NCBI GenBank assembly: GCA_902384685.1 | Contig: CABMCU010000058.1 | Location: forward strand, 1 to 62,526 | Reading direction: 5' to 3' | Origin: an uncultured archaeon | Lineage (GTDB): Archaea > Thermoplasmatota > E2 > DHVEG-1 | Length of the DNA: 62,526 bases | In this document: positions 1 to 62,526 of the stretch, in pieces | Layout of the letters: each line of letters begins with the position of its first letter | How positions within the stretch are numbered: position 1 is the stretch's first letter | The notes under the pieces: model-generated | Told to the model about the DNA's origin: nothing | Database searches by the model: none | Seen by the model: the letters and a program-made list of their open reading frames with translations, nothing else | Made by a program: the position numbers and the translations under genes

Positions 1-246
1 AAAGTGGTCTCCAATCTTACAAAAAAATACGATATTAAAACCCTGGTGAGTTTGAACCCCATTATGGTGGATGGGACTGGGATGTGTGGGGGATGTCGGG
101 TCTTAATTGATGGGAAGACAAAGTTCGCTTGTGTCGATGGTCCGGAGTTCGATGGGCATAAAGTTGATTATGATAATTTAATGCTTCGTAACCGCCGTTT
201 TATTCATGCGGAAGGAGAGGCATGCAGGCTGGCGGATGTCCAATGA
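1..246 (+). CDS. NfnA/SudB-type electron-transfer subunit (FAD/[2Fe-2S]), C-terminal fragment; 5' end lies outside the window
   Basis: Frame 1 is open from the window edge. NPIMVDGTGMCGGCRV..KFACVDGPEFDGH is the C-terminal 2Fe-2S Cys cluster of the PyrK/NfnA/SudB family. The TGA stop overlaps the next gene's ATG (ATGA). Confidence 0.7.
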   Translation, partial: KVVSNLTKKYDIKTLVSLNPIMVDGTGMCGGCRVLIDGKTKFACVDGPEFDGHKVDYDNLMLRNRRFIHAEGEACRLADVQ

Positions 247-1628
247 GCATTCGAAGGACAAAACCCGAGATGCCAGAGCAATCGCCACGGGAGCGAATAA
301 AAAATTTCAAAGAAGTTTCTTTCGGGTATAGTAAAGAGATAGCTATTGAAGAAGCAAATCGTTGTTTACAATGTAAAAATAAACCATGCATGAAAGGATG
401 CCCTGTGGAGATTGATATCCCTGGATTTGTCGCATGCATAGCAAAAGGTGATTTTGATAAAGCAGCGGAGGTCATCAAATCAAAAAATAATCTCCCTGCG
501 ATTTCTGGCCGTGTCTGCCCATATGAGAATCAATGTGAAGGAGAATGTACATTAAAGAAGCTCGGAGAATCACTTGGTATTGGACGCTTAGAACGATTCA
601 TTGCTGATTATGAACAGGAGAAGGGAAAAAAACCTCCAAAAAACCCAGAATCGACAGGGAAGAAAGTCGCAGTGGTAGGTTCAGGCCCTGCAGGATTGAC
701 TTGTGCTGGTGATCTGGCGCGAATGGGACATGCTGTGACGGTGTTTGAAGCGCTACATGACCCTGGTGGAGTGTTGATGTACGGGATCCCCGAGTTCCGT
801 CTTCCGAAAGCTATTGTGAAATCTGAAGTAGAATATGTGAAAAGTCTTGGAGTTGACGTAATCTATGATGTAGTGGTGGGAAAAACAATAACTATTCAAG
901 AATTGATGAATGATTATGATGCTGTGTTCATTGGGACGGGTGCTGGTCTTCCGAATTGGTTGAATATTCCCGGCGAGAATCTTGATGGTGTGTATTCAGC
1001 TAATGAGTTTCTTACTCGTGTGAATATGATGAAGGCGTACCGGTTCCCTGAGTATGATACGCCTGTAAAAATCGGTAAGATTGTTGTGACGTTTGGTGCA
1101 GGGAATGTTGCGATGGATTGCGCGCGAACCTCATTACGACTTGGTGCAAAAAAATCATATATTATGTATCGAAGAACAGAAGCGGAGATGCCTGCGAGAG
1201 TTGAAGAAATTGAACATGCAAAACAAGAAGGAGTTATTTTTAAGTTGTTGACTGCACCGATTCGGTTCATTGGGGATGAGAAAGGGATCTTAAAAGAAGT
1301 TGAATCTCTGAAAATGCAACTAGGGGAGCCCGACGAGTCCGGTCGGAGACGTCCGATTCCGATTCCTGGTTCTGAGGAGATACTATTGATTGATACCGCG
1401 TTGATCGCAATTGGTCAAAGTCCAAATCCACTAATTCCACAAACCATGAAAGACCTGAAAATAGGAAAACATGGGAATATCATCACCGATGATGATGGTC
1501 GAACATCTATACCAGGTATTTTTGCAGGTGGAGATATTGCTACAGGTGCTGCAACGGTGATTCAGGCAATGGGTGCAGGAAAACGAGCAGCATGCGCAAT
1601 TGACGCGTATCTGAAAAACTCTCAGTAA
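243..1628 (+). CDS. NfnB/SudA/GltD-like NAD(P)H-dependent oxidoreductase, large subunit
   Basis: N-terminal Cys clusters (CLQCKNKPCMKGCP, CPYENQCEGEC), two dinucleotide-binding motifs (VVGSGPAGL, FGAGNVAMD) and C-terminal GGDIATG. Start set at ATG 243 (ATGA overlap); the track ORF starts at 222. Confidence 0.85.
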   Translation: MSIRRTKPEMPEQSPRERIKNFKEVSFGYSKEIAIEEANRCLQCKNKPCMKGCPVEIDIPGFVACIAKGDFDKAAEVIKSKNNLPAISGRVCPYENQCEGECTLKKLGESLGIGRLERFIADYEQEKGKKPPKNPESTGKKVAVVGSGPAGLTCAGDLARMGHAVTVFEALHDPGGVLMYGIPEFRLPKAIVKSEVEYVKSLGVDVIYDVVVGKTITIQELMNDYDAVFIGTGAGLPNWLNIPGENLDGVYSANEFLTRVNMMKAYRFPEYDTPVKIGKIVVTFGAGNVAMDCARTSLRLGAKKSYIMYRRTEAEMPARVEEIEHAKQEGVIFKLLTAPIRFIGDEKGILKEVESLKMQLGEPDESGRRRPIPIPGSEEILLIDTALIAIGQSPNPLIPQTMKDLKIGKHGNIITDDDGRTSIPGIFAGGDIATGAATVIQAMGAGKRAACAIDAYLKNSQ

Positions 1629-1682
1629 GAATCCCTTTTTTTGGCTGAGAGTATGTTTTAACCCAAAAACAATGGAACCGAT

Positions 1683-3308
1683 TTATTCCTTTTTTTTCTT
1701 TGCAGCTTTAAGGAGTCCATCGAAAAGGGGAGCCGGTTTCATCGGCCGTGATTTAAACTCGGGATGCGCTTGTGTAGCGGTAAAATACGGATGATCAGGG
1801 AGTTCCATGAATTCCATGAGGATACCATCTGGTGATCGTCCTGAGAATACAAGGCCGTTCTTTTCCAGTGTTTCAATGTATTGTGGGTTGACCTCGTAAC
1901 GATGTCGATGACGTTCATAGATTTTATTTTGATCATCATAAAGTTTCCTGATTAACGATCCTTTAGTAAGAATCGCTGGATACGCTCCCAATCGCATGGT
2001 CGCCCCATAGTGTGATTCTGTGACGATTTTTACCTGATCAGGGATGAAATCAATCACAGGGTACGGAGAGTTTTTTTCAACCTCAGTGGTGTTTGCACCT
2101 TTCATTCCACAGACGTTTCGTGCATATTCGACAACAGCAAGCTGCATCCCTAGACACAATCCAAGGTAAGGGATCTTATTTTCACGTGCATATTTTATCG
2201 TTGAAATTTTCCCTTCGACACCAGATAACCCAAATCCACCAGGGACGATAATACCATCGACTTTCTTAAGGTTTACAATCTTCCGGGGTTGTTTCTCAAA
2301 AATTTTTGAGTCAATCCATTCGATTTCAGGACGTACGTTGTTGTTCCATGCGGCATGTTTCACAGCTTCAATGACAGAAATATAGGAGTCAGAAAGCTTA
2401 AACGCGCCAATATCAAAGTATTTCCCAATAATACCAATTTTTACTTTATTGTCTAACTTACGGATTTTCGCTATATAATTCTTCCAAACATTAAGATCTA
2501 ATTCTTCTTTGCGTAAACCAAGTTTCTTTAAGATTTTTTTGCAGAGTTCCTGTTCCTCGAACAACAAGGGGACCCCATACACGTTATCGATATTGGAATC
2601 AGAAATAACATCATCACCCGAAACGTTACAAAACAATGCTATTTTTTCCTTTCGTACATCATCGAGCGGTTTTTCTGAACGAGTGATAATAAAATCAGGT
2701 TGAATACCAATTTCACGGAGCAGTTTAACGGAGTGTTGTGTTGGCTTAGTTTTTGCTTCACCGAGTGATTTTATTACTGGAACATAGGTGACATGGACGT
2801 AGATAACTTTTTCACCCTCAAGTTTCATCTGACGAACCGCTTCGAGAAACAAAACGTTCTCATAGTCACCGACGGTTCCGCCAATCTCAACAAGAACAAA
2901 ATCAAATTTAGTTTCTTCCGTTGGTGCTCGAATTCGTCGTTTAATTTCATCAGTGACATGCGGGATTGGTTGTACGGTTTTACCAAGGTATTTACCGTTT
3001 CGTTCCTTTTCTATGACCGCGCTATAGACTTGGCCAGTGGTGATATTATTACACTTTGGGATATTAATGTCTAAAAAGCGTTCGTAATGACCTAGGTCCT
3101 GATCGATTTCCCCGCCATCCTCAGTTACCCAAACCTCTCCGTGTTCTGTTGGTCGTAGAGTCCCTGCATCAAAGTTGATGTACGGATCAATTTTCATTGC
3201 AGTTACTTTGTATCCGTGGTTTTCAAGAATTTTACCTATGGATGCGGTAGTGATTCCTTTCCCTAACCCAGAAACGACTCCACCTGTGACAATAATATAA
3301 TTAACCAT
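1683..3308 (-). CDS. pyrG: CTP synthase
   Basis: N-terminus MVNYIIVTGGVVSGLGKG, C-terminal glutamine amidotransferase domain (GLCLGMQ, HRHRYEVN). ATG at 3308 preferred over the upstream TTG at 3317. Confidence 0.95.
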   Translation of the reverse strand: MVNYIIVTGGVVSGLGKGITTASIGKILENHGYKVTAMKIDPYINFDAGTLRPTEHGEVWVTEDGGEIDQDLGHYERFLDINIPKCNNITTGQVYSAVIEKERNGKYLGKTVQPIPHVTDEIKRRIRAPTEETKFDFVLVEIGGTVGDYENVLFLEAVRQMKLEGEKVIYVHVTYVPVIKSLGEAKTKPTQHSVKLLREIGIQPDFIITRSEKPLDDVRKEKIALFCNVSGDDVISDSNIDNVYGVPLLFEEQELCKKILKKLGLRKEELDLNVWKNYIAKIRKLDNKVKIGIIGKYFDIGAFKLSDSYISVIEAVKHAAWNNNVRPEIEWIDSKIFEKQPRKIVNLKKVDGIIVPGGFGLSGVEGKISTIKYARENKIPYLGLCLGMQLAVVEYARNVCGMKGANTTEVEKNSPYPVIDFIPDQVKIVTESHYGATMRLGAYPAILTKGSLIRKLYDDQNKIYERHRHRYEVNPQYIETLEKNGLVFSGRSPDGILMEFMELPDHPYFTATQAHPEFKSRPMKPAPLFDGLLKAAKKKKE

Positions 3309-3614
3309 CCGAATCAACAGGAAAACAGTGTAAGGTAAGTGATTTAAATGATTTTAGTGTGTTCACGCACTAAATTTAAATTACTCTTTTCCCTTTGTTT
3401 TCCCCCTCCAAAATCATAGTGTATAAATTTAGTTCATTAAATGTGTTAATCGTTGTCATAAACGCACCAGCCTCCAAAGTTTAAACAAGAATATCATGTT
3501 CGCTATATAATCATTCCTTTTTATCGAAAAAAAGCATTAGCACGAGTTTTATTCGTGTTTTTGTGCTAATCGTCGCAGTACCTAGCAGAACCTGTCAAAA
3601 GGAAATCGCTGATC

Positions 3615-3724
3615 AACTAGAATTAATAACCTGATGCACTTGTTCCATTTTTGTGTTCCAATTCTTGTTCCACTTTTTAGGAGAAAAATGGAACAAAAAT
3701 GGAACACCATTCAATAGTTCTAGT
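3615..3724. repeat. Symmetric element with five copies of TGTTCCA (three forward, two inverted), bracketed by ACTAGAA/TTCTAGT
   Basis: TGTTCCA at 3641, 3654 and 3666; TGGAACA at 3689 and 3700. Spacing is 11-13 bp. Outer inverted repeat at 3615-3622 / 3718-3724. Lies in a ~900-bp stretch without credible ORFs. Confidence 0.8.
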
Positions 3725-4215
3725 CCTATAGATAGTAATACAATTAGCAACGGATTCAATCCCAGAAAAATCAAGTAAAGCGCCTGTTGAAACTATGATG
3801 GAAAAGAGCTGTACAAATCAAATAATAGTAGATCATAGACCAGATTCATCACCAGATCTTGTAGAAATTGCCATATTTTGTGGAAGAATTAAGTGGTTAA
3901 CCAAATTAATGTTTTGAATAAAGTAAAATTTATGAATTCATATCAGATCGGTATTATTCCTGCATTAAGCGAGAAGTTACTTTCTCTTTTATTTTCCTTT
4001 CTCCCCGAATTCCCCATTTCCTTATTAATTAAAAGAAAATGGCTTTTTTACTTTTATCGGAGAAGTATTAACACGTTTTATAAAAAATCTTTCAACTTCA
4101 TTTTTTCTGGATTCAGGATATATTGTTTTCTAATAAACATTAACGTTTGCATAATGGTTATCTTCTCGATAAAATTAGGGTACAGATTAATTATTGAATC
4201 ACAGAACTTTTTCGC

Positions 4216-4603
4216 TTATAAAATGTTCTCAGCGGTAAATGTCATAATCCAGTCGTCCTCCCTATGAACATAAGCACTGCTTTTAATAGTAATCCCAAAC
4301 TCTGCAGCAAGATCTTCCGTTTTCTTGAAATGATTGTGTCGACGTGTTTTTTTTCTGCTTATATCGTGGTTCTTTTCAACATCGATACAAAATGCGTGAG
4401 TCCTATTTTCTCTTCATCGAAAATCGCGGTGTACCCCCAAATCAGACCTTTTGCTTCTAATTGTTTGATGAATTTCCATGCTTTTTATTTTGAGAAACCA
4501 CAATGCTTCGCAATCGCATCTATATTTTCATTTGAATTTTTCACGAGTTCAGAAAGCAATTTTTTTGATTCCTTATCTATCTGATCTCTACTACTTTTTG
4601 ACA
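4216..4603 (-). pseudogene. Lrp/AsnC-family transcription regulator, disrupted by an in-frame TAA plus one frameshift
   Basis: Minus-strand translation: MSKSSRDQIDKESKKLLSELVKNSNENIDAIAKHCGFSK*KAWKFIKQLEAKGLIWGYTAIFDEEKIGLTHFVSMLK.. It then continues in another frame: ..TEDLAAEFGITIKSSAYVHREDDWIMTFTAENIL*. The HTH and RAM-domain order matches Lrp. The frameshift lies near an A-run. Confidence 0.7.
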
Positions 4604-4683
4604 TAGTTCACATCCAATACAACAGGTTTAAACCATTTATTCTTTAAATACATATTCTTAGAAACAGGAGCATTAACACGGTT

Positions 4684-4917
4684 CTATTTTCCCTTTTTCT
4701 TTTTGGTGGAATCGTGAAGCTCATGCGATAGCTCAGTCAAATCATCAAGATCGCGAGTATCTTCGTGTTTCTGCCATAGGTATTCCTGGATAAGCTTTGC
4801 AATCATCGTAGATCGTTTGTATCCCCTGGCTTTCGCTATCTTATCAAGCTTTTTGATATCTTCTGGGTGTAATGTGATATCTAATCGTTTGAATCCCATA
4901 TTCTCATCAATGTGCAT
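4684..4917 (-). CDS. Ribbon-helix-helix (CopG/Arc-like) DNA-binding protein
   Basis: 77 aa. KRLDITLHPEDIKKLDKIAKARGYKRSTMIAKLIQEYL fits the beta-strand/helix/helix RHH pattern. Acidic then basic tail. Confidence 0.65.
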   Translation of the reverse strand: MHIDENMGFKRLDITLHPEDIKKLDKIAKARGYKRSTMIAKLIQEYLWQKHEDTRDLDDLTELSHELHDSTKKKKGK

Positions 4918-5019
4918 AGTAATATGTATTCATGCACTAGTAATTGATGTGCATCATACTACACGTTTAATATACAAATGATTTTGATTTTAAAGAAAAA
5001 CGAGTAGCGCGCTGCTATA

Positions 5020-5196
5020 TTAATTGAGGGTCTCGAAAAAGACAAGGCCACATCCAAACCAAGTAATGCACAGCAGGTAAAACCAGACATTGTTAAGCGA
5101 TATTGCAAGTCCGATAAGTAGAACAACCCATGGGAGAATAAGGAGAAATAATGCCTGCAATAGGCTTCCGATTCTTTCAGAGAGATTTAACTCCAT
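5020..5196 (-). CDS. Small (58 aa) two-TM membrane protein, hypothetical
   Basis: ORF below the track threshold: MELNLSERIGSLLQALFLLILPWVVLLIGLAISLNNVWFYLLCITWFGCGLVFFETLN*. Same strand as, and immediately upstream of, the RHH gene. Confidence 0.4.
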   Translation of the reverse strand: MELNLSERIGSLLQALFLLILPWVVLLIGLAISLNNVWFYLLCITWFGCGLVFFETLN

Positions 5197-5225
5197 AAGC
5201 CATCAAGATGTAGTTGTAAGTCGGT

Positions 5226-5251
5226 TTCGTATATTACATAATATATACGAA
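5226..5251. promoter_or_regulatory. 9-bp inverted repeat TTCGTATAT-N8-ATATACGAA overlapping an A/T-rich TATA-like tract
   Basis: Read directly from the sequence. Lies ~30-55 nt upstream of the small membrane ORF / RHH unit on the minus strand. Candidate RHH operator. Confidence 0.45.
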
Positions 5252-5349
5252 CTGATTTTGATACTTAAATTCTAGAGGGGATTCAAACACGAAATTAACT
5301 TCTTCTATATAAATTTATCATCATTTTTGTGTCAAATATTAACATGATT

Positions 5350-6681
5350 TTAACTCATGCCAGGGATATCATAGGGTTCTTGTGCAGGATGCTGATCATA
5401 TTCAAAATACGGATGAACTACTATTGGTAAGAGAAAACCATTAAAAATACCAAACCAAACATAGATAGCCAATACCATAAGTCCTGGAATGGGCCTCGGT
5501 GTTAAAGGAATTAAATCATCCCAGTAGTTCATACTCCAATTCTGTTTTAATGCTATGACGGATTTTCTATCTGAAAGTAAACCATTTCTAAACAAAGAGA
5601 TATGAGCATTATTATTTATGAAATTATTTTGATAGATTTGTGCATCAATAAAACTTTTAATTTGTAATCCTACTTTGTTGTCTCGTATATTATTTTTATA
5701 TATAAAATTCAAATATCCTGCTGAATCCAATATCCCAATTGAGTTATTTGAGATAAGGTTTTCATATATGGAAAAATTATGCTCAGCATCAATACCTACG
5801 TCATTATTAGAAAAAATGTTGTGATATATTTCAATAAAAGTGTTTTCCCCGCTACCATATATTCCATTAGTATTTTTCATTATAACATTATCATAAATAA
5901 GAATGTCTGTTGCCTTATCATAGATATCGATACCTATATAATTTTTCGTTATGATATTATCATGGATATGGATTCTATTCGATGAAGGGCTTATGAAAAC
6001 ACCCCGTCTCCAAATCCATGATTCCCCCTCGTTTTGTATGGTGAATCCGCATATATTTATTTTATTTCCATCAATATATACAGATTCGTCATATCCGCTC
6101 CCATTAATGATAGTCGTATTTCTATTTTCACCAATTAAAAATAAAGATTTGTTGACAAGGATTTCTTCGTTGTAGGTTCCATGAAAAACAAAAATCGTAC
6201 CCCCACTGGATGCATTATCAATCGCATTCTGAATCCTTGTATAATTCCCTGAACCTGAACCACCAACATACAACCAATCACCTTTCGATGTTAAAACAAA
6301 ATCGTGAGTTGTATTCTCCCAAATGCCGAGGTAGATCCATACTGGGTAATATCCCTCCTTTGAGCATGTGACATTTTTGGTACAATTACAAATGGAGATA
6401 TTGGTTACATGGAAATAACCTGTTGAATCACTGTAATTCTCGCTATAAGTATCATGGAAGTACACTCGTACCCTTGCTCCTTCGATGGAATTCTCCTCAG
6501 AATCAGTAACATGACCAGATAATGTACCATTATTTAATGTGATATTCGATTTATAAGCTGCACTTGTTATATGATCTGATATAGGATTATTTGCATTGAT
6601 GCTTGGAATTCCAGCAAGTCCAATAAACAAGAGAATGATTCCAATCGTCAAACATTTCCTTATCAAATGATATGAATCCAT
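5350..6681 (-). CDS. Secreted/anchored parallel beta-helix (NosD/PbH1-like) repeat protein with a CarboxypepD_reg-like domain
   Basis: N-terminal signal peptide. GHVTDSEENSIEGARVRVYF segment. Many consecutive ~22-aa I-x-x-N-x-I-x-x-N-x-x-GI repeats. C-terminal hydrophobic anchor. Many N-x-S/T sequons. Confidence 0.7.
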   Translation of the reverse strand: MDSYHLIRKCLTIGIILLFIGLAGIPSINANNPISDHITSAAYKSNITLNNGTLSGHVTDSEENSIEGARVRVYFHDTYSENYSDSTGYFHVTNISICNCTKNVTCSKEGYYPVWIYLGIWENTTHDFVLTSKGDWLYVGGSGSGNYTRIQNAIDNASSGGTIFVFHGTYNEEILVNKSLFLIGENRNTTIINGSGYDESVYIDGNKINICGFTIQNEGESWIWRRGVFISPSSNRIHIHDNIITKNYIGIDIYDKATDILIYDNVIMKNTNGIYGSGENTFIEIYHNIFSNNDVGIDAEHNFSIYENLISNNSIGILDSAGYLNFIYKNNIRDNKVGLQIKSFIDAQIYQNNFINNNAHISLFRNGLLSDRKSVIALKQNWSMNYWDDLIPLTPRPIPGLMVLAIYVWFGIFNGFLLPIVVHPYFEYDQHPAQEPYDIPGMS

Positions 6682-6862
6682 GCCTTTCCCCCTTTTTACT
6701 ATATTATATTAAGTATCCCTATTATTAATATTTTTTCACAAAGATTTGACATTATAACAAGTATTTCTCCAACCTAATTGCAAGAGACTTAGGATATTTA
6801 TCAATATTAGAAAAAATGAGATGATTTATAAGAGTGGTTTCTTTTTTGTGGGTCATCATATA

Positions 6863-7612
6863 TTAATTCGATTCTTTGAGGTCTTTTACTTTCCCAAGGG
6901 AGGATCCATCCAGAAGATATACCTCCGCGTTATCACTGTCCAATAGAGATCTAAACGGACCAAGTAAGGGGTCTCGGTTGACCGCTATACCACCGCATAA
7001 AGGATTAAACGCTGGCATGACGAGAATTTGTAAAGTTTGTGACGCCGGATATTTTTCAATAAGTTTATCAGAAAGTGGGGCGCTCCGCAGCCAACATTGT
7101 TCAAACATCCGGTAACCAAGACGATCAGTAAGCATCACCGTGGGGTGAGTATGACCGATAACGACCTGTTCGCATTGCATGACCTCCTTATTTGGCTTTC
7201 TGTGACCATGGGTAAACCCTATCCCTTCAAACACAAAACCATCAGAGGGGTGTAACTTAATTGTCGATGGAAGTAATCGATCGATGTTTCCATCATGGTT
7301 TCCAGGTGAGACATGAATGTTACCATATGTTTGAATGGTATCCAGGAACCGATTGACATCAGCACGTTCTTGGATGGTTGGTGAAGGGATATTGTGTTTA
7401 ATGTCTCCAAGCAGGATGATATCACGGATAATGTTTGTTGTAAGCATCGAGATCAATCGTTGTTCCATCACATTGGTTTGTGATGGCACTTGCAATCCTT
7501 TTTCCCGTAATTCACTCTCAATGCCAATGTGAAGATCTGCAATAACCAGAAGTTTTTTTTCTTTAAACAAGAGTGCTGGCTCATCGTTAATTGGTTGAAG
7601 CTTAGGCAACAT
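6863..7612 (-). CDS. Calcineurin-like metallophosphoesterase (archaeal SbcD/Mre11-related phosphoesterase family)
   Basis: Motifs DLHIG, GDIKHN, GNHD, GHTH in canonical order. Confidence 0.8.
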   Translation of the reverse strand: MLPKLQPINDEPALLFKEKKLLVIADLHIGIESELREKGLQVPSQTNVMEQRLISMLTTNIIRDIILLGDIKHNIPSPTIQERADVNRFLDTIQTYGNIHVSPGNHDGNIDRLLPSTIKLHPSDGFVFEGIGFTHGHRKPNKEVMQCEQVVIGHTHPTVMLTDRLGYRMFEQCWLRSAPLSDKLIEKYPASQTLQILVMPAFNPLCGGIAVNRDPLLGPFRSLLDSDNAEVYLLDGSSLGKVKDLKESN

Positions 7613-7812
7613 AGGTCATCCTATAAAAAAGAGGTTTTTGAGATCGTACGAGGATAAAAAAAGAGCGGTGGCTGAGGGAAAAATTATACAAAAATTGATA
7701 AGGATTTCGATTTGGAGATATGTTTTTTTCATTCGAATGGTTGATTATGAGGGGGTTCTTAAAAGTTTTTTTAATTTCGAAGTAAAGACTTTTATCACAG
7801 AGAAGGATATCG

Positions 7813-8121
7813 ATGATGAGGATGGAAATTATGTGGGAAAAGAAGTTATCTGGAGGATTTGTCAAAAAGACAGAGAAAGCCGTACGGAAGATTGGTGATA
7901 GGAAAACAGAGTCGATTGAACAGACCGCGGAATGGATGAAGAAATACCAGTACGCGGAATGGCCCGCTAAACCTGATCAACTTGAACAGGAAATGAAAAA
8001 TAAGATTACCTCAGCGCTTTCAAAGGAAATGCAACAAGAACCAGCTTTTATAGCATGGGTATTGTATCAAGTCGCAGAGGAGCTTGTGGCACATCTGGAA
8101 GTTAAAGCGATTTGGGAATAA
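7813..8121 (+). CDS. Hypothetical protein (start uncertain)
   Basis: 102-aa ORF with ordinary composition and no recognised motif. It overlaps another ORF (7638..7898) in a different frame. Confidence 0.3.
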   Translation: MMRMEIMWEKKLSGGFVKKTEKAVRKIGDRKTESIEQTAEWMKKYQYAEWPAKPDQLEQEMKNKITSALSKEMQQEPAFIAWVLYQVAEELVAHLEVKAIWE

Positions 8122-8163
8122 ATAAACAGTTTTTGCTTCGTGTTCAGGTTTTAAATAAAATCT

Positions 8164-9615
8164 TTATAAGTATTTTTTCAACACCGCAGGGATTTCATCA
8201 ACAATATCGGTCGCTATTAATCCGTAGGATTTTTTCTGAAATGCTTCGTTGCCTGCTTCACCATTGAGGAAGGCAGCAATTCGGACTGCGTTGAATGGCT
8301 TTACCCCCTTCGAGAGAAGTGCTCCGATGATACCTGCAAGGACATCTCCAGTCCCACCAACAGTCATTGCTTCATTATGAACTATGTTTTGTTTGATATT
8401 TGTTCCATCACTGAGTACATCGATATATCCTTTCAGAAAAATTGTGATCCCGATTTTTTCAGCCCAATCTTTCACTGCGTTGATTCTTTTGTCAATATCT
8501 TGGGAAAGGGTGATCCCCGTGAGTTTTTTGAATTCACCGACATGAGGAGTCACTACAGTTATTGAGTTCTTTATAAAGGAGAGGTTTTCTCCGACTGGTT
8601 TGATAGCATCAGCATCGAGTACCAATGGTTTCCTTTCTGCAATGATGCGTCTGACAAGGGGGATGATTGTTTCTTCGGTTTCTTTTGCAGTTCCGAGTCC
8701 CGGACCAAGAACGACAGCAGTGCATTTACTGAGAAGTTCTTTGATAAACGGGATATCGTTTTTTGTTAGCATATCATCATGGAGATCTTTTACGATGAAG
8801 TTCGGTGAAAATGCGGCAACGGATTCCCAGGAGCGTTTTGGTGTCGCTATGTAGACAAGATCAACACCGGTTCGGAGTGCAGCAAGACCGCAGAGAGCTG
8901 GCGCACCAATGTAGGGGCCGCCACCTATAATGAGTACGATGCCGTTGTCTCCTTTGTGTGATTTTTTTGTAGGGCGTGGATAGTACACAGAGAGTTCCCC
9001 TGGTCCGACGTAAGTTATTGCTTCTTTGGGAATGCCAATGTCGGCTACGTGGATGTTTCCGCTGTTTTTCTTACTCATTCCATCTTTGATGTCATGAAAG
9101 GTGATAGTATGCTCAGGATTGATTGATTGAGTTGTGCCAAATCCCGTGGGTACATCAATAGAAATAATTGTTTTCTTCTTTGTTGCGTTGATTTTTTTGA
9201 CGATGGTGAGGTATGGTTCCTTTAATTCACCAGATAGTCCGGTCCCAAGAAGTGCATCGATGAAAATATCGTTTTTTGCAAGGAGTGTATCGATGTCACT
9301 CGGTGAAGTGTAGATTTTGACTTTGTGAGTTTGGAGTTTCTGATAATTTTTCTTCGCAATCTCTGTTTTGATGATGGTTTCTACAAGAAAGATTGTGACC
9401 GTGTAATATTGGGTTAGGTACCGTGCTGTGACAAACCCGTCTCCACCGTTATTTCCTGCCCCGCACAGGATAAGGATGTTTTTCTTTGTGTTTTTTACTA
9501 TATTTCTGACGTGCTCAGCGACACTTTTTCCTGCATTTTCCATGAGTTGCAATGTTGGTACACCAAAATACTCAGAGTTTCTATCTAAAACCTTTATTTC
9601 TGCTTCTGAAATCAT
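8164..9615 (-). CDS. nnr: Bifunctional NAD(P)H-hydrate repair enzyme (epimerase + ADP-dependent dehydratase)
   Basis: YjeF_N motif GAGNNGGDG in the N-terminal half. Carbohydrate-kinase-type C-terminal half with GGTGDVLAG. Confidence 0.9.
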   Translation of the reverse strand: MISEAEIKVLDRNSEYFGVPTLQLMENAGKSVAEHVRNIVKNTKKNILILCGAGNNGGDGFVTARYLTQYYTVTIFLVETIIKTEIAKKNYQKLQTHKVKIYTSPSDIDTLLAKNDIFIDALLGTGLSGELKEPYLTIVKKINATKKKTIISIDVPTGFGTTQSINPEHTITFHDIKDGMSKKNSGNIHVADIGIPKEAITYVGPGELSVYYPRPTKKSHKGDNGIVLIIGGGPYIGAPALCGLAALRTGVDLVYIATPKRSWESVAAFSPNFIVKDLHDDMLTKNDIPFIKELLSKCTAVVLGPGLGTAKETEETIIPLVRRIIAERKPLVLDADAIKPVGENLSFIKNSITVVTPHVGEFKKLTGITLSQDIDKRINAVKDWAEKIGITIFLKGYIDVLSDGTNIKQNIVHNEAMTVGGTGDVLAGIIGALLSKGVKPFNAVRIAAFLNGEAGNEAFQKKSYGLIATDIVDEIPAVLKKYL

Positions 9616-9679
9616 ACCAAAAATGTTAAACGAATAGAACTCTATATATGCTTCGGAATCAAGCCAGGATTTGTTTCAT

Positions 9680-10033
9680 ATGATGCCAAGAAACATGAAC
9701 AGTAGGCAATTGAATCAGATGATGAAACGCTTCGGGATTAATGTCAAGAATATTGAGAATGTAGAAAAGGTGATTATTCAGACGGATACAAAGGAGTACG
9801 TATTTGACTCTGCTGAGGTAACGGTGATGGAAGCGCAGGGGCAGAAGACGTTTCAAATTATTGGCGAACCGATCGTAAAAACAAGGGGTGGAGACAATGA
9901 AACCACTCTAAAAGAAGATATTAAGTTGATTATGGAACAAACCGGTAAATCAGAGGCAGAGGTGCAGAAGGCTTTAAAGGAGACGAATGGTGATCTTGCT
10001 GAGGCTATCCTGAAGCTTTCTAAACCGTATTAA
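9680..10033 (+). CDS. nac: Nascent polypeptide-associated complex protein (archaeal NAC alpha)
   Basis: MMPRNMNSRQLNQMMKRFGI N-terminus, NAC beta-barrel segment, C-terminal UBA-like EAEVQKALKETNGDLAEAILKL. The track ORF starts at TTG 9671. Confidence 0.85.
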   Translation: MMPRNMNSRQLNQMMKRFGINVKNIENVEKVIIQTDTKEYVFDSAEVTVMEAQGQKTFQIIGEPIVKTRGGDNETTLKEDIKLIMEQTGKSEAEVQKALKETNGDLAEAILKLSKPY

Positions 10034-10050
10034 AGTATTTTTCGGAGAGT

Positions 10051-10374
10051 ATGATCTCATATAAGGATGCGATAAAAAACTCAAATCAAGGTGTCCTTCT
10101 TTGTTTACATGTCGTGCCAGGGTCGTCTCAAATTATATTCCCTGCGGGTTATAACCAATGGCGAAAATGTATTGAAATCAAGGTACGATCCGCGTCAAAA
10201 AACAATCGGGCAAATAATGAGGTGATCGAAACGGTCGCAGGATTTTTCCGGGTACAAACGAAAGATGTAATTCTGGTAAGTGGACAGAAAAGCAGGGAGA
10301 AAACCGTTTGCATTAGCAAAATCTCTATTGATATGGCGCGTTCTCAACTTGAGGAATCACTCCATGGATTATGA
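10051..10374 (+). CDS. DUF167/YggU (UPF0235) family protein
   Basis: 107 aa. LHVVPGSS.., ..NNRANNEVIE.. and ..VILVSGQKSREKTV.I match the family pattern. Confidence 0.7.
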   Translation: MISYKDAIKNSNQGVLLCLHVVPGSSQIIFPAGYNQWRKCIEIKVRSASKNNRANNEVIETVAGFFRVQTKDVILVSGQKSREKTVCISKISIDMARSQLEESLHGL

Positions 10375-10756
10375 ACAAACGTTAGAAGAACTTGAAGAAG
10401 TACTTACAGAATTACGAGAGGAAAATAAAACAGTACCCATTATCGTAGAAGGAGACAAGGACATTGCCGCGTTACGGAAACTCGAAATGCCTGGCGAAAT
10501 CATCCGGTTCAATAAAGGACGTTCAGTTCCCGATTTCTGTGATATAATTGCCCAGAAGCATAAAAATATTATCCTTCTAACAGATTGGGATTGGCGTGGA
10601 AACAGGTTGTGTCTTTCGATTAAAAAACATCTTGAGAATTACGTAAACTGCAATCTGAAGTATCGTGAGGTCTTTACAAAACGAAGTATTTGTCGCACAG
10701 TGGAAGGGTTACCGTCGTGGATAGAGACGCTTAAGAACAAAATTCATCCAGAGTAA
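10364..10756 (+). CDS. Stand-alone Toprim-domain protein (small primase-like/RNase M5-like archaeal family)
   Basis: Acidic Toprim motifs VEGDKD and LTDWDWRG. Start set at ATG 10364, overlapping the upstream stop by 11 nt. Confidence 0.7.
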   Translation: MDYEQTLEELEEVLTELREENKTVPIIVEGDKDIAALRKLEMPGEIIRFNKGRSVPDFCDIIAQKHKNIILLTDWDWRGNRLCLSIKKHLENYVNCNLKYREVFTKRSICRTVEGLPSWIETLKNKIHPE

Positions 10757-10806
10757 CTGAATACTTTCATTACACTCTAAAGAAACATTAAAAGAAAAAA
10801 AATCTG

Positions 10807-12099
10807 ATGGGGGACATTGTGCAAACTCTGATAAAAGGACAAAAAAAGTTAGTGCAGGTTGAAAAAAAGAAAGGAACGAGTGTGTGCGCACTCTGTAGAG
10901 GTACAAAATTCTTGTGTGGGAAAGCCCGCTGTCCCGTAATAGTCCGGTATCATTCTAAGGCGAAAATGAAACCATTAGTCGATAGTTTGCGGTTGGAGGG
11001 TGCATCACCTCCAAGTGTTTTTATCGGCAGGATCGGGTATCCAAAAGTTGCTATTGGTCCCATGATTCCGCCCGTGATGGGTGATACCTCTGAGATCGAC
11101 ACCCCAGAGCGGTGGCTGGATAAAACTCTTGATGATATCGTTGATTTCCGCAGTCAGTTGGTACGCGGAAAATTTACTGTGAATGTGAATAACGTGGAAA
11201 GCCCTCATCGAGTCGTAGAATTTACCAGGGAGTTGGCTCTCTCAAAGAACGCGGTTTTTACTGATGCACTCTTTGAGAAAAAACCCTACGGGAAGATAGC
11301 GTTTTATGATGAAGTGCAGCCGCATGGACCATCTGCATCGTTAAAATCACTTGATATCACCAATCCAAAATATGAGCAACATATCGAAAAGGCATACTAT
11401 GATACTGATTTGAAAGCAAAAGATGCGATTCTAGATATTTATAAAAACGGGGTACTCGTGTCAAAGATTCAACGTGCGTTTAGCGTGGGTGCATTTGGGG
11501 TGAAAAAGAACAGACGGTTTGTTCCTACCCGGTGGAGTATCACCGCGGTAGATTCTACCCTTGGTGCTAATCTCATGGAAAAAACAAAGACATACCCATT
11601 TATTAATGAGGTTCGAGCGTACTTTCTAAATCAGTATGATAACCGCTGGATTATTTTAATGACGCCATCTGAATGGCAGTATGAGCTTATTGAGGCGTGG
11701 TACCCGAATACAACATGGAACCAGTATGGGACCGATATTTCGATTTTTAATAGCTACGAGTTTTATGATGGGCGGACGACGTATGCGGAGATTGGTGGAT
11801 GTTATTACGCGGCACGGCTTGCGGTCAACGAGTTACTCAATAAAGAACGAAGGCAGGCTGGTGTTGTGATCCTGCGGGAGGCACATCCGGGATATATCAT
11901 GCCGATTGGGGTGTGGAACGTCCGCGAAAGTGTTCGGAGTGCACTTTCTCGCCCTTCCCAAAATTACGATACATTGAAGGAATCACTTGTATATGTATCA
12001 GAGATTATGGATATCCCAGTACAACGATGGATTAGAAATAGCGCGGTGCTTAAGAACCAGTTATACCAACGGCGATTGGAGGATTTTCTGGTGAGATAG
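10807..12099 (+). CDS. nreA: Archaeal Nre-family DNA repair protein (NreA-like)
   Basis: N-terminal CALCRGTKFLCGKARCP Cys motif typical of Nre_N. ~430 aa. The extreme C-terminus QRRLEDFL fits a PIP-box (Q-x-x-L-x-x-F-L). Confidence 0.75.
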   Translation: MGDIVQTLIKGQKKLVQVEKKKGTSVCALCRGTKFLCGKARCPVIVRYHSKAKMKPLVDSLRLEGASPPSVFIGRIGYPKVAIGPMIPPVMGDTSEIDTPERWLDKTLDDIVDFRSQLVRGKFTVNVNNVESPHRVVEFTRELALSKNAVFTDALFEKKPYGKIAFYDEVQPHGPSASLKSLDITNPKYEQHIEKAYYDTDLKAKDAILDIYKNGVLVSKIQRAFSVGAFGVKKNRRFVPTRWSITAVDSTLGANLMEKTKTYPFINEVRAYFLNQYDNRWIILMTPSEWQYELIEAWYPNTTWNQYGTDISIFNSYEFYDGRTTYAEIGGCYYAARLAVNELLNKERRQAGVVILREAHPGYIMPIGVWNVRESVRSALSRPSQNYDTLKESLVYVSEIMDIPVQRWIRNSAVLKNQLYQRRLEDFLVR

Positions 12100-12100
12100 C

Positions 12101-12898
12101 ATGGAAGTAAGAAAAATTCAGTGTAAAACAGCATTATCATCTTCCTCGTTACCGGGTCTGTTATATTCGCTGAACCCTTACAGAGGATGTCAACATCACT
12201 GCGCGTATTGTTACGCACCAAGCGTGCTACGGATGAAACAAGGCCAGTGGGATTCAACCATCGAGGTAAAAACCAATATACCAATGATTCTTGCAAAGGA
12301 GTTAAATACAAAAAAACCAGGTGTTGTTGGTATTTCTACGGTCACTGATCCCTATCAACCCTTAGAACAGAAATATCTTCTTACGAGGTATTGTCTCGAG
12401 CAGCTCTTGAAGGTGGATTTTCCGATTCATATTCAAACGAAATCAATTCTTGTCACACGAGACATTGATCTCATCTCACGGTTTTCTGACTCACAAGTGA
12501 TGATGAGTATCGCGACAGCTCACGATGAACAAAGGAAGCTACTTGAACCACAGTCTTCCTCGATCCAAGAACGATTATCTGCCTTACGAACCTATGCTGA
12601 TGCAGGCGTGAAAACAAGTGTGTTTTTTGGTCCCGTGTATCCAACGACTTCATTAGAAGAAATCGCGTCAATCCTTGATACTTTTCGAGAAGCAGGTGCC
12701 ACAGAGATATGGATTGATATGCTCCGCCTCAAACCAGGGATCTGGAACAGCATCCAGAAGGGATTAATACAAAATCAAGAGGTTTTTCGAGTTTTTTCAC
12801 AACATGTGTTTGAAAATAAAAACTATTATAAGAATATCCGAGAAGAAATACGAAAAAAGGGAAAAGAACGAAATCTAAAAATTTTGGATGCTTTCTAA
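12101..12898 (+). CDS. Radical SAM protein, SplB/Rv2578c-like (DNA photolyase-like COG1533 family)
   Basis: Signature LNPYRGCQHHCAYCYA (C-x3-C-x2-C). ATG lies 1 nt after the nreA TAG stop. Confidence 0.75.
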   Translation: MEVRKIQCKTALSSSSLPGLLYSLNPYRGCQHHCAYCYAPSVLRMKQGQWDSTIEVKTNIPMILAKELNTKKPGVVGISTVTDPYQPLEQKYLLTRYCLEQLLKVDFPIHIQTKSILVTRDIDLISRFSDSQVMMSIATAHDEQRKLLEPQSSSIQERLSALRTYADAGVKTSVFFGPVYPTTSLEEIASILDTFREAGATEIWIDMLRLKPGIWNSIQKGLIQNQEVFRVFSQHVFENKNYYKNIREEIRKKGKERNLKILDAF

Positions 12899-13021
12899 AA
12901 CTCTTTTCTTGATGATTTCAGAGTGTATTTTTAGAGTCAACTACTAGTAGCATTTAAATAGAATAACTCTATTACTCCAAAAATCCTTTCATAGAAAAGG
13001 AATTAAGCATAAGTGATACGT

Positions 13022-13912
13022 ATGGCCAAAGCACGTGCACGGACGACCACTAGAAAAGTCAAAGATCGATGGAAAGCAAAAAACTGGTACCAGATACTCG
13101 CACCATCGTTATTCAATAACGTTCCAGTTGCTGAAACCTTAGCAGAGAATCCAGATTCCCTAATTGGCAGGGTTACAGAAGTCTCACTACAAGACCTTAC
13201 TAACGATTTTCGAAAATCCCATATTAAACTTCTTTTCACCGTCGATAAGGTGGAACAAAACACGGCTCATACCCAACTCAAAGGTCATGTGCTCACCTCA
13301 GATTACCTCCGACGGATGATCAGAAGAAGAAAATCCCGCGTCGATGGTGTATTCGACACACAAACCAGAGACGGAGCACTTCTGCGAGTAAAACCTTTTG
13401 CTATTGCAGAGAAACGAATTCAAAGTTCACAGAAGAAACTCATCAGAAACGTGATGAATGAAGTTATCAGTAAAGAAGCTAACGCAAAAACACTCAACGC
13501 CTTTATCAGAGACTGCCTTGATGGAAAAATCGGCAGTGAGATCTATAAACATTGCAAAATTTACTACCCAGTAAAACGTATTGAAATAAATAAAACAGAA
13601 ATTATTCGATTACCGACGGTGATTATTGAAGATGAAAAACCACCTGAGAAGGTAGAAGAAGAACCAAGTAAACCGAAAGAACCAAGCAAAGAAGAATCAG
13701 AATTACCGTCTGAAGAAGAACTCATTGAAGAAAAACCAAAAGAAGAGCAACTGAAGGAAGAAAAAGAAGCGCCTGTCGAAGAAGAACTTACCGCTGAAGA
13801 CAGGGAGATGGTAGAGAAACCTAAGAAAAAAACGAAAGCGAAGACAACAGCCAAGAAGAAATCAACTAGGAAGACGACGACAAAGAAAAAGAAAGAAGTA
13901 ACACCTGAATAA
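13022..13912 (+). CDS. rps3ae: 30S ribosomal protein S3Ae (eS1) with a ~97-aa low-complexity C-terminal extension
   Basis: MAKARARTTTRKVKDRWKAKNWY.. and the following ~200 aa fit eS1. Residues from ~203 onward are E/K/P-rich, then K/T-rich. Confidence 0.9.
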   Translation: MAKARARTTTRKVKDRWKAKNWYQILAPSLFNNVPVAETLAENPDSLIGRVTEVSLQDLTNDFRKSHIKLLFTVDKVEQNTAHTQLKGHVLTSDYLRRMIRRRKSRVDGVFDTQTRDGALLRVKPFAIAEKRIQSSQKKLIRNVMNEVISKEANAKTLNAFIRDCLDGKIGSEIYKHCKIYYPVKRIEINKTEIIRLPTVIIEDEKPPEKVEEEPSKPKEPSKEESELPSEEELIEEKPKEEQLKEEKEAPVEEELTAEDREMVEKPKKKTKAKTTAKKKSTRKTTTKKKKEVTPE

Positions 13913-13965
13913 TCATCCCTCCAAAAGCATACTTTAATATATTTGGTTTTATATTTTATAACAGT

Positions 13966-15723
13966 ATGATGCGTAAGGAGAAAATACTACCATGTCTTCT
14001 CATTTTTATCCTTGTTATCTCTAGTGTTGGTATTCCTATAGGTAAAAGCTGCAAAGACATTGTGATAACCTCTGCAGCAACTGCAGGTGATTATAGTCTT
14101 CTTTTAAAGGTTCGAGATCCCAGTAGATCGGGTCTGCAAGTACTCTGTCGCGTTCCATCAGGTACACGCTATGCGTATCATTATCCGTGGACCGGAAAAC
14201 CCTGGGATTTTATTGTAACCCATACATTTGTAGGCGTCGCAACACAAGGAGACACGCTTCCGAATATCGTTAAAGCAGGTATGGTTCTTACTGACGCGGG
14301 ACTTGCGTTTGGTGATGCAGATACGCTCTCATACTGGGTAAACCCGACAAAAAATGCATGGGATGATTTTGATTGGATCAGGTACGCATGCCAGACAGCA
14401 GACAACGAGAACGAAGCAATTAATCTATTGACCACAGAGGCGATAGATCAATTGCATGCGACCGGGGTTTCTGAGAACTTGTTTTTGGTAGGTCCGCAAC
14501 GAGCAGTCATCATTGAAGCAGATGCAGTACGCCACACGATACATGATATCAATGATGTCTTTGTCATGTCAAATTATGCAAAAGATCTCTGGCGAACACA
14601 ACTACTCAGATCATTACCGATTGCATCTTCATTTGAAACAGAGAAAGAAACATGGTTGCAATGTGGCTCTATTGTCCACCTTGAATCTATCTGCGGGGTG
14701 AAAATCATTCAAATAACAGAATCCTCGATTACTGCCCGGGTGGTTCCATCGTTTGCTTTTAAGCAATCTGGACTAGACAAGGATGTAACGATTTATATAG
14801 GAGAGCGAGCTACCATTGGACCATATCGTGTCCAACTTCTGGACATCAACGGGAATGCTGCAAGGATATCAGTCTGTACATCAGCATATGCATGGGAACA
14901 AGAACTTTTGTCACATATCCAACCTTTGAGTGGAACAATCACGATTAAAGATTTGATAAGTTGGTCGCGATTTCACTCAGCAGATCTCAATGGATTGAGA
15001 CCTATGTGTGAGGATGCGGTTGTATATGAAGCAGCTATGATATTCAAAATACCAGAAGAACACGCGAACCTCTTAAGCAGTGGTTGGTTTGCTGCAAACC
15101 ATGCCTGCACCTCGATTTATGTTCCTGTTCATATCTGCGATAACGATATCTATGATCCGTACCAGACAGGGGAAGCCGCTGCTCTTTCTTTAGAGCTCCT
15201 TCATCACTATGGTCATGGAACATTAACATCTGTGTGCAAGAACGTTGAAGATGTCTTCCTTTCAGAGAACGAGGCAAACGAAATACTTGCATATCAAATG
15301 ATCCACAATGCTTCAGATATCATCCCCTTCCTTACCGCCATGGACCGGAGTATGCAGGAACAAGCGTTTCTCACCGAACAACTATGGCTATACGCACCAA
15401 ATGCCTCACAAGGAATCATTGAAAATATTTGGATGGACAACTATACTGTTTCTTTTGAAAGAATGCAAAAAGCAATGTCTGTTCTGAAAAATATCTCAGG
15501 ATCTGAAACCACGATGCGTCTATTAGGAACAATCGGGCTTAGCATATGCAAATCAAGGATAGATGCAGCATCCATTCATGGAATAAATTGTACGGATATT
15601 CAACAAGAGTATGAAGCGGCAGATCGTTATTTTAAATCAGGAGAATTTGCCCTAGGATTTATTATTCTTCATCGTGCATTCGATTCCTGTAATAATCTGA
15701 TCAAAGAAGAAATAGAAATTTAA
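13966..15723 (+). CDS. Secreted Ntn-hydrolase-like protein (peptidase C69/C45-like), tentative
   Basis: Signal peptide followed by GKSC-KDIVITSAATAGDYSLLLKVRDPS, which resembles the N-terminal nucleophile-Cys start of C69-type hydrolases. The remainder is unassigned. Confidence 0.4.
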   Translation: MMRKEKILPCLLIFILVISSVGIPIGKSCKDIVITSAATAGDYSLLLKVRDPSRSGLQVLCRVPSGTRYAYHYPWTGKPWDFIVTHTFVGVATQGDTLPNIVKAGMVLTDAGLAFGDADTLSYWVNPTKNAWDDFDWIRYACQTADNENEAINLLTTEAIDQLHATGVSENLFLVGPQRAVIIEADAVRHTIHDINDVFVMSNYAKDLWRTQLLRSLPIASSFETEKETWLQCGSIVHLESICGVKIIQITESSITARVVPSFAFKQSGLDKDVTIYIGERATIGPYRVQLLDINGNAARISVCTSAYAWEQELLSHIQPLSGTITIKDLISWSRFHSADLNGLRPMCEDAVVYEAAMIFKIPEEHANLLSSGWFAANHACTSIYVPVHICDNDIYDPYQTGEAAALSLELLHHYGHGTLTSVCKNVEDVFLSENEANEILAYQMIHNASDIIPFLTAMDRSMQEQAFLTEQLWLYAPNASQGIIENIWMDNYTVSFERMQKAMSVLKNISGSETTMRLLGTIGLSICKSRIDAASIHGINCTDIQQEYEAADRYFKSGEFALGFIILHRAFDSCNNLIKEEIEI

Positions 15724-15806
15724 CCACGCATACCTTTTTTGAGATCAAATCATATTCATCAAAAACGTTTAAAATAAGTTATGAGTTAGTGAGATGGGGA
15801 TTTTTA

Positions 15807-17192
15807 GTGACAAAAGCAAGACAAATCATTATTATTGGCTGTGGCGCAAGTGGTGGAACCACCGCACAATTTGCACGAAAAACAGATCGAACTGCTTCTA
15901 TTACTGTTTTTGAATCTGGGAAATATACACAATATTCAAAATGCGGGTTACCGTACGCAATTGCAGGAACCATCTCAGAGTTCCAGAACCTTATCGAATT
16001 TTCCGAAGACTGGTTTAAAAAAGAACATATCGACATCCATCTTGAAACATCCGTGGAAGAAATCAATTTCGAACAAAGGAGGGTGATTGCAAAAAAAGGC
16101 TCTGAACGAATTGAGAAGGAATTCGATGCCCTTATTCTTGCAACAGGAGCTAAGCCATGGATGCCACCGATACAAAACATCAAGAAAAATGGACAACTAC
16201 TTCAAGGTGTGTATGTCCTTCGGACAATCAACGATGGAAAACAAATTCTTGCACAGATAAAAAAAGGAAAAAAAGCAACGATTATCGGCGCAGGTCTTAT
16301 CGGACTTGAAATGGCAGATACACTCAATAAAAAAGGAATGAACGTCACAGTTATCGAAGCTCTTCCAACCATCCTTGCTAATACATTAGATGAGGATATG
16401 AGTGAACCATTACTCCTCGCATTACAGGAGAAGATTTCTGTTTATACGAATCATCTTGCGATTCGCGCGGAAGAACAATATGGCATCATCACCTCACTTA
16501 TTATCAAGGAGAAAACGACGGGGGAAGAAAAGAAAATCCAAACAGATCTTCTCATCATCGCAGCAGGGACAAAACCAGAAACCACTCTAGCAAAAACCAT
16601 CGGCTGTATCATTGGAAAAACCGGTGGCATACAAGTCAATGAAACATCAGAGACATCAGTGAAAAATGTATACGCAGTCGGTGATTGTACCGAATATAGA
16701 GATTATGTAACCAACGAACCACTTGGAATTGGGTTGGGGAGTATTGGTGTACGACAAGGTATCGCTGCTGGTGTTAATGCTGCGGGTGGAACCTATGTAT
16801 TACCACCTGGTGTTCTCTTAACGAGAACATCAGAGTTTTTCGGGATGGAGATTGCTGCAGTAGGACCTGTGAAACAGAACTGCCTCCAACTCCCTGTCGT
16901 TTCCGGCAAGTATAAAGGATCCTCTCGGCCGGATTATTTCCCTGGAGGAGAACCTATTGTGATAAAAGTGAGTGCCCATGAGAAAACCGGATGTATTCTG
17001 TCTGCTCAGGCAGTGGGCAGCAACGCAGCTCAACGAATCAATACGCTTGCCTGTGCTATCCTTGGTAGGATATCAGTTGAAGAGTTTCGAAAACTTGAAA
17101 CAGCGTACGCTCCACCGATTGCACCAACCCTTGATACGGTCACCCTCGCCTGTGATGTTGTTTCTCTAAAACTCGCACGAAAAAGAAGGTAA
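15807..17192 (+). CDS. CoA-disulfide reductase / NADH oxidase family pyridine-nucleotide-disulfide oxidoreductase
   Basis: IIIGCGASGG, redox Cys in YSKCGLPY, second Rossmann motif IIGAGLIGLE, YAVGDC. Start uncertain (GTG 15807 or GTG 15789). Confidence 0.8.
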   Translation: MTKARQIIIIGCGASGGTTAQFARKTDRTASITVFESGKYTQYSKCGLPYAIAGTISEFQNLIEFSEDWFKKEHIDIHLETSVEEINFEQRRVIAKKGSERIEKEFDALILATGAKPWMPPIQNIKKNGQLLQGVYVLRTINDGKQILAQIKKGKKATIIGAGLIGLEMADTLNKKGMNVTVIEALPTILANTLDEDMSEPLLLALQEKISVYTNHLAIRAEEQYGIITSLIIKEKTTGEEKKIQTDLLIIAAGTKPETTLAKTIGCIIGKTGGIQVNETSETSVKNVYAVGDCTEYRDYVTNEPLGIGLGSIGVRQGIAAGVNAAGGTYVLPPGVLLTRTSEFFGMEIAAVGPVKQNCLQLPVVSGKYKGSSRPDYFPGGEPIVIKVSAHEKTGCILSAQAVGSNAAQRINTLACAILGRISVEEFRKLETAYAPPIAPTLDTVTLACDVVSLKLARKRR

Positions 17193-17194
17193 GT

Positions 17195-18331
17195 ATGAGG
17201 GTTTTGCATCTTGCGGATACCCATCTTGGCTATTCTGCATACCGAAAAGCAACGGAAGAGGGTATCAACCAAAGGGAAATAGATGTATATGATGCGTTCA
17301 CCCAATGTATTGATTACGCAGTAAAAACAAAACCTGATCTTGTTCTTCATGCTGGTGATCTCTTTGATTCGGTTCGGCCAACAAACCGGGCGATTACGGT
17401 TGCCATTCAACAAATACTAAGGTTATCAAAAGAAAACATACCGTTCATCGTCGTCTCTGGGAACCATGAGACACCTAAACTTAGGGAAACTGGAAATATT
17501 TTTACTATCTTTGAACATCTGGATCACGTTTACCCAATCCATGACAATCGGTATGAAACCGTTTCTTTACAAACCAACAATGAAACAGTTATGATCCATG
17601 CGATTCCTCAGTGTCAAAATCCTAAAGAATTTGATGTGAATTTTAAAAAAATAGCGCTTGATAAGAAAATTGATTATAACTTACTTGTAGCGCACGGTGC
17701 GGTCGCAGGGATAAAGGAATTCAAAATGAATGAGTTCAACGAACTATTTATTCCCCTGAAGAATATTCAACAAGATTACGACTATATCGCCCTTGGTCAC
17801 TATCATATGTACACAAAACTACAGGAGAATGCTTTTTACTCTGGATCAACTGAACGTTTGAGCTTTTCCGAGGCGGGAAATCAGAAAGGATGCCTGGAAA
17901 TTGACCTCGGGCAAAAACTTAAACACAGGTTTATTCCTGTGAATATACGAAGTATGGTGGACGTTCCTCCCCTCGATTGTTTAACGCTTAGCGCTGAACA
18001 AATAGTAAGGAAAACAAAAGAAGCCATCTTGTCGATTGAGCCAAAGGATAAAATCATACGCATCCGTCTTGAGAACATCCCCGCACATGTTCAACGAGGA
18101 ATAGATTTTCATCAGTTACGAACATTGAGCAAAACCGCGGTGCATTTTGAGATTAAATCATCTTCTTTGAAAGCTGATGAAACCGCCCTGTCCGAGGGAT
18201 ATAAGATGGCATCACTTGCAGATGAATTTGAGAAATTCCTAAATACCCAACCGTTTTCTGAAAAGGAAATGTTACTGAAACTCGGCTTATACTACATTCA
18301 TAAGAGTGAAGAACAAGATGATTCAGCATGA
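17195..18331 (+). CDS. mre11: DNA double-strand break repair nuclease Mre11
   Basis: Phosphoesterase motifs HLADTHLG, GDLFD, GNHE, AHG, GHYH. Overlaps rad50 by 4 nt. Confidence 0.9.
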   Translation: MRVLHLADTHLGYSAYRKATEEGINQREIDVYDAFTQCIDYAVKTKPDLVLHAGDLFDSVRPTNRAITVAIQQILRLSKENIPFIVVSGNHETPKLRETGNIFTIFEHLDHVYPIHDNRYETVSLQTNNETVMIHAIPQCQNPKEFDVNFKKIALDKKIDYNLLVAHGAVAGIKEFKMNEFNELFIPLKNIQQDYDYIALGHYHMYTKLQENAFYSGSTERLSFSEAGNQKGCLEIDLGQKLKHRFIPVNIRSMVDVPPLDCLTLSAEQIVRKTKEAILSIEPKDKIIRIRLENIPAHVQRGIDFHQLRTLSKTAVHFEIKSSSLKADETALSEGYKMASLADEFEKFLNTQPFSEKEMLLKLGLYYIHKSEEQDDSA

Positions 18332-20433
18332 TACTCAAATCAATTTCCCTGAAAAATTTCCGTAAATTCAAGAATGTCTTCATAGAGTTCCCTGACGGCG
18401 TCACCGGTGTTGTTGGGTTAAACGGGGTAGGGAAATCAACCCTTTTTGAAGCATTCGCCTGGGTTCTTTATGGACCTGTTGCGACACGTACAGCAGTAGA
18501 TCAAATAAAACGGGAGGGTGCAGCACCTTCGGATCCGTGCCGTGTCGAAATCGAGTTCATTTTCGATGACGATACCTATCGAGTAGTCCGAGAAATGAGC
18601 GGAAAAAACCTGTCAGCATCTGGGATTGTGACTGTGAACGGAAAGATAGCTGCAAACGGTGCAGAACTCGTCAGTAAATTCATACAAAGGAAACTGGGGA
18701 TGGACTGGAAGTCATTCTACACCTCAATTTTTGCGAAACAGAAGGAATTGAACACGTTATCATCCATGAATCCAAGTGAACGACGACATCTTATATTACG
18801 GATGCTGGGTATTGATGCAGTCGATGATATCCTCAGCGAGATTAGGTCAGACACAAAAGAAAAAAAGAACCTCGTTGAAAAATTGGGATTTGACTTATTG
18901 GATGCGCACGGTACTGAAAAAATAACGGTGTATAATCAGGAATTACAACTCCTTGAAAAAAAACAAAAAGAACTTGTGAAGCAAATAGAAGAACAAAAGG
19001 AAAAGCGTCTTTCAATTGAGGCAGAACTTCGTCAAATAAAAAGAGATTATGATACAAAGAAACAATCGTACGAAAAAATCTACGCAACCAAAGAACAACT
19101 TGAGGAGAAAAAAAGCAGATTTGAAAAGAAACAATCTGTAGGAGAAGATATAAAAACCTTAGAAAAAACGCTTCATGAACGACAAGCGATTCTTAAAATA
19201 CAAAACGAGAAACTCACGATGTTTAAAAATCTAGAAAAAGATCTTCAGACCCTGGAACAACAACAGCAAAAAAACCATGATTCCATCCAGGCTATGGTTA
19301 AGAAACAGGAACAGAACAGAACACTGATGCATCGGCTTGAAGAGGATATCAAAGCGTTGACGACAAAGAAACAGCATATTGAAAAAATGGGACCACAAGC
19401 AAAATGCCCGACCTGCGAACGAGTACTCGGTGAACAACAACACACCCTCCTCAAACTATATTTAGAAGAACTCACAAAGAAGAAATATGATAACCAGAAG
19501 TTAATTGATGCTGAAAAAAAATTTACGACCGAGTATGAACGACTATCTCGAGAAAAACAAGCATTGCAGAAGAAAACCATCTTCCTCCATGGCCAAGTCG
19601 TTGATCGAGAGCGTCTCCAGACCACATTACACAATATCTCTGAGGAGATCCAACGGGAGATACAAAAGTTGGAAATTAAGAAAAAAGAATTAAAATCAAT
19701 CGGTACCATAGTGTTTGATGAAAAACAATATCTGCTGATACGAACAGGAATTAGTGAAGCCTATAGAAACTATCAAACATCACTAGCGAAACTCAACATC
19801 ATTAGAGAAAAACATCAGTCGATAATTTTAAAGCAGAAAGAACAAGAGGGCGACAAAAACCTCATCAACCAAAAAATAAAATCGATAGAGAAAAGCATCG
19901 AGGAGCAACAGAAACTTATAAAAAAACTCGGAGACGAACGACGTGATGTCCAACGCCTCAGCATACTCTCCGAAGTCATGGATTCCTACCGAACATACCT
20001 CATATCACAGATTCGGCCAACTCTATCCTCTCATGCATCTGAACTTTTTGACGAGCTTACCGAAGGAAAATACTCACAAATCGAGCTGGATGAAGACTAT
20101 AACCTCCTAGTGTACGATCAGGGGCAACCTTATCGCATTGAACGGTTCTCCGGAGGAGAAGAAGATCTGGCAAACCTTTGTATTAGACTGGCTATTTCTG
20201 AGATTATCACTGAGCGCGCAGGAAGTATCTTTAATTTTATTATTCTTGATGAAATCTTTGGCTCACAAGATCAGATACGGAAACAAAACATCATTAAAGC
20301 ACTAAATAGTTTCTCTTCAAAATTTCGACAGATCTTTTTGATTACGCATGTCGAGGAAATCAAACATTTTACTGAGAATACAATGACAATATCAGAAGAT
20401 GACAGTGGAATTAGTACGATAAAAGTAGAATAA
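18328..20433 (+). CDS. rad50: DNA double-strand break repair ATPase Rad50 (short coiled-coil version, 701 aa)
   Basis: Walker A GLNGVGKST, zinc hook CPTC in mid coiled-coil, signature SGGE, Walker B FIILDE. Confidence 0.9.
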   Translation: MILKSISLKNFRKFKNVFIEFPDGVTGVVGLNGVGKSTLFEAFAWVLYGPVATRTAVDQIKREGAAPSDPCRVEIEFIFDDDTYRVVREMSGKNLSASGIVTVNGKIAANGAELVSKFIQRKLGMDWKSFYTSIFAKQKELNTLSSMNPSERRHLILRMLGIDAVDDILSEIRSDTKEKKNLVEKLGFDLLDAHGTEKITVYNQELQLLEKKQKELVKQIEEQKEKRLSIEAELRQIKRDYDTKKQSYEKIYATKEQLEEKKSRFEKKQSVGEDIKTLEKTLHERQAILKIQNEKLTMFKNLEKDLQTLEQQQQKNHDSIQAMVKKQEQNRTLMHRLEEDIKALTTKKQHIEKMGPQAKCPTCERVLGEQQHTLLKLYLEELTKKKYDNQKLIDAEKKFTTEYERLSREKQALQKKTIFLHGQVVDRERLQTTLHNISEEIQREIQKLEIKKKELKSIGTIVFDEKQYLLIRTGISEAYRNYQTSLAKLNIIREKHQSIILKQKEQEGDKNLINQKIKSIEKSIEEQQKLIKKLGDERRDVQRLSILSEVMDSYRTYLISQIRPTLSSHASELFDELTEGKYSQIELDEDYNLLVYDQGQPYRIERFSGGEEDLANLCIRLAISEIITERAGSIFNFIILDEIFGSQDQIRKQNIIKALNSFSSKFRQIFLITHVEEIKHFTENTMTISEDDSGISTIKVE

Positions 20434-20451
20434 AAAAAAAAAGATGGGGGT

Positions 20452-21408
20452 TTATTTTCTAAACCGCAGTTTTCGCTTTGGCCGTTCAATAGAGTCTGGT
20501 TGCATCTCTTGAGATGCTGAAAATTCGACTTCCTCGTCTGTGCTAATCGGAGCAGACTCAATGATGTTACTATGTTTCAGGTTTTCCACTGAATCAAATA
20601 GTTTTGCAAAAAGTCCCTCGTTAGATTCGAACCAGTTCTGCCAGCCTCGGAGATCCTCTTTTAGTTGCTTATTCTCCGATTCAGTCTCCTCATACAATCG
20701 GAATAATTTCGTGAGCCGTTCTTTTTCTTTGTCAAGCTCAGTTGAGGTTTCTTCAAATTTCGTTTTAAACTCGGCCAACTGTTCAAATCCACGGAGCTCC
20801 TCAACTTGTTTTTCTAGTCCACCGATGACGTCATCCTTTGTTATAAGGTCTCTGCGCATACTATCAATAGTGGTATCCATTTGGGTTCGAATGTTATCGA
20901 ATCTCATCACTTGCTGTTTCATATCTTCCATTTGCTGGACATCTTGCTCTCGCTCATTTATCTTCTCAGTTAGTGTCTGAATCCGTGCAGTTGCATCTCG
21001 TTCAAACTGCATGTGAACCTGCTCGGTATTACGTAGTTTCTCTTCGAGTTCCGCAGCTCGTTTCTCCTGTGCAGACAATGATTCCTCCTGGTTTTTATAG
21101 GCATCCCAGAGTTTCACCAGTCGTTCTTTTTCTTTCTCAAGCTCTACACTATAGCGTCGTGCTCCCTCTGCTGCTTCTTCCCGTCGTCGTTCCGATTCAG
21201 TAAGGCGCTGTTCAAACGAGCGAATCATGGAGTCCATTTGATTCAATCCGTCGAGATTTAGCATACTTTGGATTTTTGAAAGATCATCCATGCTTTTAGA
21301 AAATGAACTTTTTACGGAACCAAGTTCAGATGATGCTTCTTGTAGTCGTTCCATAAATGAGTTTGCTGAGCCTTTTATACTTACATTATCTTCTGTTTCT
21401 TCAACCAT
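20452..21408 (-). CDS. Coiled-coil protein with an internal duplication, function unknown
   Basis: 318 aa, E/K/R/Q/L-rich. Repeated block ELEKEKERLVKLWDAYKNQEE / ELDKEKERLTKLFRLYEETE. Convergent with rad50. Confidence 0.6.
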   Translation of the reverse strand: MVEETEDNVSIKGSANSFMERLQEASSELGSVKSSFSKSMDDLSKIQSMLNLDGLNQMDSMIRSFEQRLTESERRREEAAEGARRYSVELEKEKERLVKLWDAYKNQEESLSAQEKRAAELEEKLRNTEQVHMQFERDATARIQTLTEKINEREQDVQQMEDMKQQVMRFDNIRTQMDTTIDSMRRDLITKDDVIGGLEKQVEELRGFEQLAEFKTKFEETSTELDKEKERLTKLFRLYEETESENKQLKEDLRGWQNWFESNEGLFAKLFDSVENLKHSNIIESAPISTDEEVEFSASQEMQPDSIERPKRKLRFRK

Positions 21409-21543
21409 TATTCATGCTCTCCCAATAAATTAATTCTAGTCAATGCGAATAATGTCTAGCTATTTAAGCGTTATTATTTTTTTTCACTAACCATATTACA
21501 AAAATAAGTTTGCAAAAAAATCATCAATTTATGTATGTCTCCC

Positions 21544-21589
21544 TGATTGTTTATCTATTAATATCAATTTCTTTGATTTATCTATATTA
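21544..21589. promoter_or_regulatory. Direct repeat TGATT(GT)TTATCTAT(A)TTA, two copies 30 bp apart, upstream of the RHH gene
   Basis: Copies at 21544-21560 and 21574-21589, inside a ~300-bp AT-rich intergenic region. Confidence 0.4.
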
Positions 21590-21712
21590 TTCTTGCCTTT
21601 GATTTTTTTTTGTTTTTTATTAATGCTGCACAATTTAGTAAAATTTATATAGTAAATAGGATATTATTATATCGAAATAAAAAATAAGTTAATAAAGGGG
21701 AGTAGAAACATT

Positions 21713-21847
21713 ATGCCAAAAATATCGATTAATGTCTCTGATTATATGTATTGGAAATTACTTGGAAGCGGTGAAAACGTTTCATATATTGTTCAGCTCG
21801 CGTTAAGGGATTATTGGAGAGAAAGTCGAAAGGAAAAAAAGGAATAA
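21713..21847 (+). CDS. Small (44 aa) ribbon-helix-helix-like protein
   Basis: Below the track threshold: MPKISINVSDYMYWKLLGSGENVSYIVQLALRDYWRESRKEKKE*. GGGGAG lies ~10 nt upstream of the ATG. Confidence 0.45.
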   Translation: MPKISINVSDYMYWKLLGSGENVSYIVQLALRDYWRESRKEKKE

Positions 21848-22026
21848 CAAAGTAACACGTCTTCATTCCAAGCACCAAATTCTTCTATAATTTTTTAACT
21901 TTTTTTCTATTGACTAATAGAATTGAATTTAAACGAAAGTGTTTTATTTCATATTGATATTAACGTCAATAGCATCATAATGATTAATGAATCATTTAAT
22001 AGGTGGTATTGAGGAGAGTACACAAA

Positions 22027-23901
22027 ATGAGAGGTAAAAAAGGACTGAAAAATATAAACAAAAATAAAAACAATCTCATCACTTTTACCCTTTTTCTTAA
22101 TATAATCGAAAATAATGAAGCCATTCCAAAACAAAAACAACAGCTTCTCAAACCGAAAGAAAACAAAAAACTAGAAAAGGAACAAATGCGACTCCGACGG
22201 AGTGAGATACGACAAGCACGCATAGAAGAACGACTCCGTAAAAAACAAGAAAAACGCGTACTAAAAATAAAACTCGGTTCAAAAACAAACAGAATTGATG
22301 AGAAGTCACATGAGCAAAAATTAGTATTAAAAGAAAAACAAAGGAAAGACTACAACGAAATTGTAAAACAATTAGATTCCCCTGAAAAAAGCACTTTTAC
22401 AGGTGGTTTAAGAGATAATAAAATAATTAACGAAAAAAAAGGATTTGGATGGAAAGGACTTGGTTCAAGAAGGATTCTTTTTGATAATGAACGAAAAGAA
22501 TATCTCTACGAGGTTATCGAACCGCAATTGACTGAAAAACAGGAACAAACAAAAAACAAATTGATTTCTTTATTCAAGAAACATGCTGATATCGATGTGT
22601 ATGAAGGCGATGAAAAGACTAAATGGGAGATACTAGAAAAAGCCTTAGAAAAACTTCTTCAAGAGAAACAAATCAAATTACATAAAACAGAGAAAGATAT
22701 TATTTTATATTATATTTTCCGTGAATTTGTTGGATACGGACGAATCGATATTTTAATGCACGACCCAGATATAGAAGACATTTCATGCGATGGTCACGAA
22801 ATCCCTATCTTTATTGTACATAAACAGTATGAGTCCATCAAAACTAATATTATATATAAAGATGCAGACGAGTTAGATTCATTTGTCGTGAAATTATCAC
22901 AGATGTGCGGGAAACAAATATCTGTGTTTGAACCTGTCGTTGATGGTAAACTATCAGATGGATCACGTTTACAAGTCACACTTGGTCGAACGATTACAAT
23001 GCTATCGACCTTTACCATCCGAAGATTTCGGGAAGACCCTATGACCCCAATCGATCTTCTTAACAATAATACAATGTCTCTTGATCTTGCAGCATATTTT
23101 TGGTTAGCCATAGAAAAAGGATGTAATATTTTATTCTGTGGCGGGACGGCCACAGGGAAAACAACGATGCTAAACGCTCTTTCACTTTTTGTGCCATCGT
23201 CCTATAAAATTGTCTCGATTGAGGATACAAGAGAAATTAATCTCCCCCATGAAAACTGGATTGCTGGAACAACGCGATCAGGATTTACTTCGACAGAAGC
23301 GCTTAAAACCAGTCGGGATATCGACATGTTCGATCTTATTCGAGTCGCATTGCGTCAAAGACCACGTGTGATCATTGTAGGGGAGGTTCGAGGGAAAGAA
23401 GCCTACTCATTATTTCAAGCAATGACAACAGGTCATCTGTCCTATTCGACAGTACATGCAAGTGATATGCACACCCTCATCCAGCGCCTTGAGAACCCCC
23501 CGATCTCCTTGCCCCGCGCTCTGTTAACGTCCCTTGATATGATTGTATTTTTAAATTCTGTTGTTGTAAAGGGAAATCCGGTTCGACGTGTTACAAATGT
23601 TACAGAAATCATAGAATTAGATGCTGGGACAAATCGTCTGGTTACGATGACTCCTTTTGAATGGGTCGGAGGAGGTAATGATGACCGATTCCAAAACAAT
23701 GGCGCCAGCAGAATTCTCTATAAAATCAGAGTTGAGAACGGATGGAGTGACGAAGAACTTCATAAAGAACTGCAAAATCGCATTCAAGTTCTCGAATGGA
23801 TGAGAAAGAAAAACTTACGGTCATACATGGATGTTGGAAATGTTGTTGCAACCTACCTGAAAGATCCAACATCAATAATGAAAAAAACTATAAGGGATTG
23901 A
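22027..23901 (+). CDS. Type IV filament assembly ATPase (FlaI/ArlI/PilB/GspE superfamily) with a Lys-rich N-terminal extension
   Basis: Walker A CGGTATGKTT, Asp/Walker B region PRVIIVGEVRG, His box TGHLSYSTVHA. The first ~150 aa are K/E/Q-rich low complexity. ATG 22027 follows GAGGAG. Confidence 0.85.
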   Translation: MRGKKGLKNINKNKNNLITFTLFLNIIENNEAIPKQKQQLLKPKENKKLEKEQMRLRRSEIRQARIEERLRKKQEKRVLKIKLGSKTNRIDEKSHEQKLVLKEKQRKDYNEIVKQLDSPEKSTFTGGLRDNKIINEKKGFGWKGLGSRRILFDNERKEYLYEVIEPQLTEKQEQTKNKLISLFKKHADIDVYEGDEKTKWEILEKALEKLLQEKQIKLHKTEKDIILYYIFREFVGYGRIDILMHDPDIEDISCDGHEIPIFIVHKQYESIKTNIIYKDADELDSFVVKLSQMCGKQISVFEPVVDGKLSDGSRLQVTLGRTITMLSTFTIRRFREDPMTPIDLLNNNTMSLDLAAYFWLAIEKGCNILFCGGTATGKTTMLNALSLFVPSSYKIVSIEDTREINLPHENWIAGTTRSGFTSTEALKTSRDIDMFDLIRVALRQRPRVIIVGEVRGKEAYSLFQAMTTGHLSYSTVHASDMHTLIQRLENPPISLPRALLTSLDMIVFLNSVVVKGNPVRRVTNVTEIIELDAGTNRLVTMTPFEWVGGGNDDRFQNNGASRILYKIRVENGWSDEELHKELQNRIQVLEWMRKKNLRSYMDVGNVVATYLKDPTSIMKKTIRD

Positions 23902-23903
23902 TA

Positions 23904-25667
23904 ATGGCATCTACAACCTATTCAGAAATTTCACAAAAAGTATTAAAAAGAACAATCTCCAAAATACCCGATGAGATACAGATAGAACGAAACCTTGAGT
24001 TGGAAAAAGCAGGAATTTCAATAGACTATACACAATATTATGCGATGATACTTTTTAGTCTTATCCTTGGTTGTATTTCCTCATTACTCATCACTTTTTT
24101 TATTTATTTTCTGTTTCCATCAACATATTCTCTCCTTCTTTTCCTTCTCCTGCCAGCACTTGTCGTAGGTTCCATTGGTCTTTTCTTTTTATATTATCCG
24201 GGATATCGTATTAAAAGAAGAGCGTATAATATTGATCTGTTTTTGCCCTATGCTATTAATTTCATTAACTCAATGGCGGTTGCGGGTATCTCCCCATCAG
24301 AGATATTCACTACGTTAGCCTCAATTGATTTATACGGTGAATTGCAGACAGAAACGAAAAAAATTGCGAAAGAAATCAGTATCATGAATGTTGATAGCAT
24401 CACTGCATTAAAACATGCTATTGAGATTTCTCCCTCAAGAAAATTTCAGGAGTTTTTACAAGGAATCATTGGTACCATTCAATCAGGGAGTGAATTGCAT
24501 ATCTATCTGCAAAATTCTGTCAATAAACTTATGGACGAGGATTATGTGGCAAGACAAAAGGATCTTGATCTTCTCGGAGTTATTGCAGAGATTTTCGTTA
24601 CATGCGCAATCGCCTTCCCGATTTTCCTTGTCATTATCCTGACTGTCTTCGGTTTTTTCAGTAGCTCATCTGTCAGCTCGATCTTAATTCTCAATATTTT
24701 TTCTCTTCTTGTCATGCCGCTTATTTACGCTGCCTTTTATATCTTGATCCGGTCAACCAGTCTAGAAGACTTAAACAGAATATATTCTAAAGAAACTCTT
24801 ACTTTTCGGCAATATTTGAAAGAAAACGAGGCACCTATAACGATATTACTTCTCTGTTTCTTTATCGTAGTAATTTCCTATGTTGGTCTTCGTGTTATGG
24901 ATTATTTAGGGTATATTAGCTTTACGTTTTATCCACAGCTCGATTTCCTCTTCTTAGCTATTTTAATTCTGATAGGCCCGATCGGTGTATATAACTATTT
25001 TGAAGCACAAAAGAAGAAACAAATGCAATATCGATTACCTAATTTTCTGATTGAAGTCAGTGATTCGCTCTCCACTGGTGCAACAATTTTTGATTCGATA
25101 AAAGTAGCCTCAAAATCACACTATGGGCGATTGTCCCCAGAAATCAAAAAAATGCGATCTCAACTCTCATGGAATATCTCTGTAAAAGAAATCCTCATCG
25201 ACTTTGCCAATAGAATGAAATCAGCAATCGTTCATCGAATCATCATTAGCCTGAATAAAGGATTGGTAATGGGTGGAAACACGCCAAAGATATTCAGAGC
25301 AGCAGCCATCGAAGTCGGCCAAGTGAATCGACTAGAAAACCAACGGAAAGCCGCAATGTCAATTTATACGATCGTGATCCTCGTTTGCTTTTTTGTTTTA
25401 TTAGCGATCATTATCATTATGAACCTTACTATTTTCAAATCCTTTTTCGACTTACAAGATAAACAAGTAGGACAGATGGCAGGAGTAGTCTTTCATAAAA
25501 TCGATAAAATGGAGTTAAAATATTCAATGTATTCTTTTGTCTTTGTTCAAAGCATCGGTGCTGGTATATTAGCTGGTTTTATGATGGATGGAAAACTATC
25601 TTCAGGTATCAGATATAGTTGTATACTAGGTATTATATCCTTTATCATCTTTAAATTGACGTTCTAA
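23904..25667 (+). CDS. Type IV filament membrane platform protein (FlaJ/ArlJ/TadC, T2SSF-like, two repeats)
   Basis: ~587 aa with two homologous halves, each with a cytoplasmic helical segment and multiple TM helices. ATG lies 2 nt after the ATPase stop. Confidence 0.8.
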   Translation: MASTTYSEISQKVLKRTISKIPDEIQIERNLELEKAGISIDYTQYYAMILFSLILGCISSLLITFFIYFLFPSTYSLLLFLLLPALVVGSIGLFFLYYPGYRIKRRAYNIDLFLPYAINFINSMAVAGISPSEIFTTLASIDLYGELQTETKKIAKEISIMNVDSITALKHAIEISPSRKFQEFLQGIIGTIQSGSELHIYLQNSVNKLMDEDYVARQKDLDLLGVIAEIFVTCAIAFPIFLVIILTVFGFFSSSSVSSILILNIFSLLVMPLIYAAFYILIRSTSLEDLNRIYSKETLTFRQYLKENEAPITILLLCFFIVVISYVGLRVMDYLGYISFTFYPQLDFLFLAILILIGPIGVYNYFEAQKKKQMQYRLPNFLIEVSDSLSTGATIFDSIKVASKSHYGRLSPEIKKMRSQLSWNISVKEILIDFANRMKSAIVHRIIISLNKGLVMGGNTPKIFRAAAIEVGQVNRLENQRKAAMSIYTIVILVCFFVLLAIIIIMNLTIFKSFFDLQDKQVGQMAGVVFHKIDKMELKYSMYSFVFVQSIGAGILAGFMMDGKLSSGIRYSCILGIISFIIFKLTF

Positions 25668-25684
25668 CACACGAAGGAGAACCT

Positions 25685-27646
25685 ATGACAAAGAAGAGAC
25701 GTTCGAGCCAAGCAGTATCTGAAGTCCTTGATATTGTATTATTGTTAGGAATCACCATCGGTTTATTTGCTTTCCTGAATTACATTGTCTTCTCTTATTC
25801 TTTTCAACCCTCCGCTCCTTCAGTGAACCTCGTGGGATCAATCGACAAAACAAACGGAATTATAACCATTGAACACAATGGCGGAGAATCTCTCGATGGA
25901 AAAACACAAATAATAATAACGATAGGATCAGATACTACTCCAAGTAACGTAATTGATCTATTAAGTGATACAAACGGGGACGGAAAATGGAATTTTGGTG
26001 AAACCGTGCAATTTCCTTACTATGGAGACACAACTAGTTCATATATTCGAGCTATAGTAATAGATCCTTCAACAAATACTCTTATATTATCAGCAGTACT
26101 ACAACAAGGATCTACAGCTTCAGTAATCACTAACGATCCGCCAACCTTTACAAGCCCCGATCCAACAGGAGGAGGGATTCCAATTACGACGACTTTGCTA
26201 AGCATCACGATTCAGGATCCTGAAGGGGATCCCTTTAGTTGGACGATAACTACCTCGCCGAATATCGGGACAAGTTCAGGGAATAATGAGCTCAACGGAA
26301 CTAAAACCTGCACCATCGCTGGACTCGCCGACTCCACCACATACACCTGGACTGTAAAAGCCTTTGATGGGCACCACTGGACCAACAAAAACTATATCTT
26401 TATTACGAGTAGCTGTCCAGTGACAGATACATTGGTAAATACGATCAGTCCATATTTAGTATCCGTTAATCCGTTCATGATTACATCCACTGGTGATTCT
26501 GGTTTAGATAGTGTTACCTTGCATTATCGATGGAGCGATGATAACAGTAGCTGGGATGGTGGAAATTCGTCTTGGAATAATGATACAGTTGATTGGAACG
26601 GCCCGAATAAGGATAGTAGTGCAGATAAGGGAATAGAAACAAACTTCATAAATGTCCAAGGTACATCCCCAGATACAAATGTGATGATATTGCAGGAGGC
26701 TAATCAAGGTTGGAGTTCTGGTAGTGAGAACCTGAATGTAAATAATTTTGATAACACAGCTAAGGGCTGGTCTGCAACTACTACTCCCCCATATCTTAAT
26801 GCTGATGATTCTGAAAATGTTTTCACTCAATCTAATGGTGCAACAGAGGCATGGTTTAATTTCTCGGACACAACAGGTCCGAGTGCTGGTGTATATTCCG
26901 TTATCTTGTATGTGAAGGCATGGGGTGACGGTAATGACTGGGTGAACCCATACATAGATTATACTGGTGGTGCTGGTTCAGACATGGGTGATTTCGGTAA
27001 GCATTCATCTGAAAGCACTTATGACAGTATAAATCTTGGAACAACATTTACTCGAGCTCAAGTCAATGCTATGCGACTTAAGCTTATTTATACAAGATCA
27101 CCTCCAGCTAGCAATCTTTTTGTAGACCATGCTTATCTTGCTGTTTCTTGGAATGCTGTTACCGATTATGAACTCAATACGGAATATCAGTTCAACAATT
27201 CTGCATATAATAGAGACAATGAACAGATTTGTTTTTACTTAACAGCGGCTCCAACTGAAACATTAGTAGTAAGTTATTATAACGCGGGTTGGGTAAGTCT
27301 TGGCAACATTGTTCATACTGGATGGACTAATTTCACTGCAAATGGACTTACGAATGTTACTTATAATATTCAGATTAAAGATCAGAACCAAACGAATGAA
27401 ATAACTCAACACACTTGGACTATTGATGTAATCATGCTTCACACATGGAATAGTACTGGGGGCTCCCATGGGCAAAATTGGGCCATTTGGTCTGACGCGA
27501 ACAACCCTGATACATCGACTCCGTGGAGTTGGAATTTTAACTTCCCGAAAGGTATCGGATATTATGAGTTTTATAGTATAGGCAAATGTGGGGGCAACAT
27601 CGAAACCGCTCCTGTAAGTGCTGATGCGAGATGTCAGAAAACGTAG
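25685..27646 (+). CDS. Giant pilin-like protein: archaeal Pilin_N (DUF1628-type) N-terminus fused to ~500 aa of extracellular domains
   Basis: MTKKRRSSQAVSEVLDIVLLLGITIGLFAFL class III-like signal. ..ITIEHNGGESL.. pilin-domain pattern. W/N/S/T-rich remainder with many N-x-S/T sequons. AAGGAG RBS. Confidence 0.7.
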   Translation: MTKKRRSSQAVSEVLDIVLLLGITIGLFAFLNYIVFSYSFQPSAPSVNLVGSIDKTNGIITIEHNGGESLDGKTQIIITIGSDTTPSNVIDLLSDTNGDGKWNFGETVQFPYYGDTTSSYIRAIVIDPSTNTLILSAVLQQGSTASVITNDPPTFTSPDPTGGGIPITTTLLSITIQDPEGDPFSWTITTSPNIGTSSGNNELNGTKTCTIAGLADSTTYTWTVKAFDGHHWTNKNYIFITSSCPVTDTLVNTISPYLVSVNPFMITSTGDSGLDSVTLHYRWSDDNSSWDGGNSSWNNDTVDWNGPNKDSSADKGIETNFINVQGTSPDTNVMILQEANQGWSSGSENLNVNNFDNTAKGWSATTTPPYLNADDSENVFTQSNGATEAWFNFSDTTGPSAGVYSVILYVKAWGDGNDWVNPYIDYTGGAGSDMGDFGKHSSESTYDSINLGTTFTRAQVNAMRLKLIYTRSPPASNLFVDHAYLAVSWNAVTDYELNTEYQFNNSAYNRDNEQICFYLTAAPTETLVVSYYNAGWVSLGNIVHTGWTNFTANGLTNVTYNIQIKDQNQTNEITQHTWTIDVIMLHTWNSTGGSHGQNWAIWSDANNPDTSTPWSWNFNFPKGIGYYEFYSIGKCGGNIETAPVSADARCQKT

Positions 27647-27666
27647 AAAGGAGAGAGTAGATTATA

Positions 27667-28536
27667 ATGAAAATGTCAATAAAGAAAACAACAGACAATG
27701 CAGTAGTTGGTGTTATCACTGCGATATTACTCATAGGTCTTATCGTTGCGATCATCTCACTTATTCAAACAATGTATATTCCAAAAATCATGGAACAGCG
27801 TGAAGCAGACCATATGGATAAGGTAGCAGAACAATTCACAGATCTTACTGCTGTAATCGACACTCAAGCAGCCAATCCAACAAACACCATGCCTATCGCA
27901 ACGTCGATTACGCTCGGGAGTAAAGAATTACCATATATGTTATCAACTAGAGCATATGGCACATTAGAAATTTTGGATAAGGCGAGTTCGATTACTATTA
28001 TCGGCAATCCATCTCACCTGCCATTTAAAATTGGTAGAATTACCTATTCATCAATGAACGCATATTTTCTTAATCAAAATTATTCCTATGAGGCTGGGGC
28101 ATTGATCGTTAGTCAATTGGAGGAGGGAAATTTGATGATGATTCGACCTAGTTTTTCTGCTGCAATTAATAGTTCGACGTTAGACATTTTTTTTGATGTT
28201 GTGAACATTACCAGTATTGGTGAGAAGACTATTGCCTCTGGTTTTGGCACATATCCGATACAAACAGAGTTTTATAATACGACAAATTTCACTTTTGCTG
28301 ATGTTACTAGTATGACTATTACTACCCCATTTTCGAATGCCTGGTATTTTTTTATACGAAGCTCATTTATAGGAGCAGGTATAAATGAAAATGATTTTCA
28401 CCTTCCACCGCCTATAGGGCAGGATCTTGTATTAGATGGTTTTTCATCATCTGATTTTAGTTCCGTACGGGTTATATTAAAAATAATTAATATTCGAGCC
28501 CAAATCGGCCCTGGTTGGGTCCAGCAAAATCATTAA
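27667..28536 (+). CDS. Pilin-like protein (289 aa) with class III-type signal peptide
   Basis: KKTTDNAVVGVITAILLIGLIVAIISLI N-terminus. AGGAG RBS. Confidence 0.6.
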   Translation: MKMSIKKTTDNAVVGVITAILLIGLIVAIISLIQTMYIPKIMEQREADHMDKVAEQFTDLTAVIDTQAANPTNTMPIATSITLGSKELPYMLSTRAYGTLEILDKASSITIIGNPSHLPFKIGRITYSSMNAYFLNQNYSYEAGALIVSQLEEGNLMMIRPSFSAAINSSTLDIFFDVVNITSIGEKTIASGFGTYPIQTEFYNTTNFTFADVTSMTITTPFSNAWYFFIRSSFIGAGINENDFHLPPPIGQDLVLDGFSSSDFSSVRVILKIINIRAQIGPGWVQQNH

Positions 28537-28638
28537 TACAAGGGAAAAAGATTATATAAATAGAAACTTTAATATACCAACAAATTTAATTATATTCATA
28601 TTAAAATTAATAAATTGTTGTATATATGGGGATTATTT

Positions 28639-30888
28639 ATGAAAAATTCACGAAGTAATGAGGCGATTTCTCAAATAATCGGTGAAATAATTCTTTTAGC
28701 AATAACGGTCACTTCCGTATCAGTCATAGCTATGCAAATATTATCGACACCTGGACCTCAAGACACAACCATTGTTACCATCATTGGAAAAATAGAAGGA
28801 GGACACCCTGTTTTTGAACTTCAACGTGGAGAAAATTTATCACGTGATACAAAACTCATTATAAATATATCGGAAAGATATAACTACAGTGAATATACTC
28901 TTTATGATTTTCAAAAATATATACACGACCAAAAGTGGAATATTGGAGAACAAATTATCCTCCCACAAGGAAACATTACAGGATTAAACGATAATGGACC
29001 ACGAGTAGAGGCAACAATAATTGATACAAAAACCAATGCAATTGTCTTCTGGGGGATCCTTCAAGAAGGCATCATTACACGATATAAAGGAGGGATATGG
29101 CACTTCAACGAGTCATACTGGAGCGGTATCTACCATGACGTCAATGATAGCTCTGGAAATTCAAATCATGGTATAGCAAAGCCCTTTTTTAATAAGCCAA
29201 AAATTATTAATGGTATCGACAAAAATGGTGGATATTTTGATAAAACAAATTATATCGAAGTCCCTACAAAATGGTCTATCAACATAACCGATCATATAAC
29301 CGTCGCAGCATGGATGAAACCGTACACCTCAGATTTTATATCTTATACTTCAACATTACCGAATAAATTTGGTTTTACCCCCTATATTATAAATGTCGCA
29401 GATAACATTTATGCGATAATAAGTGAAGAGCAAGGATCTGCTGGTTTGTTACAAACAATGAATATCACTTCAAATGGAGAAAATGTTACCATTATTCCAT
29501 ATCATGGCGAAGCCCGCTTCGGATATGCACAAGGAAATCAACGAAACCTCCGACCAATAATTACTAAAATAAAAGAAAAAATACTTAATACTCCTTCAAT
29601 GGTACTAATCGCCTATAATAATAACTCTGGGGGGAATAAGTTTTTTACGGAATTAAGAACCTATAATATTTCAAATAATGGTTCTATATATTATACAAAA
29701 AATTACCTCACGCTTCCGGAACAGGGCCCGAGTAATGGTAACCGACCAAATCTACAAAAAATTACAGATACCCTCTGTGTTATAGCTTACCAGACAAATA
29801 ACGGAGGAGGTATCATAAAAACACTAACAATATCATCGAATGGGACAATAACGCCCACAAATTACAATTATCTAGAACCTACTTTATCTGAACCTAACTT
29901 TTTCCCTATTAATAAGAACATTTATGGCCTTGCATATCGTGGTTCCTCAAATAAGGGTATTATTAAAACATTTAATTTCAACAACTCCACCGGATATATC
30001 ACAAATATTAGCTCGTGGAATTATTCTGAAACTGCGGCATTTCAACCTTGTGTCAGACATGTTTCAGGGAATATTTTTGCAGTAGTATACAGAAGTGATA
30101 CTGCTAAAGGAATTGTAAAAACTTTTGAAATTTTACCGAATGGTCGTTTTGGACCGACACCGGAATACAAAAATATTACATTAGCAAAAGTTAATTGCTA
30201 TACTCCATGGATAGTTCACGATGTTGCTGATACTTATTCTGTTGTATATTCAGACCAAGATGACACCGGAAATAATGCAGGATGTAATGGATATTATATT
30301 GAACTTGAATTAGGAAAAAATGGTTCTATTAAAATAACAGATTCTGGAAAAACATTTGAACAGGAGAGGTGTTATTCTCCAATAATTCTACCCATAAATG
30401 AACATATTTTCGTCATTGTCTACAAAGGACCGAGTGGCGGTGGATCTGGTCATCCAGGATGGCTAATAACAGTTGCGTATCCAGGAATGAAAGGCATTTT
30501 CAAAGGAGATGCCTTTTTTATTTCTTCAAATACAACCCAAGTTGAAGGAAGTATTAATAATGTTAAAATATATTATAATGATACTGATCTCGGCGAAAAC
30601 TGGCATCATATCAGCTTAACGTACGATGGAACAAATATAATACTTTTTGTCCATGATATTAATGGTGGATTAATAAATAAAACCTCAAAATATTATCCGA
30701 ATCATAAAATTACTCTAACCCCAATTGATTTATATTTAGGACGAAATTATTATGGATATATTGATGAGATAGCGATTTATGAAAAAGCTCTTAATGACTG
30801 TCAAATAAATTATATATCCCAACACCTACATGAGCAAAGAATGTTAGAGTATTATTTATTAGGAAATAATTGCTGGCCTATTTGGTAA
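28639..30888 (+). CDS. Giant pilin-like protein: Pilin_N domain + LamG/concanavalin-like lectin domain interrupted by a seven-repeat (propeller-like) insertion
   Basis: MKNSRSNEAISQIIGEIILLAITVTSV signal. LamG halves are WHFNESYW..DSSGNSNHG..ITVAAWMKP and NWHHISLTYDGTNIILFV..LYLGRNYYGYIDEIAIYEKAL. Seven ~50-aa repeats lie between them. Own TATA at ~28553. Confidence 0.7.
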   Translation: MKNSRSNEAISQIIGEIILLAITVTSVSVIAMQILSTPGPQDTTIVTIIGKIEGGHPVFELQRGENLSRDTKLIINISERYNYSEYTLYDFQKYIHDQKWNIGEQIILPQGNITGLNDNGPRVEATIIDTKTNAIVFWGILQEGIITRYKGGIWHFNESYWSGIYHDVNDSSGNSNHGIAKPFFNKPKIINGIDKNGGYFDKTNYIEVPTKWSINITDHITVAAWMKPYTSDFISYTSTLPNKFGFTPYIINVADNIYAIISEEQGSAGLLQTMNITSNGENVTIIPYHGEARFGYAQGNQRNLRPIITKIKEKILNTPSMVLIAYNNNSGGNKFFTELRTYNISNNGSIYYTKNYLTLPEQGPSNGNRPNLQKITDTLCVIAYQTNNGGGIIKTLTISSNGTITPTNYNYLEPTLSEPNFFPINKNIYGLAYRGSSNKGIIKTFNFNNSTGYITNISSWNYSETAAFQPCVRHVSGNIFAVVYRSDTAKGIVKTFEILPNGRFGPTPEYKNITLAKVNCYTPWIVHDVADTYSVVYSDQDDTGNNAGCNGYYIELELGKNGSIKITDSGKTFEQERCYSPIILPINEHIFVIVYKGPSGGGSGHPGWLITVAYPGMKGIFKGDAFFISSNTTQVEGSINNVKIYYNDTDLGENWHHISLTYDGTNIILFVHDINGGLINKTSKYYPNHKITLTPIDLYLGRNYYGYIDEIAIYEKALNDCQINYISQHLHEQRMLEYYLLGNNCWPIW

Positions 30889-30907
30889 CCGGATGACGCT
30901 TGATCAT

Positions 30908-31702
30908 TTATTCAATTTCAGAATAGATCTCTTTATTGGGATATACAACGATTCCTTTATCGGTAATGTTCATTGAAACGATCTTCTTCTGATGTTTAAT
31001 TCCTCGCATTTTCAAGACTTCAATAGCGGTTTGTCTTGTATTCTGTCGTCTAATATTATAAATAACAATAACGCCATCTGCTAAAAATTCCTCGACACCG
31101 GTTGGTGAAAATACTTCTGGTATCTGCTGTGTTTCGGTGACAAGAAAGGTCGTCGCACCAATTTTTTCAAAAAACCTGAATAGCCGTTCGACATAAAATC
31201 GGTATGATTGTTCTTTTCCTTGAAACGTCGAGGAGATTGCAGTGAGCGAGTCAAGGACAATAATATCGGGTTTAAATCCCACGGTATCCGCAATGGAGAG
31301 AGGCTCTAATTCCATCAACAGTGGATCGACTTCCTTTGTCATCATCGCTTGAATATCACTACCACCTTTTTTATCATAATAATAAATCTCAGCAGTCAAA
31401 AATCGTTTTATTTTAAGATTACCAGCACTGATAAGTGCCTTGGGATTCCATCCAAAATCATTCATATGTTCTATCAGACGTTCCTCTGATTCCTCAAATC
31501 CCATAAAATAACATTTTTTCCCTCGAGACGCATGATGCGCAATAATCTGCAAACATAAATTCGTTTTTCCACTACCTGTGCCACCAGCAACAAGCACTGA
31601 AGATCCTTTCGGAATCCCATGGTCAAAAAGGTCATCTAATCCTGGAACACCTGTTGCTATATATTTAGAATCCTTATCATCCGTACCCACAATTTTCACC
31701 AC
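30908..31702 (-). CDS. KaiC-like / RecA-superfamily single-domain ATPase (ArlH/FlaH- or RadB-like size)
   Basis: GVPGLDDLF..GIPKGSSVLVAGGTGSGKT Walker A, Walker B IIVLDSL. GTG start, exact start uncertain. Confidence 0.75.
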   Translation of the reverse strand: MVKIVGTDDKDSKYIATGVPGLDDLFDHGIPKGSSVLVAGGTGSGKTNLCLQIIAHHASRGKKCYFMGFEESEERLIEHMNDFGWNPKALISAGNLKIKRFLTAEIYYYDKKGGSDIQAMMTKEVDPLLMELEPLSIADTVGFKPDIIVLDSLTAISSTFQGKEQSYRFYVERLFRFFEKIGATTFLVTETQQIPEVFSPTGVEEFLADGVIVIYNIRRQNTRQTAIEVLKMRGIKHQKKIVSMNITDKGIVVYPNKEIYSEIE

Positions 31703-31991
31703 CTATACATTTTTTTTTATGAATAAATTACGTAAGTATAGTCGTATAACCCTTAATATTCTTTTCTCATTTTTTCAAAAAAAATTCTTTTTTCAACGGA
31801 TGTTTTTCTTAATGATAAAGATCCAGACAAGCATATAATCACCATTACTTTAGTAATAAATACATGACAGTGTTTCGTACCAACAAAGACGATATTTATT
31901 GCACTTCAGTTATTATGAGCCGCTAAACTAATAAACTATGATTTGTATACTATTCAATGAATATACCTACACGATTTGGAGATGGAATGGG

Positions 31992-32657
31992 ATGGGAATA
32001 CTCGAGAGATTTAGAGAAAGTAAGTTTTCAAAAATGATCCAAAAGATTTTTGGAAAGAAACACGCAAAGATCGGAATCTATGGACCACCAAACGTTGGGA
32101 AAACCACGCTGGCGAATCGAATTCTGCGGGATTGGACCGGGGATATCATGGGAAGTGTTTCTGAGGTTCCTCATGAAACACGACGGGCAAAATGGAAAAA
32201 CAACATCAGGGTTGATAACGGCGGATCATCCTTGACGATGGATCTTGTAGATACCCCGGGGATTGCGACAAAAATCGATTACAAAGAATTCATGAACATG
32301 TACGGGATGACAAAAGATGACTCACGATTACGAGCAAAGGAGGCAACCGAGGGAGTTATCGAAGCAATCCGTTGGCTTGATGATATCGACGGCGTAGTCC
32401 TAGTCATGGATGCAACACAAGATCCGTTCACCCAGGTCAATGTCACTATCATCGGGAACCTCGAGGCACGGAATCTCCCTATTCTCATTGCAGCAAACAA
32501 AATCGATGCGGAGAACGCCAGCCCGGCGACGTTGAAATCCGCGTTTCCACAACATCCAGTGATTCCTATCAGCGCACTTACTGGATATAACACGGAGAAC
32601 TTATATTCGATGATGGTGAAAGAATTCAGCAAAAAACGTCATAAACAGAGGAGGTAA
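31992..32657 (+). CDS. Small GTP-binding protein (archaeal Era/EngB-like)
   Basis: G1 GPPNVGKT, G3 DTPG, G4 NKID, in order. ATG 31992 preceded by GGAG. Confidence 0.75.
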   Translation: MGILERFRESKFSKMIQKIFGKKHAKIGIYGPPNVGKTTLANRILRDWTGDIMGSVSEVPHETRRAKWKNNIRVDNGGSSLTMDLVDTPGIATKIDYKEFMNMYGMTKDDSRLRAKEATEGVIEAIRWLDDIDGVVLVMDATQDPFTQVNVTIIGNLEARNLPILIAANKIDAENASPATLKSAFPQHPVIPISALTGYNTENLYSMMVKEFSKKRHKQRR

Positions 32658-32662
32658 GAACA

Positions 32663-33040
32663 ATGGGGAAAAAAGAAAGTGGAATTGCATTCAATCTGAT
32701 CTCCCATCAGAAACTTGAGAATCTCTCCTCCTCAGAAAAACTCGAATATATATTAAAAGAAGTCAAAGAGGGAAGAATCCTTGTCTTAGAACACGGTCTC
32801 ACTCCGACAGAACAAACACAACTCATAGAACATACCATGAAAGAAATCAATCATGACACCTTCATCGGCATTGAGATCGGTGGATACGAAAATGAAAAAG
32901 TCGGGTTCTTCCAGCGGGTATTCGGTGTCGCGAAGAAACCCCGCATGACCGTCATCGGACCAGCACATCTCCTCAGGATGGTTCATAAAGATAATGACAT
33001 GATTGAAACAACGATCATTCCTGGGAAAGGAGCAAATTAA
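32663..33040 (+). CDS. Conserved archaeal protein of unknown function (DUF2073-like, from memory)
   Basis: 125 aa. Stop overlaps the next ATG (TAATG). Family assignment is recollection only. Confidence 0.5.
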   Translation: MGKKESGIAFNLISHQKLENLSSSEKLEYILKEVKEGRILVLEHGLTPTEQTQLIEHTMKEINHDTFIGIEIGGYENEKVGFFQRVFGVAKKPRMTVIGPAHLLRMVHKDNDMIETTIIPGKGAN

Positions 33041-33573
33041 TGCCACATCAATGTCTCAAATGTGGCTATATCTTCGAAGAAGGATCTTCACAACTCTTGA
33101 AAGGATGCCCAGGATGTGGGGGAAACAGATTTTTTTTCACAAAACAACCACTCAATGAAACAGAACGCGACATCATGAGCAAGGAGATCGGTCAGGATCT
33201 CACCACCAGAATCATGGAGCTTGCTATCGAAAAAAACAAGAATGTGGCCAAAGGGACCGAAACCTGGATCAGACTGAAACCCAAAGATCTGCGAAAGATG
33301 ATCGAAGACCAAATCGAACAAGAAAAACCAGAAAAAGAAATGAACCTCAGTGAACCAATAAGTGATGACCAAAGGACCGCAATCATTGAAAAAATCAAGG
33401 AGGAAGCAGATCATTCCGATACACCGGAGACCATCGAGGTAGAACAACCAGGGAAATACCATATCGACCTCAAAGGACTCCTGGAGAAAGAACCGATTGT
33501 CATCGAAAAAGATGGAACCTATACGATTCATCTGCCATCTTTGTTTAAAATGCATGAGGAAAAGAAAAAATAG
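33040..33573 (+). CDS. Zn-ribbon-containing protein with an acidic C-terminal half (DUF2072/COG3364-like, from memory)
   Basis: N-terminal CLKCG..x..CPGCGG zinc ribbon. E/K-rich remainder. Confidence 0.55.
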   Translation: MPHQCLKCGYIFEEGSSQLLKGCPGCGGNRFFFTKQPLNETERDIMSKEIGQDLTTRIMELAIEKNKNVAKGTETWIRLKPKDLRKMIEDQIEQEKPEKEMNLSEPISDDQRTAIIEKIKEEADHSDTPETIEVEQPGKYHIDLKGLLEKEPIVIEKDGTYTIHLPSLFKMHEEKKK

Positions 33574-33646
33574 ATTCTAAATTTCCTCGGAAGATACTCT
33601 CCATTACCTTTTTATTGAAGTCAAAGATACAACTTTGGTGGATTTT

Positions 33647-34942
33647 ATGAAATGGTACGATGAGGTTGAATATATCAGAAAACAAGCGATGAAAAACAAC
33701 GAGTTTTTCGGCAACTCCCTGCCCATGATCGCGAGTGAAAATGTCCTCTCACCGTTATGTCGAGAAATGCTTATTACAGATTTTCATGGACGGTACGCAG
33801 AAGGCACCCCAGGAAACCGGTACTACGAGGGCTGTAAGTTCTTTGATCTTGTTGAAGAAAAAACCATGGAACTAGCAAAAAAACTATTTTCTTGTAGTTA
33901 TGCTGATGTGCGACCGACCTCAGGAACCGTGGCAAATATGGCCGTGTTGAAAGCACTGATTAAACCTGGTGAGACCGCGACTGTTCTAGATACTGCGAAT
34001 GGTGCTCATATCTCGTTTGGTAAATACGGTGCTGCAGGAGTCCGAGGTATTAACCTTGTCTCATTCCCCTTTAGTAATGAGGAAATGAACATCGATGTTG
34101 ATGGTGCAGTCAAACTCATCCGACAGGTCAAACCGAAACTCGCGTTATGCGGTCAATCGGTGTTTTTATTCCCAACTCCGCTGAAACCCATAGCACAAGC
34201 AGCTCATGAGGTTGGCGCGTATGTGGTGTACGATGCGGCTCATGTCCTTGGTCTGATTGCCGGCAAACGATTTCAGGATCCGATTCGAGAGGGCGCAGAT
34301 GTGATGAACGGGAGCACCCATAAAACACTACCTGGTCCCCAGGGAGGCATACTCCTTTCAGATCATAAAGCAGATCACGAGGATGATAAAGCATTCTTAC
34401 GAAAACTCGGTTTCGGGGTCTTCCCCGGAGTGACCTCCTCATATCATCTACACCATGTTGCAGCAAAGGGAATTGCTTTTGCTGAACATCTCGAGTTCGG
34501 AGAGGCATATGCAGATCAAACCATTAAGAACGCGAAACGCCTCGCAGAAGCGCTCCATGAACAAGGGTTCAAAGTCTTCGGGGAGAAACTTGGTTTTACC
34601 AAATCACATCAAGTCCTAGTGGAAATCGGACCGGGAAAAGGAAAAGAATCATCGAAAACACTTGAGGAAGCAGGGATTATCACAAACATGAACATGATCC
34701 CCAGCGACGTCGATCCGCTTAATCCCTCGGGACTCAGGATTGGGACACCAGAGCTCACTCGTATCGGGATGAAAGAACAAGAAATGGTTGATGTTGCAAC
34801 ATTCTATGCACGCGCACTTTTGAAAAAAGAAAATCTTAAAAAAATCAAAGACGACGTGAAAGAATTCCGGAAAGATTACCAAGAACTCTGTTACTGCTTC
34901 AAAGAAGGTTTCCGGGGATATGACTACCATAAGTTGATCTAA
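33647..34942 (+). CDS. glyA: Serine hydroxymethyltransferase
   Basis: SHMT pattern throughout, including the PLP-lysine region GSTHKTLPGPQGG. Confidence 0.95.
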   Translation: MKWYDEVEYIRKQAMKNNEFFGNSLPMIASENVLSPLCREMLITDFHGRYAEGTPGNRYYEGCKFFDLVEEKTMELAKKLFSCSYADVRPTSGTVANMAVLKALIKPGETATVLDTANGAHISFGKYGAAGVRGINLVSFPFSNEEMNIDVDGAVKLIRQVKPKLALCGQSVFLFPTPLKPIAQAAHEVGAYVVYDAAHVLGLIAGKRFQDPIREGADVMNGSTHKTLPGPQGGILLSDHKADHEDDKAFLRKLGFGVFPGVTSSYHLHHVAAKGIAFAEHLEFGEAYADQTIKNAKRLAEALHEQGFKVFGEKLGFTKSHQVLVEIGPGKGKESSKTLEEAGIITNMNMIPSDVDPLNPSGLRIGTPELTRIGMKEQEMVDVATFYARALLKKENLKKIKDDVKEFRKDYQELCYCFKEGFRGYDYHKLI

Positions 34943-34943
34943 C

Positions 34944-35498
34944 ATGTGGGTCGCACTCACTGGCACTCCAGGAACCGGAAAAAGTTCGGTTTCGACACGT
35001 CTACAGAAGCAAGGGTATACTATCGTTCGATTACATCAGCTTGCAAGAGAGAATAACTGCATTGATGGTATTGATAAGAAAAGAAACTCGCAGCTCATCG
35101 ATGTGGACAAGTTGAACAAATCCATCAAGAAAAACTTCGCGAATGATGCACTCGTTTTTTTTGAAGGACATGTGGGCCATCTCCTTAAAACTATGGATAA
35201 GGTGGTTATTCTCCGTTGTCATCCTAAAGAACTAAAAAAAAGGTTAACGAAAAAAAAATGGAGCACCAAAAAAATCAAGGAAAACGTAGACGCAGAAACT
35301 ATTGATGTAATCCTCTGCGAAGCAATTGAACAACATCCACAGAAAAATGTGTTTGAGATTGATACAACCAACAAAACCATGCAAGAGGTCGCTACAATCA
35401 TCATAAAGATAGCGAAAAAAAACTTTCAACCGACAAAAACATATACCATAGGACAGATTGATTGGTCAGAGGAAATCTTCAAAGAGTACCCCACATAG
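34944..35498 (+). CDS. Fap7/AK6-type putative adenylate kinase / NTPase
   Basis: P-loop ALTGTPGTGKSS at the N-terminus. ~184 aa. Confidence 0.75.
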   Translation: MWVALTGTPGTGKSSVSTRLQKQGYTIVRLHQLARENNCIDGIDKKRNSQLIDVDKLNKSIKKNFANDALVFFEGHVGHLLKTMDKVVILRCHPKELKKRLTKKKWSTKKIKENVDAETIDVILCEAIEQHPQKNVFEIDTTNKTMQEVATIIIKIAKKNFQPTKTYTIGQIDWSEEIFKEYPT

Positions 35499-35506
35499 GA
35501 GCAGAA

Positions 35507-36160
35507 ATGGTATTGGATAGAACACGAGACCGAACAGATCCATTCCTAACTATGATCGCAAAGCGATTCACCCGTATTAACCCTAATCTCCTCACATGGT
35601 TTGCCCTTCTTTTTTCTGTGATTGCGGGAGGTTTCTTTTATTTCTCAAATCCAACAACTGAGTTACAGAACTTCTTTTTATTTTTTGCCGCTCTCTTTGT
35701 GTTGCTGAACGGATTATTTGATGCAATTGACGGAAAAGTCGCAAAATTAACAAACAAGGCCACAGCACGAGGAGATTTCCTTGACCATGCGCTTGATCGG
35801 TACGCAGACGTTTTCATTATTGGTGCTCTTGCGTTAAGCCCATGGTGCCGACCCCCCATTGGCTTACTTGCAATTATTGGTGTGTTACTAACCAGTTATA
35901 TGGGGACACAAGCACAAGCTATCGGCTATAAACGAGATTACTCTGGATTGTTAGGACGAGCAGACCGTCTCACACTGCTCATCATATTTCCGTTTATTCA
36001 ACATATTGCACTTCACTCTGCGCTTCAATTACCCTGGAACATCACGATAATAGAGTTGGTAATGTTGTATTTTGCGGTTGTTGGGAATATCACTGCGATA
36101 CAGCGATTCTACATTACGTTACGATGGTTTCGAGGTGAATTTAGAAAAGGAAAAAAATAA
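35507..36160 (+). CDS. CDP-alcohol phosphatidyltransferase (archaeal phospholipid head-group synthase)
   Basis: Exact family signature D-G-x2-A-K-x8-G-x3-D-x3-D in DAIDGKVAKLTNKATARGDFLDHALDRYAD. Multiple TM helices. AGGAG RBS. Confidence 0.85.
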   Translation: MVLDRTRDRTDPFLTMIAKRFTRINPNLLTWFALLFSVIAGGFFYFSNPTTELQNFFLFFAALFVLLNGLFDAIDGKVAKLTNKATARGDFLDHALDRYADVFIIGALALSPWCRPPIGLLAIIGVLLTSYMGTQAQAIGYKRDYSGLLGRADRLTLLIIFPFIQHIALHSALQLPWNITIIELVMLYFAVVGNITAIQRFYITLRWFRGEFRKGKK

Positions 36161-36296
36161 TCTTTTATTATTGTTACCATTAAAATCTTCGAATGTTATT
36201 TACGAAGCGAAAAAAATGAAGGGAAGCAGAAGAAATCTAAAACCTCAAATGTCTTGCAAAGGGATCGAAAAATAAAAAAGTGATATTAAAGAATTT

Positions 36297-36509
36297 TTAT
36301 ATTCTTTTTAGTAAAAGTAAGAATTTTTTGTATATTTGTTCTGAAGAAAAAATCAGGGGGACACCCTTGAAATCGCAATCGTTACACGTATATCCGCGGG
36401 CAAAATACGGTATCTTCGCATTTCCGAGTATCACCGAATGTGTGTTTTTGCTTCCACATAATGGACACGCTATAATTTCCATAATATCATCAATGCTATG
36501 TAATAGCAT
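36297..36509 (-). CDS. Small zinc-ribbon protein, hypothetical
   Basis: CPLCGS ... CNDCDF four-Cys arrangement. 61-70 aa depending on the start (ATG 36509 or 36482). Confidence 0.45.
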   Translation of the reverse strand: MLLHSIDDIMEIIACPLCGSKNTHSVILGNAKIPYFARGYTCNDCDFKGVPLIFSSEQIYKKFLLLLKRI

Positions 36510-36652
36510 GGCATATATTTATACTTTATGCGAATTTAAGACTTCATTTCACATTTTTCATGGTTTTTTCCAAAAAATCGACTGATTCTTTCCTATCCAT
36601 TTTTTGCCAAAAATTAAAGTAGAATGGAACGTTCTTTGTTTCGGAAAAAAAA

Positions 36653-37933
36653 ATGAACACGAGCCAAAAGACCGCGATTCTTATTTCACTTGAAGACTCA
36701 ACTTCAGAAATTATTCAACTTGCCAATACCCTCGGATATAAAATATTAAAAAAATTTATCCAGCACAGAACAAACCCAGATGTGAACTTTTATATCGGAT
36801 GCGGAAAAGTAGACGAAATCAAAGAGTTCCTCGAGGATACAGAAGAATCAGTCGATCTTGTCATCGTTAACGGAGAACTCAAACCATCACAGTGGTTTTT
36901 CCTGGAAAAAAAGTTAGAAACCAACGTCTATGACCGTATTCGGCTCATTCTTGCTATCTTCGAAGAACACGCAGAACGACAGGAAGCACTCCTTCAAGTT
37001 AAACTCGCACAATTGCAATATGAACGCCCCTATGTCAGAGAACTGATCCACCGGGCAAAAGCAGGAGAACACCCAGGTCTCATGGCTGGAGGAGAATACC
37101 AGGTTGACGATTACTATGAGATGATCAAACGACAAACAAAAAAAATCAGAGAAGATCTCCAAAAAATCATGCAAAACAGAGAACTCCAGAGAAAAACCAG
37201 ATCGAAAAGCGGATTCTACTCAGTCTCACTAGCCGGGTACACCAATGCAGGAAAAAGCAGCCTCATGAACCTACTTTCAGGAGAAAAAGTAAAAGTGGAA
37301 GAACAACTGTTCTCCACCTTGTCAACAACGACGCGAAGCATCACGGCGAAAAACAAAGAAAAAAAAATCCCTATTCTCCTTACTGACACCGTTGGATTTA
37401 TCGAGAACCTCCCATCCTGCATCATCGATGCATTCCATTCAACACTCGAGGAAATCGAGCTTGCAGATGTCGTCGTCTTAGTTGTGGACGGCAGCGAAGC
37501 AAAAGAAATCGTAGAAAAAAAACTCCGCGTTTCACTCAATGAATTACGAAATATCGGCGTTGGCGCACCAATCATCATTGCATTAAACAAAATTGATTTA
37601 ATCGAAAATAACTCCCTTGACATGCTCAAAAAGTATCTGCAACAAACCAGTATTGTTGAAGACTATGTCGTAGTAGATATCTCCGTAAAAAAACAGAAAA
37701 ACATCGAGAGGTTACTCCAAACAATCTCTGAATCATTTCTCCATATGATGAAGATAACATTTCAACTGCCTCTAGAAGAAAAATCGCAGGCGTTTATCTC
37801 TCAGCTGTATGAAAAAACCAAGGTTATTCATATCAGATATAACGAGTTCATCACCGTGGAAGTTGAATGCAATGAGAAGATAAAAGAAAAGCTCATCGCA
37901 GCTTGCCGAGCTATAAATGGTGATGCCCTATAA
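36653..37933 (+). CDS. hflX: GTPase HflX
   Basis: HflX N-terminal domain then G1 GYTNAGKSS, G3 DTVGF, G4 NKID. Confidence 0.9.
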   Translation: MNTSQKTAILISLEDSTSEIIQLANTLGYKILKKFIQHRTNPDVNFYIGCGKVDEIKEFLEDTEESVDLVIVNGELKPSQWFFLEKKLETNVYDRIRLILAIFEEHAERQEALLQVKLAQLQYERPYVRELIHRAKAGEHPGLMAGGEYQVDDYYEMIKRQTKKIREDLQKIMQNRELQRKTRSKSGFYSVSLAGYTNAGKSSLMNLLSGEKVKVEEQLFSTLSTTTRSITAKNKEKKIPILLTDTVGFIENLPSCIIDAFHSTLEEIELADVVVLVVDGSEAKEIVEKKLRVSLNELRNIGVGAPIIIALNKIDLIENNSLDMLKKYLQQTSIVEDYVVVDISVKKQKNIERLLQTISESFLHMMKITFQLPLEEKSQAFISQLYEKTKVIHIRYNEFITVEVECNEKIKEKLIAACRAINGDAL

Positions 37934-37991
37934 AAAAAACAAAATCCTTATACGTCACATTGTATTCCATTCAAAAAGGGAGAATAACATT

Positions 37992-39029
37992 ATGAACATA
38001 AAAAATAAGATAAATCTACAGCAATTAATAACAATGATAGGACTTATTCTTTTTGGAACCATCGGACGATATGTCCTTTTTGGAATGGGAGTCCAACCAT
38101 TTCCGAACTTTGAAGTGATAATGGTCGTGACATTTCTCGCAGTAATGCTGATTCGATCACCGCTAGCCCTCATCGTTCCTCTTATAAGCATGATTGGAAG
38201 CGATCTACTGATTGGAAACCCGATTTTCGTGGGAAATCAAATGAACAGAATCGTACTATTTACATACTCCGGATTTGCCATCATCGCACTCATCAATTTA
38301 TTCAACAAAGATCGACTCTGGAACGGATTCGGACAGCTACGCCTTAAGACGTTTGGTCTTGCCGCTGGACTTGGTGTCGGATTTGTCTTGCTCTATGATA
38401 TTTGGACAAATATGGGCTGGTGGTACTTGATGTACCCCCATGACGTAACCTCTCTTGCAGCGGTATTCACTGCAGGATTACCATTCATGGTTTATCATAT
38501 GATTTCCGGTGTTGTTACATTTATTGCGATCGCGGTACCGGTCATGACGTATATCACAATGAAAAAGGGCACATTACAACTACGTCCATTCAAGGTACCA
38601 ACCATGCATAAGATACCAGCGGTTCTTATCGTTCTTGGTCTTGTGGTACTGTGTTTTACCGGGACTGCTATGAAGGTTCCACAAAAAAGTGAGCTATGGT
38701 TTGAGAAATCTGATCAAACCAGTGTTCGGATTGTTATTGTCGGTGATAATTGGATTATCAATGATAACCTCGTCGCCATAAAGGGAGACACTGTGTTTTC
38801 CATTTTAGAGCGATGCTCAGAAAAAAATGGGTTCTCCATCGACTCCACCTACTATGCACAGTTTGATTCCACCTTAATTAACTCAATCAATAACGATGTG
38901 GGGGGAACCAATGGAAAATACTGGCAGTATTATGTGAACGGTGAACTGGTAAATGTCGGTGCTGATAAATGTGTGATTACAAATGGTGACTCTCTCCGAT
39001 GGAGCTTTGAGGTCCCACCGAGTCAATAG
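37992..39029 (+). CDS. Polytopic membrane protein fused to a C-terminal DUF4430 (transcobalamin-like) domain
   Basis: ~6 TM helices, then ..NGKYWQYYVNGELVNVGADKCVITNGDSLRWSF, typical of DUF4430. GGGAG RBS before ATG 37992. Confidence 0.65.
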   Translation: MNIKNKINLQQLITMIGLILFGTIGRYVLFGMGVQPFPNFEVIMVVTFLAVMLIRSPLALIVPLISMIGSDLLIGNPIFVGNQMNRIVLFTYSGFAIIALINLFNKDRLWNGFGQLRLKTFGLAAGLGVGFVLLYDIWTNMGWWYLMYPHDVTSLAAVFTAGLPFMVYHMISGVVTFIAIAVPVMTYITMKKGTLQLRPFKVPTMHKIPAVLIVLGLVVLCFTGTAMKVPQKSELWFEKSDQTSVRIVIVGDNWIINDNLVAIKGDTVFSILERCSEKNGFSIDSTYYAQFDSTLINSINNDVGGTNGKYWQYYVNGELVNVGADKCVITNGDSLRWSFEVPPSQ

Positions 39030-39055
39030 GAGATAAACACCTTTTTTTCTTTTTT

Positions 39056-39781
39056 TTAGGTTATTTCATCCAGAGTTCTAATTCTCTTCCGGATTACTGT
39101 GATCACGATGATGACAAAAAGAAATGCAAGGAAAAGACCTGATGTCACACCAACTAATTCGTATGATACGAGAAAATTATACGACCCATGAAGAAAAATT
39201 GCGAGGATAAAGTACGGTAACACTCCTAATAAGGATGAATGTTTCATGACTGTTTTTCCATATCCATATCCCGTCAATGCGGTCGCAGAAGCGTGAAGTA
39301 AACAACCACCAAAACTTCGTATTGCCATTAAAACCAAAAATGCTACAATTCCTTCGGATAAACTACTATATCCATACAGAAGATTTTCTGTCGCGGAAAA
39401 ACCTAATCCTGCAACAGCTCCGTAGATCAAACCATCTTCTAATTCATCGAGATTATATCTTACGGATTTAAGTCGTAACGCGAGTGGTTTGGTGAACTCT
39501 TCAATAACTGGTGCGATGATCACCGCTGCAAGAAACGGAGTCATTTCTGTATCAGACGATGAATATGTGAACGGTAACTCAAATATGACTTCTAAGATAA
39601 ACGCTGCGATGACAGCGATTGTTGCACCCCAGAGGAAACACAGAAAAATTGGTTTCCATTGTTCACGATTGTATCGTTCCCTGTTTCGTATCCAAATTGT
39701 ATACAATAGAGGTGGGAGAAACGAAAGAAAGATGAGGAGTCCCCAGGTAAAAAGCGTCGTCATCACAAATATAAAACACAC
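39056..39781 (-). CDS. PrsW-family intramembrane metalloprotease
   Basis: Multi-TM protein with EEFTKP and later HGSYN motifs characteristic of PrsW. Confidence 0.7.
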   Translation of the reverse strand: MCFIFVMTTLFTWGLLIFLSFLPPLLYTIWIRNRERYNREQWKPIFLCFLWGATIAVIAAFILEVIFELPFTYSSSDTEMTPFLAAVIIAPVIEEFTKPLALRLKSVRYNLDELEDGLIYGAVAGLGFSATENLLYGYSSLSEGIVAFLVLMAIRSFGGCLLHASATALTGYGYGKTVMKHSSLLGVLPYFILAIFLHGSYNFLVSYELVGVTSGLFLAFLFVIIVITVIRKRIRTLDEIT

Positions 39782-39799
39782 GAATGTTTATTATGTTTT

Positions 39800-41575
39800 T
39801 TAGAGTTTATAATAATATTCACCATTCTGTTTCTGCTGCCGATCCATATATGAATCTGGTTTATTGACTCGAGGTCGTTTGGTCTCCTCATCCCGACGGA
39901 AGGTGATATCAACGTTTTTCAAAAACCGATTCATTCCTTCATGCAGACTATACGGCCCCTTTGCATATCCGTGTTTCCCTGGCAAACCATCAAATACAAT
40001 CAAGGCGTCACTTACCATATCAATGAAATACACATCATGGTCAACCACCATTGCGGATTTTTTTGATTTCTCAATGACCCTACGTAACATTCGTGAGACG
40101 ATCATTCGCTGTTGACTATCAAGGTAGGCTGAGGGTTCATCGATGAGGTAGATATCCGCTTCTTTCACGATAGAGGCCGCGATTGCAACCCGTTGGAGTT
40201 CTCCACCAGAGAGCGTGTCCAGCATATGGTCCTGAAGGTATTTCAAGTGCAGTGCATCATATACCTCTGTTTGATAGAATGATGACGAAAAGAGCTGTGG
40301 TGCATATGCCTCAAAATATTCTTGTACGGTTCCTTCATAGTCTGGTGTGATATATTGTGGTTTATAACTGATTTTTAGATCGTACTCTATTGTTCCTTTT
40401 GTGGGGGCAACCACCCCAGCTAGCATCTTCACAAATGTTGTTTTTCCAATTGCATTTGGACCAACGATTCCCACAATTTCTCCTGAACGGATAATACCTT
40501 TTTCTATCTCAAGTGTGAAATCTTCGAACTCTTTCGTAAGATCATCATACGAAACAAAGATCCGAAGTCCTTGCTGTGGTTTTGGTGGATTGGCAAAAAA
40601 CTCGATTTTCTCCCCAAAGCGAATGTTTTCTTCTTTGAGATAACCAGAGAGGTAGGTGTTTATGGAATACCGTACAGCTCGAGGAAAGGTTACAACACCA
40701 TAAGCACCTTCGGTTCCGTACATGATATGGACGTTTTCACAGAGGAAATCTAAAACTGCAAGATCATGTTCAACCACGATAACTTTTTTTTCCTTGGAAA
40801 GCTCTCGGATAATACGGGCGACTTTTAATCGTTGGTAGATGTCAAGATACGATGTTGGTTCATCAAAAAAATATAAATCAACATCTTTTATGAGAGCAGC
40901 GGCGATCGAAACAAGTTGGAGTTCTCCTCCGGAAATCGTTCCTTTTTCAATCTCTTTATCCAGAAGATTGCCAATCCCAAGTTTCGTGACAACAGCGTCG
41001 AAAATGTTTGTTGTATCCGCACTCTTGAGTACGTCCCTAATTTTCCCTTTGACAATTTTTGGAAGTTGATCGACATATTGTGGCTTCAGTACACAGGTCA
41101 TATTCTTTTCCGAGAGTGCTTTGAAATGCTCATGCAGTTCAGTGCCAGCGTAGTATTCTAACACGGGGTCCCACGACGGTTTCTTTTTTCTATATTCTCC
41201 AAGGTTTGGAATGATTTGCCCTGCAAGGATTTTGATCGCTGTTGTTTTTCCTATCCCATTCTGTCCGAGTATACCCGCACAGCTACCCTTTTTTGGGATA
41301 GGGAGTCGATAGAGTCGGAACCCGTTTTTTCCGAATTGATGCACAAGCTCTTCCTTGAGTTCTTCTGCAAGTCCAATGATTTTGATTGCTTCGAATGGGC
41401 ATTTATTGGTACAGATACCACAACCGACACAGAGTTCTTCAGAGATGACTGGTTTTCCATCCTCGCCCATGACAACGGTTTCGTCACCAGCACGTACTCG
41501 AGGACAGAATTTGATACATTCCTGCGCGCATCGTTTTGATTTACATCGATCTTTAAGCACTATAGCGATTCTCAT
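39800..41575 (-). CDS. ABCE1 (RNase L inhibitor homologue, ribosome recycling ATPase)
   Basis: N-terminal 2x[4Fe-4S] domain (DRCKSKRCAQECIKFCP, CVGCGICTNKCP). Two ABC cassettes (GQNGIGKT, GPNAIGKT, two SGGELQ signatures). Alternative starts at 41587 and 41593. Confidence 0.95.
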   Translation of the reverse strand: MRIAIVLKDRCKSKRCAQECIKFCPRVRAGDETVVMGEDGKPVISEELCVGCGICTNKCPFEAIKIIGLAEELKEELVHQFGKNGFRLYRLPIPKKGSCAGILGQNGIGKTTAIKILAGQIIPNLGEYRKKKPSWDPVLEYYAGTELHEHFKALSEKNMTCVLKPQYVDQLPKIVKGKIRDVLKSADTTNIFDAVVTKLGIGNLLDKEIEKGTISGGELQLVSIAAALIKDVDLYFFDEPTSYLDIYQRLKVARIIRELSKEKKVIVVEHDLAVLDFLCENVHIMYGTEGAYGVVTFPRAVRYSINTYLSGYLKEENIRFGEKIEFFANPPKPQQGLRIFVSYDDLTKEFEDFTLEIEKGIIRSGEIVGIVGPNAIGKTTFVKMLAGVVAPTKGTIEYDLKISYKPQYITPDYEGTVQEYFEAYAPQLFSSSFYQTEVYDALHLKYLQDHMLDTLSGGELQRVAIAASIVKEADIYLIDEPSAYLDSQQRMIVSRMLRRVIEKSKKSAMVVDHDVYFIDMVSDALIVFDGLPGKHGYAKGPYSLHEGMNRFLKNVDITFRRDEETKRPRVNKPDSYMDRQQKQNGEYYYKL

Positions 41576-41851
41576 AGCTGTGAACATCGACAAGATGCAG
41601 GTTCTTAAAAGGTTTTTTATAATGCGAGGAATTTCAGTTTAGTATAATAAAAAATAATCTCGTGGGCGAGTGTTACATTAATCTATTCACAAAATCTCAC
41701 AACTTATATCATTGTTGGGACAATCATTCAAGGTATTGTTACCCTTGAAATAGCACGGAGATTACAAAAGATCATGGCATCACGGATATTGCAAGGGAGT
41801 AATAGATTTTTTTTCTCGTTCTTCTCCCGTTATTTATATAATCTTTTTGTT

Positions 41852-43048
41852 TTATCGTCCAAACGAATGACGAGATGAGCCTCGAAACTGTTGATGGTCT
41901 CGTGGTTCAAACCGTCGCATAAACGGAACTTTCCGAAAATCAGGGATATCTGCCCGTTCTATCCGAAAATCATCGTTGCTTTGCACCCGCCTGAAGTTGT
42001 CATGGTCGCGCTCGGTAAGAAGGGTGATTGCTGCGCCATTTGCTCCGGCACGTGCAGTTCTGCCTATCCGATGAACATATTCAGTTGGCGTCTTTGGTAC
42101 GTCGTAGTTGTAGATGTGAGTGACGTTTTTGATATCAAGACCCCGGGCTGCTACATCTGTTGCTACCAGAACTTTGGTTTTTTGTGCTTTTAACGCGTCC
42201 AGTGAACTTGTTCGTTTTTGTTGTCTCATTCCTCCATGGATTGCGGAGACACGGATTCCTTGACGCGCAAGGTTCTTTGAGACGGCATCAGATTCTCTTC
42301 GTGTCCCACAGAACACAATAGATAACCCATCGGTATTGCTGTTCAGTAAATGAACAAGCAGAGAAAACTTCTGATTCTGCTCATAAATATCGTAATAGAT
42401 CTGCTTTAATTTACTGTGATCGACATAGGATTGAGTCTTTATGATCACTGGATTTTTCAGATGTCTTCTCGCGAGACGATGGACATCCTCAGATATTGTT
42501 GCACTAAACATCAGTAGCTGTCGTTGCTGAGGAATGTAGCGAACGATATCTTCGACATCATCGATAAAACCCATTTCAAACATTTTATCGGTTTCATCCA
42601 GCACAAGGATCCTAATACCACCTAAATCAATAGTTCTCCTGCGAAGATGATCAAGCATCCTGCCAGGAGTTCCGATAACGATTTCAGATGTACGAACACC
42701 GCGTATCTGTGGTTCAATGCTGACACCACCGTAGACACTCGTGGTCCGTATCCCCAGGTTTTTTCCAAAATCCCTAAAAACATCAGTGACCTGGATGCAT
42801 AGTTCTCTTGTAGGAGTAAGAACAAGCGCCTGCAGTCCCCTACCAGGTACTATTTTGTTGAGGATAGGTAGACAGAACGCAAGCGTTTTTCCTGAGCCGG
42901 TCTCTGCTTGGCCAACCACATCTTTTCCCTGGACAATTTCCGGTATGCATTTTTCCTGGATAAGCGTCAATTCCTTGAATTCTTGGTCTTGTAGTTTAAC
43001 TAAGAGCTTTGGATGTATGTTAAGTTGTTCACATTTCATTATTTTCAC
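41852..43048 (-). CDS. DEAD-box RNA helicase (motif II reads DETD)
   Basis: Q motif/TLIQ, AETGSGKT, PTRELC, LDETD, SAT, HRIGRTAR. GTG 43048 or ATG 43039 as start. Confidence 0.9.
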   Translation of the reverse strand: MKIMKCEQLNIHPKLLVKLQDQEFKELTLIQEKCIPEIVQGKDVVGQAETGSGKTLAFCLPILNKIVPGRGLQALVLTPTRELCIQVTDVFRDFGKNLGIRTTSVYGGVSIEPQIRGVRTSEIVIGTPGRMLDHLRRRTIDLGGIRILVLDETDKMFEMGFIDDVEDIVRYIPQQRQLLMFSATISEDVHRLARRHLKNPVIIKTQSYVDHSKLKQIYYDIYEQNQKFSLLVHLLNSNTDGLSIVFCGTRRESDAVSKNLARQGIRVSAIHGGMRQQKRTSSLDALKAQKTKVLVATDVAARGLDIKNVTHIYNYDVPKTPTEYVHRIGRTARAGANGAAITLLTERDHDNFRRVQSNDDFRIERADIPDFRKVPFMRRFEPRDHQQFRGSSRHSFGR

Positions 43049-43116
43049 TTTCTTACTAAATCACGATTTTGTTTCTCGTTTCTTCTTATAACTAATTGTT
43101 TTCTCTTTGTTTCAAA

Positions 43117-43135
43117 TTTTTTGAAAAAAAGTATT
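43117..43135 (-). terminator. T7 tract (sense strand) between csp and the helicase gene; possible partial terminator
   Basis: The sense strand reads ATACTTTTTTTCAAAAAA. Archaeal terminators are oligo-T tracts. Confidence 0.3.
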
Positions 43136-43163
43136 TTCAGATCGGTTGTCTCTTACGAGAATC

Positions 43164-43355
43164 TTACGCCTTCTTTACGTTTTTTGCTTGTGGTCCTCGA
43201 TCTGATGTTTCGACTTCAAATTCAACTGCATCTCCTTCGTTGAAGGATGTGTCCATGGGAAGAGCGGTCCGATGAACGAAGACTTCTTTACCATCGTCAC
43301 ATTGGATGAATCCGTATCCCTTTCTTGTATTATACCATTTTATGTTTCCTTTCAT
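43164..43355 (-). CDS. csp: Cold-shock domain protein
   Basis: MKGNIKWYNTRKGYGFI (RNP1) ... VFVH (RNP2). 63 aa from ATG 43355; the track ORF starts at GTG 43364. Confidence 0.9.
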   Translation of the reverse strand: MKGNIKWYNTRKGYGFIQCDDGKEVFVHRTALPMDTSFNEGDAVEFEVETSDRGPQAKNVKKA

Positions 43356-43395
43356 ATTATTCACGTTTTCCTCAGAGTATATCTGAATTATTTTA

Positions 43396-43507
43396 AAAGA
43401 ACAAAAACAAAAAAATTTCGATCATTCGAATTTACGAAACTGTGAAACTCTTATTTCTATTCCTTTTGACGCGATATAGCTTTCCTACCTTTATATAGTT
43501 TTTCACG
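43396..43507 (-). promoter_or_regulatory. Promoter (BRE/TATA GAAAAACTATATAAAGG) plus conserved 5' leader, copy A (csp)
   Basis: Near-identical to 44594..44706, including a 34-nt core (43434-43467) identical to its partner at roughly 30 positions. Confidence 0.7.
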
Positions 43508-43551
43508 GAGAAGATTGCAGGTTATTTTAGCACTACGGGATCTAAAAAAAT

Positions 43552-44487
43552 TTACATCACGATATGAATATCTAATTTTTGGGCGAGTTCTTTGTATCGA
43601 TTTCGTATCGTGACCTCAGTGACCCCAGCGATCTCTGCAACCTCACGTTGTGTCCTACGTTCACCACATAGTACTGAGGAGATGTATAAGGATGCCGCAG
43701 CAAGTCCTGTTGGACCTCTTCCGCTTGTGAGTTCCTGATTTGCTGCATGTCCTAATATTTCCAATGTTTTATTGTGAACGTTATTACTGAGTTTTAATTC
43801 GCTGCAGAATCGTGAGATATAATCTTTCGGTGCAGTCGGCATCAATTTTAATTCGAGTTCACGGGAGACATATCGAAAGTTTCTCCCAATCTCTTTTCGT
43901 GGCATCTGTGCAATCGAGCTAATTTCATCCAATGTGCGAGGTACATGGCATTGTCTGCATGCTGCATATATAGAAGCGGCAGTAACACCTTGAATACTTC
44001 GTCCTCGTACTAAATTTTTCAATGCTGCTTTTCGATAAATCATTGCTGCGGTTTCTCGTACGGTTCTTGGAAGACCCATACCTGAGGCAAGTCTGTCGAT
44101 TCCTGAGAGAGCAAGCGCTAGATTCCGCTCGGTTGCATCGCTGATGCGAACGCGTCGTTGCCATTTACGTAGTCGATATAATTGTGCTCGATTTTTTGTT
44201 GGAATAGATTTCCCGTATGCATCTCGGTTTGTCCAGCCTATCGTAGTACTCAATCCTTTATCATGGATGGTATATGTCATTGGAGATCCAGTTCGAGATC
44301 GTTTCTCACGTTGTTCGTTGTCAAATGCACGCCATTCTGGACCATGATCAATGATATTTTCATCGACAACAAGTCCACAACCAGAACACACTAATTCTGC
44401 ACGAGAATAATCCTTACTTAAATGTCCACTCCCACATTCAGGGCAAGAGATAATTTCTTCTATTTGTTGCTTATTTTTTTTAACCAA
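43552..44487 (-). CDS. tfb: Transcription initiation factor TFB
   Basis: Zn ribbon CPECGS..CSGCG, B-reader/linker, two cyclin-fold repeats. TTG is the only available start after an in-frame TGA. GGGGG lies ~10 nt upstream. Confidence 0.92.
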
Positions 44488-44593
44488 GTGAATTCAACCC
44501 CCACACACACATTTTTTTCCAGATTTTTACCATTTGAATAGTGCCATTCAGGGATTTTTACTTTTTCAATTTTTTAATATTGGCACTGGTACG

Positions 44594-44706
44594 AAAGAAC
44601 AAAAATAAAAAATCTCAAAATTTCGATTCAACGAAAATGTGAAACTCTTATCTCCATTCCTTTTATATATAGATATGGGTCTCTGGCCTTTATATTATTT
44701 TGCACG
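44594..44706 (-). promoter_or_regulatory. Promoter (BRE/TATA CAAAATAATATAAAGG) plus conserved 5' leader, copy B (tfb)
   Basis: Paralogous to 43396..43507. Followed toward tfb by a tfb-specific hairpin AGTGCCA-N34-TGGCACT (44540-44587). Confidence 0.7.
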
Positions 44707-44714
44707 TGATTACT

Positions 44715-45012
44715 GGGTGTAGGCCGTAAGCCTCTTTCTGTTTTAACGGTATTCGTCTAATGCGCCCTACCTTCGAGCAGTCTGAATAACTGATCCCGAT
44801 GTTTGGGCTTGCTCCAGGAGCAGATTGGCCGTTTCATCAAATCCCAAGGAGATCTCATCACCGAGTGAATCATCGCATAATCCAAGGGCTGTGTCGTTTC
44901 TGTTCCTCTGCTAAGACTCTCGCCTTAGTCGTTTGCACGACGTCCTGATTCAGAGTGAGAGAGGACTTTCCTCAGCAACCAAAAGGTCACCGTCAACCGT
45001 CCACCTACGCCC
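44715..45012 (-). ncRNA. rnpB: RNase P RNA (archaeal type)
   Basis: The minus strand contains CR-I GAGGAAAGTCC and CR-V ACAGAAAGAGGCTTA (the two P4 strands). P1 pairing GGGCGTAGG/CCTACACCC. GC-rich relative to its flanks. TATA (AAGTTTATAA) at 45040-45049, ~30 nt upstream. Confidence 0.85.
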
Positions 45013-45111
45013 AGCAAAACAGCAAGTATTCACCAATGGTTATAAACTTTATCTTCCTCCCCGCCCTCAGCCTCTCATTATTTTGTCGCTATATAAATAG
45101 TATAATGCTAT

Positions 45112-46674
45112 TTATGGGAATCGTGATGTTGATTCACGCTGATCTACCATTATTCCATTCAGATACAATTGGGTTTTTAGAGAAGTCGAGACTAACGAAG
45201 GCACATCGATAGAAAGTTCTACCACGCGTTTCTCACCTACAGCAATCGATGGAATACTCATAGTTTCTTGATTGTAGATACGGCTTGTGTTATCGTAGAA
45301 CGCCCCTCGAATCTCTATATCGGATATAGATGTCGCTCCAAGATTTTCGATAATCATTGTTACGCTCACGTAATCAACCCCGGTGCTCATTGTAAATCGC
45401 GTTGCGTTTTTCCAACTAAGAATTAAAAGTGGCCGTGAAGAAATAGGGTACACGGTTACGTTCGAAATACCTTGATATTCAGGAGGAATTTTTCCAAGCG
45501 GCATAGAAAGTGCTGTGGTTTCTAGGAAATAATATTGGTCGATATAATACGAATACCCAACGATCGTTTCATTCAGATAGACACCAACTGCCATATGTTG
45601 AGGGAGTCGAATCAGTGACACATTATACCCAAGACGTTCCAGCAATGCCGCAGTCAGAATAGCTTTATCCTCACAATCTCCACGTTTTTCCTTTAACGTT
45701 TCCAAGGGATACCGTGGATATTCATAGGTCTTATTCTCAGGGTCATCTTCCTTATATTCCATGCCTTGTACAAATGATGCGATAAAATTGATTTTCTCTA
45801 CATTAGTTTTCAGGTTTTTAAGTGATAGGAGTTGATTAGCTAGAAACTCGAGATAACAGTCATCATATCGATCAAACACATATGCTGCGTAGTCGATAAT
45901 ATTAAATCGTTCTATACTTTTATAATAATCGTAGAGCCAATCTACCTCAGGGATTTTGAGTGTTTGAGAACCAAGGTACTGCCATCGATATATCCATGAA
46001 TCAATAGGATCTTTTTGAACAAGGGTAAGCGTTTTATTAAAAAGAACTTTTTCAGTGCTATCAAACAGTGAAAAATTCAGCTGATTACTTCCAGAGGGTA
46101 TATTGACAGGGAACATAAAACACGTTATTTGTGTTGTACGAGATGGTAGAATCACAGTTGGGAGGAGATAGGCATTACCTATATTCTCTCCTTGAGAAAC
46201 AGAAATATTAAAGGGGTATACAGGAAGATCACCAGAATTTTTAACACTGAGATGAAACGCTACTATTGAAGAATCGGTGTTGTTATTCCACCAATCCTCA
46301 TAAACAGAAATAAGAGAAAGATTATAACCGTTAAACTGTAGTTCATTTTCAAAAATCATATTATTTGATGAATCAACAGCTTTTAACGTGTATGCCCCAG
46401 CAACAACAGACGTTCGATATCCCGCAAGGTAAATACTTTCGTTGTGAATCCCATAGTAATATGTACCAGAGAACAGAAGGTTTTTTTGAGGACTGGTGAG
46501 CATGAGTGTAGAGGAATCAGAGGTGTTAAACCGTACATACATCCGAGGAAATCCACTATCGTCATCAATCGTAAGAGAAAGGAGTGTAAACTTCGTCTGC
46601 CGAAGCAAGGTACAACCTGAGAAAGAGCTTATCAAAAGGATAATGGTGACGAGTATTGTTTTGCCTAACGGCAT
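45112..46674 (-). CDS. Transglutaminase-like (cysteine protease fold) lipoprotein
   Basis: Lipobox-like LISSFSGC. Core RGDCEDKAILTAALLERLGYNVSLIRLPQHMAVGV (Cys...His). Many N-x-S/T sequons. Confidence 0.7.
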   Translation of the reverse strand: MPLGKTILVTIILLISSFSGCTLLRQTKFTLLSLTIDDDSGFPRMYVRFNTSDSSTLMLTSPQKNLLFSGTYYYGIHNESIYLAGYRTSVVAGAYTLKAVDSSNNMIFENELQFNGYNLSLISVYEDWWNNNTDSSIVAFHLSVKNSGDLPVYPFNISVSQGENIGNAYLLPTVILPSRTTQITCFMFPVNIPSGSNQLNFSLFDSTEKVLFNKTLTLVQKDPIDSWIYRWQYLGSQTLKIPEVDWLYDYYKSIERFNIIDYAAYVFDRYDDCYLEFLANQLLSLKNLKTNVEKINFIASFVQGMEYKEDDPENKTYEYPRYPLETLKEKRGDCEDKAILTAALLERLGYNVSLIRLPQHMAVGVYLNETIVGYSYYIDQYYFLETTALSMPLGKIPPEYQGISNVTVYPISSRPLLILSWKNATRFTMSTGVDYVSVTMIIENLGATSISDIEIRGAFYDNTSRIYNQETMSIPSIAVGEKRVVELSIDVPSLVSTSLKTQLYLNGIMVDQRESTSRFP

Positions 46675-47888
46675 AACACCTTCATTTTACGTTCAATTAC
46701 TGTACCAAGCCGCTTCATACCTGTTTCTAACTGTTCGTTTGTGGAATAAGAAAAATTCAGTCGCATGGAGCTGCCACCACCACCGTCCACGCAGAATGCT
46801 TTGCCATGAACATACGCGACTTTTTCTTTAAACGCATCAAGAAACATAGCTTCTGTATCGATTTGTTCTGGGAGTGTGACCCAGGCAAACATCCCTCCAT
46901 TCGGTTTGTTACAAATATATCCTTCTGGGAAATATTTTTTCATGGAATTCATCATGATGTCGCGTTTCGGTTTATACATTTCACAAATCTTCATAATGTG
47001 CAAATCAAGCGAACCACTTTTCATGAACTCATAGGCAATATATTGGGAAAAGCCAGCGGTGCAAAGATCCTGTGCTTGTTTACACAACGCAAGTTTCCGC
47101 ATGATATCCTCCGAGGCGATAATCCAGGCCAGACGGAACCCAGGTGCGAGTATCTTCGAAAATGTCGACATATAGACGACCCGACCTTCATCATCAAATG
47201 CCTTGATAGGTTTGACAGTGGAGCCATCGTACTGGAGCTTCCCATAGGGGTCGTCTTCGATAATGATCAAATTATACTCATGTGCTATTTCCACGAGTTT
47301 CTTCCGTCGCGATTCCGGCATTACAGTACCTGCCGGATTCTGAAACGTCGGGATTGCGTAGATAAATTTCACTGACATATCTTGCTTGATGAGCTCTTTA
47401 ATTTTCTCTTCAAGGAGGTCTACGCGCATTCCATCTTTATCTAAAGGGATTCCAACAAGGTTTGCCTCATAACTGCGAAATGCATTAATCCCCCCAAGAT
47501 ATGATGGAAGACCAACTAGTGCAATGTCCCCAGGGTTTAGAAAAATCTTTCCAACAGCGTCTAAGGCTTGCTGAGATCCGCTGGTGATCATGGTGTTTTC
47601 TGGGGTGACACCACCTTTCATGCTTTCTCGGATCGATCGTTCAGCGATCACTTCCCTGAGTTCTTTGATCCCTTGCGTTGGTCCATACTGAAGTGCGATT
47701 TTTCCATGATTACTTAACACGGTCTGAACAATGCCCTTCAAATCTTGAATCGGAAATGATTGAGGATTCGGCAATCCCCCGGCAAAGGATATAATCTCGG
47801 GATCCTCTGTTACTCTGAGCAATTCACGTATCTCTGATTTCCGCATCTTTCCTGCTCGATCTGAGTACAACTCGTCAAAGTGTGCCAT
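46665..47888 (-). CDS. Class I/II PLP-dependent aminotransferase (LysN/aromatic aminotransferase-like)
   Basis: 407 aa. PLP-lysine region STFSKILAPGFRLAW. Overlaps the downstream gene by 10 nt. Confidence 0.8.
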   Translation of the reverse strand: MAHFDELYSDRAGKMRKSEIRELLRVTEDPEIISFAGGLPNPQSFPIQDLKGIVQTVLSNHGKIALQYGPTQGIKELREVIAERSIRESMKGGVTPENTMITSGSQQALDAVGKIFLNPGDIALVGLPSYLGGINAFRSYEANLVGIPLDKDGMRVDLLEEKIKELIKQDMSVKFIYAIPTFQNPAGTVMPESRRKKLVEIAHEYNLIIIEDDPYGKLQYDGSTVKPIKAFDDEGRVVYMSTFSKILAPGFRLAWIIASEDIMRKLALCKQAQDLCTAGFSQYIAYEFMKSGSLDLHIMKICEMYKPKRDIMMNSMKKYFPEGYICNKPNGGMFAWVTLPEQIDTEAMFLDAFKEKVAYVHGKAFCVDGGGGSSMRLNFSYSTNEQLETGMKRLGTVIERKMKVLCR

Positions 47889-47974
47889 AGAATCAACCCA
47901 ACCCCAAAATATACCTTTGTCTTATATTGATTTCGTTAAAAGATAGAAATATAAAATAATCAATAACTACAGTG

Positions 47975-48166
47975 TTATTTGTCTGTTTCTTCTCGGCGGA
48001 ATAATACCTTACAGTGTTCTTCGAATGCAGGCATTGTTTCAACCGTATCCCAGTCAAGATTAAATCGATGCATGAACAACATTAACTCTTCATCTGATGA
48101 TATTACTTTTTTGGTCATAAGATCCATACAGCTAACTTCTTCAGGGTCAGCAATCTCGTCGTTCAT
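47975..48166 (-). CDS. Small acidic hypothetical protein
   Basis: 63-aa ORF, no recognised motif. Confidence 0.3.
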   Translation of the reverse strand: MNDEIADPEEVSCMDLMTKKVISSDEELMLFMHRFNLDWDTVETMPAFEEHCKVLFRREETDK

Positions 48167-48251
48167 ATGTCCTCACGAGTTATCAAACACGGCTAGTACT
48201 TATAAACCTTTCTTTTAATTAAAAAAAAAGAAAAAAGAAGAACCAAGGATT

Positions 48252-48437
48252 TTATTTCTTTTTCAAGTATGGGAGACTAGTTCTCTTGTTGACACCAACA
48301 GCGTACCCATTTGGTAAATCACAAGGAGTTCCACTTTTTGGTGATCGTTTACTGAAGAAATAGATCGTTTGTTTACGTCCACCTTTCAAATTGACATTAC
48401 GGGTGTACAACGTCCATCCTTCATAGTTGTATGCCAT
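48252..48437 (-). CDS. Small basic conserved hypothetical protein
   Basis: MAYNYEGWTLYTRNVNLKGGRKQTIYFFSKRSPKSGTPCDLPNGYAVGVNKRTSLPYLKKK. Strong AGGAGGTG RBS 6 nt upstream of ATG 48437. Confidence 0.6.
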   Translation of the reverse strand: MAYNYEGWTLYTRNVNLKGGRKQTIYFFSKRSPKSGTPCDLPNGYAVGVNKRTSLPYLKKK

Positions 48438-48620
48438 GACACACCTCCTATTGTACATGATATCCAATTTTGTGATTTAAATCTTCTTCTTGTTACTCCC
48501 TTATTTTTTTTATTTTATCAAAATAAATCAACAGAAGAATGTTTGATAAAAAAGATTATGAATAATGAATTTATGTCTACCACACACCAGACACATAAAT
48601 CTAAGAGAAGGTCATAGAAT

Positions 48621-48692
48621 GCGGATGTGATCTAGTGGTTATGATTGAGGCCCTCCAAGCCTCTTGCCCGGGTTCGAATCCCGGCGTCCGCA
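48621..48692 (+). tRNA. tRNA-Gly (anticodon UCC by hand folding)
   Basis: Acceptor GCGGATG/CGTCCGC, anticodon stem GAGGC/GCCTC with loop CCTCCAA, T-arm CCCGGGTTCGAATCCCGG. No encoded CCA. TATA-like ACATAAATC ~25 nt upstream. Confidence 0.8.
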
Positions 48693-48715
48693 TCTCTGTA
48701 TTCCATCAATTGTCT

Positions 48716-48833
48716 GCAGGGGTAGCCAAGCATGGCCAACGGCGCAGGACTTAAGATCAAAACACAAGAAAGGTTCGTGTGATGAGACATCCTGTCTCGC
48801 AGGAGTCCGAGGGTTCAAATCCCTTCCCCTGCA
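48716..48833 (+). tRNA. tRNA-Leu (anticodon UAA) with a 33-nt intron at the canonical 37/38 position
   Basis: Acceptor GCAGGGG/CCCCTGC, loop CTTAAG then intron 48756-48788, resuming A-TCCTG. Long variable arm, T-arm GAGGGTTCAAATCCCTTC. Confidence 0.85.
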
Positions 48834-48834
48834 C
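48811..48834 (+). repeat. Direct repeat copy 1 (3' end of tRNA-Leu): GGGTTCAAATCCCTTCCCCTGCAC
   Basis: Identical 24-mer occurs again at 49797-49820. Confidence 0.9.
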
Positions 48835-48997
48835 TTATTTCATCCTTACATAAAAAGTTAAGTTCTCCACCAGCAACAACCACAAAAGAGATTCTCTTTT
48901 AAGTCAGAGAGATTTTTCGTACCAACTTAAAGATTTTCTAAAAAAAGCTTATCCTTATGAACTTCAAAAACAATGCCGGATTCATGGATGAACAGGT

Positions 48998-49726
48998 ATG
49001 CGCTCCCGGTACGTACGAAAACCAGCATTGCGTCGCGTTGTAACCCTTCTTGATTATACGAAATGCAGGGTTCAACGTCTTCTCAGACACAGCTGGACAG
49101 ACCTTTCAGCTTGGACACTTGTCCTTACCAACATGATTACCATATCAGCTGCATTCCTCGAGCATTGGTCGTTTTCTACGATCATTTGGGTGTACTGGTG
49201 TCAAATCCTTATCATCGGGGTCTTTGCATTCTTGCGTACCATCGCGCTTACAGACCTCTCCTTAACCGGGGTCAATCGGATTCGTCTTCGATTCACTCTA
49301 AAGGGGAAGCTGCGAGCAGGGGCTTTTTTCCTCGCCCACTTCACGGTCATCCAGCTGTGTCTGACCTTCGTGCTTTGGCTGGTTATTGGGCCGGTAACCA
49401 GCGTAAACGGAACTATTTTGCTGTTCACTTCCCTGATGTTCTTCACCAATCATCTGTTTTCCTACATTTATAATAAAAAGAGGGAACGGGTGGTCCACAA
49501 GAATCTCGGGTTCGCTGTTCTTCGACCGTACCTCAGGATGCTACCTCTCTTTGTCGCATTTCTGTTCGCTGGTATCATCATTGCCTCGTTGTATCTTAGC
49601 CGTGAGGCACAGCTGGAACCGGTCGGATACCTCGTGCTCTTCGTGATGAAGACCTGCGCGGATGTCATCGCGCATAACCTGGAACACTCCCCACCTACGC
49701 AATGGAAAATTAGAAAATTTTCTTAG
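48998..49726 (+). CDS. Polytopic membrane protein, hypothetical (compositionally foreign)
   Basis: 242 aa with ~6 hydrophobic helices. Noticeably higher GC than neighbouring genes. Confidence 0.6.
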   Translation: MRSRYVRKPALRRVVTLLDYTKCRVQRLLRHSWTDLSAWTLVLTNMITISAAFLEHWSFSTIIWVYWCQILIIGVFAFLRTIALTDLSLTGVNRIRLRFTLKGKLRAGAFFLAHFTVIQLCLTFVLWLVIGPVTSVNGTILLFTSLMFFTNHLFSYIYNKKRERVVHKNLGFAVLRPYLRMLPLFVAFLFAGIIIASLYLSREAQLEPVGYLVLFVMKTCADVIAHNLEHSPPTQWKIRKFS

Positions 49727-49796
49727 TCAGTGCTATTTATCAGATTACTCGTTTGAATGGAGTGTTTACTGGTAAAATCGTGTTCTCTTCCCGACG

Positions 49797-49820
49797 GGGT
49801 TCAAATCCCTTCCCCTGCAC
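49797..49820 (+). repeat. Direct repeat copy 2 (orphan tRNA-Leu 3' end)
   Basis: Exact 24-nt match to 48811-48834. No upstream tRNA body. Confidence 0.9.
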
Positions 49821-49892
49821 ATTTATCTTTTATTAGTGGAATATATTAAATTTTTATCAGAAAAAATATGTTAAAATTTATTGTTTTAATTT

Positions 49893-50852
49893 TTATGATT
49901 TCGGGTGATCCTTAAAAAAATCCCATATTAAATCAGTAGCAGAAATTTCTATCGTTGGAACATCTCCATTTCTCCAACCGATCTTTCCTCCAGGCCACGA
50001 ATGAGTACCATTGACAATGGTATATAATACAACTTCAGTGTTATTCAATCCTCCAGCATACAAATCCATAATAATATTACCAGATTCACTTCTATTTCTC
50101 TGAGGGAACGCATCACATTGATTATGGTTAACAAAAAAAGAAATTGAATCATTGACACTCAAATAACTAAATGCTCCTTTAGTATCATTAGCAGTTGGTA
50201 TTCCTCCATCATAAGGAACTCTACTATCATTTTTACCATGAAAAACAATCACAGAAATTGGATAATCGGGCTCAGGGATACACCAAATCGAATCTTCCTC
50301 AGTTGCCTGTCCACCTATTGATCCTGCAACAGGAGCAAACGCAGCAAAAATATCAGAAAGCTCTGCACCAAGACGATAACTCATCATGCCACCGTTTGAC
50401 ATCCCTGTAACATAAATCATATTTCGATTAATAGCATAGTTTTTTTGCAGGTATTCAACCAAAGCTCTAATGAAACCAACATCATCAATATTATTTTCTA
50501 AAGCATACCCACAACAAAAACCACTATTCCAGGTAAGAAGAAAATGATCAAATATACCTGAACCATCAGGATACACAACTATAAAACCCTCTGCATCAGC
50601 TTTTTTTGAAAAACCTGTCAATTCTTCAATATTACCTGCATTCCCTCCCCCTCCATGGAGAACAACAACAAGCGGCATTTGATTTTCTCCATCATATGAA
50701 GGAGGCAAATGAAGAATATATGACCGAGATTGCCCATTGTAATCAAAGAGTTCTCTTTTTGTTAGACAACCTGAGAGAAAAAATGTTCCGATGAAACATG
50801 CAATAACGAAAAATGTAAAAATTATTTTTTTTCTCATAAATATAAGAAACAA
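49893..50852 (-). CDS. Secreted esterase of the PHB-depolymerase/LpqC (COG3509) family, lipoprotein
   Basis: Lipobox FLSGC. LVVVLHGGGGN, WNSGFCCG, nucleophile elbow GMSNGG. Confidence 0.7.
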   Translation of the reverse strand: MFLIFMRKKIIFTFFVIACFIGTFFLSGCLTKRELFDYNGQSRSYILHLPPSYDGENQMPLVVVLHGGGGNAGNIEELTGFSKKADAEGFIVVYPDGSGIFDHFLLTWNSGFCCGYALENNIDDVGFIRALVEYLQKNYAINRNMIYVTGMSNGGMMSYRLGAELSDIFAAFAPVAGSIGGQATEEDSIWCIPEPDYPISVIVFHGKNDSRVPYDGGIPTANDTKGAFSYLSVNDSISFFVNHNQCDAFPQRNRSESGNIIMDLYAGGLNNTEVVLYTIVNGTHSWPGGKIGWRNGDVPTIEISATDLIWDFFKDHPKS

Positions 50853-51134
50853 ATCATATATTAAGTAATTTTACCCAAATTAAACCAAAATCATCTTTTA
50901 CCATAGCTTTCTGAACCTGTTGCCGATGCAGGATAGCGTAGATAAAAAGAAAACGAATGAAATTGTAGACTGGTCAGGATTAGATTATTATCCATAAATC
51001 CTTATAATACCTATAAATTGGAGTTCAAATCACTTCTTTTACACTGCATAATACATTCAATAAATTAGACTATATCTTTTAGATAAATAACTTTTTAAGG
51101 ATAAATCAAATTCTTCTATCAACAAGGAGCGGTT

Positions 51135-51785
51135 ATGGAATCTCGATTGTTGCAAAAACTTGGGGATAAATCAATAACAAAGGATCAACTTTTAGAAAAA
51201 GTAAAACACAACTATGATTTAATTCCTGAACTTCTGAATGGGATTTTATCATCAAAACCCACGATTCGATATGGTTGCGGAAAAATACTTATAGATATAA
51301 GTCAGGAAAAACCAAACAAACTCTATCCTTATATGGATTTCTTTATAAAGCTTTTAGAAAATAAATATAGGATATTAAAATGGAACGCTATCATTATCAT
51401 CGCTAATCTTACAAAAATTGACAAAGAAAATAAATTTGAGTCAATTTTTGAGAAATATTATAGTTTCCTTGAAAACGACTATATGGTTACAGTTGCCAAT
51501 GTAGTTGGTAATTCTGGTAAAATAGTGTTAGCAAAACCGCATCTTACCCAAAAGATAACCGATAAACTGCTCACGGTTGAAAATATATCAACAACACCTC
51601 ATCTCAGTGAAGAATGCAAAAGAGTAATCACTGAACATACAATTAAATCATTTAATATGTTTTTTCAGCAAATAAAACAAAAAGAAAAAGTAATTTCATT
51701 TGTAAAAAAACATCTGAATAGCTCTAGAAAAACACTCCGAACTGAATCTGAGAAGTTTCTTAAAAAATGGGATAACTCTACTTGA
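51135..51785 (+). CDS. Helical-repeat (HEAT/ARM-like) hypothetical protein
   Basis: 216 aa, predicted all-helical by composition. No diagnostic motif. Confidence 0.35.
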   Translation: MESRLLQKLGDKSITKDQLLEKVKHNYDLIPELLNGILSSKPTIRYGCGKILIDISQEKPNKLYPYMDFFIKLLENKYRILKWNAIIIIANLTKIDKENKFESIFEKYYSFLENDYMVTVANVVGNSGKIVLAKPHLTQKITDKLLTVENISTTPHLSEECKRVITEHTIKSFNMFFQQIKQKEKVISFVKKHLNSSRKTLRTESEKFLKKWDNST

Positions 51786-51862
51786 GTCAATAACTTTGAT
51801 AAAAAAAGGACTCTAGTCTCATTGTTGTGTTGTTTAATTTATATTTAAATATTTCTCTGACA

Positions 51863-52795
51863 CTATTTGTTCAGCAGAACTGAGAGGTTTCTTCCTAACT
51901 CTGTATAGTATTCATCGATGTCAATACGCATTAATTTTGTTGCGAGTGTTTTTGGTATAAGTTCTCGAGGTGTCTTTTGTAAAATAATCGATGTTTCTTC
52001 TTCGGTGAAATCGATAGTGTGTTTATCATATTGAAGAAACTTTTTATTTTGAGGACAAACAGTTTGACAGTGCATACACCCGACCAGCGCGTTGTGAGAT
52101 TGCTTACTAACTCATGAGGGAAAATCTCCTTTGTATTCATTTAAATAGGTAAGACAATGGTCTGCATGGATTAAAACACGATCTTTGGGGATACAGTGAG
52201 TAGGACAAGCGTTTTGGCATAAAGAACAGGTTGTGCATGATTTCATGATTTGTTTTTCTTGCCAATTATCGGTTAGAAATTCATAATCCGTGTAAAACGC
52301 TTGTAATCTGGTAAAACTTCCCATTTTGTCAATATAGCAGATATTATTTTTTCCATATTTCGCTAGTCCGCTTTTCACCGCGAGTAGTTTCAAAGGTAGT
52401 ATCGCGTGATCAACAAAATATCCTTTGTTTTCTAAAATTCGGGATAAGATTTCCTTACACGTAGTTCGTATCTTAGAATACACATAGGTTGGTGGGAGAA
52501 TCGTCTGATGTTGTTTCCCTTTATAAAAAAATTCCAACGGTGTAATCTTTTGTGGAATACCAATGACAATAATTGAGCGTGCATTAGGAAGTGTTGTGGG
52601 TGGTTTAAAGGAGAATTGACCGTAATTTTGTTTATAAAATTTTTCAGTAATTAGTCCGTTTCGTTTCCATTCAGATATTTCCATTTTTAAATCTTTTAAA
52701 TGGATAATCGAAACAGTTCTGAATTTTGCATGAAGTTTTTCGAATTCAGATTGTAGCACATCGGTTATAGTTTCCAATCTTACACCTAAAACCAT
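51863..52795 (-). pseudogene. QueG-like (epoxyqueuosine reductase family) 2x[4Fe-4S] protein interrupted by one in-frame TGA
   Basis: CTTCSLCQNACPTHC .. HCLTYLNEYKGDFPS-TGA-VSKQSHNALVGCMHCQTVCPQN. Both pieces are in the same frame (TGA at 52112-52114); about 310 codons in total. Confidence 0.65.
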
Positions 52796-52872
52796 AGAGG
52801 TTAATACATTGTCTCATAAATAAGATTTTCACATTTCACTCGTTTCAGTCCAATAGATTTTTTTTTTATTTC

Positions 52873-53652
52873 CTATAGTATGAAAAGACTCATTGCCATG
52901 AGAGCCATGCCTAAGATAAAACCAAGTATAACGGTATGACTATGGCCATAGCGATGTGCCATAGGAAGTAGTTCATCAATAGAAATGTACACCATGATTC
53001 CTGCGACAAATGCTAATAACGAAGAAAGTAAAGATGGAGATAAAAACGGTAGGAGGATAACAAATCCAATCACGGCACCAACTGGTTCGGCAAGACCAGC
53101 GAGGAACGAGTATCGAAATGCTTTTTTTCTATCACCGGTCGCATAAAACAGTGGGACAGAGACAGAAATACCCTCCGGGATATTGTGAATCGCAATTGCT
53201 AAGGCTATGACAATTCCAAGTCGTTCATCACTAAGAGTGGTTCCAAATGTCGTTAGTCATTCAGGGAAGTTATGAATCGCAATAGCAAGTGCAGTAAACA
53301 ATCCTGTTCTTAAGAGCGCTTTATCGGCATTCAAAGTTAGGACATCGGGCATCTCCTTGTAATGATGAGGGTTTCTTGATTCAGGAATAATCATATCGAT
53401 GAATGCGATAAGTAAAATTCCACAGAAAAAAACAGCCACACTGGTGAATTGTCCGACTGTTGTGACTGATCTCGGTAAAAGCTCCACAAAGGAAACCTAA
53501 ATCATCACGCCAGCAGAAAAACCCAATGAGAACGAAAGGTAAATCGTCTTTGGCTTTTTAATAAAATACGCAATAAGACTCCCAATACCAGTTGAAAGAC
53601 CTGCTAGAAGAGTGAGTAGAAATGCAAATATGATATGCTGTGTAAACTCCAT
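52873..53652 (-). pseudogene. zupT: ZIP-family zinc transporter ZupT interrupted by in-frame TAG and TGA
   Basis: Single 260-codon frame: ..GFSAGVMI-TAG-VSFVELLP.. and ..[31 protein letters not shown].. TAG at 53497-53499, TGA at 53257-53259. No frameshift. Confidence 0.8.
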
Positions 53653-53895
53653 TCGAACCTCATACATTCAGCCTTTTAATAAGTGTTCGTAATATGTTGA
53701 GCTACCGCTCGTGAGTATCCCCCGAACAATATTTTTGGTCGTTTCCCCAACACCTTTGATGGTATTTACTTTACGATGTATTGTTGATAATGGTTCTTGT
53801 AATTGTGAAAGTGATTACGAAGCATATCCAAACGGAAATTTTTTTCCTTCTTTTTTTCAAACGGTGCTAAGTTTATACGTGTGAATAGCATAAGA

Positions 53896-53961
53896 TTTAC
53901 ATGAAATCAAAATATTTTTTACATGAAATAAACATATTTTTTACATGAAATAAACATTGAC
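53896..53961. repeat. Three tandem ~22-bp direct repeats TTTTTACATGAAATAAACAT(A/T)
   Basis: Copies start at about 53896, 53917 and 53939. The last two are identical over 20 nt. Confidence 0.85.
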
Positions 53962-54080
53962 TATACAATTAATAAACATAGAATGTAAATTAAATAAACA
54001 TGGACTCTTAATTGATTTTTACACAGCAATTAAGCATCAAAGCAGATAGAATTTGTATGACAGTTTGAATGTATGTAAAA

Positions 54081-54101
54081 ATATCTTACGTAGTAAGATA
54101 T
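54081..54101. promoter_or_regulatory. Perfect 9-bp-arm palindrome ATATCTTAC-GTA-GTAAGATAT
   Basis: Read directly. ~100 nt upstream of the zinc-finger ORF. Shares TATCTT..AAGATA with the 55084-55116 palindrome. Confidence 0.5.
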
Positions 54102-54200
54102 TTCAAACATGACATAACTCGTTAATGCATTTACTTTGATTGATAGCATCAATTGGCATTATTAAAAAAGTTTTTTAAATGGTTCTCGATAGTTTATATA

Positions 54201-54377
54201 ATGCAAGAATTTGAAAACAAGTATAAATTCAAGAACTATACGAGGATTGGGCAGATGGGGATGCCATTTTACTACGAATGTAACCTATGTAAGCATCGTT
54301 GCCGAACCTACAATGGGATACGTAGTCATATCATTCATCGACACAAATGGCACAAAAAAAATCTATCGGGATATTAA
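54201..54377 (+). CDS. Mini-protein with a single C2H2-type zinc finger (start uncertain: 54153, 54201 or 54255)
   Basis: YECNLCKHRCRTYNGIRSHIIHRH = C-x2-C-x12-H-x4-H. Confidence 0.5.
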   Translation: MQEFENKYKFKNYTRIGQMGMPFYYECNLCKHRCRTYNGIRSHIIHRHKWHKKNLSGY

Positions 54378-54689
54378 GCTCTTTCTTCAGAATAAAGTAT
54401 GCGAGAAGTGGTTAATTTCGGTGAGAAAAAATCATTAAGGAAATCGAATCAACATATGGTGATATGGTTACATCCTTGTATTACAATTACTATCATGTAT
54501 ATTATTTTTTATCTTCACTCTCCATAAATTAACGCGGTTATATTTAATTGAACAGGGGGATATCTTTTTCACTACCCAATTCTTTTTCGTGCGATTGAGC
54601 TTTCAGGAATCATTTCTGGATGAAAATTTAGTAAAAAATACACTCGAAAATACCTCAAATGAAAACATTTTTCGATGAAAAACTCTGGA

Positions 54690-55046
54690 TTACAATTCAC
54701 ATTGTTTACAATCTTGTTGTCCGCATTCCTTATTTTTGTTTTTCCAAAGTAATGACCATTTCTTAATATCTTTGATGATACGAATGAAATCTTTCCCGCT
54801 GTCGGTTAAGGTATATTCACATTTGATGGGAAAACTATTGGTGTCGATATTTTTGTTGATGAGCCCTTGTTTTTGGAGTTCTCGAAGTCTCGTAGAAAGA
54901 ATCTTTGGCGTAATATTAAGAAGATTTTGTTTAAGTTCAGAGTACCGCTTCTTCTCTGGAGTTTTATAGAGTTCTAAAAGAATCAGAAGAGCCCATTTTT
55001 TTGAGATAAAGTCAATGGTTCTGTAGATCGTGCACATTTCGTTCAT
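54690..55046 (-). CDS. HxlR-family winged-helix transcription regulator
   Basis: ..ISKKWALLILLEL..RYSELKQNLLNITPKILSTRLRELQKQGLI..EYTLTDSG.. matches the HxlR pattern. Confidence 0.8.
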   Translation of the reverse strand: MNEMCTIYRTIDFISKKWALLILLELYKTPEKKRYSELKQNLLNITPKILSTRLRELQKQGLINKNIDTNSFPIKCEYTLTDSGKDFIRIIKDIKKWSLLWKNKNKECGQQDCKQCEL

Positions 55047-55083
55047 AGTATCCTTTTAGAAACTATCATCTATAAATATATTT

Positions 55084-55116
55084 GTATCTTTTATATACTA
55101 AGTATAAATAAGATAC
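55084..55116. promoter_or_regulatory. 33-bp near-palindrome GTATCTTTTATATACTAAGTATAAATAAGATAC in the divergent HxlR / Fe-S gene intergenic region
   Basis: By hand alignment, all but 4 of the 32 non-central positions are symmetric. Overlaps TATA-like tracts for both divergent genes. Confidence 0.6.
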
Positions 55117-55122
55117 TAAGTG

Positions 55123-55974
55123 ATGGTTATGACAAAACGAAAAATCATTAAAATCAGCGAAGAAAAATGTAACGGCTGTGGGGTTTGCATCCCGAATTGC
55201 CCTGAAGGTGCAATACAAGTTATTGATGGAAAAGCTCGTCTTATCAGCGATATCTTCTGCGATGGATTAGGTGCCTGCATCGGACATTGTCCGCAAGATG
55301 CAATCAGTACCGAAGAACGAGAAGCAGAATCCTACAACGAAAAAAAAGCAATGGACAACATCATTAAAGCAGGCAATAAAATCATCCTTGCCCACTTGAA
55401 CCATCTCAAAGATCATGGGGAACACCACTATCTTAAACAAGCACTCGAAGTACTCAAAGAAAAAAACATCATAGTACCTTTCAAAGAGGAAAAAATAGCA
55501 CCTCCTCAAATTTGCGGATGTCCCGGGGTGAAAACGATAGATTTTTCAAAAGAAAAAAAAGGGAAAAAAACTGAACAAGAAGTAAGAATATCACATCTAG
55601 GTCAATGGCCTGTACAATTACATCTTGTTTCACCAAACGCATCGTATTTTCAAAAGAATAATGTTTTACTTGTCGAGGATTGTGTTGCATATGCACTCGG
55701 AGATTTTCATAAAGACTATCTACAAGGAAAAAGTCTAGCAATCGCCTGTCCAAAACTTGATACAGATCAAGAATCCTACCTGCAAAAGCTTATTGCACTA
55801 ATCAACGATGCACACATCACTTCACTCACCGTGATGACCATGGAAGTTCCCTGCTGTAGAGGATTACTAGCCCTTGCACAACAAGCAGTGTCTCAAGCAA
55901 AAGTAAAAATCCCAATGAAATCGATAGTTGTCGGAATTAAAGGAACAATTATCAAAGAAGAAATCATACCATAA
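55123..55974 (+). CDS. 4Fe-4S dicluster domain protein with a C-terminal Cys-containing domain
   Basis: CNGCGVCIPNCP and CDGLGACIGHCP ferredoxin motifs at the N-terminus. Confidence 0.7.
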   Translation: MVMTKRKIIKISEEKCNGCGVCIPNCPEGAIQVIDGKARLISDIFCDGLGACIGHCPQDAISTEEREAESYNEKKAMDNIIKAGNKIILAHLNHLKDHGEHHYLKQALEVLKEKNIIVPFKEEKIAPPQICGCPGVKTIDFSKEKKGKKTEQEVRISHLGQWPVQLHLVSPNASYFQKNNVLLVEDCVAYALGDFHKDYLQGKSLAIACPKLDTDQESYLQKLIALINDAHITSLTVMTMEVPCCRGLLALAQQAVSQAKVKIPMKSIVVGIKGTIIKEEIIP

Positions 55975-55980
55975 AAAAGC

Positions 55981-57912
55981 TCAGAGCATCATCGATTGTT
56001 TAAGCTTATTGATTCGATCACGTAACGCAATTGCCTTTTCAAAATCAAGATCATCTGCTGCTTTTCGCATCTCTACATCCAGATTGACGAGAATCGCAGG
56101 AATATCTTTTCTTGGGATATGTTTTGTATCTGTGATTTCCACGACTTTTTCTTTAATTGGTTTGATAATTGTTGTCGGAGTAATACCATGTTTTCTGTTA
56201 AACTCCAGTTGTACGGATCTTCTCCGATTCGTTTCCGCGAGTGCTTTCTGAATCGAATCAGTCAAAACATCAGCATATAAAACCACCTTTGAGTTCACAT
56301 TTCGCGCAGCACGACCGATAATCTGAATTAAACTTCGTTCATCACGTAAAAACCCTTCTTTATCTGCATCAAGAATCCCGATAAATCCAACCTCCGGAAT
56401 ATCAATCCCTTCTCTGAGAAGGTTAATACCAACCAAAACATCGAACTTCCCAAGACGAAGCTCACGGAGTATCTCAGAACGCTCAAGGGTATCAATCTCT
56501 GAGTGCAAATACCGAGTTTTTATTCCTTTCTCAGCAAGATACTCGGAGAGTTCTTCCGCAAGTTTTTTTGTCAAAGTATTGACAAGGACTCGATCACCGC
56601 GCTTCACAGCTGTTCGAATCTCACTAATCAAATCATCGATTTGACCCTCAATATCCCTAACCTCAACAGGAGGATCGATCAAGCCAGTGGGTCGAATTAT
56701 CTGCTCAACAATCTGCTGCGATTTTCCTAGTTCATAGGCTCCAGGAGTCGCTGAAACAAAAACCACAGTGTGCATATACTGCTCGAATTCCTCAAACGTC
56801 AACGGTCGGTTATCATATGCACTAGGCAAACGAAACCCGTACTCAATCAGGGTTTGCTTCCGTGAAAACTCCCCATGATACATCCCATGAACCTGCGGAA
56901 TCGTACGATGACTCTCATCAATAAACATCAAAAAATCAGAGGGAAAATAATCAAGGAGGCAGTACGGTTTCTCCCCGGGTTTACGGCCATCAAGATGCCG
57001 TGAATAATTCTCAATCCCTTTACAAAAACCGGTTTCCTGAATCATCTCAAGATCATACAATGTCCGCTGCTTCAACCGATGTGCTTCAAAGGGAGGAAGT
57101 TCGGGAAGACGTTCTTCTAGTTCTTGTTTAATAAATTCAATTGCCCGTTTCTGATGACTTTCCGGTATCACGAAATGTTTCGCCGGATAAATGAAGAGAT
57201 ATTTTAACACCTCAACGGTTTCACCAGTATTTTTATTGAGTTCTTTGATAGATTCAATCGTATCCCCAAACATTTCAATCCGATAGATGTTATTATAATA
57301 CCCCAGTATTAGATCAATAGTGTCACCTTTCACACGAAAACGACCAGGTAATAATTCAAGGTCATTTCGTTCATACTGAATCTCAATCAATCGGCGGAGA
57401 AGAGCATTTCTTTGAAGATGCTGCCCGTTCCTGATTTCAAACCCAAGCTTCTGATAATCAACCGGATTGCCAATATTATAAATACAAGAAACCGAAGCGA
57501 CAATAATTACATCTCGTCGTGATGATAACGAAGCGGTCGCAGCCAGTCGCATCTGTTCAAGTTTTGGATTGACATCCGCATCCTTTTCGATATACAGGTC
57601 TTTCTGAGGCAGATACGATTCAGGTTGATAATAATCATAATAAGAAACGAAGTATTCCACACGGTTGTCAGGGAAGAAGTCTTTAAACTCACTATAGAGT
57701 TGAGCAGCAAGTGTTTTATTATGGGCGATCACAAGTGTAGGGCGTTGCACCTGCTGAATGACCTGCGCCATGGTAAAGGTTTTCCCAGAACCAGTCACCC
57801 CAAGTAATGTTTGTGCAGAAAAATTTTTATGAATACCATCAACTAATTGTCTGATCGCATCAGGTTGCGACCCTTTTGGTGTGAAGTGTGTCTTTAAGTT
57901 AAACTCAGTCAA
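55981..57912 (-). CDS. uvrB: Excinuclease ABC subunit B
   Basis: GSQPDAI, Walker A GVTGSGKT, helicase motifs, C-terminal UVR domain (AADDLDFEKAIALRD). The TTG start overlaps the uvrC TGA (TTGA). Confidence 0.95.
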   Translation of the reverse strand: MTEFNLKTHFTPKGSQPDAIRQLVDGIHKNFSAQTLLGVTGSGKTFTMAQVIQQVQRPTLVIAHNKTLAAQLYSEFKDFFPDNRVEYFVSYYDYYQPESYLPQKDLYIEKDADVNPKLEQMRLAATASLSSRRDVIIVASVSCIYNIGNPVDYQKLGFEIRNGQHLQRNALLRRLIEIQYERNDLELLPGRFRVKGDTIDLILGYYNNIYRIEMFGDTIESIKELNKNTGETVEVLKYLFIYPAKHFVIPESHQKRAIEFIKQELEERLPELPPFEAHRLKQRTLYDLEMIQETGFCKGIENYSRHLDGRKPGEKPYCLLDYFPSDFLMFIDESHRTIPQVHGMYHGEFSRKQTLIEYGFRLPSAYDNRPLTFEEFEQYMHTVVFVSATPGAYELGKSQQIVEQIIRPTGLIDPPVEVRDIEGQIDDLISEIRTAVKRGDRVLVNTLTKKLAEELSEYLAEKGIKTRYLHSEIDTLERSEILRELRLGKFDVLVGINLLREGIDIPEVGFIGILDADKEGFLRDERSLIQIIGRAARNVNSKVVLYADVLTDSIQKALAETNRRRSVQLEFNRKHGITPTTIIKPIKEKVVEITDTKHIPRKDIPAILVNLDVEMRKAADDLDFEKAIALRDRINKLKQSMML

Positions 57913-59459
57913 GATTTCAACTCTTTTTTCCGTAACAAACGATTATACGCAATCGCGAAACGGTGCGCCTCATCACGAATCTCACGGATAAACAATAGCG
58001 CCTTTTCTTTTTTATCCAGATGGCGTGCTTGCGGAGAACCAGGAAGATAGATTTCCTCAAATTGTTTAGCAATGGAAATAATAGGGATTTTCAGGTTAAT
58101 ATTCTCAAGTTCATGGACAGCACCATTAAGCTGCCCAATCCCCCCATCGATGATAATAAGCTGTGGTAAAGCTGCATGTTCCTGTTGAAGCCTCGTGTAA
58201 CGCCGTCGTACCACTTCAGCAATCGCAGCAACATCATCGATACCTTCCACGGTTCGAATACGGAATCTTCGATAATTTGTTTTATCTGGTTTCCCATTTC
58301 GATATTGAACCATTGAGCCAACCATAGACGTCCCAGAAAGATGGGAGATATCAAAACACTCGATGACCTGGGGTAATTCCTGAAGATTTAACTGACATCG
58401 CAATTCTTCAACCTTTGACACATCTCCGAAGAAGGTGATTTCAATATTCTTTAACACCAAATCGAGGAGTTGTTTTTTCGCTGCTTTTTTTGGAACAATA
58501 ATTCGCACTTTTTTCTTCCGTTTGTGCATAAGAAACGCTGCCAGAGAATCGGAGAGTTTCTGAGGAACAATCACTTCTGAAGGAATAGGATTTTCTGAGT
58601 AATATTGCACAATGAATTCCTCAAAAAAATCAGGAGTAAAACTAAAAACAAACTCGTTTTTCGTTGACAATGTTCCTTTATAGATATTAAACAACATCAG
58701 ATAGACCGTTTCATCTCTGACAAGGTAATTAATGATATCTTCATCAAAGGTATGTTGTCGTTGCATCTTCTGATGCTCCTGAAGATGTTGAATTGCGGTT
58801 ATTTGATTCCGAAGGATTAACGCGTTTTCAAAATCAAAAGACTGTGATTTTCTGGCCATTTCTTGTCGTAATTTTTTGAGAAGCTCCGTGGATTTACCTG
58901 AAAGAATAAAACATACGTTTCGTATTTTCTTGTCGTAATCTTCTTTTGAGACCAATCCGATACAAGGAGCCTCACAGAGCTGGAGATGAAAACGAAGACA
59001 GGATTTTTTGGGTAATTTTTTGCAGGTTCGCAATGCAAACGTTCTAGTGAGAAATTGTAATACATGATCGCGTTCTAAGGCTGAGACGAACGGGCCGAAG
59101 TATTTTCCATATTCTTGTTTCTGTCTTGCGACAAGAAGTCGGGGAAAATCCTCATCTGTAAGTTGAATAAACGCATAGGTTTTTGCATCTTTCAGATTAA
59201 TATTGTATTTCGGTTGATGTTTTTTTATAAGCGTGTTTTCTAAAATCAGTGCTTCAACTTCAGTATCTGTCACAAAAAATTCAACAGAGTCGATACTACT
59301 AATGAGACTACGAGTCTTAGGATCCATCTCTTTTTTTTGAGCATAGCTTTTCAGGCGTTTTCGAAGATTTTTTGCCTTCCCGACATAAATAATCTTTTTA
59401 GCAGTATCACGAAAGAGATAACATCCAGGGTTTGTTGGTAATGTTGTTACGTCAAACAT
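57909..59459 (-). CDS. uvrC: Excinuclease ABC subunit C (short form, no C-terminal (HhH)2 domain visible)
   Basis: GIY-YIG N-terminus ([19 protein letters not shown]), UVR motif, endonuclease V-like domain ending ..[16 protein letters not shown]. 516 aa. Confidence 0.9.
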
Positions 59460-62269
59460 ACTTTCGTCTCACAAAACAATGATCGAAGGATGAGACCAGT
59501 GTAACTCTGTTTATTGCTGGCGACTTCTTCCGGTGTTCCTATCGCAACAATTTCTCCGCCTAAATCACCGCCCTCAGGACCAAGATCGATGATATAATCA
59601 GCACACTTAATCACTTCCATATTATGTTCGATAACAACGACCGTATTGCCCATATTCACCAGACTGTCTAGGACATCGATAAGTTTCTTCACATCGTGGA
59701 AATGCAACCCGGTCGTCGGCTCATCCAAGAGGTACAACGTTTTCCCGGTACTTCTCTTCGATAATTCTCTCGTAAGTTTTATTCGTTGCGCTTCACCACC
59801 AGATAGTGTCGTGGAACTCTGACCCAGTTTAATGTAATTTAAACCCACCCTCGAAAGTGTCTCCAACTTCTTACGGATATACGGAATATTCTCAAAGAGA
59901 TCTAACGCTTCCTCAACACTCATCGCAAGAACATCAGCAATTGACTTTCCCTTATATTGCACTTCTAGGGTTTCTTTATTATATCGTTTCCCTTTGCATT
60001 CCTCACATTCCACATAAATATCCGGGAGAAAATTCATCTCAATTTTTATCAAACCATCCCCTTGACATGTCTCGCATCGTCCACCACTTACATTAAAAGA
60101 AAAACGACCTGTTTTGTATCCGCGGAGTTTCGCTTCTGGTGTCCAGGCAAAGATATTTCTAATCTCATCAAACACTTTTGTATAGGTCGCTGGGTTACTA
60201 CGAGGTGTTTTTCCAATGGGACTTTGATCAATCACGATAACTTTGTCAATGTCAGAGTCAAACATAATTTTTTCATGTTTGCCCGGAAGGTCTCGTGATT
60301 CATGAAGTCGCCTCATCAGACCTTTATAGAGAATCTCGTAGATGAGGGTGGATTTCCCACTCCCAGATACACCAGTAATAACAGTGAAAACACCGATTGG
60401 AATGTTCACGTCGATGTTTTTCAGGTTATTTTCTTTACAGCCTTTGACACGGATATATTTATCTGTTTGTCGTCTAGAATCGGGGATTTCAATCGTTAAT
60501 TTCCTTGAGAGGTATTGCCCGGTAAGCGAATGAGGATTTTGTTCTATATTCTTTGGTGTTCCTTGCGCAATAATCCTGCCCCCATGGATTCCAGCACCAG
60601 GACCCATATCAATCACATAATCAGCACGCCGTATGGTTTCCTCATCATGCTCGACAACAATAAGCGTGTTCCCCAGATCACGCAATCGCTGCAGCGTCTG
60701 AATGAGTTTCTTATTATCCCTTTGGTGCAACCCAACAGATGGTTCATCAAGGATGTACAACACACCTACAAGGTTTGATCCGATTTGTGTCGCAAGCCGT
60801 ATCCTCTGTGCTTCGCCACCAGAGAGTGTTCCAGCATTTCGAGATAATGTTAGATAGTTCAACCCCACGTTATCTAAAAATTTTAACCGTGCTTTTATTT
60901 CCTTTAAAATCAAATGTGCAATCTCTGTTTGTTTTTTCGTCAGCTTTACGGTTTGAAAGAATTCAAGAGACTGCTTAATCGACATATCGGTAATTTCGAT
61001 GATTGATTTGTGAGCGATTTTAACGGACAAAATCTTCTTTTTCAATCGTTTCCCATTACATACAGGACAAGGGGAGATGCGCATGAATCGCTCCATATCT
61101 TGTCTACGGTATTCTGACTCGGTTTGTTTATAGAGACGCTCCGACTGCGGAATGAGTCCTTCCCACGTACCAATATGTGAGTAGTGCACATCACCGTTTT
61201 TCATAACCAGGTTAAATCGTATTGACTCAGAGGAGCCATACATAATCGCACGAAATTGGCGGTCATTAAGGTTTTTTATCGGAGTAAAAATATCAAACCC
61301 GTAATGTTTTGCAACAGCACCGAGATAATTGTTTCTCCAGCTGTCGCGAATGGTTTTGTATACAGCGATCGCCCCATCAGCGATGTTTAGTTCTTTGTTA
61401 GGTATGATGAGATCTGGATCGAACTCCATTTTAATACCAAGCCCATGACATGATTCACAAGCGCCAAAAGGACTGTTAAAAGAAAACATGCGTGGTTGAA
61501 GCTCCTCAAACACTGTGCCACAGGACGGACAAGCCATGGTTGACGAGTAGATGCGTTCTTTATTCGATTTATCGAGAACAATAAGAAGTCCTTCGGATTT
61601 CTTTAATGCCTGTTCACATGCTTCCGTGAGACGGGAGGTATCGGTTGAATCGACGCGATCCACTACGATTTCAATATCGTGTTTCTTGTAACGCTCTAGT
61701 TTGATTTCCTCATCGGTTCGATAGATAGTTTTGTTCACTCGAACTCTCGTGTATCCTTCTTTGTTCAAATCCTTAAATAGTTGTTCGTAAGTTCCTTTTT
61801 TCTGACGGATGATTGGTGAGAGAATCGTGATGGTACCTTTCATTTCCGTCGCGATACGTCCTGAGATTTTCTCGGGTGATTGCGATTCGATTTTAATGTT
61901 ATGCGTAGGGCAATAAGGAGTACCGACCCGAGCGAATAATAATCGGAGGTAATCATAGATTTCTGTAATTGTACCAACTGTGCTACGTGGATTTTTACTC
62001 GTTGTTTTTTGTTCTATGGATATCGCTGGGGATAATCCTTCAATACTATCAACATCTGGTTTATGCATAAGTCCCAAAAACTGTCGTGCATACGCGGAGA
62101 GTGATTCTACATATCGCCGTTGACCCTCAGCATATAATGTATCAAACGCGAGTGTGGATTTCCCTGAGCCAGAAATCCCTGTAATGACAATGAATTTATC
62201 TCTTGGAAGACACACATTGATGTTTTTAAGGTTATGTTCCCGTGCTCCTTTAATGACAATGTTTTTCAT
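59447..62269 (-). CDS. uvrA: Excinuclease ABC subunit A
   Basis: Two ABC cassettes ([18 protein letters not shown]; two LSGGE signatures) and zinc-finger Cys pairs. ATG 62269 preceded by GGGGGA. Confidence 0.95.
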
Positions 62270-62421
62270 TATAAATCCCCCTTGAAAATAGAAAGGATAT
62301 ATACAAATATATATACTATCTCTTAACAATCGACTATTATTTATTCTTCTTCTGCTCGACAAGTACTATCATATATTCAAGGTTTTCTAAGACGTCATTG
62401 AAAGTATAAAAAGGCTTTGTC

Positions 62422-62526
62422 TCAAAAGTATTCCTCTTCCACATATTTCCTCAACAACATCATCAAATTATACACAATGATTTTCAACGCGATTTCTACC
62501 TGTTGAACACCTCTTTTAATGGAGGC
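62422..62526 (-). CDS. Possible C-terminal end of a DDE transposase (IS4/IS5-like); the rest lies outside the window
   Basis: Open from the window edge: ASIKRGVQQVEIALKIIVYNLMMLLRKYVEEEYF*. The RG..V......L....YNL pattern resembles IS4/IS5 transposase C-termini. Confidence 0.35.
   Translation of the reverse strand, partial: ASIKRGVQQVEIALKIIVYNLMMLLRKYVEEEYF

Follow-up and report, generated by a model that had tools for sequence, protein, structure and literature searches.

Adhesin-type domains fused to pilin modules in a type IV pilus locus of an uncultured Thermoplasmatota archaeon

What does a type IV filament locus build when two of its three pilin-type proteins extend into adhesin- or lectin-type regions several hundred residues long? 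This question is raised by an operon at 21.7-31.7 kb of a 62.5-kb stretch of DNA (the window, analysed at its full length) from an uncultured Thermoplasmatota archaeon. Here, an RHH-like ORF, an assembly ATPase and a platform protein are followed by pilin-type proteins of 653, 289 and 749 residues, and a KaiC-like ATPase gene runs convergent to them at the 3′ end (Table 1). An earlier note on the same DNA had described this arrangement, and every gene lies where it had been placed. The tight spacing it reported (2-102 nt) was reproduced with refined start codons, the gaps being 2, 17, 20 and 102 nt. The ATPase ORF is open from 22003 and its start was moved to ATG 22027, inferred from a ribosome-binding site (GAGGAG, 10 nt upstream) and in agreement with the start call of the related locus L006, while the platform ORF (open from 23796) was set to ATG 23904, 2 nt past the ATPase stop, and the 749-residue ORF (open from 28615) to ATG 28639, as in database record P0001.

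Table 1. Features of the pilus operon and its flanks, with positions in the window.
Feature	Size	Coordinates	Strand	Evidence
AT-rich intergenic region	304 bp	21409..21712	.	22.4% GC; upstream of operon
RHH-like small ORF	44 aa	21713..21847	+	Strand-helix-helix pattern
Assembly ATPase (PilB/GspE2-like)	624 aa	22027..23901	+	Pfam T2SSE 2e-31, PilB3_C 1.8e-6
Platform protein (TadC/PilC/FlaJ family), polytopic	587 aa	23904..25667	+	Pfam T2SSF, two stretches, 2e-22
Modular pilin 1	653 aa	25685..27646	+	Pfam Pilin_N 1.3e-12; weak fn3 match
DUF7289 pilin-like protein	289 aa	27667..28536	+	Pfam DUF7289 1.8e-7, 31.4 bits (cutoff 27)
Modular pilin 2	749 aa	28639..30888	+	Pfam Pilin_N 1.4e-7, Laminin_G_3 1.1e-11
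KaiC-like ATPase, single-domain	264 aa	30908..31702	-	Pfam KaiC 6e-50; KaiC_arch_3 2.6e-33

The machinery genes identify the type of system. As the earlier note had proposed, the ATPase belongs to the FlaI/PilB family, with a GGTATGKTT Walker A motif, a Lys/Glu-rich N-terminal extension and PilB3_C as its C-terminal domain, and the platform protein contains two T2SSF repeats in a single gene, a unit that is divided between two genes in the related loci L001, L002, L007 and L008. Together with the Pilin_N matches, the T2SSE and T2SSF domains mark a type IV filament locus, and judged by sequence the type IV pilus gene cluster is genuine. Its ATPase, platform and KaiC-like ATPase are from the families that also furnish ArlI, ArlJ and ArlH of the archaellum, but the locus lacks an archaellin and ArlF/G/C/D/E/X, and all three proteins score far below the respective NCBIfam cut-offs (378 against 550 bits for FlaI, 101 against 550 for ArlJ, and 41 against 215 for ArlH). 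The closest solved structure to the ATPase is GspE2 of A. fulgidus (2OAP, 1.5e-111) rather than FlaI (7e-80), and an archaellum, already discounted in the earlier note, is thereby ruled out. The KaiC-like ATPase may regulate the assembly ATPase or act as its partner; its counterparts in L005 and L006 are 84% identical and likewise convergent, and the one in L004 shares 58% identity. At the 5′ end, the AT-rich spacer (put at about 300 bp before it was measured) contains a TTTATATA-like element ~60 nt ahead of the small ORF and is the probable promoter region of the operon. The small ORF itself is conserved, its 44-residue peptide being 66-71% identical in L005 and L006, where it also lies directly upstream of the ATPase gene. 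It matched nothing in Pfam and NCBIfam searches, so its earlier designation as an RHH gene rests on the sequence pattern only, and it is a candidate transcriptional regulator of the module.

All three pilin-type proteins begin as had been described, and the N-terminal sequences quoted for them are correct. A short basic stretch is followed by A↓V/I-S-E/Q (the arrow marking the putative cleavage site) and ~20 hydrophobic residues, a leader motif kept across 35 homologues of the 749-residue protein and in 25 of 26 aligned homologues of the 653-residue protein, the exception (P0076) being a truncated N-terminus. Compared with the canonical FlaFind motif, the -2 residue ahead of the cleavage site is often uncharged (Q, N or H). 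Pfam assigns Pilin_N to the two larger proteins but not to the 289-residue protein, whose N-terminus nevertheless aligns to the leader and helix (16.7 bits) with an HMM built without DUF7289 sequences. Neither an additional cargo module nor, by sequence search, a solved relative could be identified for this 289-residue protein, and the earlier description of three large cargo-carrying pilins thus holds for two of them. Its homologues always adjoin modular pilins in related loci (52-64% identity, and 62-64% to L005 and L006), and it is a probable minor pilin on sequence grounds.

The cargo of the 653-residue protein is a string of beta-sandwiches of fn3, Ig or CBM-like type. Behind the class-III-type leader, an N-terminal helix (residues 9-37) and a pilin head reaching to ~140 are joined to this string by a Pro/Thr-rich linker (~143-170), which is a low-confidence part of an AF2 model with a pLDDT of 78.8. 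Foldseek searches with the model returned generic fn3 arrays, the SiiE adhesin and CBMs. Among homologues of 410-1003 residues in total, the N-terminal ~145 residues are common and the C-terminal architectures differ, and even close relatives vary at the C-terminus (451, 599, 653 and 753 residues). In L001, L002, L007 and L008, the orthologue is a plain stand-alone pilin of 143-168 residues, which contradicts the view that the pilins of this system are all giant, drawn as it was from one window.

The 749-residue protein opens with a pilin module (residues 1-145). Behind it comes a LamG/ConA-like domain (~146-238 and 613-735) into which a seven-bladed beta-propeller (~239-612) is nested. A chimera of residues 145-240 and 611-749 covers positions 2-150 of the 151 in the Laminin_G_3 profile, bearing out the lectin fold that the earlier note had assigned to one cargo. 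The AF2 model has a pLDDT of 76.7 overall and mostly 80-95 in the propeller. Searches of Pfam found no family for this propeller and no match to the PilY1 propeller, while its best Foldseek TM-scores are to the Photorhabdus PLL/PHL lectins (TMt 0.65-0.75). The architecture recurs, as ~45 of the 150 best-scoring representatives (50%-identity clusters; hand count) match the protein end-to-end in one stretch. An enrichment of N-x-S/T sequons, claimed for both cargoes, applies to this protein, with 22 against 10.8 +/- 2.9 expected from composition, and likewise to two other secreted-type proteins counted in the window, but not to the 653-residue protein, whose 10 sequons do not exceed the expected 13.3. 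Pfam, AF2 and Foldseek agree that adhesin- or lectin-type domains make up several hundred residues in each of two pilin-like proteins, and the predicted folds of both cargoes are of lectin or adhesin type.

The same module of six to seven genes recurs in uncultured Thermoplasmatota, in identical order in L005 and L006 and rearranged in L001, L002, L004, L007, L008 and L010. Identity to the module's nearest relatives, L005 and L006, amounts to 79-85% for the machinery (80-85% for the ATPase, 79-81% for the platform), while the cargo is 43-54% identical or built differently. The 749-residue protein is 44-47% identical to its counterparts in these two loci overall, and its parts differ when compared with L005/P0007-type relatives, from 65-77% in the pilin module to 47-54% in the LamG halves and 43-44% in the propeller. 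In the family of the 653-residue protein the pilin module alone is retained and the C-terminal modules are swapped. By these sequence comparisons the cargo evolves faster than the machinery, and a conserved machinery with diverged cargo is the pattern expected of exposed adhesive tips on a conserved carrier. Two or three small PilA-like pilin genes (155-166 aa) lie beside the machinery in L001 and L007 together with the trio, and the trio is therefore not the sole pilin set of the system. L001 also has a Peptidase_A24 gene beside the machinery, and in L001 and L002 a DUF2341 protein of ~1015-1020 residues adjoins the trio. The window itself, its remaining long ORFs having been scanned against Pfam, yielded no Peptidase_A24 gene, as the earlier note had said, and no pilin-like ORF besides the trio. 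Similarly, no major pilin or peptidase lies within +/-10 kb of the module in L005 and L006, and the supply of these components in trans is therefore an assumption.

The explanation we favour, with moderate confidence, is that the locus encodes a Thermoplasmatota form of the euryarchaeal, PilB3-like "System 2"-type pilus in which the trio forms a tip or minor-pilin adhesion complex, while the major pilin and the peptidase are encoded elsewhere. The ATPase and platform would pull class-III-signal proteins out of the membrane and assemble them into a polymer, with the DUF7289 protein and the two modular pilins serving as accessory (minor) pilins that nucleate assembly, so that the trio is proposed to end up at the distal tip. 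There, the beta-sandwich stalk of the 653-residue protein and the LamG-plus-propeller head of the 749-residue protein would bind glycans or particles in the manner of adhesins or lectins. The major pilin of the shaft would be small and PilA-like, its gene, like that of the A24 prepilin peptidase that cleaves the leaders, would lie at another place in the genome, and the RHH-like ORF and the KaiC-like ATPase would be conserved regulators. From the locus and its relatives we infer that the trio sits at the tip, that its cargo binds glycans, that the major pilin is supplied in trans and that the two conserved neighbours have regulatory roles. Counting against this explanation are the absence of a major pilin and a peptidase from the window and from the surroundings of the module in L005 and L006, the often uncharged -2 residue, and the normal-sized orthologue of the 653-residue protein in distant relatives, which could be a shaft subunit. 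In archaea, the gene for the major pilin often lies far from those of the machinery (PMC4858521, PMC12448462). In H. volcanii, the PilB3C3 machinery operon is without a major pilin and PilA1-6 are supplied in trans (PMC4858521), and in C. divulgatum the major pilin lies 500 kb from the machinery (PMC12448462).

Membership in clade 2 is suggested by the PilB3_C and DUF7289 Pfam matches and by locus features, not by phylogeny. Clade 2 (System 2) loci of euryarchaea contain large adhesin-like and class-III-signal proteins, and their association with KaiC has been noted (Makarova, Koonin & Albers, 2016, PMC4858521; Sivabalasarma & Albers, 2026 preprint, bioRxiv 10.64898/2026.04.22.720090). The locus shares with these pili the N-terminal extension and PilB3_C domain of the ATPase, a single-gene platform, a KaiC-family neighbour, large adhesin-like proteins, probably a major pilin in trans, as is often the case there, and a mid-sized all-beta minor pilin, here probably DUF7289, comparable to arCOG02911 minor pilins of 250-550 aa (PMC4858521). 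It differs in that the adhesin-like domains (LamG with a nested propeller, and a variable beta-sandwich string) are covalently fused to pilin modules, in its lineage of uncultured Thermoplasmatota and in the two-gene platform of some relatives.

How the trio is deployed could be read in other ways. The 653-residue pilin, possibly with the 749-residue one, might itself be the main polymerising subunit, and each shaft subunit would then present, at the end of a flexible linker, an adhesin or lectin module of 500-600 residues in a "bottle-brush" display. The position of the 653-residue gene directly after the platform gene and the absence of small pilins from the window and the surroundings in L005 and L006 are in line with this, the linker could permit radial display, and the normal-sized orthologue in distant relatives could be the shaft subunit itself. 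However, the C-terminal variability is typical of tip adhesins and not of a packing-constrained shaft, and we know of no type IV filament with a major subunit this large. As the orthologues in L001, L002, L007 and L008 are small, PilA-like pilins occur nearby in L001 and L007 and major pilins are often distant, the filament body is a less probable role for the trio than that of a minor-pilin or tip set, and we regard the decorated shaft as unlikely.

Also quite unlikely is that no long pilus is made and that the trio forms a short membrane-anchored stub or a cell-surface layer, in which lectin or CBM-like modules held at the envelope would capture polysaccharide or particles. The precedent is the Sulfolobus bindosome (BasEF), where type IV filament machinery places non-filament class-III-signal cargo at the cell surface, and SPIII binding proteins have been proposed to "functionalise" TFF machineries (bioRxiv 10.64898/2026.04.22.720090). 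The operon holds accessory-type SPIII proteins only, the cargo folds are of carbohydrate-binding types and BasE is the second-best NCBIfam match of the ATPase (3.9e-57). Yet the scores are far under the cut-offs (194 against 1000 for BasE and 17 against 1300 for BasF), the ATPase bears the PilB3_C domain of a pilus-forming system, small PilA-like pilins adjoin the module in L001 and L007, and, unlike the bindosome, the module lacks both a solute-binding-protein domain and an ABC transporter and has its cargo genes inside the operon. Among the multiple System 2 loci of euryarchaea, many yield no visible pili, and in H. volcanii and Halobacterium just one of several pil loci does so (PMC4858521), which would allow a degenerate or inactive paralogous locus whose large proteins are perhaps no longer functionally linked to the machinery. 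We consider this very improbable, since every gene is intact and tightly spaced, the module and its pilin modules are maintained across many divergent lineages and the identity of the machinery to its relatives speaks for purifying selection. Display of the adhesin-type domains of the two pilins at a pilus tip is most likely.

Large tip-associated adhesins are familiar from PilY1/PilC of bacterial T4aP and from the DUF2341 "PilY-like" proteins of archaeal clade 1 loci, which resemble the 749-residue protein in being large beta-propeller and/or, for DUF2341, LamG-like adhesins. PilY1 is not itself a pilin and docks on minor pilins, whereas the propeller/LamG unit here is fused to its own pilin module. 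A direct functional analogue of the proposed trio is offered by the modular pilins of Streptococcus sanguinis, where a small PilA and the modular PilB (vWA) and PilC (Ig-like and ConA-like lectin) have been modelled as a tip complex, with glycans bound by PilC (PMC8179133, PMC9934059). In both, one small pilin-like protein accompanies two pilins with a module grafted by a linker, one module is from the ConA/LamG lectin superfamily and the predicted role is tip-located adhesion. There is no sequence kinship between them; the N-terminus here is of the archaeal Pilin_N type rather than the bacterial N-methylation motif, which had no Pfam match in the locus proteins, and the cargo is larger and contains the nested seven-bladed propeller. 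The modular-pilin survey searched proteins with the IPR012902 motif and reported results for bacteria only (PMC8179133, PMC9934059). The novelty claimed earlier is narrowed accordingly. We found no published description of this particular family or architecture, but large adhesin-like proteins had already been noted in System 2 loci, and modular pilins, one with a ConA-like lectin among them, are an established principle in bacteria (PMC8179133, PMC9934059). Itself undescribed in this form, the locus is an archaeal version of the modular-pilin design known in bacteria.

By sequence, the locus at 21.7-31.7 kb encodes the assembly machinery of a type IV filament that is not an archaellum, followed by three pilin-like proteins, two of which carry large extracellular domains C-terminal of a pilin module. 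Every element described in the earlier note was recovered in the ORF list and in Pfam and NCBIfam scans (see table), and its intergenic gaps of 2, 17, 20 and 102 nt were reproduced with refined gene starts. The ATPase gene likely begins at 22027, a position preceded at 10 nt by GAGGAG and in agreement with the start called in L006, one of the two closest relatives, while the platform gene likely begins at 23904 and the LamG pilin gene at 28639, giving 749 aa as in its database record (P0001). The small ORF ahead of the ATPase gene has no family match in Pfam or NCBIfam, but in two relatives a 66-71% identical peptide likewise immediately precedes the ATPase gene, which marks it as a real gene; its strand-helix-helix pattern fits a candidate RHH regulator. 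The divergent coiled-coil gene adjoins the locus in no relative examined and was rejected as part of the module. A mobile element was likewise rejected, as the flanks hold core genes of the chromosome (ribosomal S3Ae, CTP synthase, Mre11/Rad50, TFB, UvrABC), and the remaining long window ORFs checked by Pfam are ordinary chromosomal genes.

Features of the window and of loci on related contigs, with supporting matches
Feature	Position	Strand	Evidence or remarks
NosD/CarboxypepD_reg protein	5350-6681	-	Secreted type; 15 N-x-S/T sequons
Nre	10807-12099
585-aa ORF	13966-15723	+	14 cysteines; between ribosomal protein S3Ae and pyridine-nucleotide disulphide oxidoreductase
Mre11 and Rad50	17195-20433
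318-aa coiled-coil protein	20452-21408	-	Divergent from operon; weak SMC/Rad50-like coiled-coil matches only
Spacer	21409-21712		304 bp, 22.4% GC
44-aa RHH-like ORF	21713-21847
Assembly ATPase	22003-23901	+	T2SSE 2e-31; PilB3_C 1.8e-6; Walker A GGTATGKTT
Platform protein	23796-25667	+	T2SSF, two stretches, 2e-22
653-aa pilin-like protein	25685-27646	+	Pilin_N 1.3e-12; weak fn3
289-aa pilin-like protein	27667-28536	+	DUF7289 1.8e-7, above cut-off
749-aa pilin-like protein (LamG pilin)	28615-30888	+	Pilin_N 1.4e-7; Laminin_G_3 1.1e-11
KaiC-like ATPase	30908-31702	-	KaiC 6e-50
Small GTPase, OapB, OapC	31938-33573	+	Directly downstream of module; MMR_HSR1; PF09846, 2e-35; PF09845, 3e-25
Archaeal RNase P RNA	44715-45012	-	172 bits
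Transglutaminase-like and CARDB protein	45112-46674	-	Secreted type; 13 N-x-S/T sequons
Two adjacent tRNAs	48621-48833	+	Second 118 nt long
UvrB-UvrC-UvrA cluster	55981-62362	-	Complete, bacterial-type nucleotide excision repair
Duplicated pilin sets, L004	1278-22262		712-kb contig; 710-aa and 753-aa modular pilins, 95-aa pilin fragment, CLIPPER/VWA_2 protein, two DUF7289-like genes
LamG pilin, L009	1052-3175		Full-length, 25% identical; 3.4-kb contig binned 'Planctomycetaceae bacterium'
Pilus locus, L010	5549-11036		Thermoplasmatota; ATPase and platform genes, then 1,240-aa and >596-aa Pilin_N proteins

The components that define archaeal T4P/TFF systems are present as a T2SSE/VirB11-family secretion ATPase bearing a Walker A motif, a polytopic platform with two T2SSF repeats, and proteins with a predicted class III signal and pilin helix. 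No class III (A24) prepilin peptidase was found in the 62.5-kb window, in line with the earlier note, either by a Peptidase_A24 query of the window or among the remaining long ORFs checked by Pfam. The exclusion of an archaellum also stands: the equivalog cut-offs of NCBIfam were all far missed (FlaI 378 of 550 bits, ArlJ 101 of 550, ArlH 41 of 215), and no archaellin-like ORF lies in the window. These scores and the best solved relative of the ATPase, A. fulgidus GspE2 (PDB 2OAP, 1.5e-111; FlaI, 7e-80), are the basis for placing the machinery among non-archaellar systems. Assigned from domain matches rather than phylogeny, the locus appears to fit the description of euryarchaeal clade 2, or System 2 (PilB3-type). 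It shares with this system a PilB3-like C-terminal domain in the ATPase (PilB3_C at residues 561-629, 28.4 bits against a cut-off of 27), a Lys/Glu-rich N-terminal extension of ~150 aa ahead of the conserved core, and a platform encoded by one gene (587 aa here, and single also in the related loci L004, L005, L006 and L010), as well as a mid-sized DUF7289 pilin-like protein, a KaiC neighbour and large adhesin-like proteins. Clade 2 / System 2 loci typically include arCOG02911 minor pilins of 250-550 aa, and their major PilA pilins are frequently encoded in trans (PMC4858521; preprint 10.64898/2026.04.22.720090), and in Cuniculiplasma divulgatum (Thermoplasmatales) the major pilin lies ~500 kb from the machinery genes (PMC12448462). 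The all-beta 289-aa DUF7289 protein is consistent with the PMC4858521 description of arCOG02911.

A paralogous pilin module of ~145 residues is common to the 653- and 749-aa proteins; it starts with a short basic leader, a conserved Ala, V/I-S-E/Q and ~20 hydrophobic residues. Every one of the 35 homologues aligned for the 749-aa protein has this leader/helix motif, as do 25 of the 26 aligned for the 653-aa protein, the exception being the N-terminally truncated P0076. The pilin-type N-termini proposed for all three proteins are supported for these two by Pilin_N, but they match the canonical FlaFind pattern in part only, the -2 residue being frequently uncharged. Cleavage is predicted to follow Ala10 in the 653-aa, Ala12 in the 289-aa and Ala9 in the 749-aa protein. 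Of all six-frame ORFs in the window, the pilin N-domain HMM matched just these three proteins and no small pilin, although the match to the 289-aa protein is circular, since the HMM included one DUF7289 sequence. With an HMM rebuilt without that sequence, residues 6-44 of the 289-aa protein can still be aligned, at 16.7 bits, with the leader and the hydrophobic helix, whereas the platform protein gives no match despite being highly hydrophobic; the pilin identity of the 289-aa protein draws solely on DUF7289 and this alignment.

In the 749-aa protein, the cargo is modelled as a seven-bladed propeller inserted into a LamG/ConA-like domain, a structure that rests on Foldseek propeller matches and on a restored LamG match in a chimera. 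The AlphaFold2 model built with 35 homologues (mean pLDDT 76.7, mostly 80-95 at residues ~240-600) has an N-terminal helix (8-35), a small beta head and an all-beta body, and its matches in the PDB are beta-propellers throughout, the best being the seven-bladed PLL/PHL lectins of Photorhabdus (TMt 0.65-0.75). Pfam detects only the C-terminal half of Laminin_G_3 in the intact sequence (residues 661-731), and no family in the excised 374-residue middle, while a chimera of residues 145-240 and 611-749 gives one Laminin_G_3 stretch covering profile positions 2-150 of 151. The lectin-type fold proposed for one cargo is supported by both the LamG/ConA-like domain and the PLL/PHL-like propeller. The N-x-S/T richness proposed for the cargo holds for this protein (22 sequons against 10.8 +/- 2.9 expected from composition) but not for the 653-aa protein (10 against 13.3 expected). 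Cytoplasmic proteins have 0.2-0.5 sequons per 100 residues, and the two other secreted-type proteins counted in the window, those at 5350-6681 and 45112-46674, are enriched like the 749-aa protein, both 2-3 fold over composition.

The 749-aa family forms 73 clusters at 90% identity, and every match with an organism name is to a Thermoplasmatota or Thermoplasmatales MAG, where its label is 'LamG domain-containing protein' or 'hypothetical protein'. In a profile search of 1.84 billion representatives most matches are to LamG repeats, with ~45 of the best 150 representatives (50%-identity clusters) matching end-to-end in one stretch by hand count. An alignment-based scan found full-length copies in three GTDB species representatives only, the remaining matches being LamG-only and bacterial, and a single-protein scan of GTDB genomes gave no match. 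Longer pilin variants (P0142, P0066; 1,000-1,300 aa) contain many more propeller blades, and the ~46-residue blade repeat and LamG unit are reused in giant proteins of 2,000-7,000 aa with up to 43 matched stretches. Because these units recur in longer pilins and giant proteins (P0137-P0275; P0142, P0066, P0143), the cargo is, judged from such homology, a widely reused surface-protein cassette.

The AlphaFold2 model of the 653-aa protein (pLDDT 78.8, pTM 0.44) has a helix at residues 9-37 and a pilin head extending to ~140, then a Pro/Thr linker of low confidence that leads into a string of beta-sandwiches, for which Foldseek returns only generic multi-beta-sandwich matches (fn3 arrays, SiiE adhesin, CBMs, reelin repeats). 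Its family keeps the N-terminal pilin module, while the C-terminal architecture varies (410-1003 aa in total) in the copy numbers of fn3 units, a 'VDSNxSNVD...TETNF' unit and a ~95-aa beta-sandwich unit. No additional module could be identified in the 289-aa protein, which is a DUF7289 member with no record in an exact-sequence look-up and no match in a PDB sequence search; the term 'DUF7289' was not found in the literature searched. Thus, where the earlier note had three cargo-carrying pilins, two are modular and the 289-aa protein is a mid-sized pilin-like protein. [quoted passage not shown] The bacterial class III motif (IPR012902 / N_methyl) has no Pfam match at E <= 0.1, the archaeal Pilin_N being found instead, and the relation to bacterial modular pilins is one of analogy, not family membership.

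The whole module, from the small ORF ahead of the ATPase gene to the KaiC gene convergent with the operon, is kept in the same order in the closest relatives, L005 and L006. Identity to these loci is 80-85% for the ATPase, 79-81% for the platform and 84% for the KaiC-like ATPase, 62-64% for the DUF7289 protein, and 44-47% overall for the LamG pilin. Within the latter, compared with the L005-type proteins P0005 and P0007, identity is 65-77% in the pilin module (TM helix and head), 47-54% in the LamG halves and 43-44% in the propeller. In four SM1-50-like loci (L001, L002, L007, L008), two separate genes encode the platform, the 653-aa orthologue and the DUF7289 gene are inverted, and the former is a plain pilin of 143-168 aa, followed in L001 and L002 by a DUF2341 protein of ~1015-1020 aa. 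Two or three extra PilA-like pilins (155-166 aa) lie just upstream in L001 and L007, joined in L001 by a Peptidase_A24/Arc_PepC_II gene at a distance of ~5 kb from the ATPase gene. After the duplicated pilin sets of L004 come four or five clustered KaiC-family genes, histidine kinases and one response regulator, an arrangement suggestive of sensory control over the pilus system. With the L010 locus (see table), this group of Thermoplasmatota loci seems as a rule to encode giant modular pilins that differ in architecture. The L009 contig is probably mis-binned archaeal DNA; its LamG pilin may instead have arrived by horizontal transfer.

Among the other genes of the window, the GTPase, OapB and OapC, the 'origin-associated protein' trio, hint at a chromosomal replication origin close by; no Orc1/Cdc6 was found among the window ORFs scanned. 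The cysteine-bearing 585-aa ORF has no Pfam match even at E <= 0.001, and the length of the second tRNA indicates that it probably holds an intron.

How the three pilin-like proteins are deployed can be weighed from the pattern of conservation. With moderate confidence, we favour a tip or minor-pilin adhesion complex, in which the trio would sit at the filament tip and the shaft would be built from a small pilin encoded elsewhere in the genome. A conserved carrier is combined with fast-evolving cargo, cargo architecture varies between close relatives, and small PilA-like pilins accompany the trio in L001 and L007, all of which argue for this arrangement. The closest functional analogue is the set of small PilA, modular PilB (vWA) and modular PilC (Ig-like and ConA-like lectin) in Streptococcus sanguinis, which is modelled as a tip complex with glycans bound by PilC (PMC9934059; PMC8179133).

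That a giant pilin is itself the shaft subunit we regard as unlikely, even though no small pilins lie near the module in the closest relatives and in other loci the 653-aa orthologue is an ordinary pilin. Here, a Thermoplasmatota shaft pilin would have gained interchangeable C-terminal cassettes of 300-850 residues, with the 143-168-aa pilin of SM1-50-like relatives as the ancestral form, and the polymerised giant subunits would coat a filament or short pseudopilus along its full length with lectin/adhesin modules. If true, this would be a natural 'display filament' capturing glycans or particles, without a described counterpart among type IV filaments. Display without a filament, in the manner of a bindosome, is also doubtful; the bindosome (Bas) itself was rejected, with BasE at 194 of 1000 bits, BasF at 17 of 1300 bits and no SBP domain in the module. 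It is very improbable that the locus is an inactive paralogous one.

The proposal of an undescribed system holds in part: the literature searched yielded no account of modular pilins in archaea, this family or LamG-with-nested-propeller cargo, but surveys of archaeal T4P loci already mention large proteins of class-III-signal or adhesin-like type (PMC4858521; preprint 10.64898/2026.04.22.720090), and modular pilins, including a lectin pilin, have been characterised in bacteria (PMC8179133; PMC9934059). A published survey of modular pilins searched proteins with the IPR012902 motif, and its results are bacterial only, with archaea unmentioned (PMC8179133). On present evidence, the locus does not define a new kind of machine. 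Its meaning lies in the modular-pilin design in archaea, with a conserved pilin 'carrier' and fast-evolving, swappable adhesin/lectin cargo, and in an unusual cargo architecture, a beta-propeller nested in a LamG domain. Modular pilins account for new functions gained by simple type IV filaments and, to our knowledge, have so far been characterised in bacteria only; we also know of essentially no study of tip-complex assembly in archaeal pili, for which this locus offers a tractable test case. The LamG-pilin family appears sizeable but unannotated, its members belonging to uncultured Thermoplasmatota sampled in public metagenomes and MAGs, and provides concrete candidates for archaeal attachment to particles, glycans or partner cells.

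Follow-up and report, generated by a model that had tools for sequence, protein, structure and literature searches.

Why should a cold-shock protein gene (csp) and a gene for transcription factor B (tfb) begin with almost the same DNA? In the window, by which we mean the whole stretch of 62,526 nt from an uncultured archaeon, the minus strand carries two paralogous blocks of ~112 nt, one 5′ of csp and one 5′ of tfb, with no further copy elsewhere. A sequence-only reading had described these blocks and had proposed that they form a shared cis-regulatory module, possibly an RNA thermosensor, that links a general transcription factor to the cold-shock response. All of its statements on the sequence itself were re-read and confirmed; its interpretation is revised below in several respects.

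Two leader copies and the genes behind them

Both blocks share one layout: a BRE/TATA promoter is followed, from the predicted +1, by a hairpin of ~75 nt that we call the rod. On the csp side, the promoter CGTGAAAAACTATATAAAGG occupies 43488–43507 (minus strand, as are all features of this locus), with TATATAAA read at 43490–43497, and we infer a transcription start at 43467, 30 nt 3′ of the first T of the TATA box. The rod hairpin (43395–43467) comprises a 5′ purine strand (43448–43467), an apical part with helices P2/P3 (43416–43447) and a U-rich 3′ strand (43395–43415) of the form U7 G U5 G UUCUUUU; our covariance model matches 43393–43470 with 88.5 bits, and the predicted minimum free energy (MFE) is −20.7 kcal/mol (z = −3.5). 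On the tfb side, the promoter CGTGCAAAATAATATAAAGG (44687–44706, with AATATAAA at 44689–44696) starts 9 nt past the 3′ end of the RNase P RNA gene, and transcription is predicted to start at 44664–44666. The corresponding rod (44594–44664) is again composed of a 5′ purine strand (44645–44664), an apical part (44613–44644) and a U-rich strand (44594–44612; U6 A U5 G UUCUUU), and is matched at 44591–44667 with 90.2 bits (MFE −21.7 kcal/mol, z = −3.8). The BRE/TATA elements and the nearly identical 34-nt core (43434–43467 and 44631–44664) were thus located in both copies where they had been reported; at up to three mismatches the core has these two matches only within the window, where 100 shuffles give an expectation of 0, and the copies make up repeat family D4 (64 nt, 80% identity). 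Likewise, a TTTCG...CGAAA stem and a T-rich tract ending in TTTTTGTTCTTT are present in both copies as described, but this stem is merely the tip of the long hairpin, in which the 5′ purine block is paired with the T-rich tract.

The csp gene (43164–43355) encodes a cold-shock domain protein of 63 amino acids (Pfam CSD, E = 1.6e-22, 79.6 bits) with its ATG at 43355. An in-frame GTG upstream at 43364 was rejected as its start: spacing and frame relative to the ATG vary in relatives, and the GUGA fits a Shine–Dalgarno sequence of the GGUGA type, of which the GTG is, judging from the sequence, more likely a part. Between the rod and the weak Shine–Dalgarno/ATG, the MFE fold contains a small hairpin, UUCAGA-uauac-UCUGAG (43371–43387), with one covarying pair (C-G in 14, U-A in 10 and a mismatch in 1 of 25 distinct relatives); in other clades different hairpins occupy this place, and some clades have none. 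Past the csp gene, a terminator-like run of seven Ts (43124–43130) is conserved within ACTTTTTTTCAAAAAAATTTGAAAC, and the open reading frame of a DEAD-box RNA helicase (41852–43048; Pfam DEAD 174.5 bits, Helicase_C 112.3 bits) follows 115 nt after csp, as had been noted, with the csp stop at 43164 and the frame starting at 43048. The true helicase start is likely the ATG at 43039, preceded by the presumed Shine–Dalgarno sequence AAAGTGAAA, and in the spacer after csp, whose conservation was compared, the helicase gene has a TATA-like box of its own. The tfb gene (43552–44487) starts with TTG and encodes a TFB paralog of the csp-linked type with 311 amino acids (Pfam Zn_Ribbon_TF 67.1 bits, TFIIB 158.9 bits). 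All Pfam architectures of csp, tfb and the helicase gene lie above the gathering score. For the tfb 5′ UTR, estimated earlier at ~200 nt, we predict a length of ~177 nt, from 44664 to the TTG at 44487.

Conservation, strand and fold of the rod

The rod consensus consists of a purine-rich 5′ strand, AAAAGGAAUAGARAUAAGAG, and a U-rich 3′ strand of the form U6-7 R U5 G UUCUUU, which together form a helix rich in A-U and G-U pairs; within the latter strand, which also carries oligo-U runs, the motif GUUCUUU(U) is almost invariant. Seven diverse members are predicted to adopt the same rod fold, with MFEs of −18 to −23 kcal/mol and z-scores of −2.9 to −4.3. Standard pairs account for 94.4% of the pair cells in a structure-blind MAFFT alignment and for 95.3% in the model alignment of 87 distinct sequences, and fall to 50–74% if the partners are slid by 1–3 columns as a control, although the purine and U strands pair fairly well in other registers too (72–74% at slide −1). 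Changes on both sides occur at 10 pairs, none of 500 shuffles reaches any of five measures, and RNAalifold, unaided, recovered 20 of the 26 rod pairs; on a wide, gappy alignment with flanks it returned no structure, while trimmed and model-based alignments gave one. Covariation in the leader alignments is modest, as the sequences are for the most part close relatives: a small number of cells (33 of 2257) carry two-sided, compensatory changes, and the variation is mainly A-U to G-U or U-G to U-A.

The strand asymmetry of the rod is pronounced. The sense strand is predicted to be more stable than the antisense strand in 86 of 86 sequences (average MFE −20.3 versus −7.4 kcal/mol), and covariance-model scores on the antisense strand are 40–55 bits lower, which rules out a DNA palindrome or cruciform. 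The same observations bear on the idea that the block acts as DNA, namely as an operator or promoter-proximal regulator site on the initially transcribed region, perhaps for the linked TFB: The strong primary conservation from +1 to +25, directly 3′ of the TATA box, would suit such a site, but the pairing makes use of many G-U pairs on the sense strand only, compensatory changes preserve the helices, and the conservation extends over 75 nt and includes the distal U strand, so that we consider this highly improbable. Equally, the rod is not the terminator of the upstream gene, since the upstream neighbors vary among lineages and each rod is preceded, at a fixed distance, by a TATA box of its own: in all lineages compared, the BRE/TATA sits 26–32 nt before the start of the hairpin, a constant spacing (one of the extractions of this spacing covered plus-strand rows only). 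A leader peptide or upstream open reading frame was also discarded, as all frames of the rod are interrupted by stop codons and none offers a start, and the short frames of the tfb 5′ UTR (MALFKW* and another) are unconserved; inspection for a C/D-box sRNA found no conserved C/D boxes, only single CTGA motifs in one lineage. In sum, a position set by one gene family, pairing kept with compensatory changes and strand specificity, that is, the generic marks of a conserved structured cis-regulatory RNA, were all found, and the alignments support the view that the block is a real RNA element of the sense strand, under selection and beginning at the predicted transcription start. The primary conservation of the 5′ strand exceeds what the structure needs, and another partner is therefore possible; as for the conserved C of UUCUUU, its pairing with a G of the stem offers an explanation as well.

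What, then, of the thermosensor? If the leader were an RNA thermometer or thermoswitch, temperature itself would alter its fold and hence translation or stability, as it does in bacterial csp 5′ UTRs (E. coli cspA; S. aureus cspB/cspC, PMC8034633). An A-U/G-U-rich helix, an alternative fold with pairing between the U strand and the A-rich start region, and mutually exclusive hairpins around an anti-Shine–Dalgarno CUCC in some clades would be in keeping with such a switch. Folding predicted at several temperatures nevertheless speaks against it: the same MFE fold is obtained throughout 4 to 65 °C, with a mean unpaired probability of 0.01–0.11 for the 5′ strand, which stays below 5% up to 55 °C and reaches 11% at 65 °C. 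This predicted stability from 4 to 65 °C makes a melting thermometer unlikely. Moreover, the Shine–Dalgarno sequence and start codon lie outside the rod, 35–40 nt downstream, the alternative fold is weaker by ~10 kcal/mol, and the tfb copy retains its rod in spite of a decayed start region downstream. Neither a melting helix containing the ribosome-binding site nor a switching fold, as in fourU/ROSE or cspA-type thermometers, was found in the predictions between 4 and 65 °C. We thus regard temperature sensing by the fold itself, which the sequence-only reading had suggested, as quite unlikely.

Distribution of the leader and origin of its tfb copy

Across more than 180 related loci, the element occurs solely upstream of csp genes or, in the clade of the window, upstream of tfb, and both leader copies are conserved in eight species-level relatives. 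In 656 kb of related loci, our covariance model R1 scores 50–94 bits at sites upstream of csp or tfb only, with no forward-strand match above 30 bits away from these genes, and it also detects the leader before csp genes in unrelated neighborhoods, including those without a tfb or deaD neighbor. A DNA pattern scan of metagenomes returned 87 matches, 76 of which lie ahead of csp, with its ATG near +107, or of tfb, near +167, the other 11 being due to chance. A generic intergenic repeat or mobile element is thereby ruled out, given two copies in 62.5 kb and 76 real metagenome matches that all precede csp or tfb; the search for the block beside unrelated genes, which would have undermined a specific role, instead showed its restriction to csp and, in this clade, tfb. 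Some csp genes lack the rod or have a degenerate one (loci L167–L170), as do without it some deaD-adjacent csp paralogs, and the element is therefore not universal.

This distribution also weighs on the notion of a stand-alone small RNA, according to which the promoter would yield an RNA of ~75–80 nt that terminates at the U tract and works in trans, with the downstream gene served by read-through or another promoter. Such an RNA would account for the element's own promoter and terminator-like end as well as for the conservation of the tfb copy independently of the sequence downstream, and a short RNA associated with a transcription start is known at Halobacterium cspA1 (PMC8303175). However, the element has the same orientation in every lineage, the distance from rod end to csp ATG is nearly fixed at 35–40 nt, every occurrence in the 656 kb of related loci is at csp or tfb, and no other convincing csp promoter lies between rod and ATG; a trans-acting product is in our estimation very unlikely.

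The element does not belong to a known RNA family. With Rfam 15, only RNase P RNA and tRNA reach the gathering score in the window and six related loci, and a search of positions 43300–44720 at E-values up to 10 gave chance-level matches only (best 19.8 bits against a threshold of 46), so that the known families, including the cspA thermoregulator, were dismissed for want of a model match at or near the gathering score. A literature search on archaeal csp leaders or a csp–tfb link yielded nothing specific. The earlier remark that no such module had been described in archaea thus agrees with Rfam and the searched literature: the leader RNA is previously undescribed and precedes csp genes in many uncultured Thermoplasmata archaea.

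How did a csp leader come to precede tfb? The answer lies in the stretch between rod and tfb (44488–44593), which an alignment with locus L083 identifies as the remnant of a decaying second csp gene, csp2. In L083 the gene order is leader-csp2-tfb-leader-csp-deaD with csp2 intact; the tfb 5′ UTR of the window aligns with csp2 over its first ~45 nt, beyond which ~200 nt are deleted. The remnant comprises the hairpin region formerly on the Shine–Dalgarno side, a relic of codons 1 to ~13 (~44505–44547) and the deletion scar, and its last 16 nt (44488–44503) are the conserved ribosome-binding region of tfb. It also contains the AGTGCCA-N34-TGGCACT hairpin (44540–44587), to which attention had been drawn: its letters are present, AGTGCCA at 44581–44587 and TGGCACT at 44540–44546, but it is unconserved even in the closest relatives. 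It lies in neutrally evolving DNA and was rejected as a functional element. Among 30 loci of the clade, identity is 89% for the tfb-side rod, 64% for the adjoining relic and 61% for four-fold sites of tfb; by these values the relic appears to evolve about neutrally, and the sequence comparison shows the csp2-derived rod before tfb to be still under selection. The comparison of gene orders showed that the ancestral order is leader-csp-tfb-deaD, and that the clade of the window duplicated leader-csp and then lost most of the upstream csp2; consequently, the promoter and rod of csp2 now precede tfb. Read from these alignments, the tfb leader copy is the leftover leader of the deleted paralog.

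The element is therefore fundamentally a csp leader. The proposal of a module shared by tfb and the cold-shock response survives in one part and fails in another: tfb, csp and the DEAD-box gene are linked in many lineages, but the leader was not recruited independently by two genes. Synteny and a tree show that the csp-tfb-deaD clustering is widespread across many Thermoplasmata lineages and involves a distinct TFB paralog. Several csp–tfb spacers contain T runs and TATA-like boxes of their own, and tfb in other lineages may therefore escape control by the leader.

A possible sensor of cold-shock protein, and known counterparts

Taken together, we find it somewhat probable that the leader is a conserved cis-acting csp element of Thermoplasmata-type archaea, with the history of duplication and csp2 loss given above and a mechanism that senses the cold-shock protein (CSP). 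Here, the rod would sense either free CSP or the capacity for unwinding RNA: CSP, favoring U-rich single strands of the GUCUUUU/UUCUUUU/UUUGUUU kind, would bind the U-rich strand and compete with rod formation, and whether the rod is closed or open would set transcript output. Possible outputs are the fraction of polymerases that stop at the oligo-U tract, the degree of 5′-end protection and hence mRNA stability, or the accessibility of the A-rich start region for translation. In the cold, cellular RNA would become more structured and titrate CSP, which would shift the balance and alter csp output, and in the window's lineage the csp-linked TFB paralog would change along with csp. As to the direction of the effect, we favor negative feedback by CSP.

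Several features of the U strand (UUUUUGUUCUUUU) are consistent with this mechanism. Runs of at least five Ts occur in 85 of 86 rods (T7, T5 and T4 in the csp copy, T6 and T5 in the tfb copy), and both leaders thus contain the archaeal oligo-T signal of at least five Ts on the non-template strand, a putative site of termination. Within genes, the sense strand has four times fewer runs of at least six Ts than the antisense strand, and many stop codons, among them those of tfb and csp, are directly followed by such a run. Of 86 rods, 80 contain the motif TTCTTT; for Bacillus CspB, GTCTTTG/T is the preferred sequence and TTCTTTT a tightly bound one (PMC1904285), the published preferences being those of bacterial proteins and the comparison one of motif resemblance. 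With the rod ~10 kcal/mol more stable than its best alternative fold, a formed rod may resist a small single-strand binder, and the competition would therefore have to be co-transcriptional.

The same oligo-U runs, which match the terminator-like signals after genes of this genome, could also serve without CSP: rod and oligo-U could be a constitutive or kinetic device, either a promoter-proximal terminator that caps csp and tfb output or a hairpin against 5′-to-3′ decay. A rod at the predicted 5′ end, predicted to be very stable and operating in two different downstream contexts, fits such a role, which nonetheless leaves the restriction to csp across many neighborhoods unexplained, as well as the primary conservation of both strands, given that a plain stabilizer or terminator could take any sequence; we deem it doubtful, though deserving of attention. 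Returning to CSP sensing, its most far-reaching form, in which the rod is an RNA-chaperone-sensing transcription attenuator that directly controls a dedicated TFB paralog in this lineage, strikes us as unlikely. If true, the leader would sense RNA misfolding caused by cold and thereby switch a general transcription factor along with the cold-shock transcription program that depends on it, an archaeal counterpart to the regulation of an alternative sigma factor.

To our knowledge, few archaeal cis-regulatory RNAs have been described, regulated premature termination in archaea has hardly been shown and post-initiation control barely documented, and archaeal cold-shock domain proteins are almost unstudied. 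Many lineages possess this short and well-defined leader, and it offers a natural experiment with the same rod before two different genes. It raises the questions of whether archaeal CSP feeds back on its own mRNA as in bacteria, whether an RNA hairpin with oligo-U can attenuate archaeal RNA polymerase, and whether stress-specific initiation is the task of the csp-linked TFB paralog. Annotation of the motif in Thermoplasmatota genomes could rely on the covariance model.

Among known systems, the rod resembles intrinsic terminators of the A-tract/hairpin/U-tract type in that a hairpin runs into a U tract with which the upstream A-rich strand can pair, and attenuators in that its position in the leader allows premature termination. 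In contrast to bacterial intrinsic terminators, its stem is rich in A-U and G-U rather than G+C, and a scan with the bacterial terminator consensus (at least three G-C pairs) found no terminator-like site at either leader. Archaeal termination needs no hairpin; oligo-T termination signals of archaeal RNA polymerase were reportedly described by Santangelo and Reeve, and CSPs are said to act as antiterminators in bacteria (Bae et al. 2000). Stress-related TFB paralogs are exemplified by the heat-shock-induced TFB2 of Pyrococcus and the haloarchaeal Tfb families. As there, several TFB paralogs exist per genome and one is tied to a stress module, but here the tie consists in genomic linkage to csp and the DEAD-box gene and in an RNA leader of the csp type. 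Long 5′ UTRs on archaeal cold-related genes, with a proposed post-transcriptional action, are a further parallel: The deaD gene of Methanococcoides burtonii has one, and so do cold-responsive genes of Methanolobus psychrophilus (PMC5378194). Those leaders, compared by description rather than sequence, belong to other genes and are not known to have a defined, conserved and covarying structured motif.

Closer in gene content are the bacterial csp leaders. The E. coli cspA 5′ UTR combines a cold box with a thermosensor (Giuliodori et al. 2010; Yamanaka et al. 1999, as summarized in PMC5378194); it is likewise a long structured leader of a major cold-shock domain gene, and its conserved promoter-proximal element, implicated in autoregulation and mRNA stability, may be likened to the archaeal leader. 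Unlike cspA, the archaeal leader has no Rfam match even at E-values up to 10, consists of a single 5′-terminal rod and shows no predicted temperature-dependent refolding. In S. aureus, the paralogous 5′ UTRs of cspB and cspC are RNA thermoswitches, and CspA acts on a UUUGUUU of the cspB 5′ UTR, which would block folding of the long hairpin (PMC8034633); autoregulation of CspA requires a U-rich motif in its own 5′ UTR (Caballero et al. 2018, as reported in PMC8034633). The archaeal leader differs by its host, its TATA/BRE promoter and the lack of sequence similarity, by a rod that starts at the predicted +1, excludes the Shine–Dalgarno sequence and is predicted to be temperature-insensitive, by oligo-U runs of the kind that signal termination to archaeal polymerase, and by the one copy that precedes a transcription factor gene. 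Common to both systems are paralogous leaders on cold-shock genes, a long hairpin with U-rich motifs and the UUUGUUU that recurs in the archaeal U strand, and the prevention of the long hairpin by a CSP on the U-rich strand, with feedback on csp, is what we propose by analogy for the archaeon.

Leader copies in the window and in relatives

A leader shared by two minus-strand genes, csp (a 63-aa cold-shock domain gene) and tfb (a transcription factor B, TFB, paralog), had been described in a sequence-only reading: the minus strand between 42300 and 46000 indeed holds the two BRE/TATA boxes with the 34-nt core, the TTTCG/CGAAA stems and T-rich tracts of both copies, and the claimed 115-nt spacer that separates csp from the DEAD-box helicase gene deaD downstream. 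The observation is confirmed, and the interpretation, a leader coupling tfb to cold shock and possibly acting as an RNA thermosensor, is partly supported. A repeat finder groups the copies in the window (43395–43467 before csp, 44594–44664 before tfb) into one 64-nt family with 80% identity, and the core pattern matches the 62.5-kb window exactly twice at up to three mismatches, versus none in 100 shuffles. Pfam assigns a CSD domain, Zn-ribbon plus TFIIB domains, and DEAD/Helicase_C domains to the three proteins; the helicase likely starts at the ATG at 43039, not at the GTG at 43048. The csp–deaD spacer (window 43105–43135, minus strand, and relatives) contains ACTTTTTTTCAAAAAAATTTGAAAC, which is conserved and whose T7/A7 run resembles a bidirectional terminator, and a TATA-like box lies ~45 nt ahead of the helicase start, so that the helicase is probably also transcribed on its own.

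Uncultured Thermoplasmata encode hundreds of relatives of the TFB protein. For comparison, 80 tfb loci (L001–L080; scan with one genome per species) and 68 metagenome contigs (L081–L148) were gathered, the latter with 87 matches to the leader DNA pattern (GAATRRARATAARRNNTTC, 30–50 nt, TTRTTCTTT); judged from record titles only, the habitats are lake, wetland, peat and marine sediments. Both copies are kept in all eight closest species, arranged as in the window; in more distant lineages csp lies immediately upstream of tfb, the DEAD-box gene is usually next, and a block homologue precedes csp. The pattern is followed by csp (ATG ~107 nt from pattern start) or tfb (~167 nt) in 76 of the 87 metagenome matches; the other 11, located within unrelated ORFs or lacking every other feature, were discarded as chance. 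R1, a covariance model of the leader hairpin (the rod), reaches 50–94 bits over 656 kb of tfb loci only at sites upstream of csp or tfb, the best unrelated forward-strand match there being 29.7 bits within a coding region. The rod also precedes csp homologues in other neighbourhoods, including a MAG labelled Theionarchaea, at 35–40 nt from the csp ATG, and csp genes with neither a tfb nor a helicase neighbour carry it too; in a few csp genes it is degenerate or miniature, and some csp paralogs have none. Because the rod stands before csp across neighbourhoods and R1 finds it only at csp/tfb sites, the block is a csp leader. This csp-specific distribution rules out a tfb element as well as the generic repeat upstream of unrelated genes that had been named as the adverse outcome: among the loci scanned, copies occur only at csp/tfb sites. 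At L009:3852–3921, a shorter, divergent leader (GAAAGGAAGAAAC...GTTTTTTTTCTTTG, 25 bits) immediately precedes a tfb of 85% identity that has no csp nearby, apparently an independent or earlier instance of retention before tfb.

Architecture and pairing of the rod

From the start of the TATA box to the first conserved purine, the distance is 26–32 nt in every lineage (in one comparison, for plus-strand loci only). Given this constant spacing, the predicted transcription start is at the conserved block or no more than a few nucleotides away, namely at 43467 and at 44664–44666, from where the leader RNA is predicted to form one long hairpin: P1 pairs AAAAGGAAUAGARAUAAGAG with U6-7 R U5 G UUCUUU, P2 pairs UUUC with GAAA or UUUCA with UGAGA, and the apical stem P3 pairs UUCG with CGAA. 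The same architecture was obtained for seven of seven members spanning the family (−18.5 to −22.8 kcal/mol, z = −2.9 to −4.3). The rod of the csp copy is followed by a 6-bp hairpin, a weak split Shine–Dalgarno sequence and the ATG. Between rod and ATG of L146, L153, L163, L085 and L011, a hairpin adjoining the Shine–Dalgarno sequence contains a CUCC with two possible partners, one inside the hairpin itself and the other the Shine–Dalgarno GGAGG; these mutually exclusive folds could toggle translation in those clades. Such a hairpin is absent in the window's clade.

Standard pairs make up 94.4% in a structure-blind MAFFT alignment of 80 distinct sequences (51–74% when the 3′ partners are slid by 1–3 columns) and 95.3% in a model-based alignment of 87 distinct sequences including new lineages (50–72% when slid), pair counts being limited as evidence by the tolerance of the purine strand facing the U strand to register shifts. 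The model-based alignment contains two-sided changes at ten pairs (33 cells), in a data set of mostly close relatives where most changes are one-sided, and none of 500 shuffles matches the observed value on any of five measures. Compensatory changes turn C-G into U-A in P3 (11–15 sequences) and U-A into C-G in P2, while U-G becomes U-A or C-G at two P1 positions where the U strand has its G or A. RNAalifold, unaided, recovered 20 of 26 pairs, and the small hairpin downstream of the rod covaries as well (C-G in 14, U-A in 10, a mismatch in 1). Since many G-U pairs are needed, pairing is limited to the sense RNA: the mean MFE is −20.3 kcal/mol for sense versus −7.4 for antisense, sense folds are the more stable ones in all 86 sequences, and R1 scores 40–55 bits lower on the antisense strand. 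The analysis shows a sense-strand RNA hairpin that begins at the predicted +1, is csp-specific and under selection, and has a 3′ strand of oligo-U runs and GUUCUUU.

As regards the thermosensor, the predicted structure does not change between 4 and 65 °C, and the rod does not include the ribosome-binding site, which makes a simple melting thermometer unlikely. Prediction with the 5′ strand blocked instead joins the U strand to the A-rich csp start region, ~10 kcal/mol more weakly than in the rod; this is expected of any U-rich strand in an A-rich context, and a role for the alternative fold is only an idea. No family of Rfam 15 matches the leader, even at E up to 10, and neither Rfam nor the searched literature yielded a description of the motif in archaea, in agreement with the sequence-only reading, which knew of none.

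Origin of the tfb copy and its surroundings

Contig L083, whose TFB is 93% identical to that of the window, has the order leader–csp2–tfb–leader–csp–deaD, where csp2 is a second csp paralog and the leader ahead of it belongs to the tfb type. Its alignment to the tfb leaders of L001, L089 and the window is colinear through the rod and the region of the small hairpin, and remains so for the first ~45 nt of csp2 (ATGAAAGGAACTATCAAATGGTATAAT...); after this csp2 relic follows a ~200-nt deletion up to the conserved GGGGTTGAATTCAYTTG, which bears the tfb start. The window's tfb 5′ UTR therefore consists of a leader that belonged to a lost csp paralog and of a pseudogene scar. Among 30 distinct loci of the window's clade, pairwise identity averages 89% for the tfb-side rod, 84% for its promoter, 87.5% for the tfb coding sequence, 64% for the scar and 61% for four-fold degenerate sites of tfb; by these values, the rod before tfb is under purifying selection and the scar drifts, including the AGTGCCA/TGGCACT pair, which is present as claimed but does not hold as an element of the leader. 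In L001 (3935–3960) and several relatives, decay of the csp2 start (ATG to ATA) made CTATAAAAGG, ~62 nt upstream of tfb, which resembles the family TATA box and is possibly a new internal promoter born from the pseudogene.

Genomes of the group carry at least two TFB paralogs, with pairs that each come from a single MAG in L001/L012, L011/L055, L064/L050, L071/L054 and L015/L029. In a neighbour-joining tree, a rough distance tree of the L001–L080 loci and not a tested phylogeny, csp-linked (or deaD-linked) TFBs occupy the upper part, apart from a clade of ~60 TFBs without csp neighbour. The cluster recurs rearranged (csp-tfb-deaD, csp-deaD, deaD...csp-tfb), and several csp–tfb spacers contain T runs and TATA-like boxes, so that co-transcription of csp and tfb cannot be assumed. 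Synteny supports a tie of this TFB paralog to the cold-shock module, and in the window's clade tfb inherited the complete csp promoter and rod; to this extent the proposed coupling has support, but the block, being a csp leader, is not an element of tfb. Directly upstream of tfb (window 44488–44503, minus strand) lies a 16-nt motif, (A/G)GGTTTGAWTTMATTG, with the TTG start codon at its end; it is kept in the csp–tfb spacers of L011, L064, L071, L076, L085 and others, whose TFBs share only 72–80% identity with that of the window, and perhaps serves this paralog as a conserved signal for translation initiation.

The 3′ end of an archaeal RNase P RNA gene (window 44715–45012, minus strand; Rfam RF00373, 172 bits) lies 9 nt upstream of the tfb-side BRE. 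The gene itself lacks a run of five or more T; the first one downstream is the U tract of the rod (44594–44612), and RNase P RNA synthesis may therefore continue into the leader; L083, which retains csp2, has no RNase P gene at the corresponding place. Elsewhere on the plus strand, tRNA annotation gave tRNA-Gly(TCC) (48620–48694) and a second, presumably intron-containing tRNA of 118 nt (48716–48833; found by Rfam, not by ARAGORN). A 31-nt, 90%-identical copy of the latter's 3′ end, ~1 kb downstream at 49797–49827 (plus strand) and without a tRNA, could either have arisen by integration, as an att-like duplication, or represent a tRNA fragment. A 1.5-kb search gave a sub-threshold C/D-box sRNA match (sR1, 22.5 bits versus a threshold of 45, E = 0.0036) at 49531–49585 on the minus strand.

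A possible cold-shock protein-sensing leader

In this genome, the sense strand of genes has runs of at least six T four times less often than the antisense strand does, and the runs are located 2–27 nt past many stop codons, the tfb and csp stops among them. As such runs are avoided within genes and placed after stops, the leader tract looks like a termination signal in a 5′ UTR. Bacterial cold-shock proteins (CSPs) prefer pyrimidine strands, with the consensus GTCTTTG/T and TTCTTTT as a tight binder (PMC1904285). Autoregulation of Staphylococcus aureus CspA requires a U-rich motif of its own 5′ UTR, and the protein also acts on UUUGUUU of the paralogous cspB/cspC leaders, where it would block folding of a long hairpin (PMC8034633). 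UUUGUUU occurs in the archaeal U strand, as does UUCUUU(U), which 80 of 86 members have. The terminator-like tract, the CSP-type motifs and the S. aureus parallel together favour a CSP-sensing leader: CSP would bind the nascent or free U strand in competition with rod formation, and the balance of closed and open rod would set premature termination at the U runs, 5′-end stability or access to the start region, with negative feedback by CSP as a guess at the direction. We consider it quite probable that the block is a regulatory csp leader RNA acting in cis; for the explanation as a whole, CSP sensing included, our analysis tips only slightly in favour, and any one specific output among termination, 5′ stability and start access is doubtful.

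Bacteria offer well-known examples of cold-shock genes with structured, paralogous leaders that respond to CSP. For methanogens, long 5′ UTRs of cold genes have been noted (PMC5378194). The archaeal rod differs from bacterial csp leaders in sequence and architecture, in lying at the extreme 5′ end of its transcript, as judged from the predicted start, in its oligo-U content, and in its link to a TFB gene.

What the first reader, a model, noticed from the sequence alone, without database searches (positions are those of the whole stretch)
48716..49820. GC-rich ~1 kb insert flanked by 24-bp direct repeats of the 3' end of an intron-containing tRNA-Leu(UAA)
Seen in sequence:
- GGGTTCAAATCCCTTCCCCTGCAC occurs at the 3' end of tRNA-Leu (48811-48834) and again, without a tRNA body, at 49797-49820.
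- The 962 nt between the copies hold a single gene for a polytopic membrane protein (48998..49726). Its GC content is visibly much higher than the surroundings; it even produces a long alternative-frame ORF, typical of GC-rich DNA.
- No integrase or other mobility gene is present.

Established knowledge: archaeal viruses, plasmids and islands integrate into tRNA 3' ends and duplicate the attachment core.

Inference: this is either a minimal integration scar whose integrase has been lost, or a very small mobilisable cargo cassette.
Basis: partly seen in the sequence, partly recalled or inferred. Interest (0 to 1): 0.6.

Follow-up and report, generated by a model that had tools for sequence, protein, structure and literature searches.

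The report
Integrase-less gene cassette at tRNA-Leu
A 1-kb, single-gene piece of foreign-looking DNA sits behind a leucine tRNA gene of an uncultured Thermoplasmata archaeon, and it is one of about 30 such cassettes per genome that end in a copy of the tRNA's tail, carry no insertion enzyme and move between genomes.

Summary
An exact 24-nt repeat (48811-48834 and 49797-49820) brackets 962 nt that hold one DUF6498 membrane-protein gene. That gene is a compositional outlier: GC 0.49, 99th percentile; codon usage, 0.2nd percentile.

It is not an isolated scar. The genome holds about 33 body-less copies of this tRNA-Leu tail, against 1-2 for every other tRNA. All 21 same-genus genomes searched have 2-24 matches, tRNA-Leu genes included, mostly as same-orientation arrays that bound roughly 1-kb units, usually with one gene.

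The same cassette occurs at 92-96% identity in three other contexts, and homology always starts at the core. About 40% of orphan cores carry a 10-bp palindrome (TTAnnnnTAA) exactly 4 nt upstream; tRNA genes never do.

Best reading: a cassette without its own integrase, inserted by site-specific recombination and mobilised in trans. The recombinase was not identified. Cas1, integron integrase and attC-like folding were all tested and excluded.

This scan has already noted similar integrase-less stacks behind tRNA-Leu in two other Thermoplasmata genomes. I found no published description in the papers I could search. I rate it a new variant of a known kind, closest to tandem accretion, CIMEs and tycheposon islands.

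The parts
48620..48694 (+). tRNA-Gly(UCC). Together with the aminotransferase at 46665-47888 (-), this is the conserved upstream flank of the locus.
   Evidence: aragorn and Rfam, 59.9 bits. Syntenic in 15 same-genus genomes.
48716..48834 (+). Intact tRNA-Leu(UAA) with an intron of about 33-36 nt (roughly 48756-48788). It acts as the insertion platform (attB/attL).
   Evidence: Rfam 40.7 bits against a gathering score of 29. aragorn -i. 92-98% identical in 14 of 15 same-genus genomes, 82% in the fifteenth (G007).
48811..48834 (+). Left core (attL): T-arm, 3' acceptor strand and discriminator of the tRNA, plus 1 nt.
   Evidence: Exact 24-mer.
48835..49796 (+). The cassette, 962 nt. It consists of a cassette-specific 5' end (48835-48896), a promoter-plus-gene module (48897-49728) and a 3' end carrying the site module.
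   Evidence: Homology to G016:C15, to JGI contig L284 and to metagenome contigs starts at 48812. Homology to G002, G015 and L283 covers only 48894/48897-49728.
48998..49726 (+). Cargo gene: a DUF6498 polytopic membrane protein of unknown function, GC 0.49.
   Evidence: Pfam PF20108, E 1.8e-25. Composition outlier. 40 close homologues, the named ones from Thermoplasmatota.
49766..49775 (+). Cassette-side palindrome TTACTGGTAA, one mismatch from TTACCGGTAA.
   Evidence: The palindrome family lies 4 nt upstream of the core in 44 of 110 orphan cores and 0 of 105 tRNA genes. Here it lies 4 nt upstream of the Glu-type core remnant.
49780..49796 (+). Truncated core that resembles the 3' end of tRNA-Glu(CUC). 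It runs straight into the Leu core.
   Evidence: It is part of a 14-copy module, palindrome plus 4 nt plus Glu-like core (reversed-pattern control 0). The G016 copy of this cassette ends in sequence that holds a tRNA-Glu-tail-like copy and no Leu core.
49797..49820 (+). Right core (attR): an orphan copy of the tRNA-Leu tail.
   Evidence: Exact 24-mer with no tRNA body.
49821..51020 (.). Probable older second cassette carrying an alpha/beta-hydrolase (esterase) gene at 49893-50852 (-).
   Evidence: Pfam Esterase_PHB and Peptidase_S9. The gene is absent from this locus in relatives. The unit is bounded by the degenerate core at 51021.
51021..51044 (+). Degenerate third core (6 mismatches in 24) in the same orientation.
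   Evidence: the repeat finder family D1. About 1-2 such matches are expected by chance in the whole genome, so one falling in this 1.2-kb slot and in this orientation is unlikely to be chance (my estimate).
51135..51785 (+). HEAT-repeat-like gene: the start of the conserved chromosomal flank downstream of the variable slot.
   Evidence: It lies 1.8-5.6 kb downstream of tRNA-Leu(UAA) in G004, G014, G015 and G017, with different content in between.

Best explanation
The 962 nt between the repeats are a discrete gene cassette that has no integrase of its own. It entered the 3' end of tRNA-Leu(UAA) by site-specific recombination between the tRNA's last ~24 nt and an identical core carried by the cassette. 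The event regenerated the tRNA and left a body-less copy of its tail at the far end. The cassette belongs to a large pool, spread across the lineage, of ~1-kb units that mostly hold one gene. These units stack head-to-tail behind tRNA-Leu genes and behind earlier orphan cores. Many of them mark their own side of the site with a 10-bp palindrome (TTAnnnnTAA) 4 nt before the core. Shown here: the cassette boundaries, the copy number, the arrays, the same cassette in different contexts, the palindrome, and the absence of a linked recombinase. Inferred: that the reaction is conservative site-specific recombination, that the enzyme is a tyrosine recombinase supplied in trans (by a resident or visiting element), and that the cassette passes through a circular intermediate.
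For: (1) Specificity. Only the tRNA-Leu(UAA/CAA) tail is amplified: 21 hits at <=2 mismatches and 33 at <=3, against 1-2 (<=2) for 37 of the other 40 predicted tRNAs and 4-5 for the three other tRNA-Leu genes, whose tails differ from this one by 3 mismatches. The 5' end of tRNA-Leu gives 1-4 hits, and the reversed-pattern controls give 0.
(2) Genus-wide arrays. All 21 same-genus genomes have 2-24 matches to the 24-mer (<=2 mismatches, tRNA-Leu genes included). Other genera of the family have 0-12 and other orders 0-3.
(3) Orientation. Sites lie in direct orientation in 29 of 29 multi-site genome loci and 52 of 54 metagenome loci.
(4) Cassette shape. Among 68 unique cassettes the median length is 1.09 kb, 63% hold a single ORF, 70% of ORFs are co-oriented with the sites, and the median distance from stop codon to core is 71 nt.
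(5) A hypervariable slot. The upstream flank is syntenic in 15 genomes. Between tRNA-Leu(UAA) and the conserved HEAT-like gene lie 0-5 cassettes with different cargo in each species.
(6) Mobility of this cassette. It is 95-96% identical in G016:C15 behind a different orphan core, 92% identical in JGI contig L284 behind a degenerate core that follows a tRNA-Ser, and ~96% identical in contigs from freshwater-sediment metagenomes. In every case homology begins at 48812, the core. The gene module alone sits between other cores in L283. A second cassette (radical SAM, C108) is 85-87% identical to G004:C6 and G017:C92; the G004 match runs core to core and the G017 match lies inside those limits.
(7) Cassette-side signal. 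The palindrome lies exactly 4 nt upstream of 44 of 110 orphan cores and 0 of 105 tRNA genes, against a background expectation of 0.0025 per window at <=1 mismatch.
(8) Foreign composition. This cassette is GC-rich in a GC-poor host. Cassettes in GC-rich relatives are GC-poor (L074, L101).
(9) Core decay. Mismatches to the tRNA core increase with rank behind the tRNA (1.9, then 3.1, then 3.3; Spearman 0.27, p 0.04; arrays are not independent).
Against: No recombinase could be tied to the system. None of the 8 PF00589 genes of this genome lies on a contig that carries a core. Integrase-like genes lie within the ~8-kb loci of only 4 of 118 genome loci and 3 of 77 metagenome loci. No integrase family is conserved across the genus. 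No exact empty site (tRNA-Leu followed directly by 49821 onward) was found in any relative. No circular junction was seen. The read joints across the cassette are ambiguous, because the core fits both positions. Orientation bias of cargo ORFs is only 70%. Many arrays lie far from any tRNA-Leu gene, which needs an extra assumption: either orphan cores serve as targets, or arrays are moved by rearrangement.
Confidence: 0.7

Rival explanations
1. This is the scar of a larger integrated virus or plasmid. A normal integrase-bearing element entered tRNA-Leu and later lost everything by deletion except one cargo gene and its two att sites.
For: Classical arrangements exist in the lineage. One is tRNA-Leu(CAG) followed directly by a 278-aa tyrosine recombinase (L078). 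Another is a 191-aa recombinase 40 nt upstream of a Leu core in G005:C85 and in JGI contigs L285-L288. A third is a 5.2-kb unit bounded by cores that carries a XerC/D-like integrase (L249). Some orphan cores show tRNA homology that extends further upstream, as long attP sites would.
Against: Independent deletions would not produce about 30 units per genome with the same size class, the same stop-to-core spacing and a shared palindrome at a fixed 4-nt distance. The same 962-nt unit recurs with the same left boundary in other contexts. Both cores here are perfect, which points to a recent event.
Confidence: 0.12
2. The cassettes are exchanged by homologous recombination. The repeated cores (with flanking cassette ends) act only as short portable homology that lets imported arrays replace resident cassettes, with no dedicated recombinase.
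For: No linked recombinase was found. The gene module 48897-49728 occurs in two different cassette frames with unrelated ends, which indicates recombination inside cassettes as well.
Against: 24 nt is very short for RadA-type recombination (general knowledge, not tested here). This reading does not explain why only one tRNA tail is amplified. It does not explain the fixed-distance palindrome on the cassette side. It also does not explain the strictly direct orientation.
Confidence: 0.1
3. The repeats are target-site duplications made by a casposon or another transposon, or the second copy is the remnant of a duplicated tRNA-Leu gene.
For: Family 2 casposons of Methanosarcina insert into tRNA-Leu genes and form tandem arrays separated by a shared target-site duplication (PMC4779613).
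Against: Cas1 (PF01867) was not found in this genome, and it clears the Pfam cut-off with a full-length match in only one of 22 genus genomes (G020); a second marginal hit (G019, 23.6 bits) covers only part of the domain in a 671-aa frame. I saw no terminal inverted repeats when I compared the two cassette ends by eye. The repeat is 24 nt, whereas related casposons at tRNA-Leu make 14-nt duplications. No tRNA model matches upstream of 49797. The 5' halves of tRNA-Leu are not amplified.
Confidence: 0.03

Closest known systems
CIMEs (cis-mobilizable elements) and tandem accretion at tRNA or other att sites in bacteria (ICESt1/ICESt3 family of Streptococcus; definition in PMC6323972)
   Same: The element lacks integration and transfer genes but keeps intact attL and attR. 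It sits in tandem with other units that share the same att. The presumed mobilisation is by a cognate integrase encoded elsewhere (for the definition; for the pattern).
   Different: The host is archaeal. The units are much smaller (median 1.1 kb, usually one gene) and far more numerous (about 30 per 2-Mb genome, at many loci). There is a cassette-side palindrome. No cognate ICE-like helper was identified.
Tycheposon-built genomic islands of Prochlorococcus (bioRxiv 10.1101/2020.12.28.424599)
   Same: Elements enter tRNA genes repeatedly. New arrivals push older ones further in. Partial tRNA copies separate the units, and degraded remnants accumulate. The cargo is niche-related.
   Different: Tycheposons carry a recombinase and usually replication genes, and they number 1-2 per genome. 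Here nearly every unit is a bare cargo gene, and a single tRNA tail dominates.
Integron gene cassettes, including archaeal integrons (bioRxiv 10.1101/2022.02.06.479319)
   Same: Arrays of short units, mostly single-gene and mostly co-oriented. Each unit ends in a recombination site. Content differs between close relatives. The cargo is diverse accessory genes: flavodoxin, ICMT-like, radical SAM, Imm5-like, peptidase, beta-helix.
   Different: There is no IntI next to the platform. The platform is a tRNA gene. The cassette sites show no attC-like single-strand fold (z-scores -1.8 to +1.5). Several cassettes carry what looks like their own TATA-box promoter, judged from sequence only.
Archaeal tRNA-targeting integrative elements and tandem arrays (Thaumarchaeota iMGE survey, PMC6563490; pTN3 integrase acting on tRNA-Leu genes in Thermococcales, PMC5495485, known to me only from its abstract, title and term counts)
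   Same: The att core equals a tRNA 3' end, and the same site is re-used to form arrays.
   Different: Those elements are 2.6-98 kb and are defined by their integrase. The units here have none.

Membership tests
tRNA-integrated element made by site-specific (tyrosine-recombinase type) integration | Direct repeats identical to the 3' part of the target tRNA, with the tRNA gene regenerated | tested here: met
   Exact 24-nt repeat. The tRNA-Leu(UAA) is intact.
tRNA-integrated element made by site-specific (tyrosine-recombinase type) integration | Integrase gene inside the element, next to an att site | tested here: not met
   The only long ORF is DUF6498. No PF00589 hit lies on this contig.
tRNA-integrated element made by site-specific (tyrosine-recombinase type) integration | Empty site in relatives (tRNA followed directly by the distal flank) | tested here: inconclusive
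   Relatives have the same tRNA locus with 0-5 other cassettes and the same distal HEAT-like gene. None has 49821 onward directly behind the tRNA.
CIME (cis-mobilizable element) | Retains attL and attR but has lost the integration and transfer genes | tested here: met
   Definition from PMC6323972.
CIME (cis-mobilizable element) | Mobilised by a cognate integrase-bearing element that integrates into its att site (accretion) | tested here: inconclusive
   Integrase-bearing units next to Leu cores do exist (G005:C85, L249, L078). None is conserved or present in this genome.
Integron | IntI-type integrase adjacent to the attI platform | tested here: not met
   No recombinase gene lies on this contig. 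Recombinases lie within the ~8-kb loci of only 4 of 118 and 3 of 77 loci.
Integron | attC sites that fold as imperfect hairpins in single-stranded DNA | tested here: not met
   Eight cassette 3' ends folded as ssDNA gave z-scores from -1.84 to +1.45 against shuffles.
Integron | Arrays of short, mostly single-ORF, co-oriented cassettes that vary between relatives | tested here: met
   Median 1.09 kb, 63% single ORF, 70% co-oriented. Content varies between species.
Casposon | Cas1 casposase, terminal inverted repeats and a short target-site duplication | tested here: not met
   Cas1 was not found in this genome and gives a full-length match above the cut-off in only 1 of 22 genus genomes. I saw no terminal inverted repeats when comparing the cassette ends by eye.
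Tycheposon | Hallmark recombinase with or without a replication module, carried with the cargo | tested here: not met

The most novel reading that the evidence does not exclude
Thermoplasmata archaeal MAGs of the window's GTDB family, several of them deposited as Methanomassiliicoccaceae, run an integron-like gene-capture system. In it, tRNA-Leu (and to a lesser extent tRNA-Glu) 3' ends serve as the platform. Cassettes carry a bipartite site (a TTAnnnnTAA palindrome, 4 nt, then a tRNA-tail core). A recombinase encoded elsewhere shuffles single genes within and between genera. One candidate is the ~184-aa tyrosine recombinase with only a catalytic domain, which lies 40 nt from a Leu core in G005 and in L285. 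This would be a dedicated, undescribed route of horizontal gene transfer in archaea, rather than debris from ordinary proviruses.
Probability: 0.4. Interest if true: 0.8.

Novelty: new variant of a known kind. Interest (0 to 1): 0.62.

Why it matters
If the cassettes are a working system, they give these widespread sediment and wetland archaea a way to swap single accessory genes across genera without plasmids or proviruses. The cargo seen includes membrane proteins, surface beta-helix proteins, peptidases, radical-SAM enzymes and immunity proteins. The cassettes would also account for a sizeable part of the strain-level gene-content variation in this group, and for the fragmentation of its MAGs, since many contigs end at the core. 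The question is directly testable: the site is defined to the base, on both the cassette side and the tRNA side. There is a practical point as well. The many tRNA-tail copies mislead tRNA finders and break metagenome assemblies.

Tried and rejected
- Casposons. Cas1 (PF01867) is absent from this genome and gives a full-length match above the cut-off in only 1 of 22 genus genomes. Rejected.
- Integron. No IntI, and no attC-like fold. Rejected as membership.
- XerC/D-like integrase inside a core-bounded unit (L249, the same locus as G003:C182). Its close homologues at 81-84% identity, in 9 contigs (three proteins, roughly three distinct loci), have no Leu core beside the gene; one weak 4-mismatch match lies about 7 kb away in two overlapping contigs. 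I treat it as cargo or an unrelated insertion.
- L078 integrase, directly behind tRNA-Leu(CAG). No close homologue in 41 relatives.
- G005 191-aa recombinase. It belongs to a real family of ~175-191-aa enzymes with only a catalytic domain (362 proteins). A Leu core lies 40 nt downstream in only 2 of 4 distinct contexts at >=86% identity, and in none of the more distant ones. The family was not found in G000. I keep it as a lead only.
- Clustering of 987 ORFs within 3 kb of cores. This gave cargo and housekeeping neighbours and no recurrent recombinase.
- IMG/VR scan. One hit, on a terminase-bearing contig with the core behind an ABC-ATPase/GNAT gene and no integrase.
- Read laying. Joints that skip the cassette have only 20-25 nt on one side, and the core fits both positions, so they show neither an empty site nor a circle. 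The runs held at most 16% of the stretch's words, so I claim no habitat from them.
- The coincidence of 248-250-aa ORFs near several arrays. They turned out to be unrelated proteins.
Full report
**The observation**

The 24-mer GGGTTCAAATCCCTTCCCCTGCAC occurs exactly twice in the window, at 48811-48834 and 49797-49820. About 2e-5 such exact direct pairs are expected by chance in 62.5 kb.

The first copy is the end of an intron-bearing tRNA-Leu(UAA) at 48716-48834 (Rfam 40.7 bits; aragorn with introns). It lies 21 nt after a tRNA-Gly(UCC). The second copy has no tRNA body; no Rfam hit appears even at E<=1.

The 962 nt between the copies hold one long ORF, 48998-49726. It is a DUF6498 protein (E 1.8e-25) with several hydrophobic segments.

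Among 1414 ORFs of at least 150 aa in the genome, this ORF has:
- GC 0.488, the 98.9th percentile
- GC3 0.576, z = 3.05
- synonymous-codon log-likelihood z = -3.76, the 0.2nd percentile

**Scale**

The window is contig C58 of a 2.06-Mb, 85%-complete MAG. Earlier notes of this scan and the public record titles of its genus-mates call it an uncultured Thermoplasmata archaeon.

The genome holds 33 matches to the 24-mer at <=3 mismatches and 39 at <=4, with reversed-pattern controls of 0. Five matches are the real tRNA-Leu genes and one is tRNA-Gly(GCC). That leaves about 33 body-less copies on some 20 contigs.

No other tRNA tail behaves this way. Thirty-seven of the other 40 predicted tRNAs give 1-2 hits at <=2 mismatches. 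The three other tRNA-Leu genes, whose tails differ from this one by 3 mismatches, give 4-5. The 5' ends of tRNA-Leu give only 1-4 hits, the genes themselves.

Across relatives the counts of the 24-mer at <=2 mismatches (tRNA-Leu genes included) are:
- all 21 same-genus genomes: 2-24
- other genera of the family: 0-12
- other orders: 0-3

**Architecture**

The copies occur as same-orientation arrays. This holds for every one of 29 multi-site loci from the species-genome collection and for 52 of 54 metagenome loci.

Sixty-eight unique units bounded by adjacent cores have a median length of 1.09 kb. Of these, 63% hold a single ORF, 70% of ORFs point the same way as the cores, and the stop codon lies a median of 71 nt before the next core.

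Cargo is diverse accessory material: flavodoxin, an ICMT-like membrane methyltransferase, radical-SAM, Imm5-like, transglutaminase-like, M14 peptidase, beta-helix surface proteins and others.

**The locus in relatives**

The aminotransferase, tRNA-Gly and tRNA-Leu(UAA) are syntenic in 15 same-genus genomes. What follows the tRNA differs in each species: 0 to 5 cassettes. The HEAT-like gene that follows in this window (51135-51785) reappears 1.8-5.6 kb downstream in G004, G014, G015 and G017.

In this window the slot holds two things. One is the DUF6498 cassette. The other is an esterase gene on the other strand (49893-50852), closed by a degenerate third core at 51021-51044 with 6 mismatches in the same orientation. 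The esterase is therefore probably an older second cassette.

Cores decay with rank behind the tRNA. Mean mismatches are 1.9, 3.1 and 3.3 for ranks 1-3. The correlation is weak (Spearman 0.27, p 0.04) and the arrays are not independent.

**Mobility of this very cassette**

- G016:C15 carries it at 95-96% nucleotide identity, with an 85-nt deletion in the ORF. Homology starts at 48812 (the core) and ends at 49788. What precedes it is another orphan core in a different neighbourhood.
- JGI contig L284 carries it at 92% from 48812 onward, behind a degenerate core about 95 nt after a tRNA-Ser.
- Contigs from three freshwater-sediment or wetland metagenomes match from 48812, with about 72 unlike bases before that point; the one full-length match (X2, 1180 nt) is ~96% identical. 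These may be the same population as G016.
- In G002, G015 and JGI contig L283, only the promoter-plus-gene module (48894/48897-49728, 90-92%) is shared. In L283 it sits between two other Leu cores, with different cassette ends. The downstream site in G015 is a decayed version of the L283 one.
- A second cassette of this genome (radical SAM, contig C108) is 85% identical, core to core, to G004:C6 and 87% identical over a span inside those limits to G017:C92.

Composition points the same way. This cassette is GC-rich in a GC-poor host, while cassettes behind tRNA-Leu in GC-rich relatives are GC-poor (L074, L101). The DUF6498 subfamily itself is confined to 40 close homologues; the only ones that carry an organism name are from Thermoplasmatota. 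In GC-richer genera it sits next to tRNA-Ile. The donor was therefore probably a related, GC-richer genus.

**A cassette-side signal**

A 10-bp palindrome, TTACCGGTAA (more generally TTAnnnnTAA), lies exactly 4 nt upstream of the core in 44 of 110 non-redundant orphan cores at <=2 mismatches, and in 25 at <=1. It precedes 0 of 105 tRNA-Leu genes. The background expectation is 0.0025 per window at <=1 mismatch.

In the window the palindrome is at 49766-49775. It is followed by 4 nt and then by a 17-nt remnant of a second core type that resembles the 3' end of tRNA-Glu(CUC). That remnant runs straight into the Leu core.

The palindrome-4nt-Glu-like module has 14 copies in the genome (control 0). 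Five copies lie 16-20 nt after a Leu core and three are fused to one. I cannot explain these composite sites. They suggest that one recombination system, or two related ones, uses both tRNA tails.

The sites do not fold as single strands (z-scores -1.8 to +1.5). They are therefore not attC-like.

**Mechanism**

The simplest account is conservative site-specific recombination between a cassette-borne site (palindrome plus core) and the tRNA tail or an earlier orphan core. New cassettes would enter next to the tRNA. This is inference.

The enzyme was not found:
- None of the eight PF00589 genes of this genome is on a contig that carries a core; four sit at other tRNAs (Thr, Ser, Arg, Asn).
- Recombinase genes lie within the ~8-kb loci of only 4 of 118 genome loci and 3 of 77 metagenome loci.
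- No integrase family is conserved in the genus.
- Clustering of 987 neighbouring ORFs gave no recurrent recombinase.

Three leads remain:
- A 278-aa recombinase directly behind tRNA-Leu(CAG) in a Methanomassiliicoccaceae MAG (L078).
- A XerC/D-like integrase inside one core-bounded 5.2-kb unit (L249). Its close homologues have no core beside them.
- A family of ~175-191-aa tyrosine recombinases with only a catalytic domain (362 proteins). One member lies 40 nt before a Leu core in G005 and in JGI contigs L285-L288. In L285-L288, the sequence after the core resembles the 5' end of the window's cassette. Two other close members have no core nearby.

Cas1 is absent.

**Comparison with the known**

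The element meets the definition of a CIME: attL and attR are kept, and integration and transfer genes are absent (PMC6323972). The arrays recall tandem accretion and the tycheposon-built islands of Prochlorococcus, where partial tRNAs separate successive arrivals. They also recall arrays of archaeal integrated elements.

It differs from these in several ways: unit size, copy number, dispersal over many loci, the palindrome-tagged site, and the lack of any identified helper. It works like an integron array but fails the integron membership tests (no IntI, no attC fold).

Full-text searches found no description of such arrays in Thermoplasmata or Methanomassiliicoccales. This is absence from the papers I could search, not proof of novelty.

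This scan has noted the same kind of integrase-less stacks behind tRNA-Leu in two other Thermoplasmata genomes, and look-alikes in CPR bacteria. I did not re-test those.

**Verdict**

I rate it a new variant of a known kind. The open and interesting part is the missing recombinase and the bipartite site.

Noticed in passing
window 49766-49796; G000 contigs C52:168, C54:4916 and 5482, C59:3541, C69:52, C71:22445, C88:242/325/2111/3721, C108:49187, C134:7206, C138:9375: A second repeat family of 14 copies: palindrome TTACCAGTAA, then 4 nt, then a core that resembles the 3' end of tRNA-Glu(CUC) with the T-loop replaced. Some copies lie 16-20 nt after a Leu core. Some are truncated and fused to a Leu core, as in the window. 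I have no explanation for these composite sites.
   Followed up: partly
window 49893-50852 (-) and 51021-51044: The esterase gene behind the DUF6498 cassette is absent from this locus in relatives and is closed by a degenerate third core (6 mismatches in 24). It is probably an older, inverted-ORF cassette.
   Followed up: partly
L046:8893-9015 (G000 C108:72893-73014) and the ends of contigs C6, C9, C21, C41, C50, C56, C87, C110: A ~120-nt sequence, 92-100% identical, sits at the ends of at least nine contigs of this MAG. It is a dispersed repeat or IS end that breaks the assembly. Several short segments of C108:68665-70365 also recur on many contigs of many genus genomes.
   Followed up: no
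L032:10677-11252 (G005:C85); proteins P0161-P0280: A family of ~175-191-aa tyrosine recombinases that consist of the catalytic domain only (362 proteins at E<=1e-15, very uniform in length). They share a conserved leader upstream of the gene. In one branch (L291, L292) a separate 175-aa ORF resembling the N-terminal SAM-like domain sits just upstream.
   Followed up: partly
G000 C139:1358-1525 and C134:11738-12635: aragorn calls a 'tRNA-Stop(tta)' with a 72-nt intron and a 'tRNA-Asp' with an 804-nt intron on contigs that also carry orphan cores (the first 147 nt from one, the second ~450 nt from one). They are most likely false tRNA calls seeded by tRNA-tail fragments.
   Followed up: no
downstream of many cores, e.g. 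L018:5712-5770, L026:2665-2720, and loose ends: Many cassettes begin with a shared promoter-like leader: AAGATTTAAATAaCCAAGGAT, then about 15 nt, then GGAGG and ATG. A T-run directly follows most cores. So each cassette may bring both its own promoter and a terminator for the unit upstream of it.
   Followed up: no
L280:29-2922 and G021:C102 (L272): Pairs and trios of adjacent tyrosine recombinase genes occur on short contigs in relatives and in metagenomes. They are unrelated to the Leu cores.
   Followed up: no
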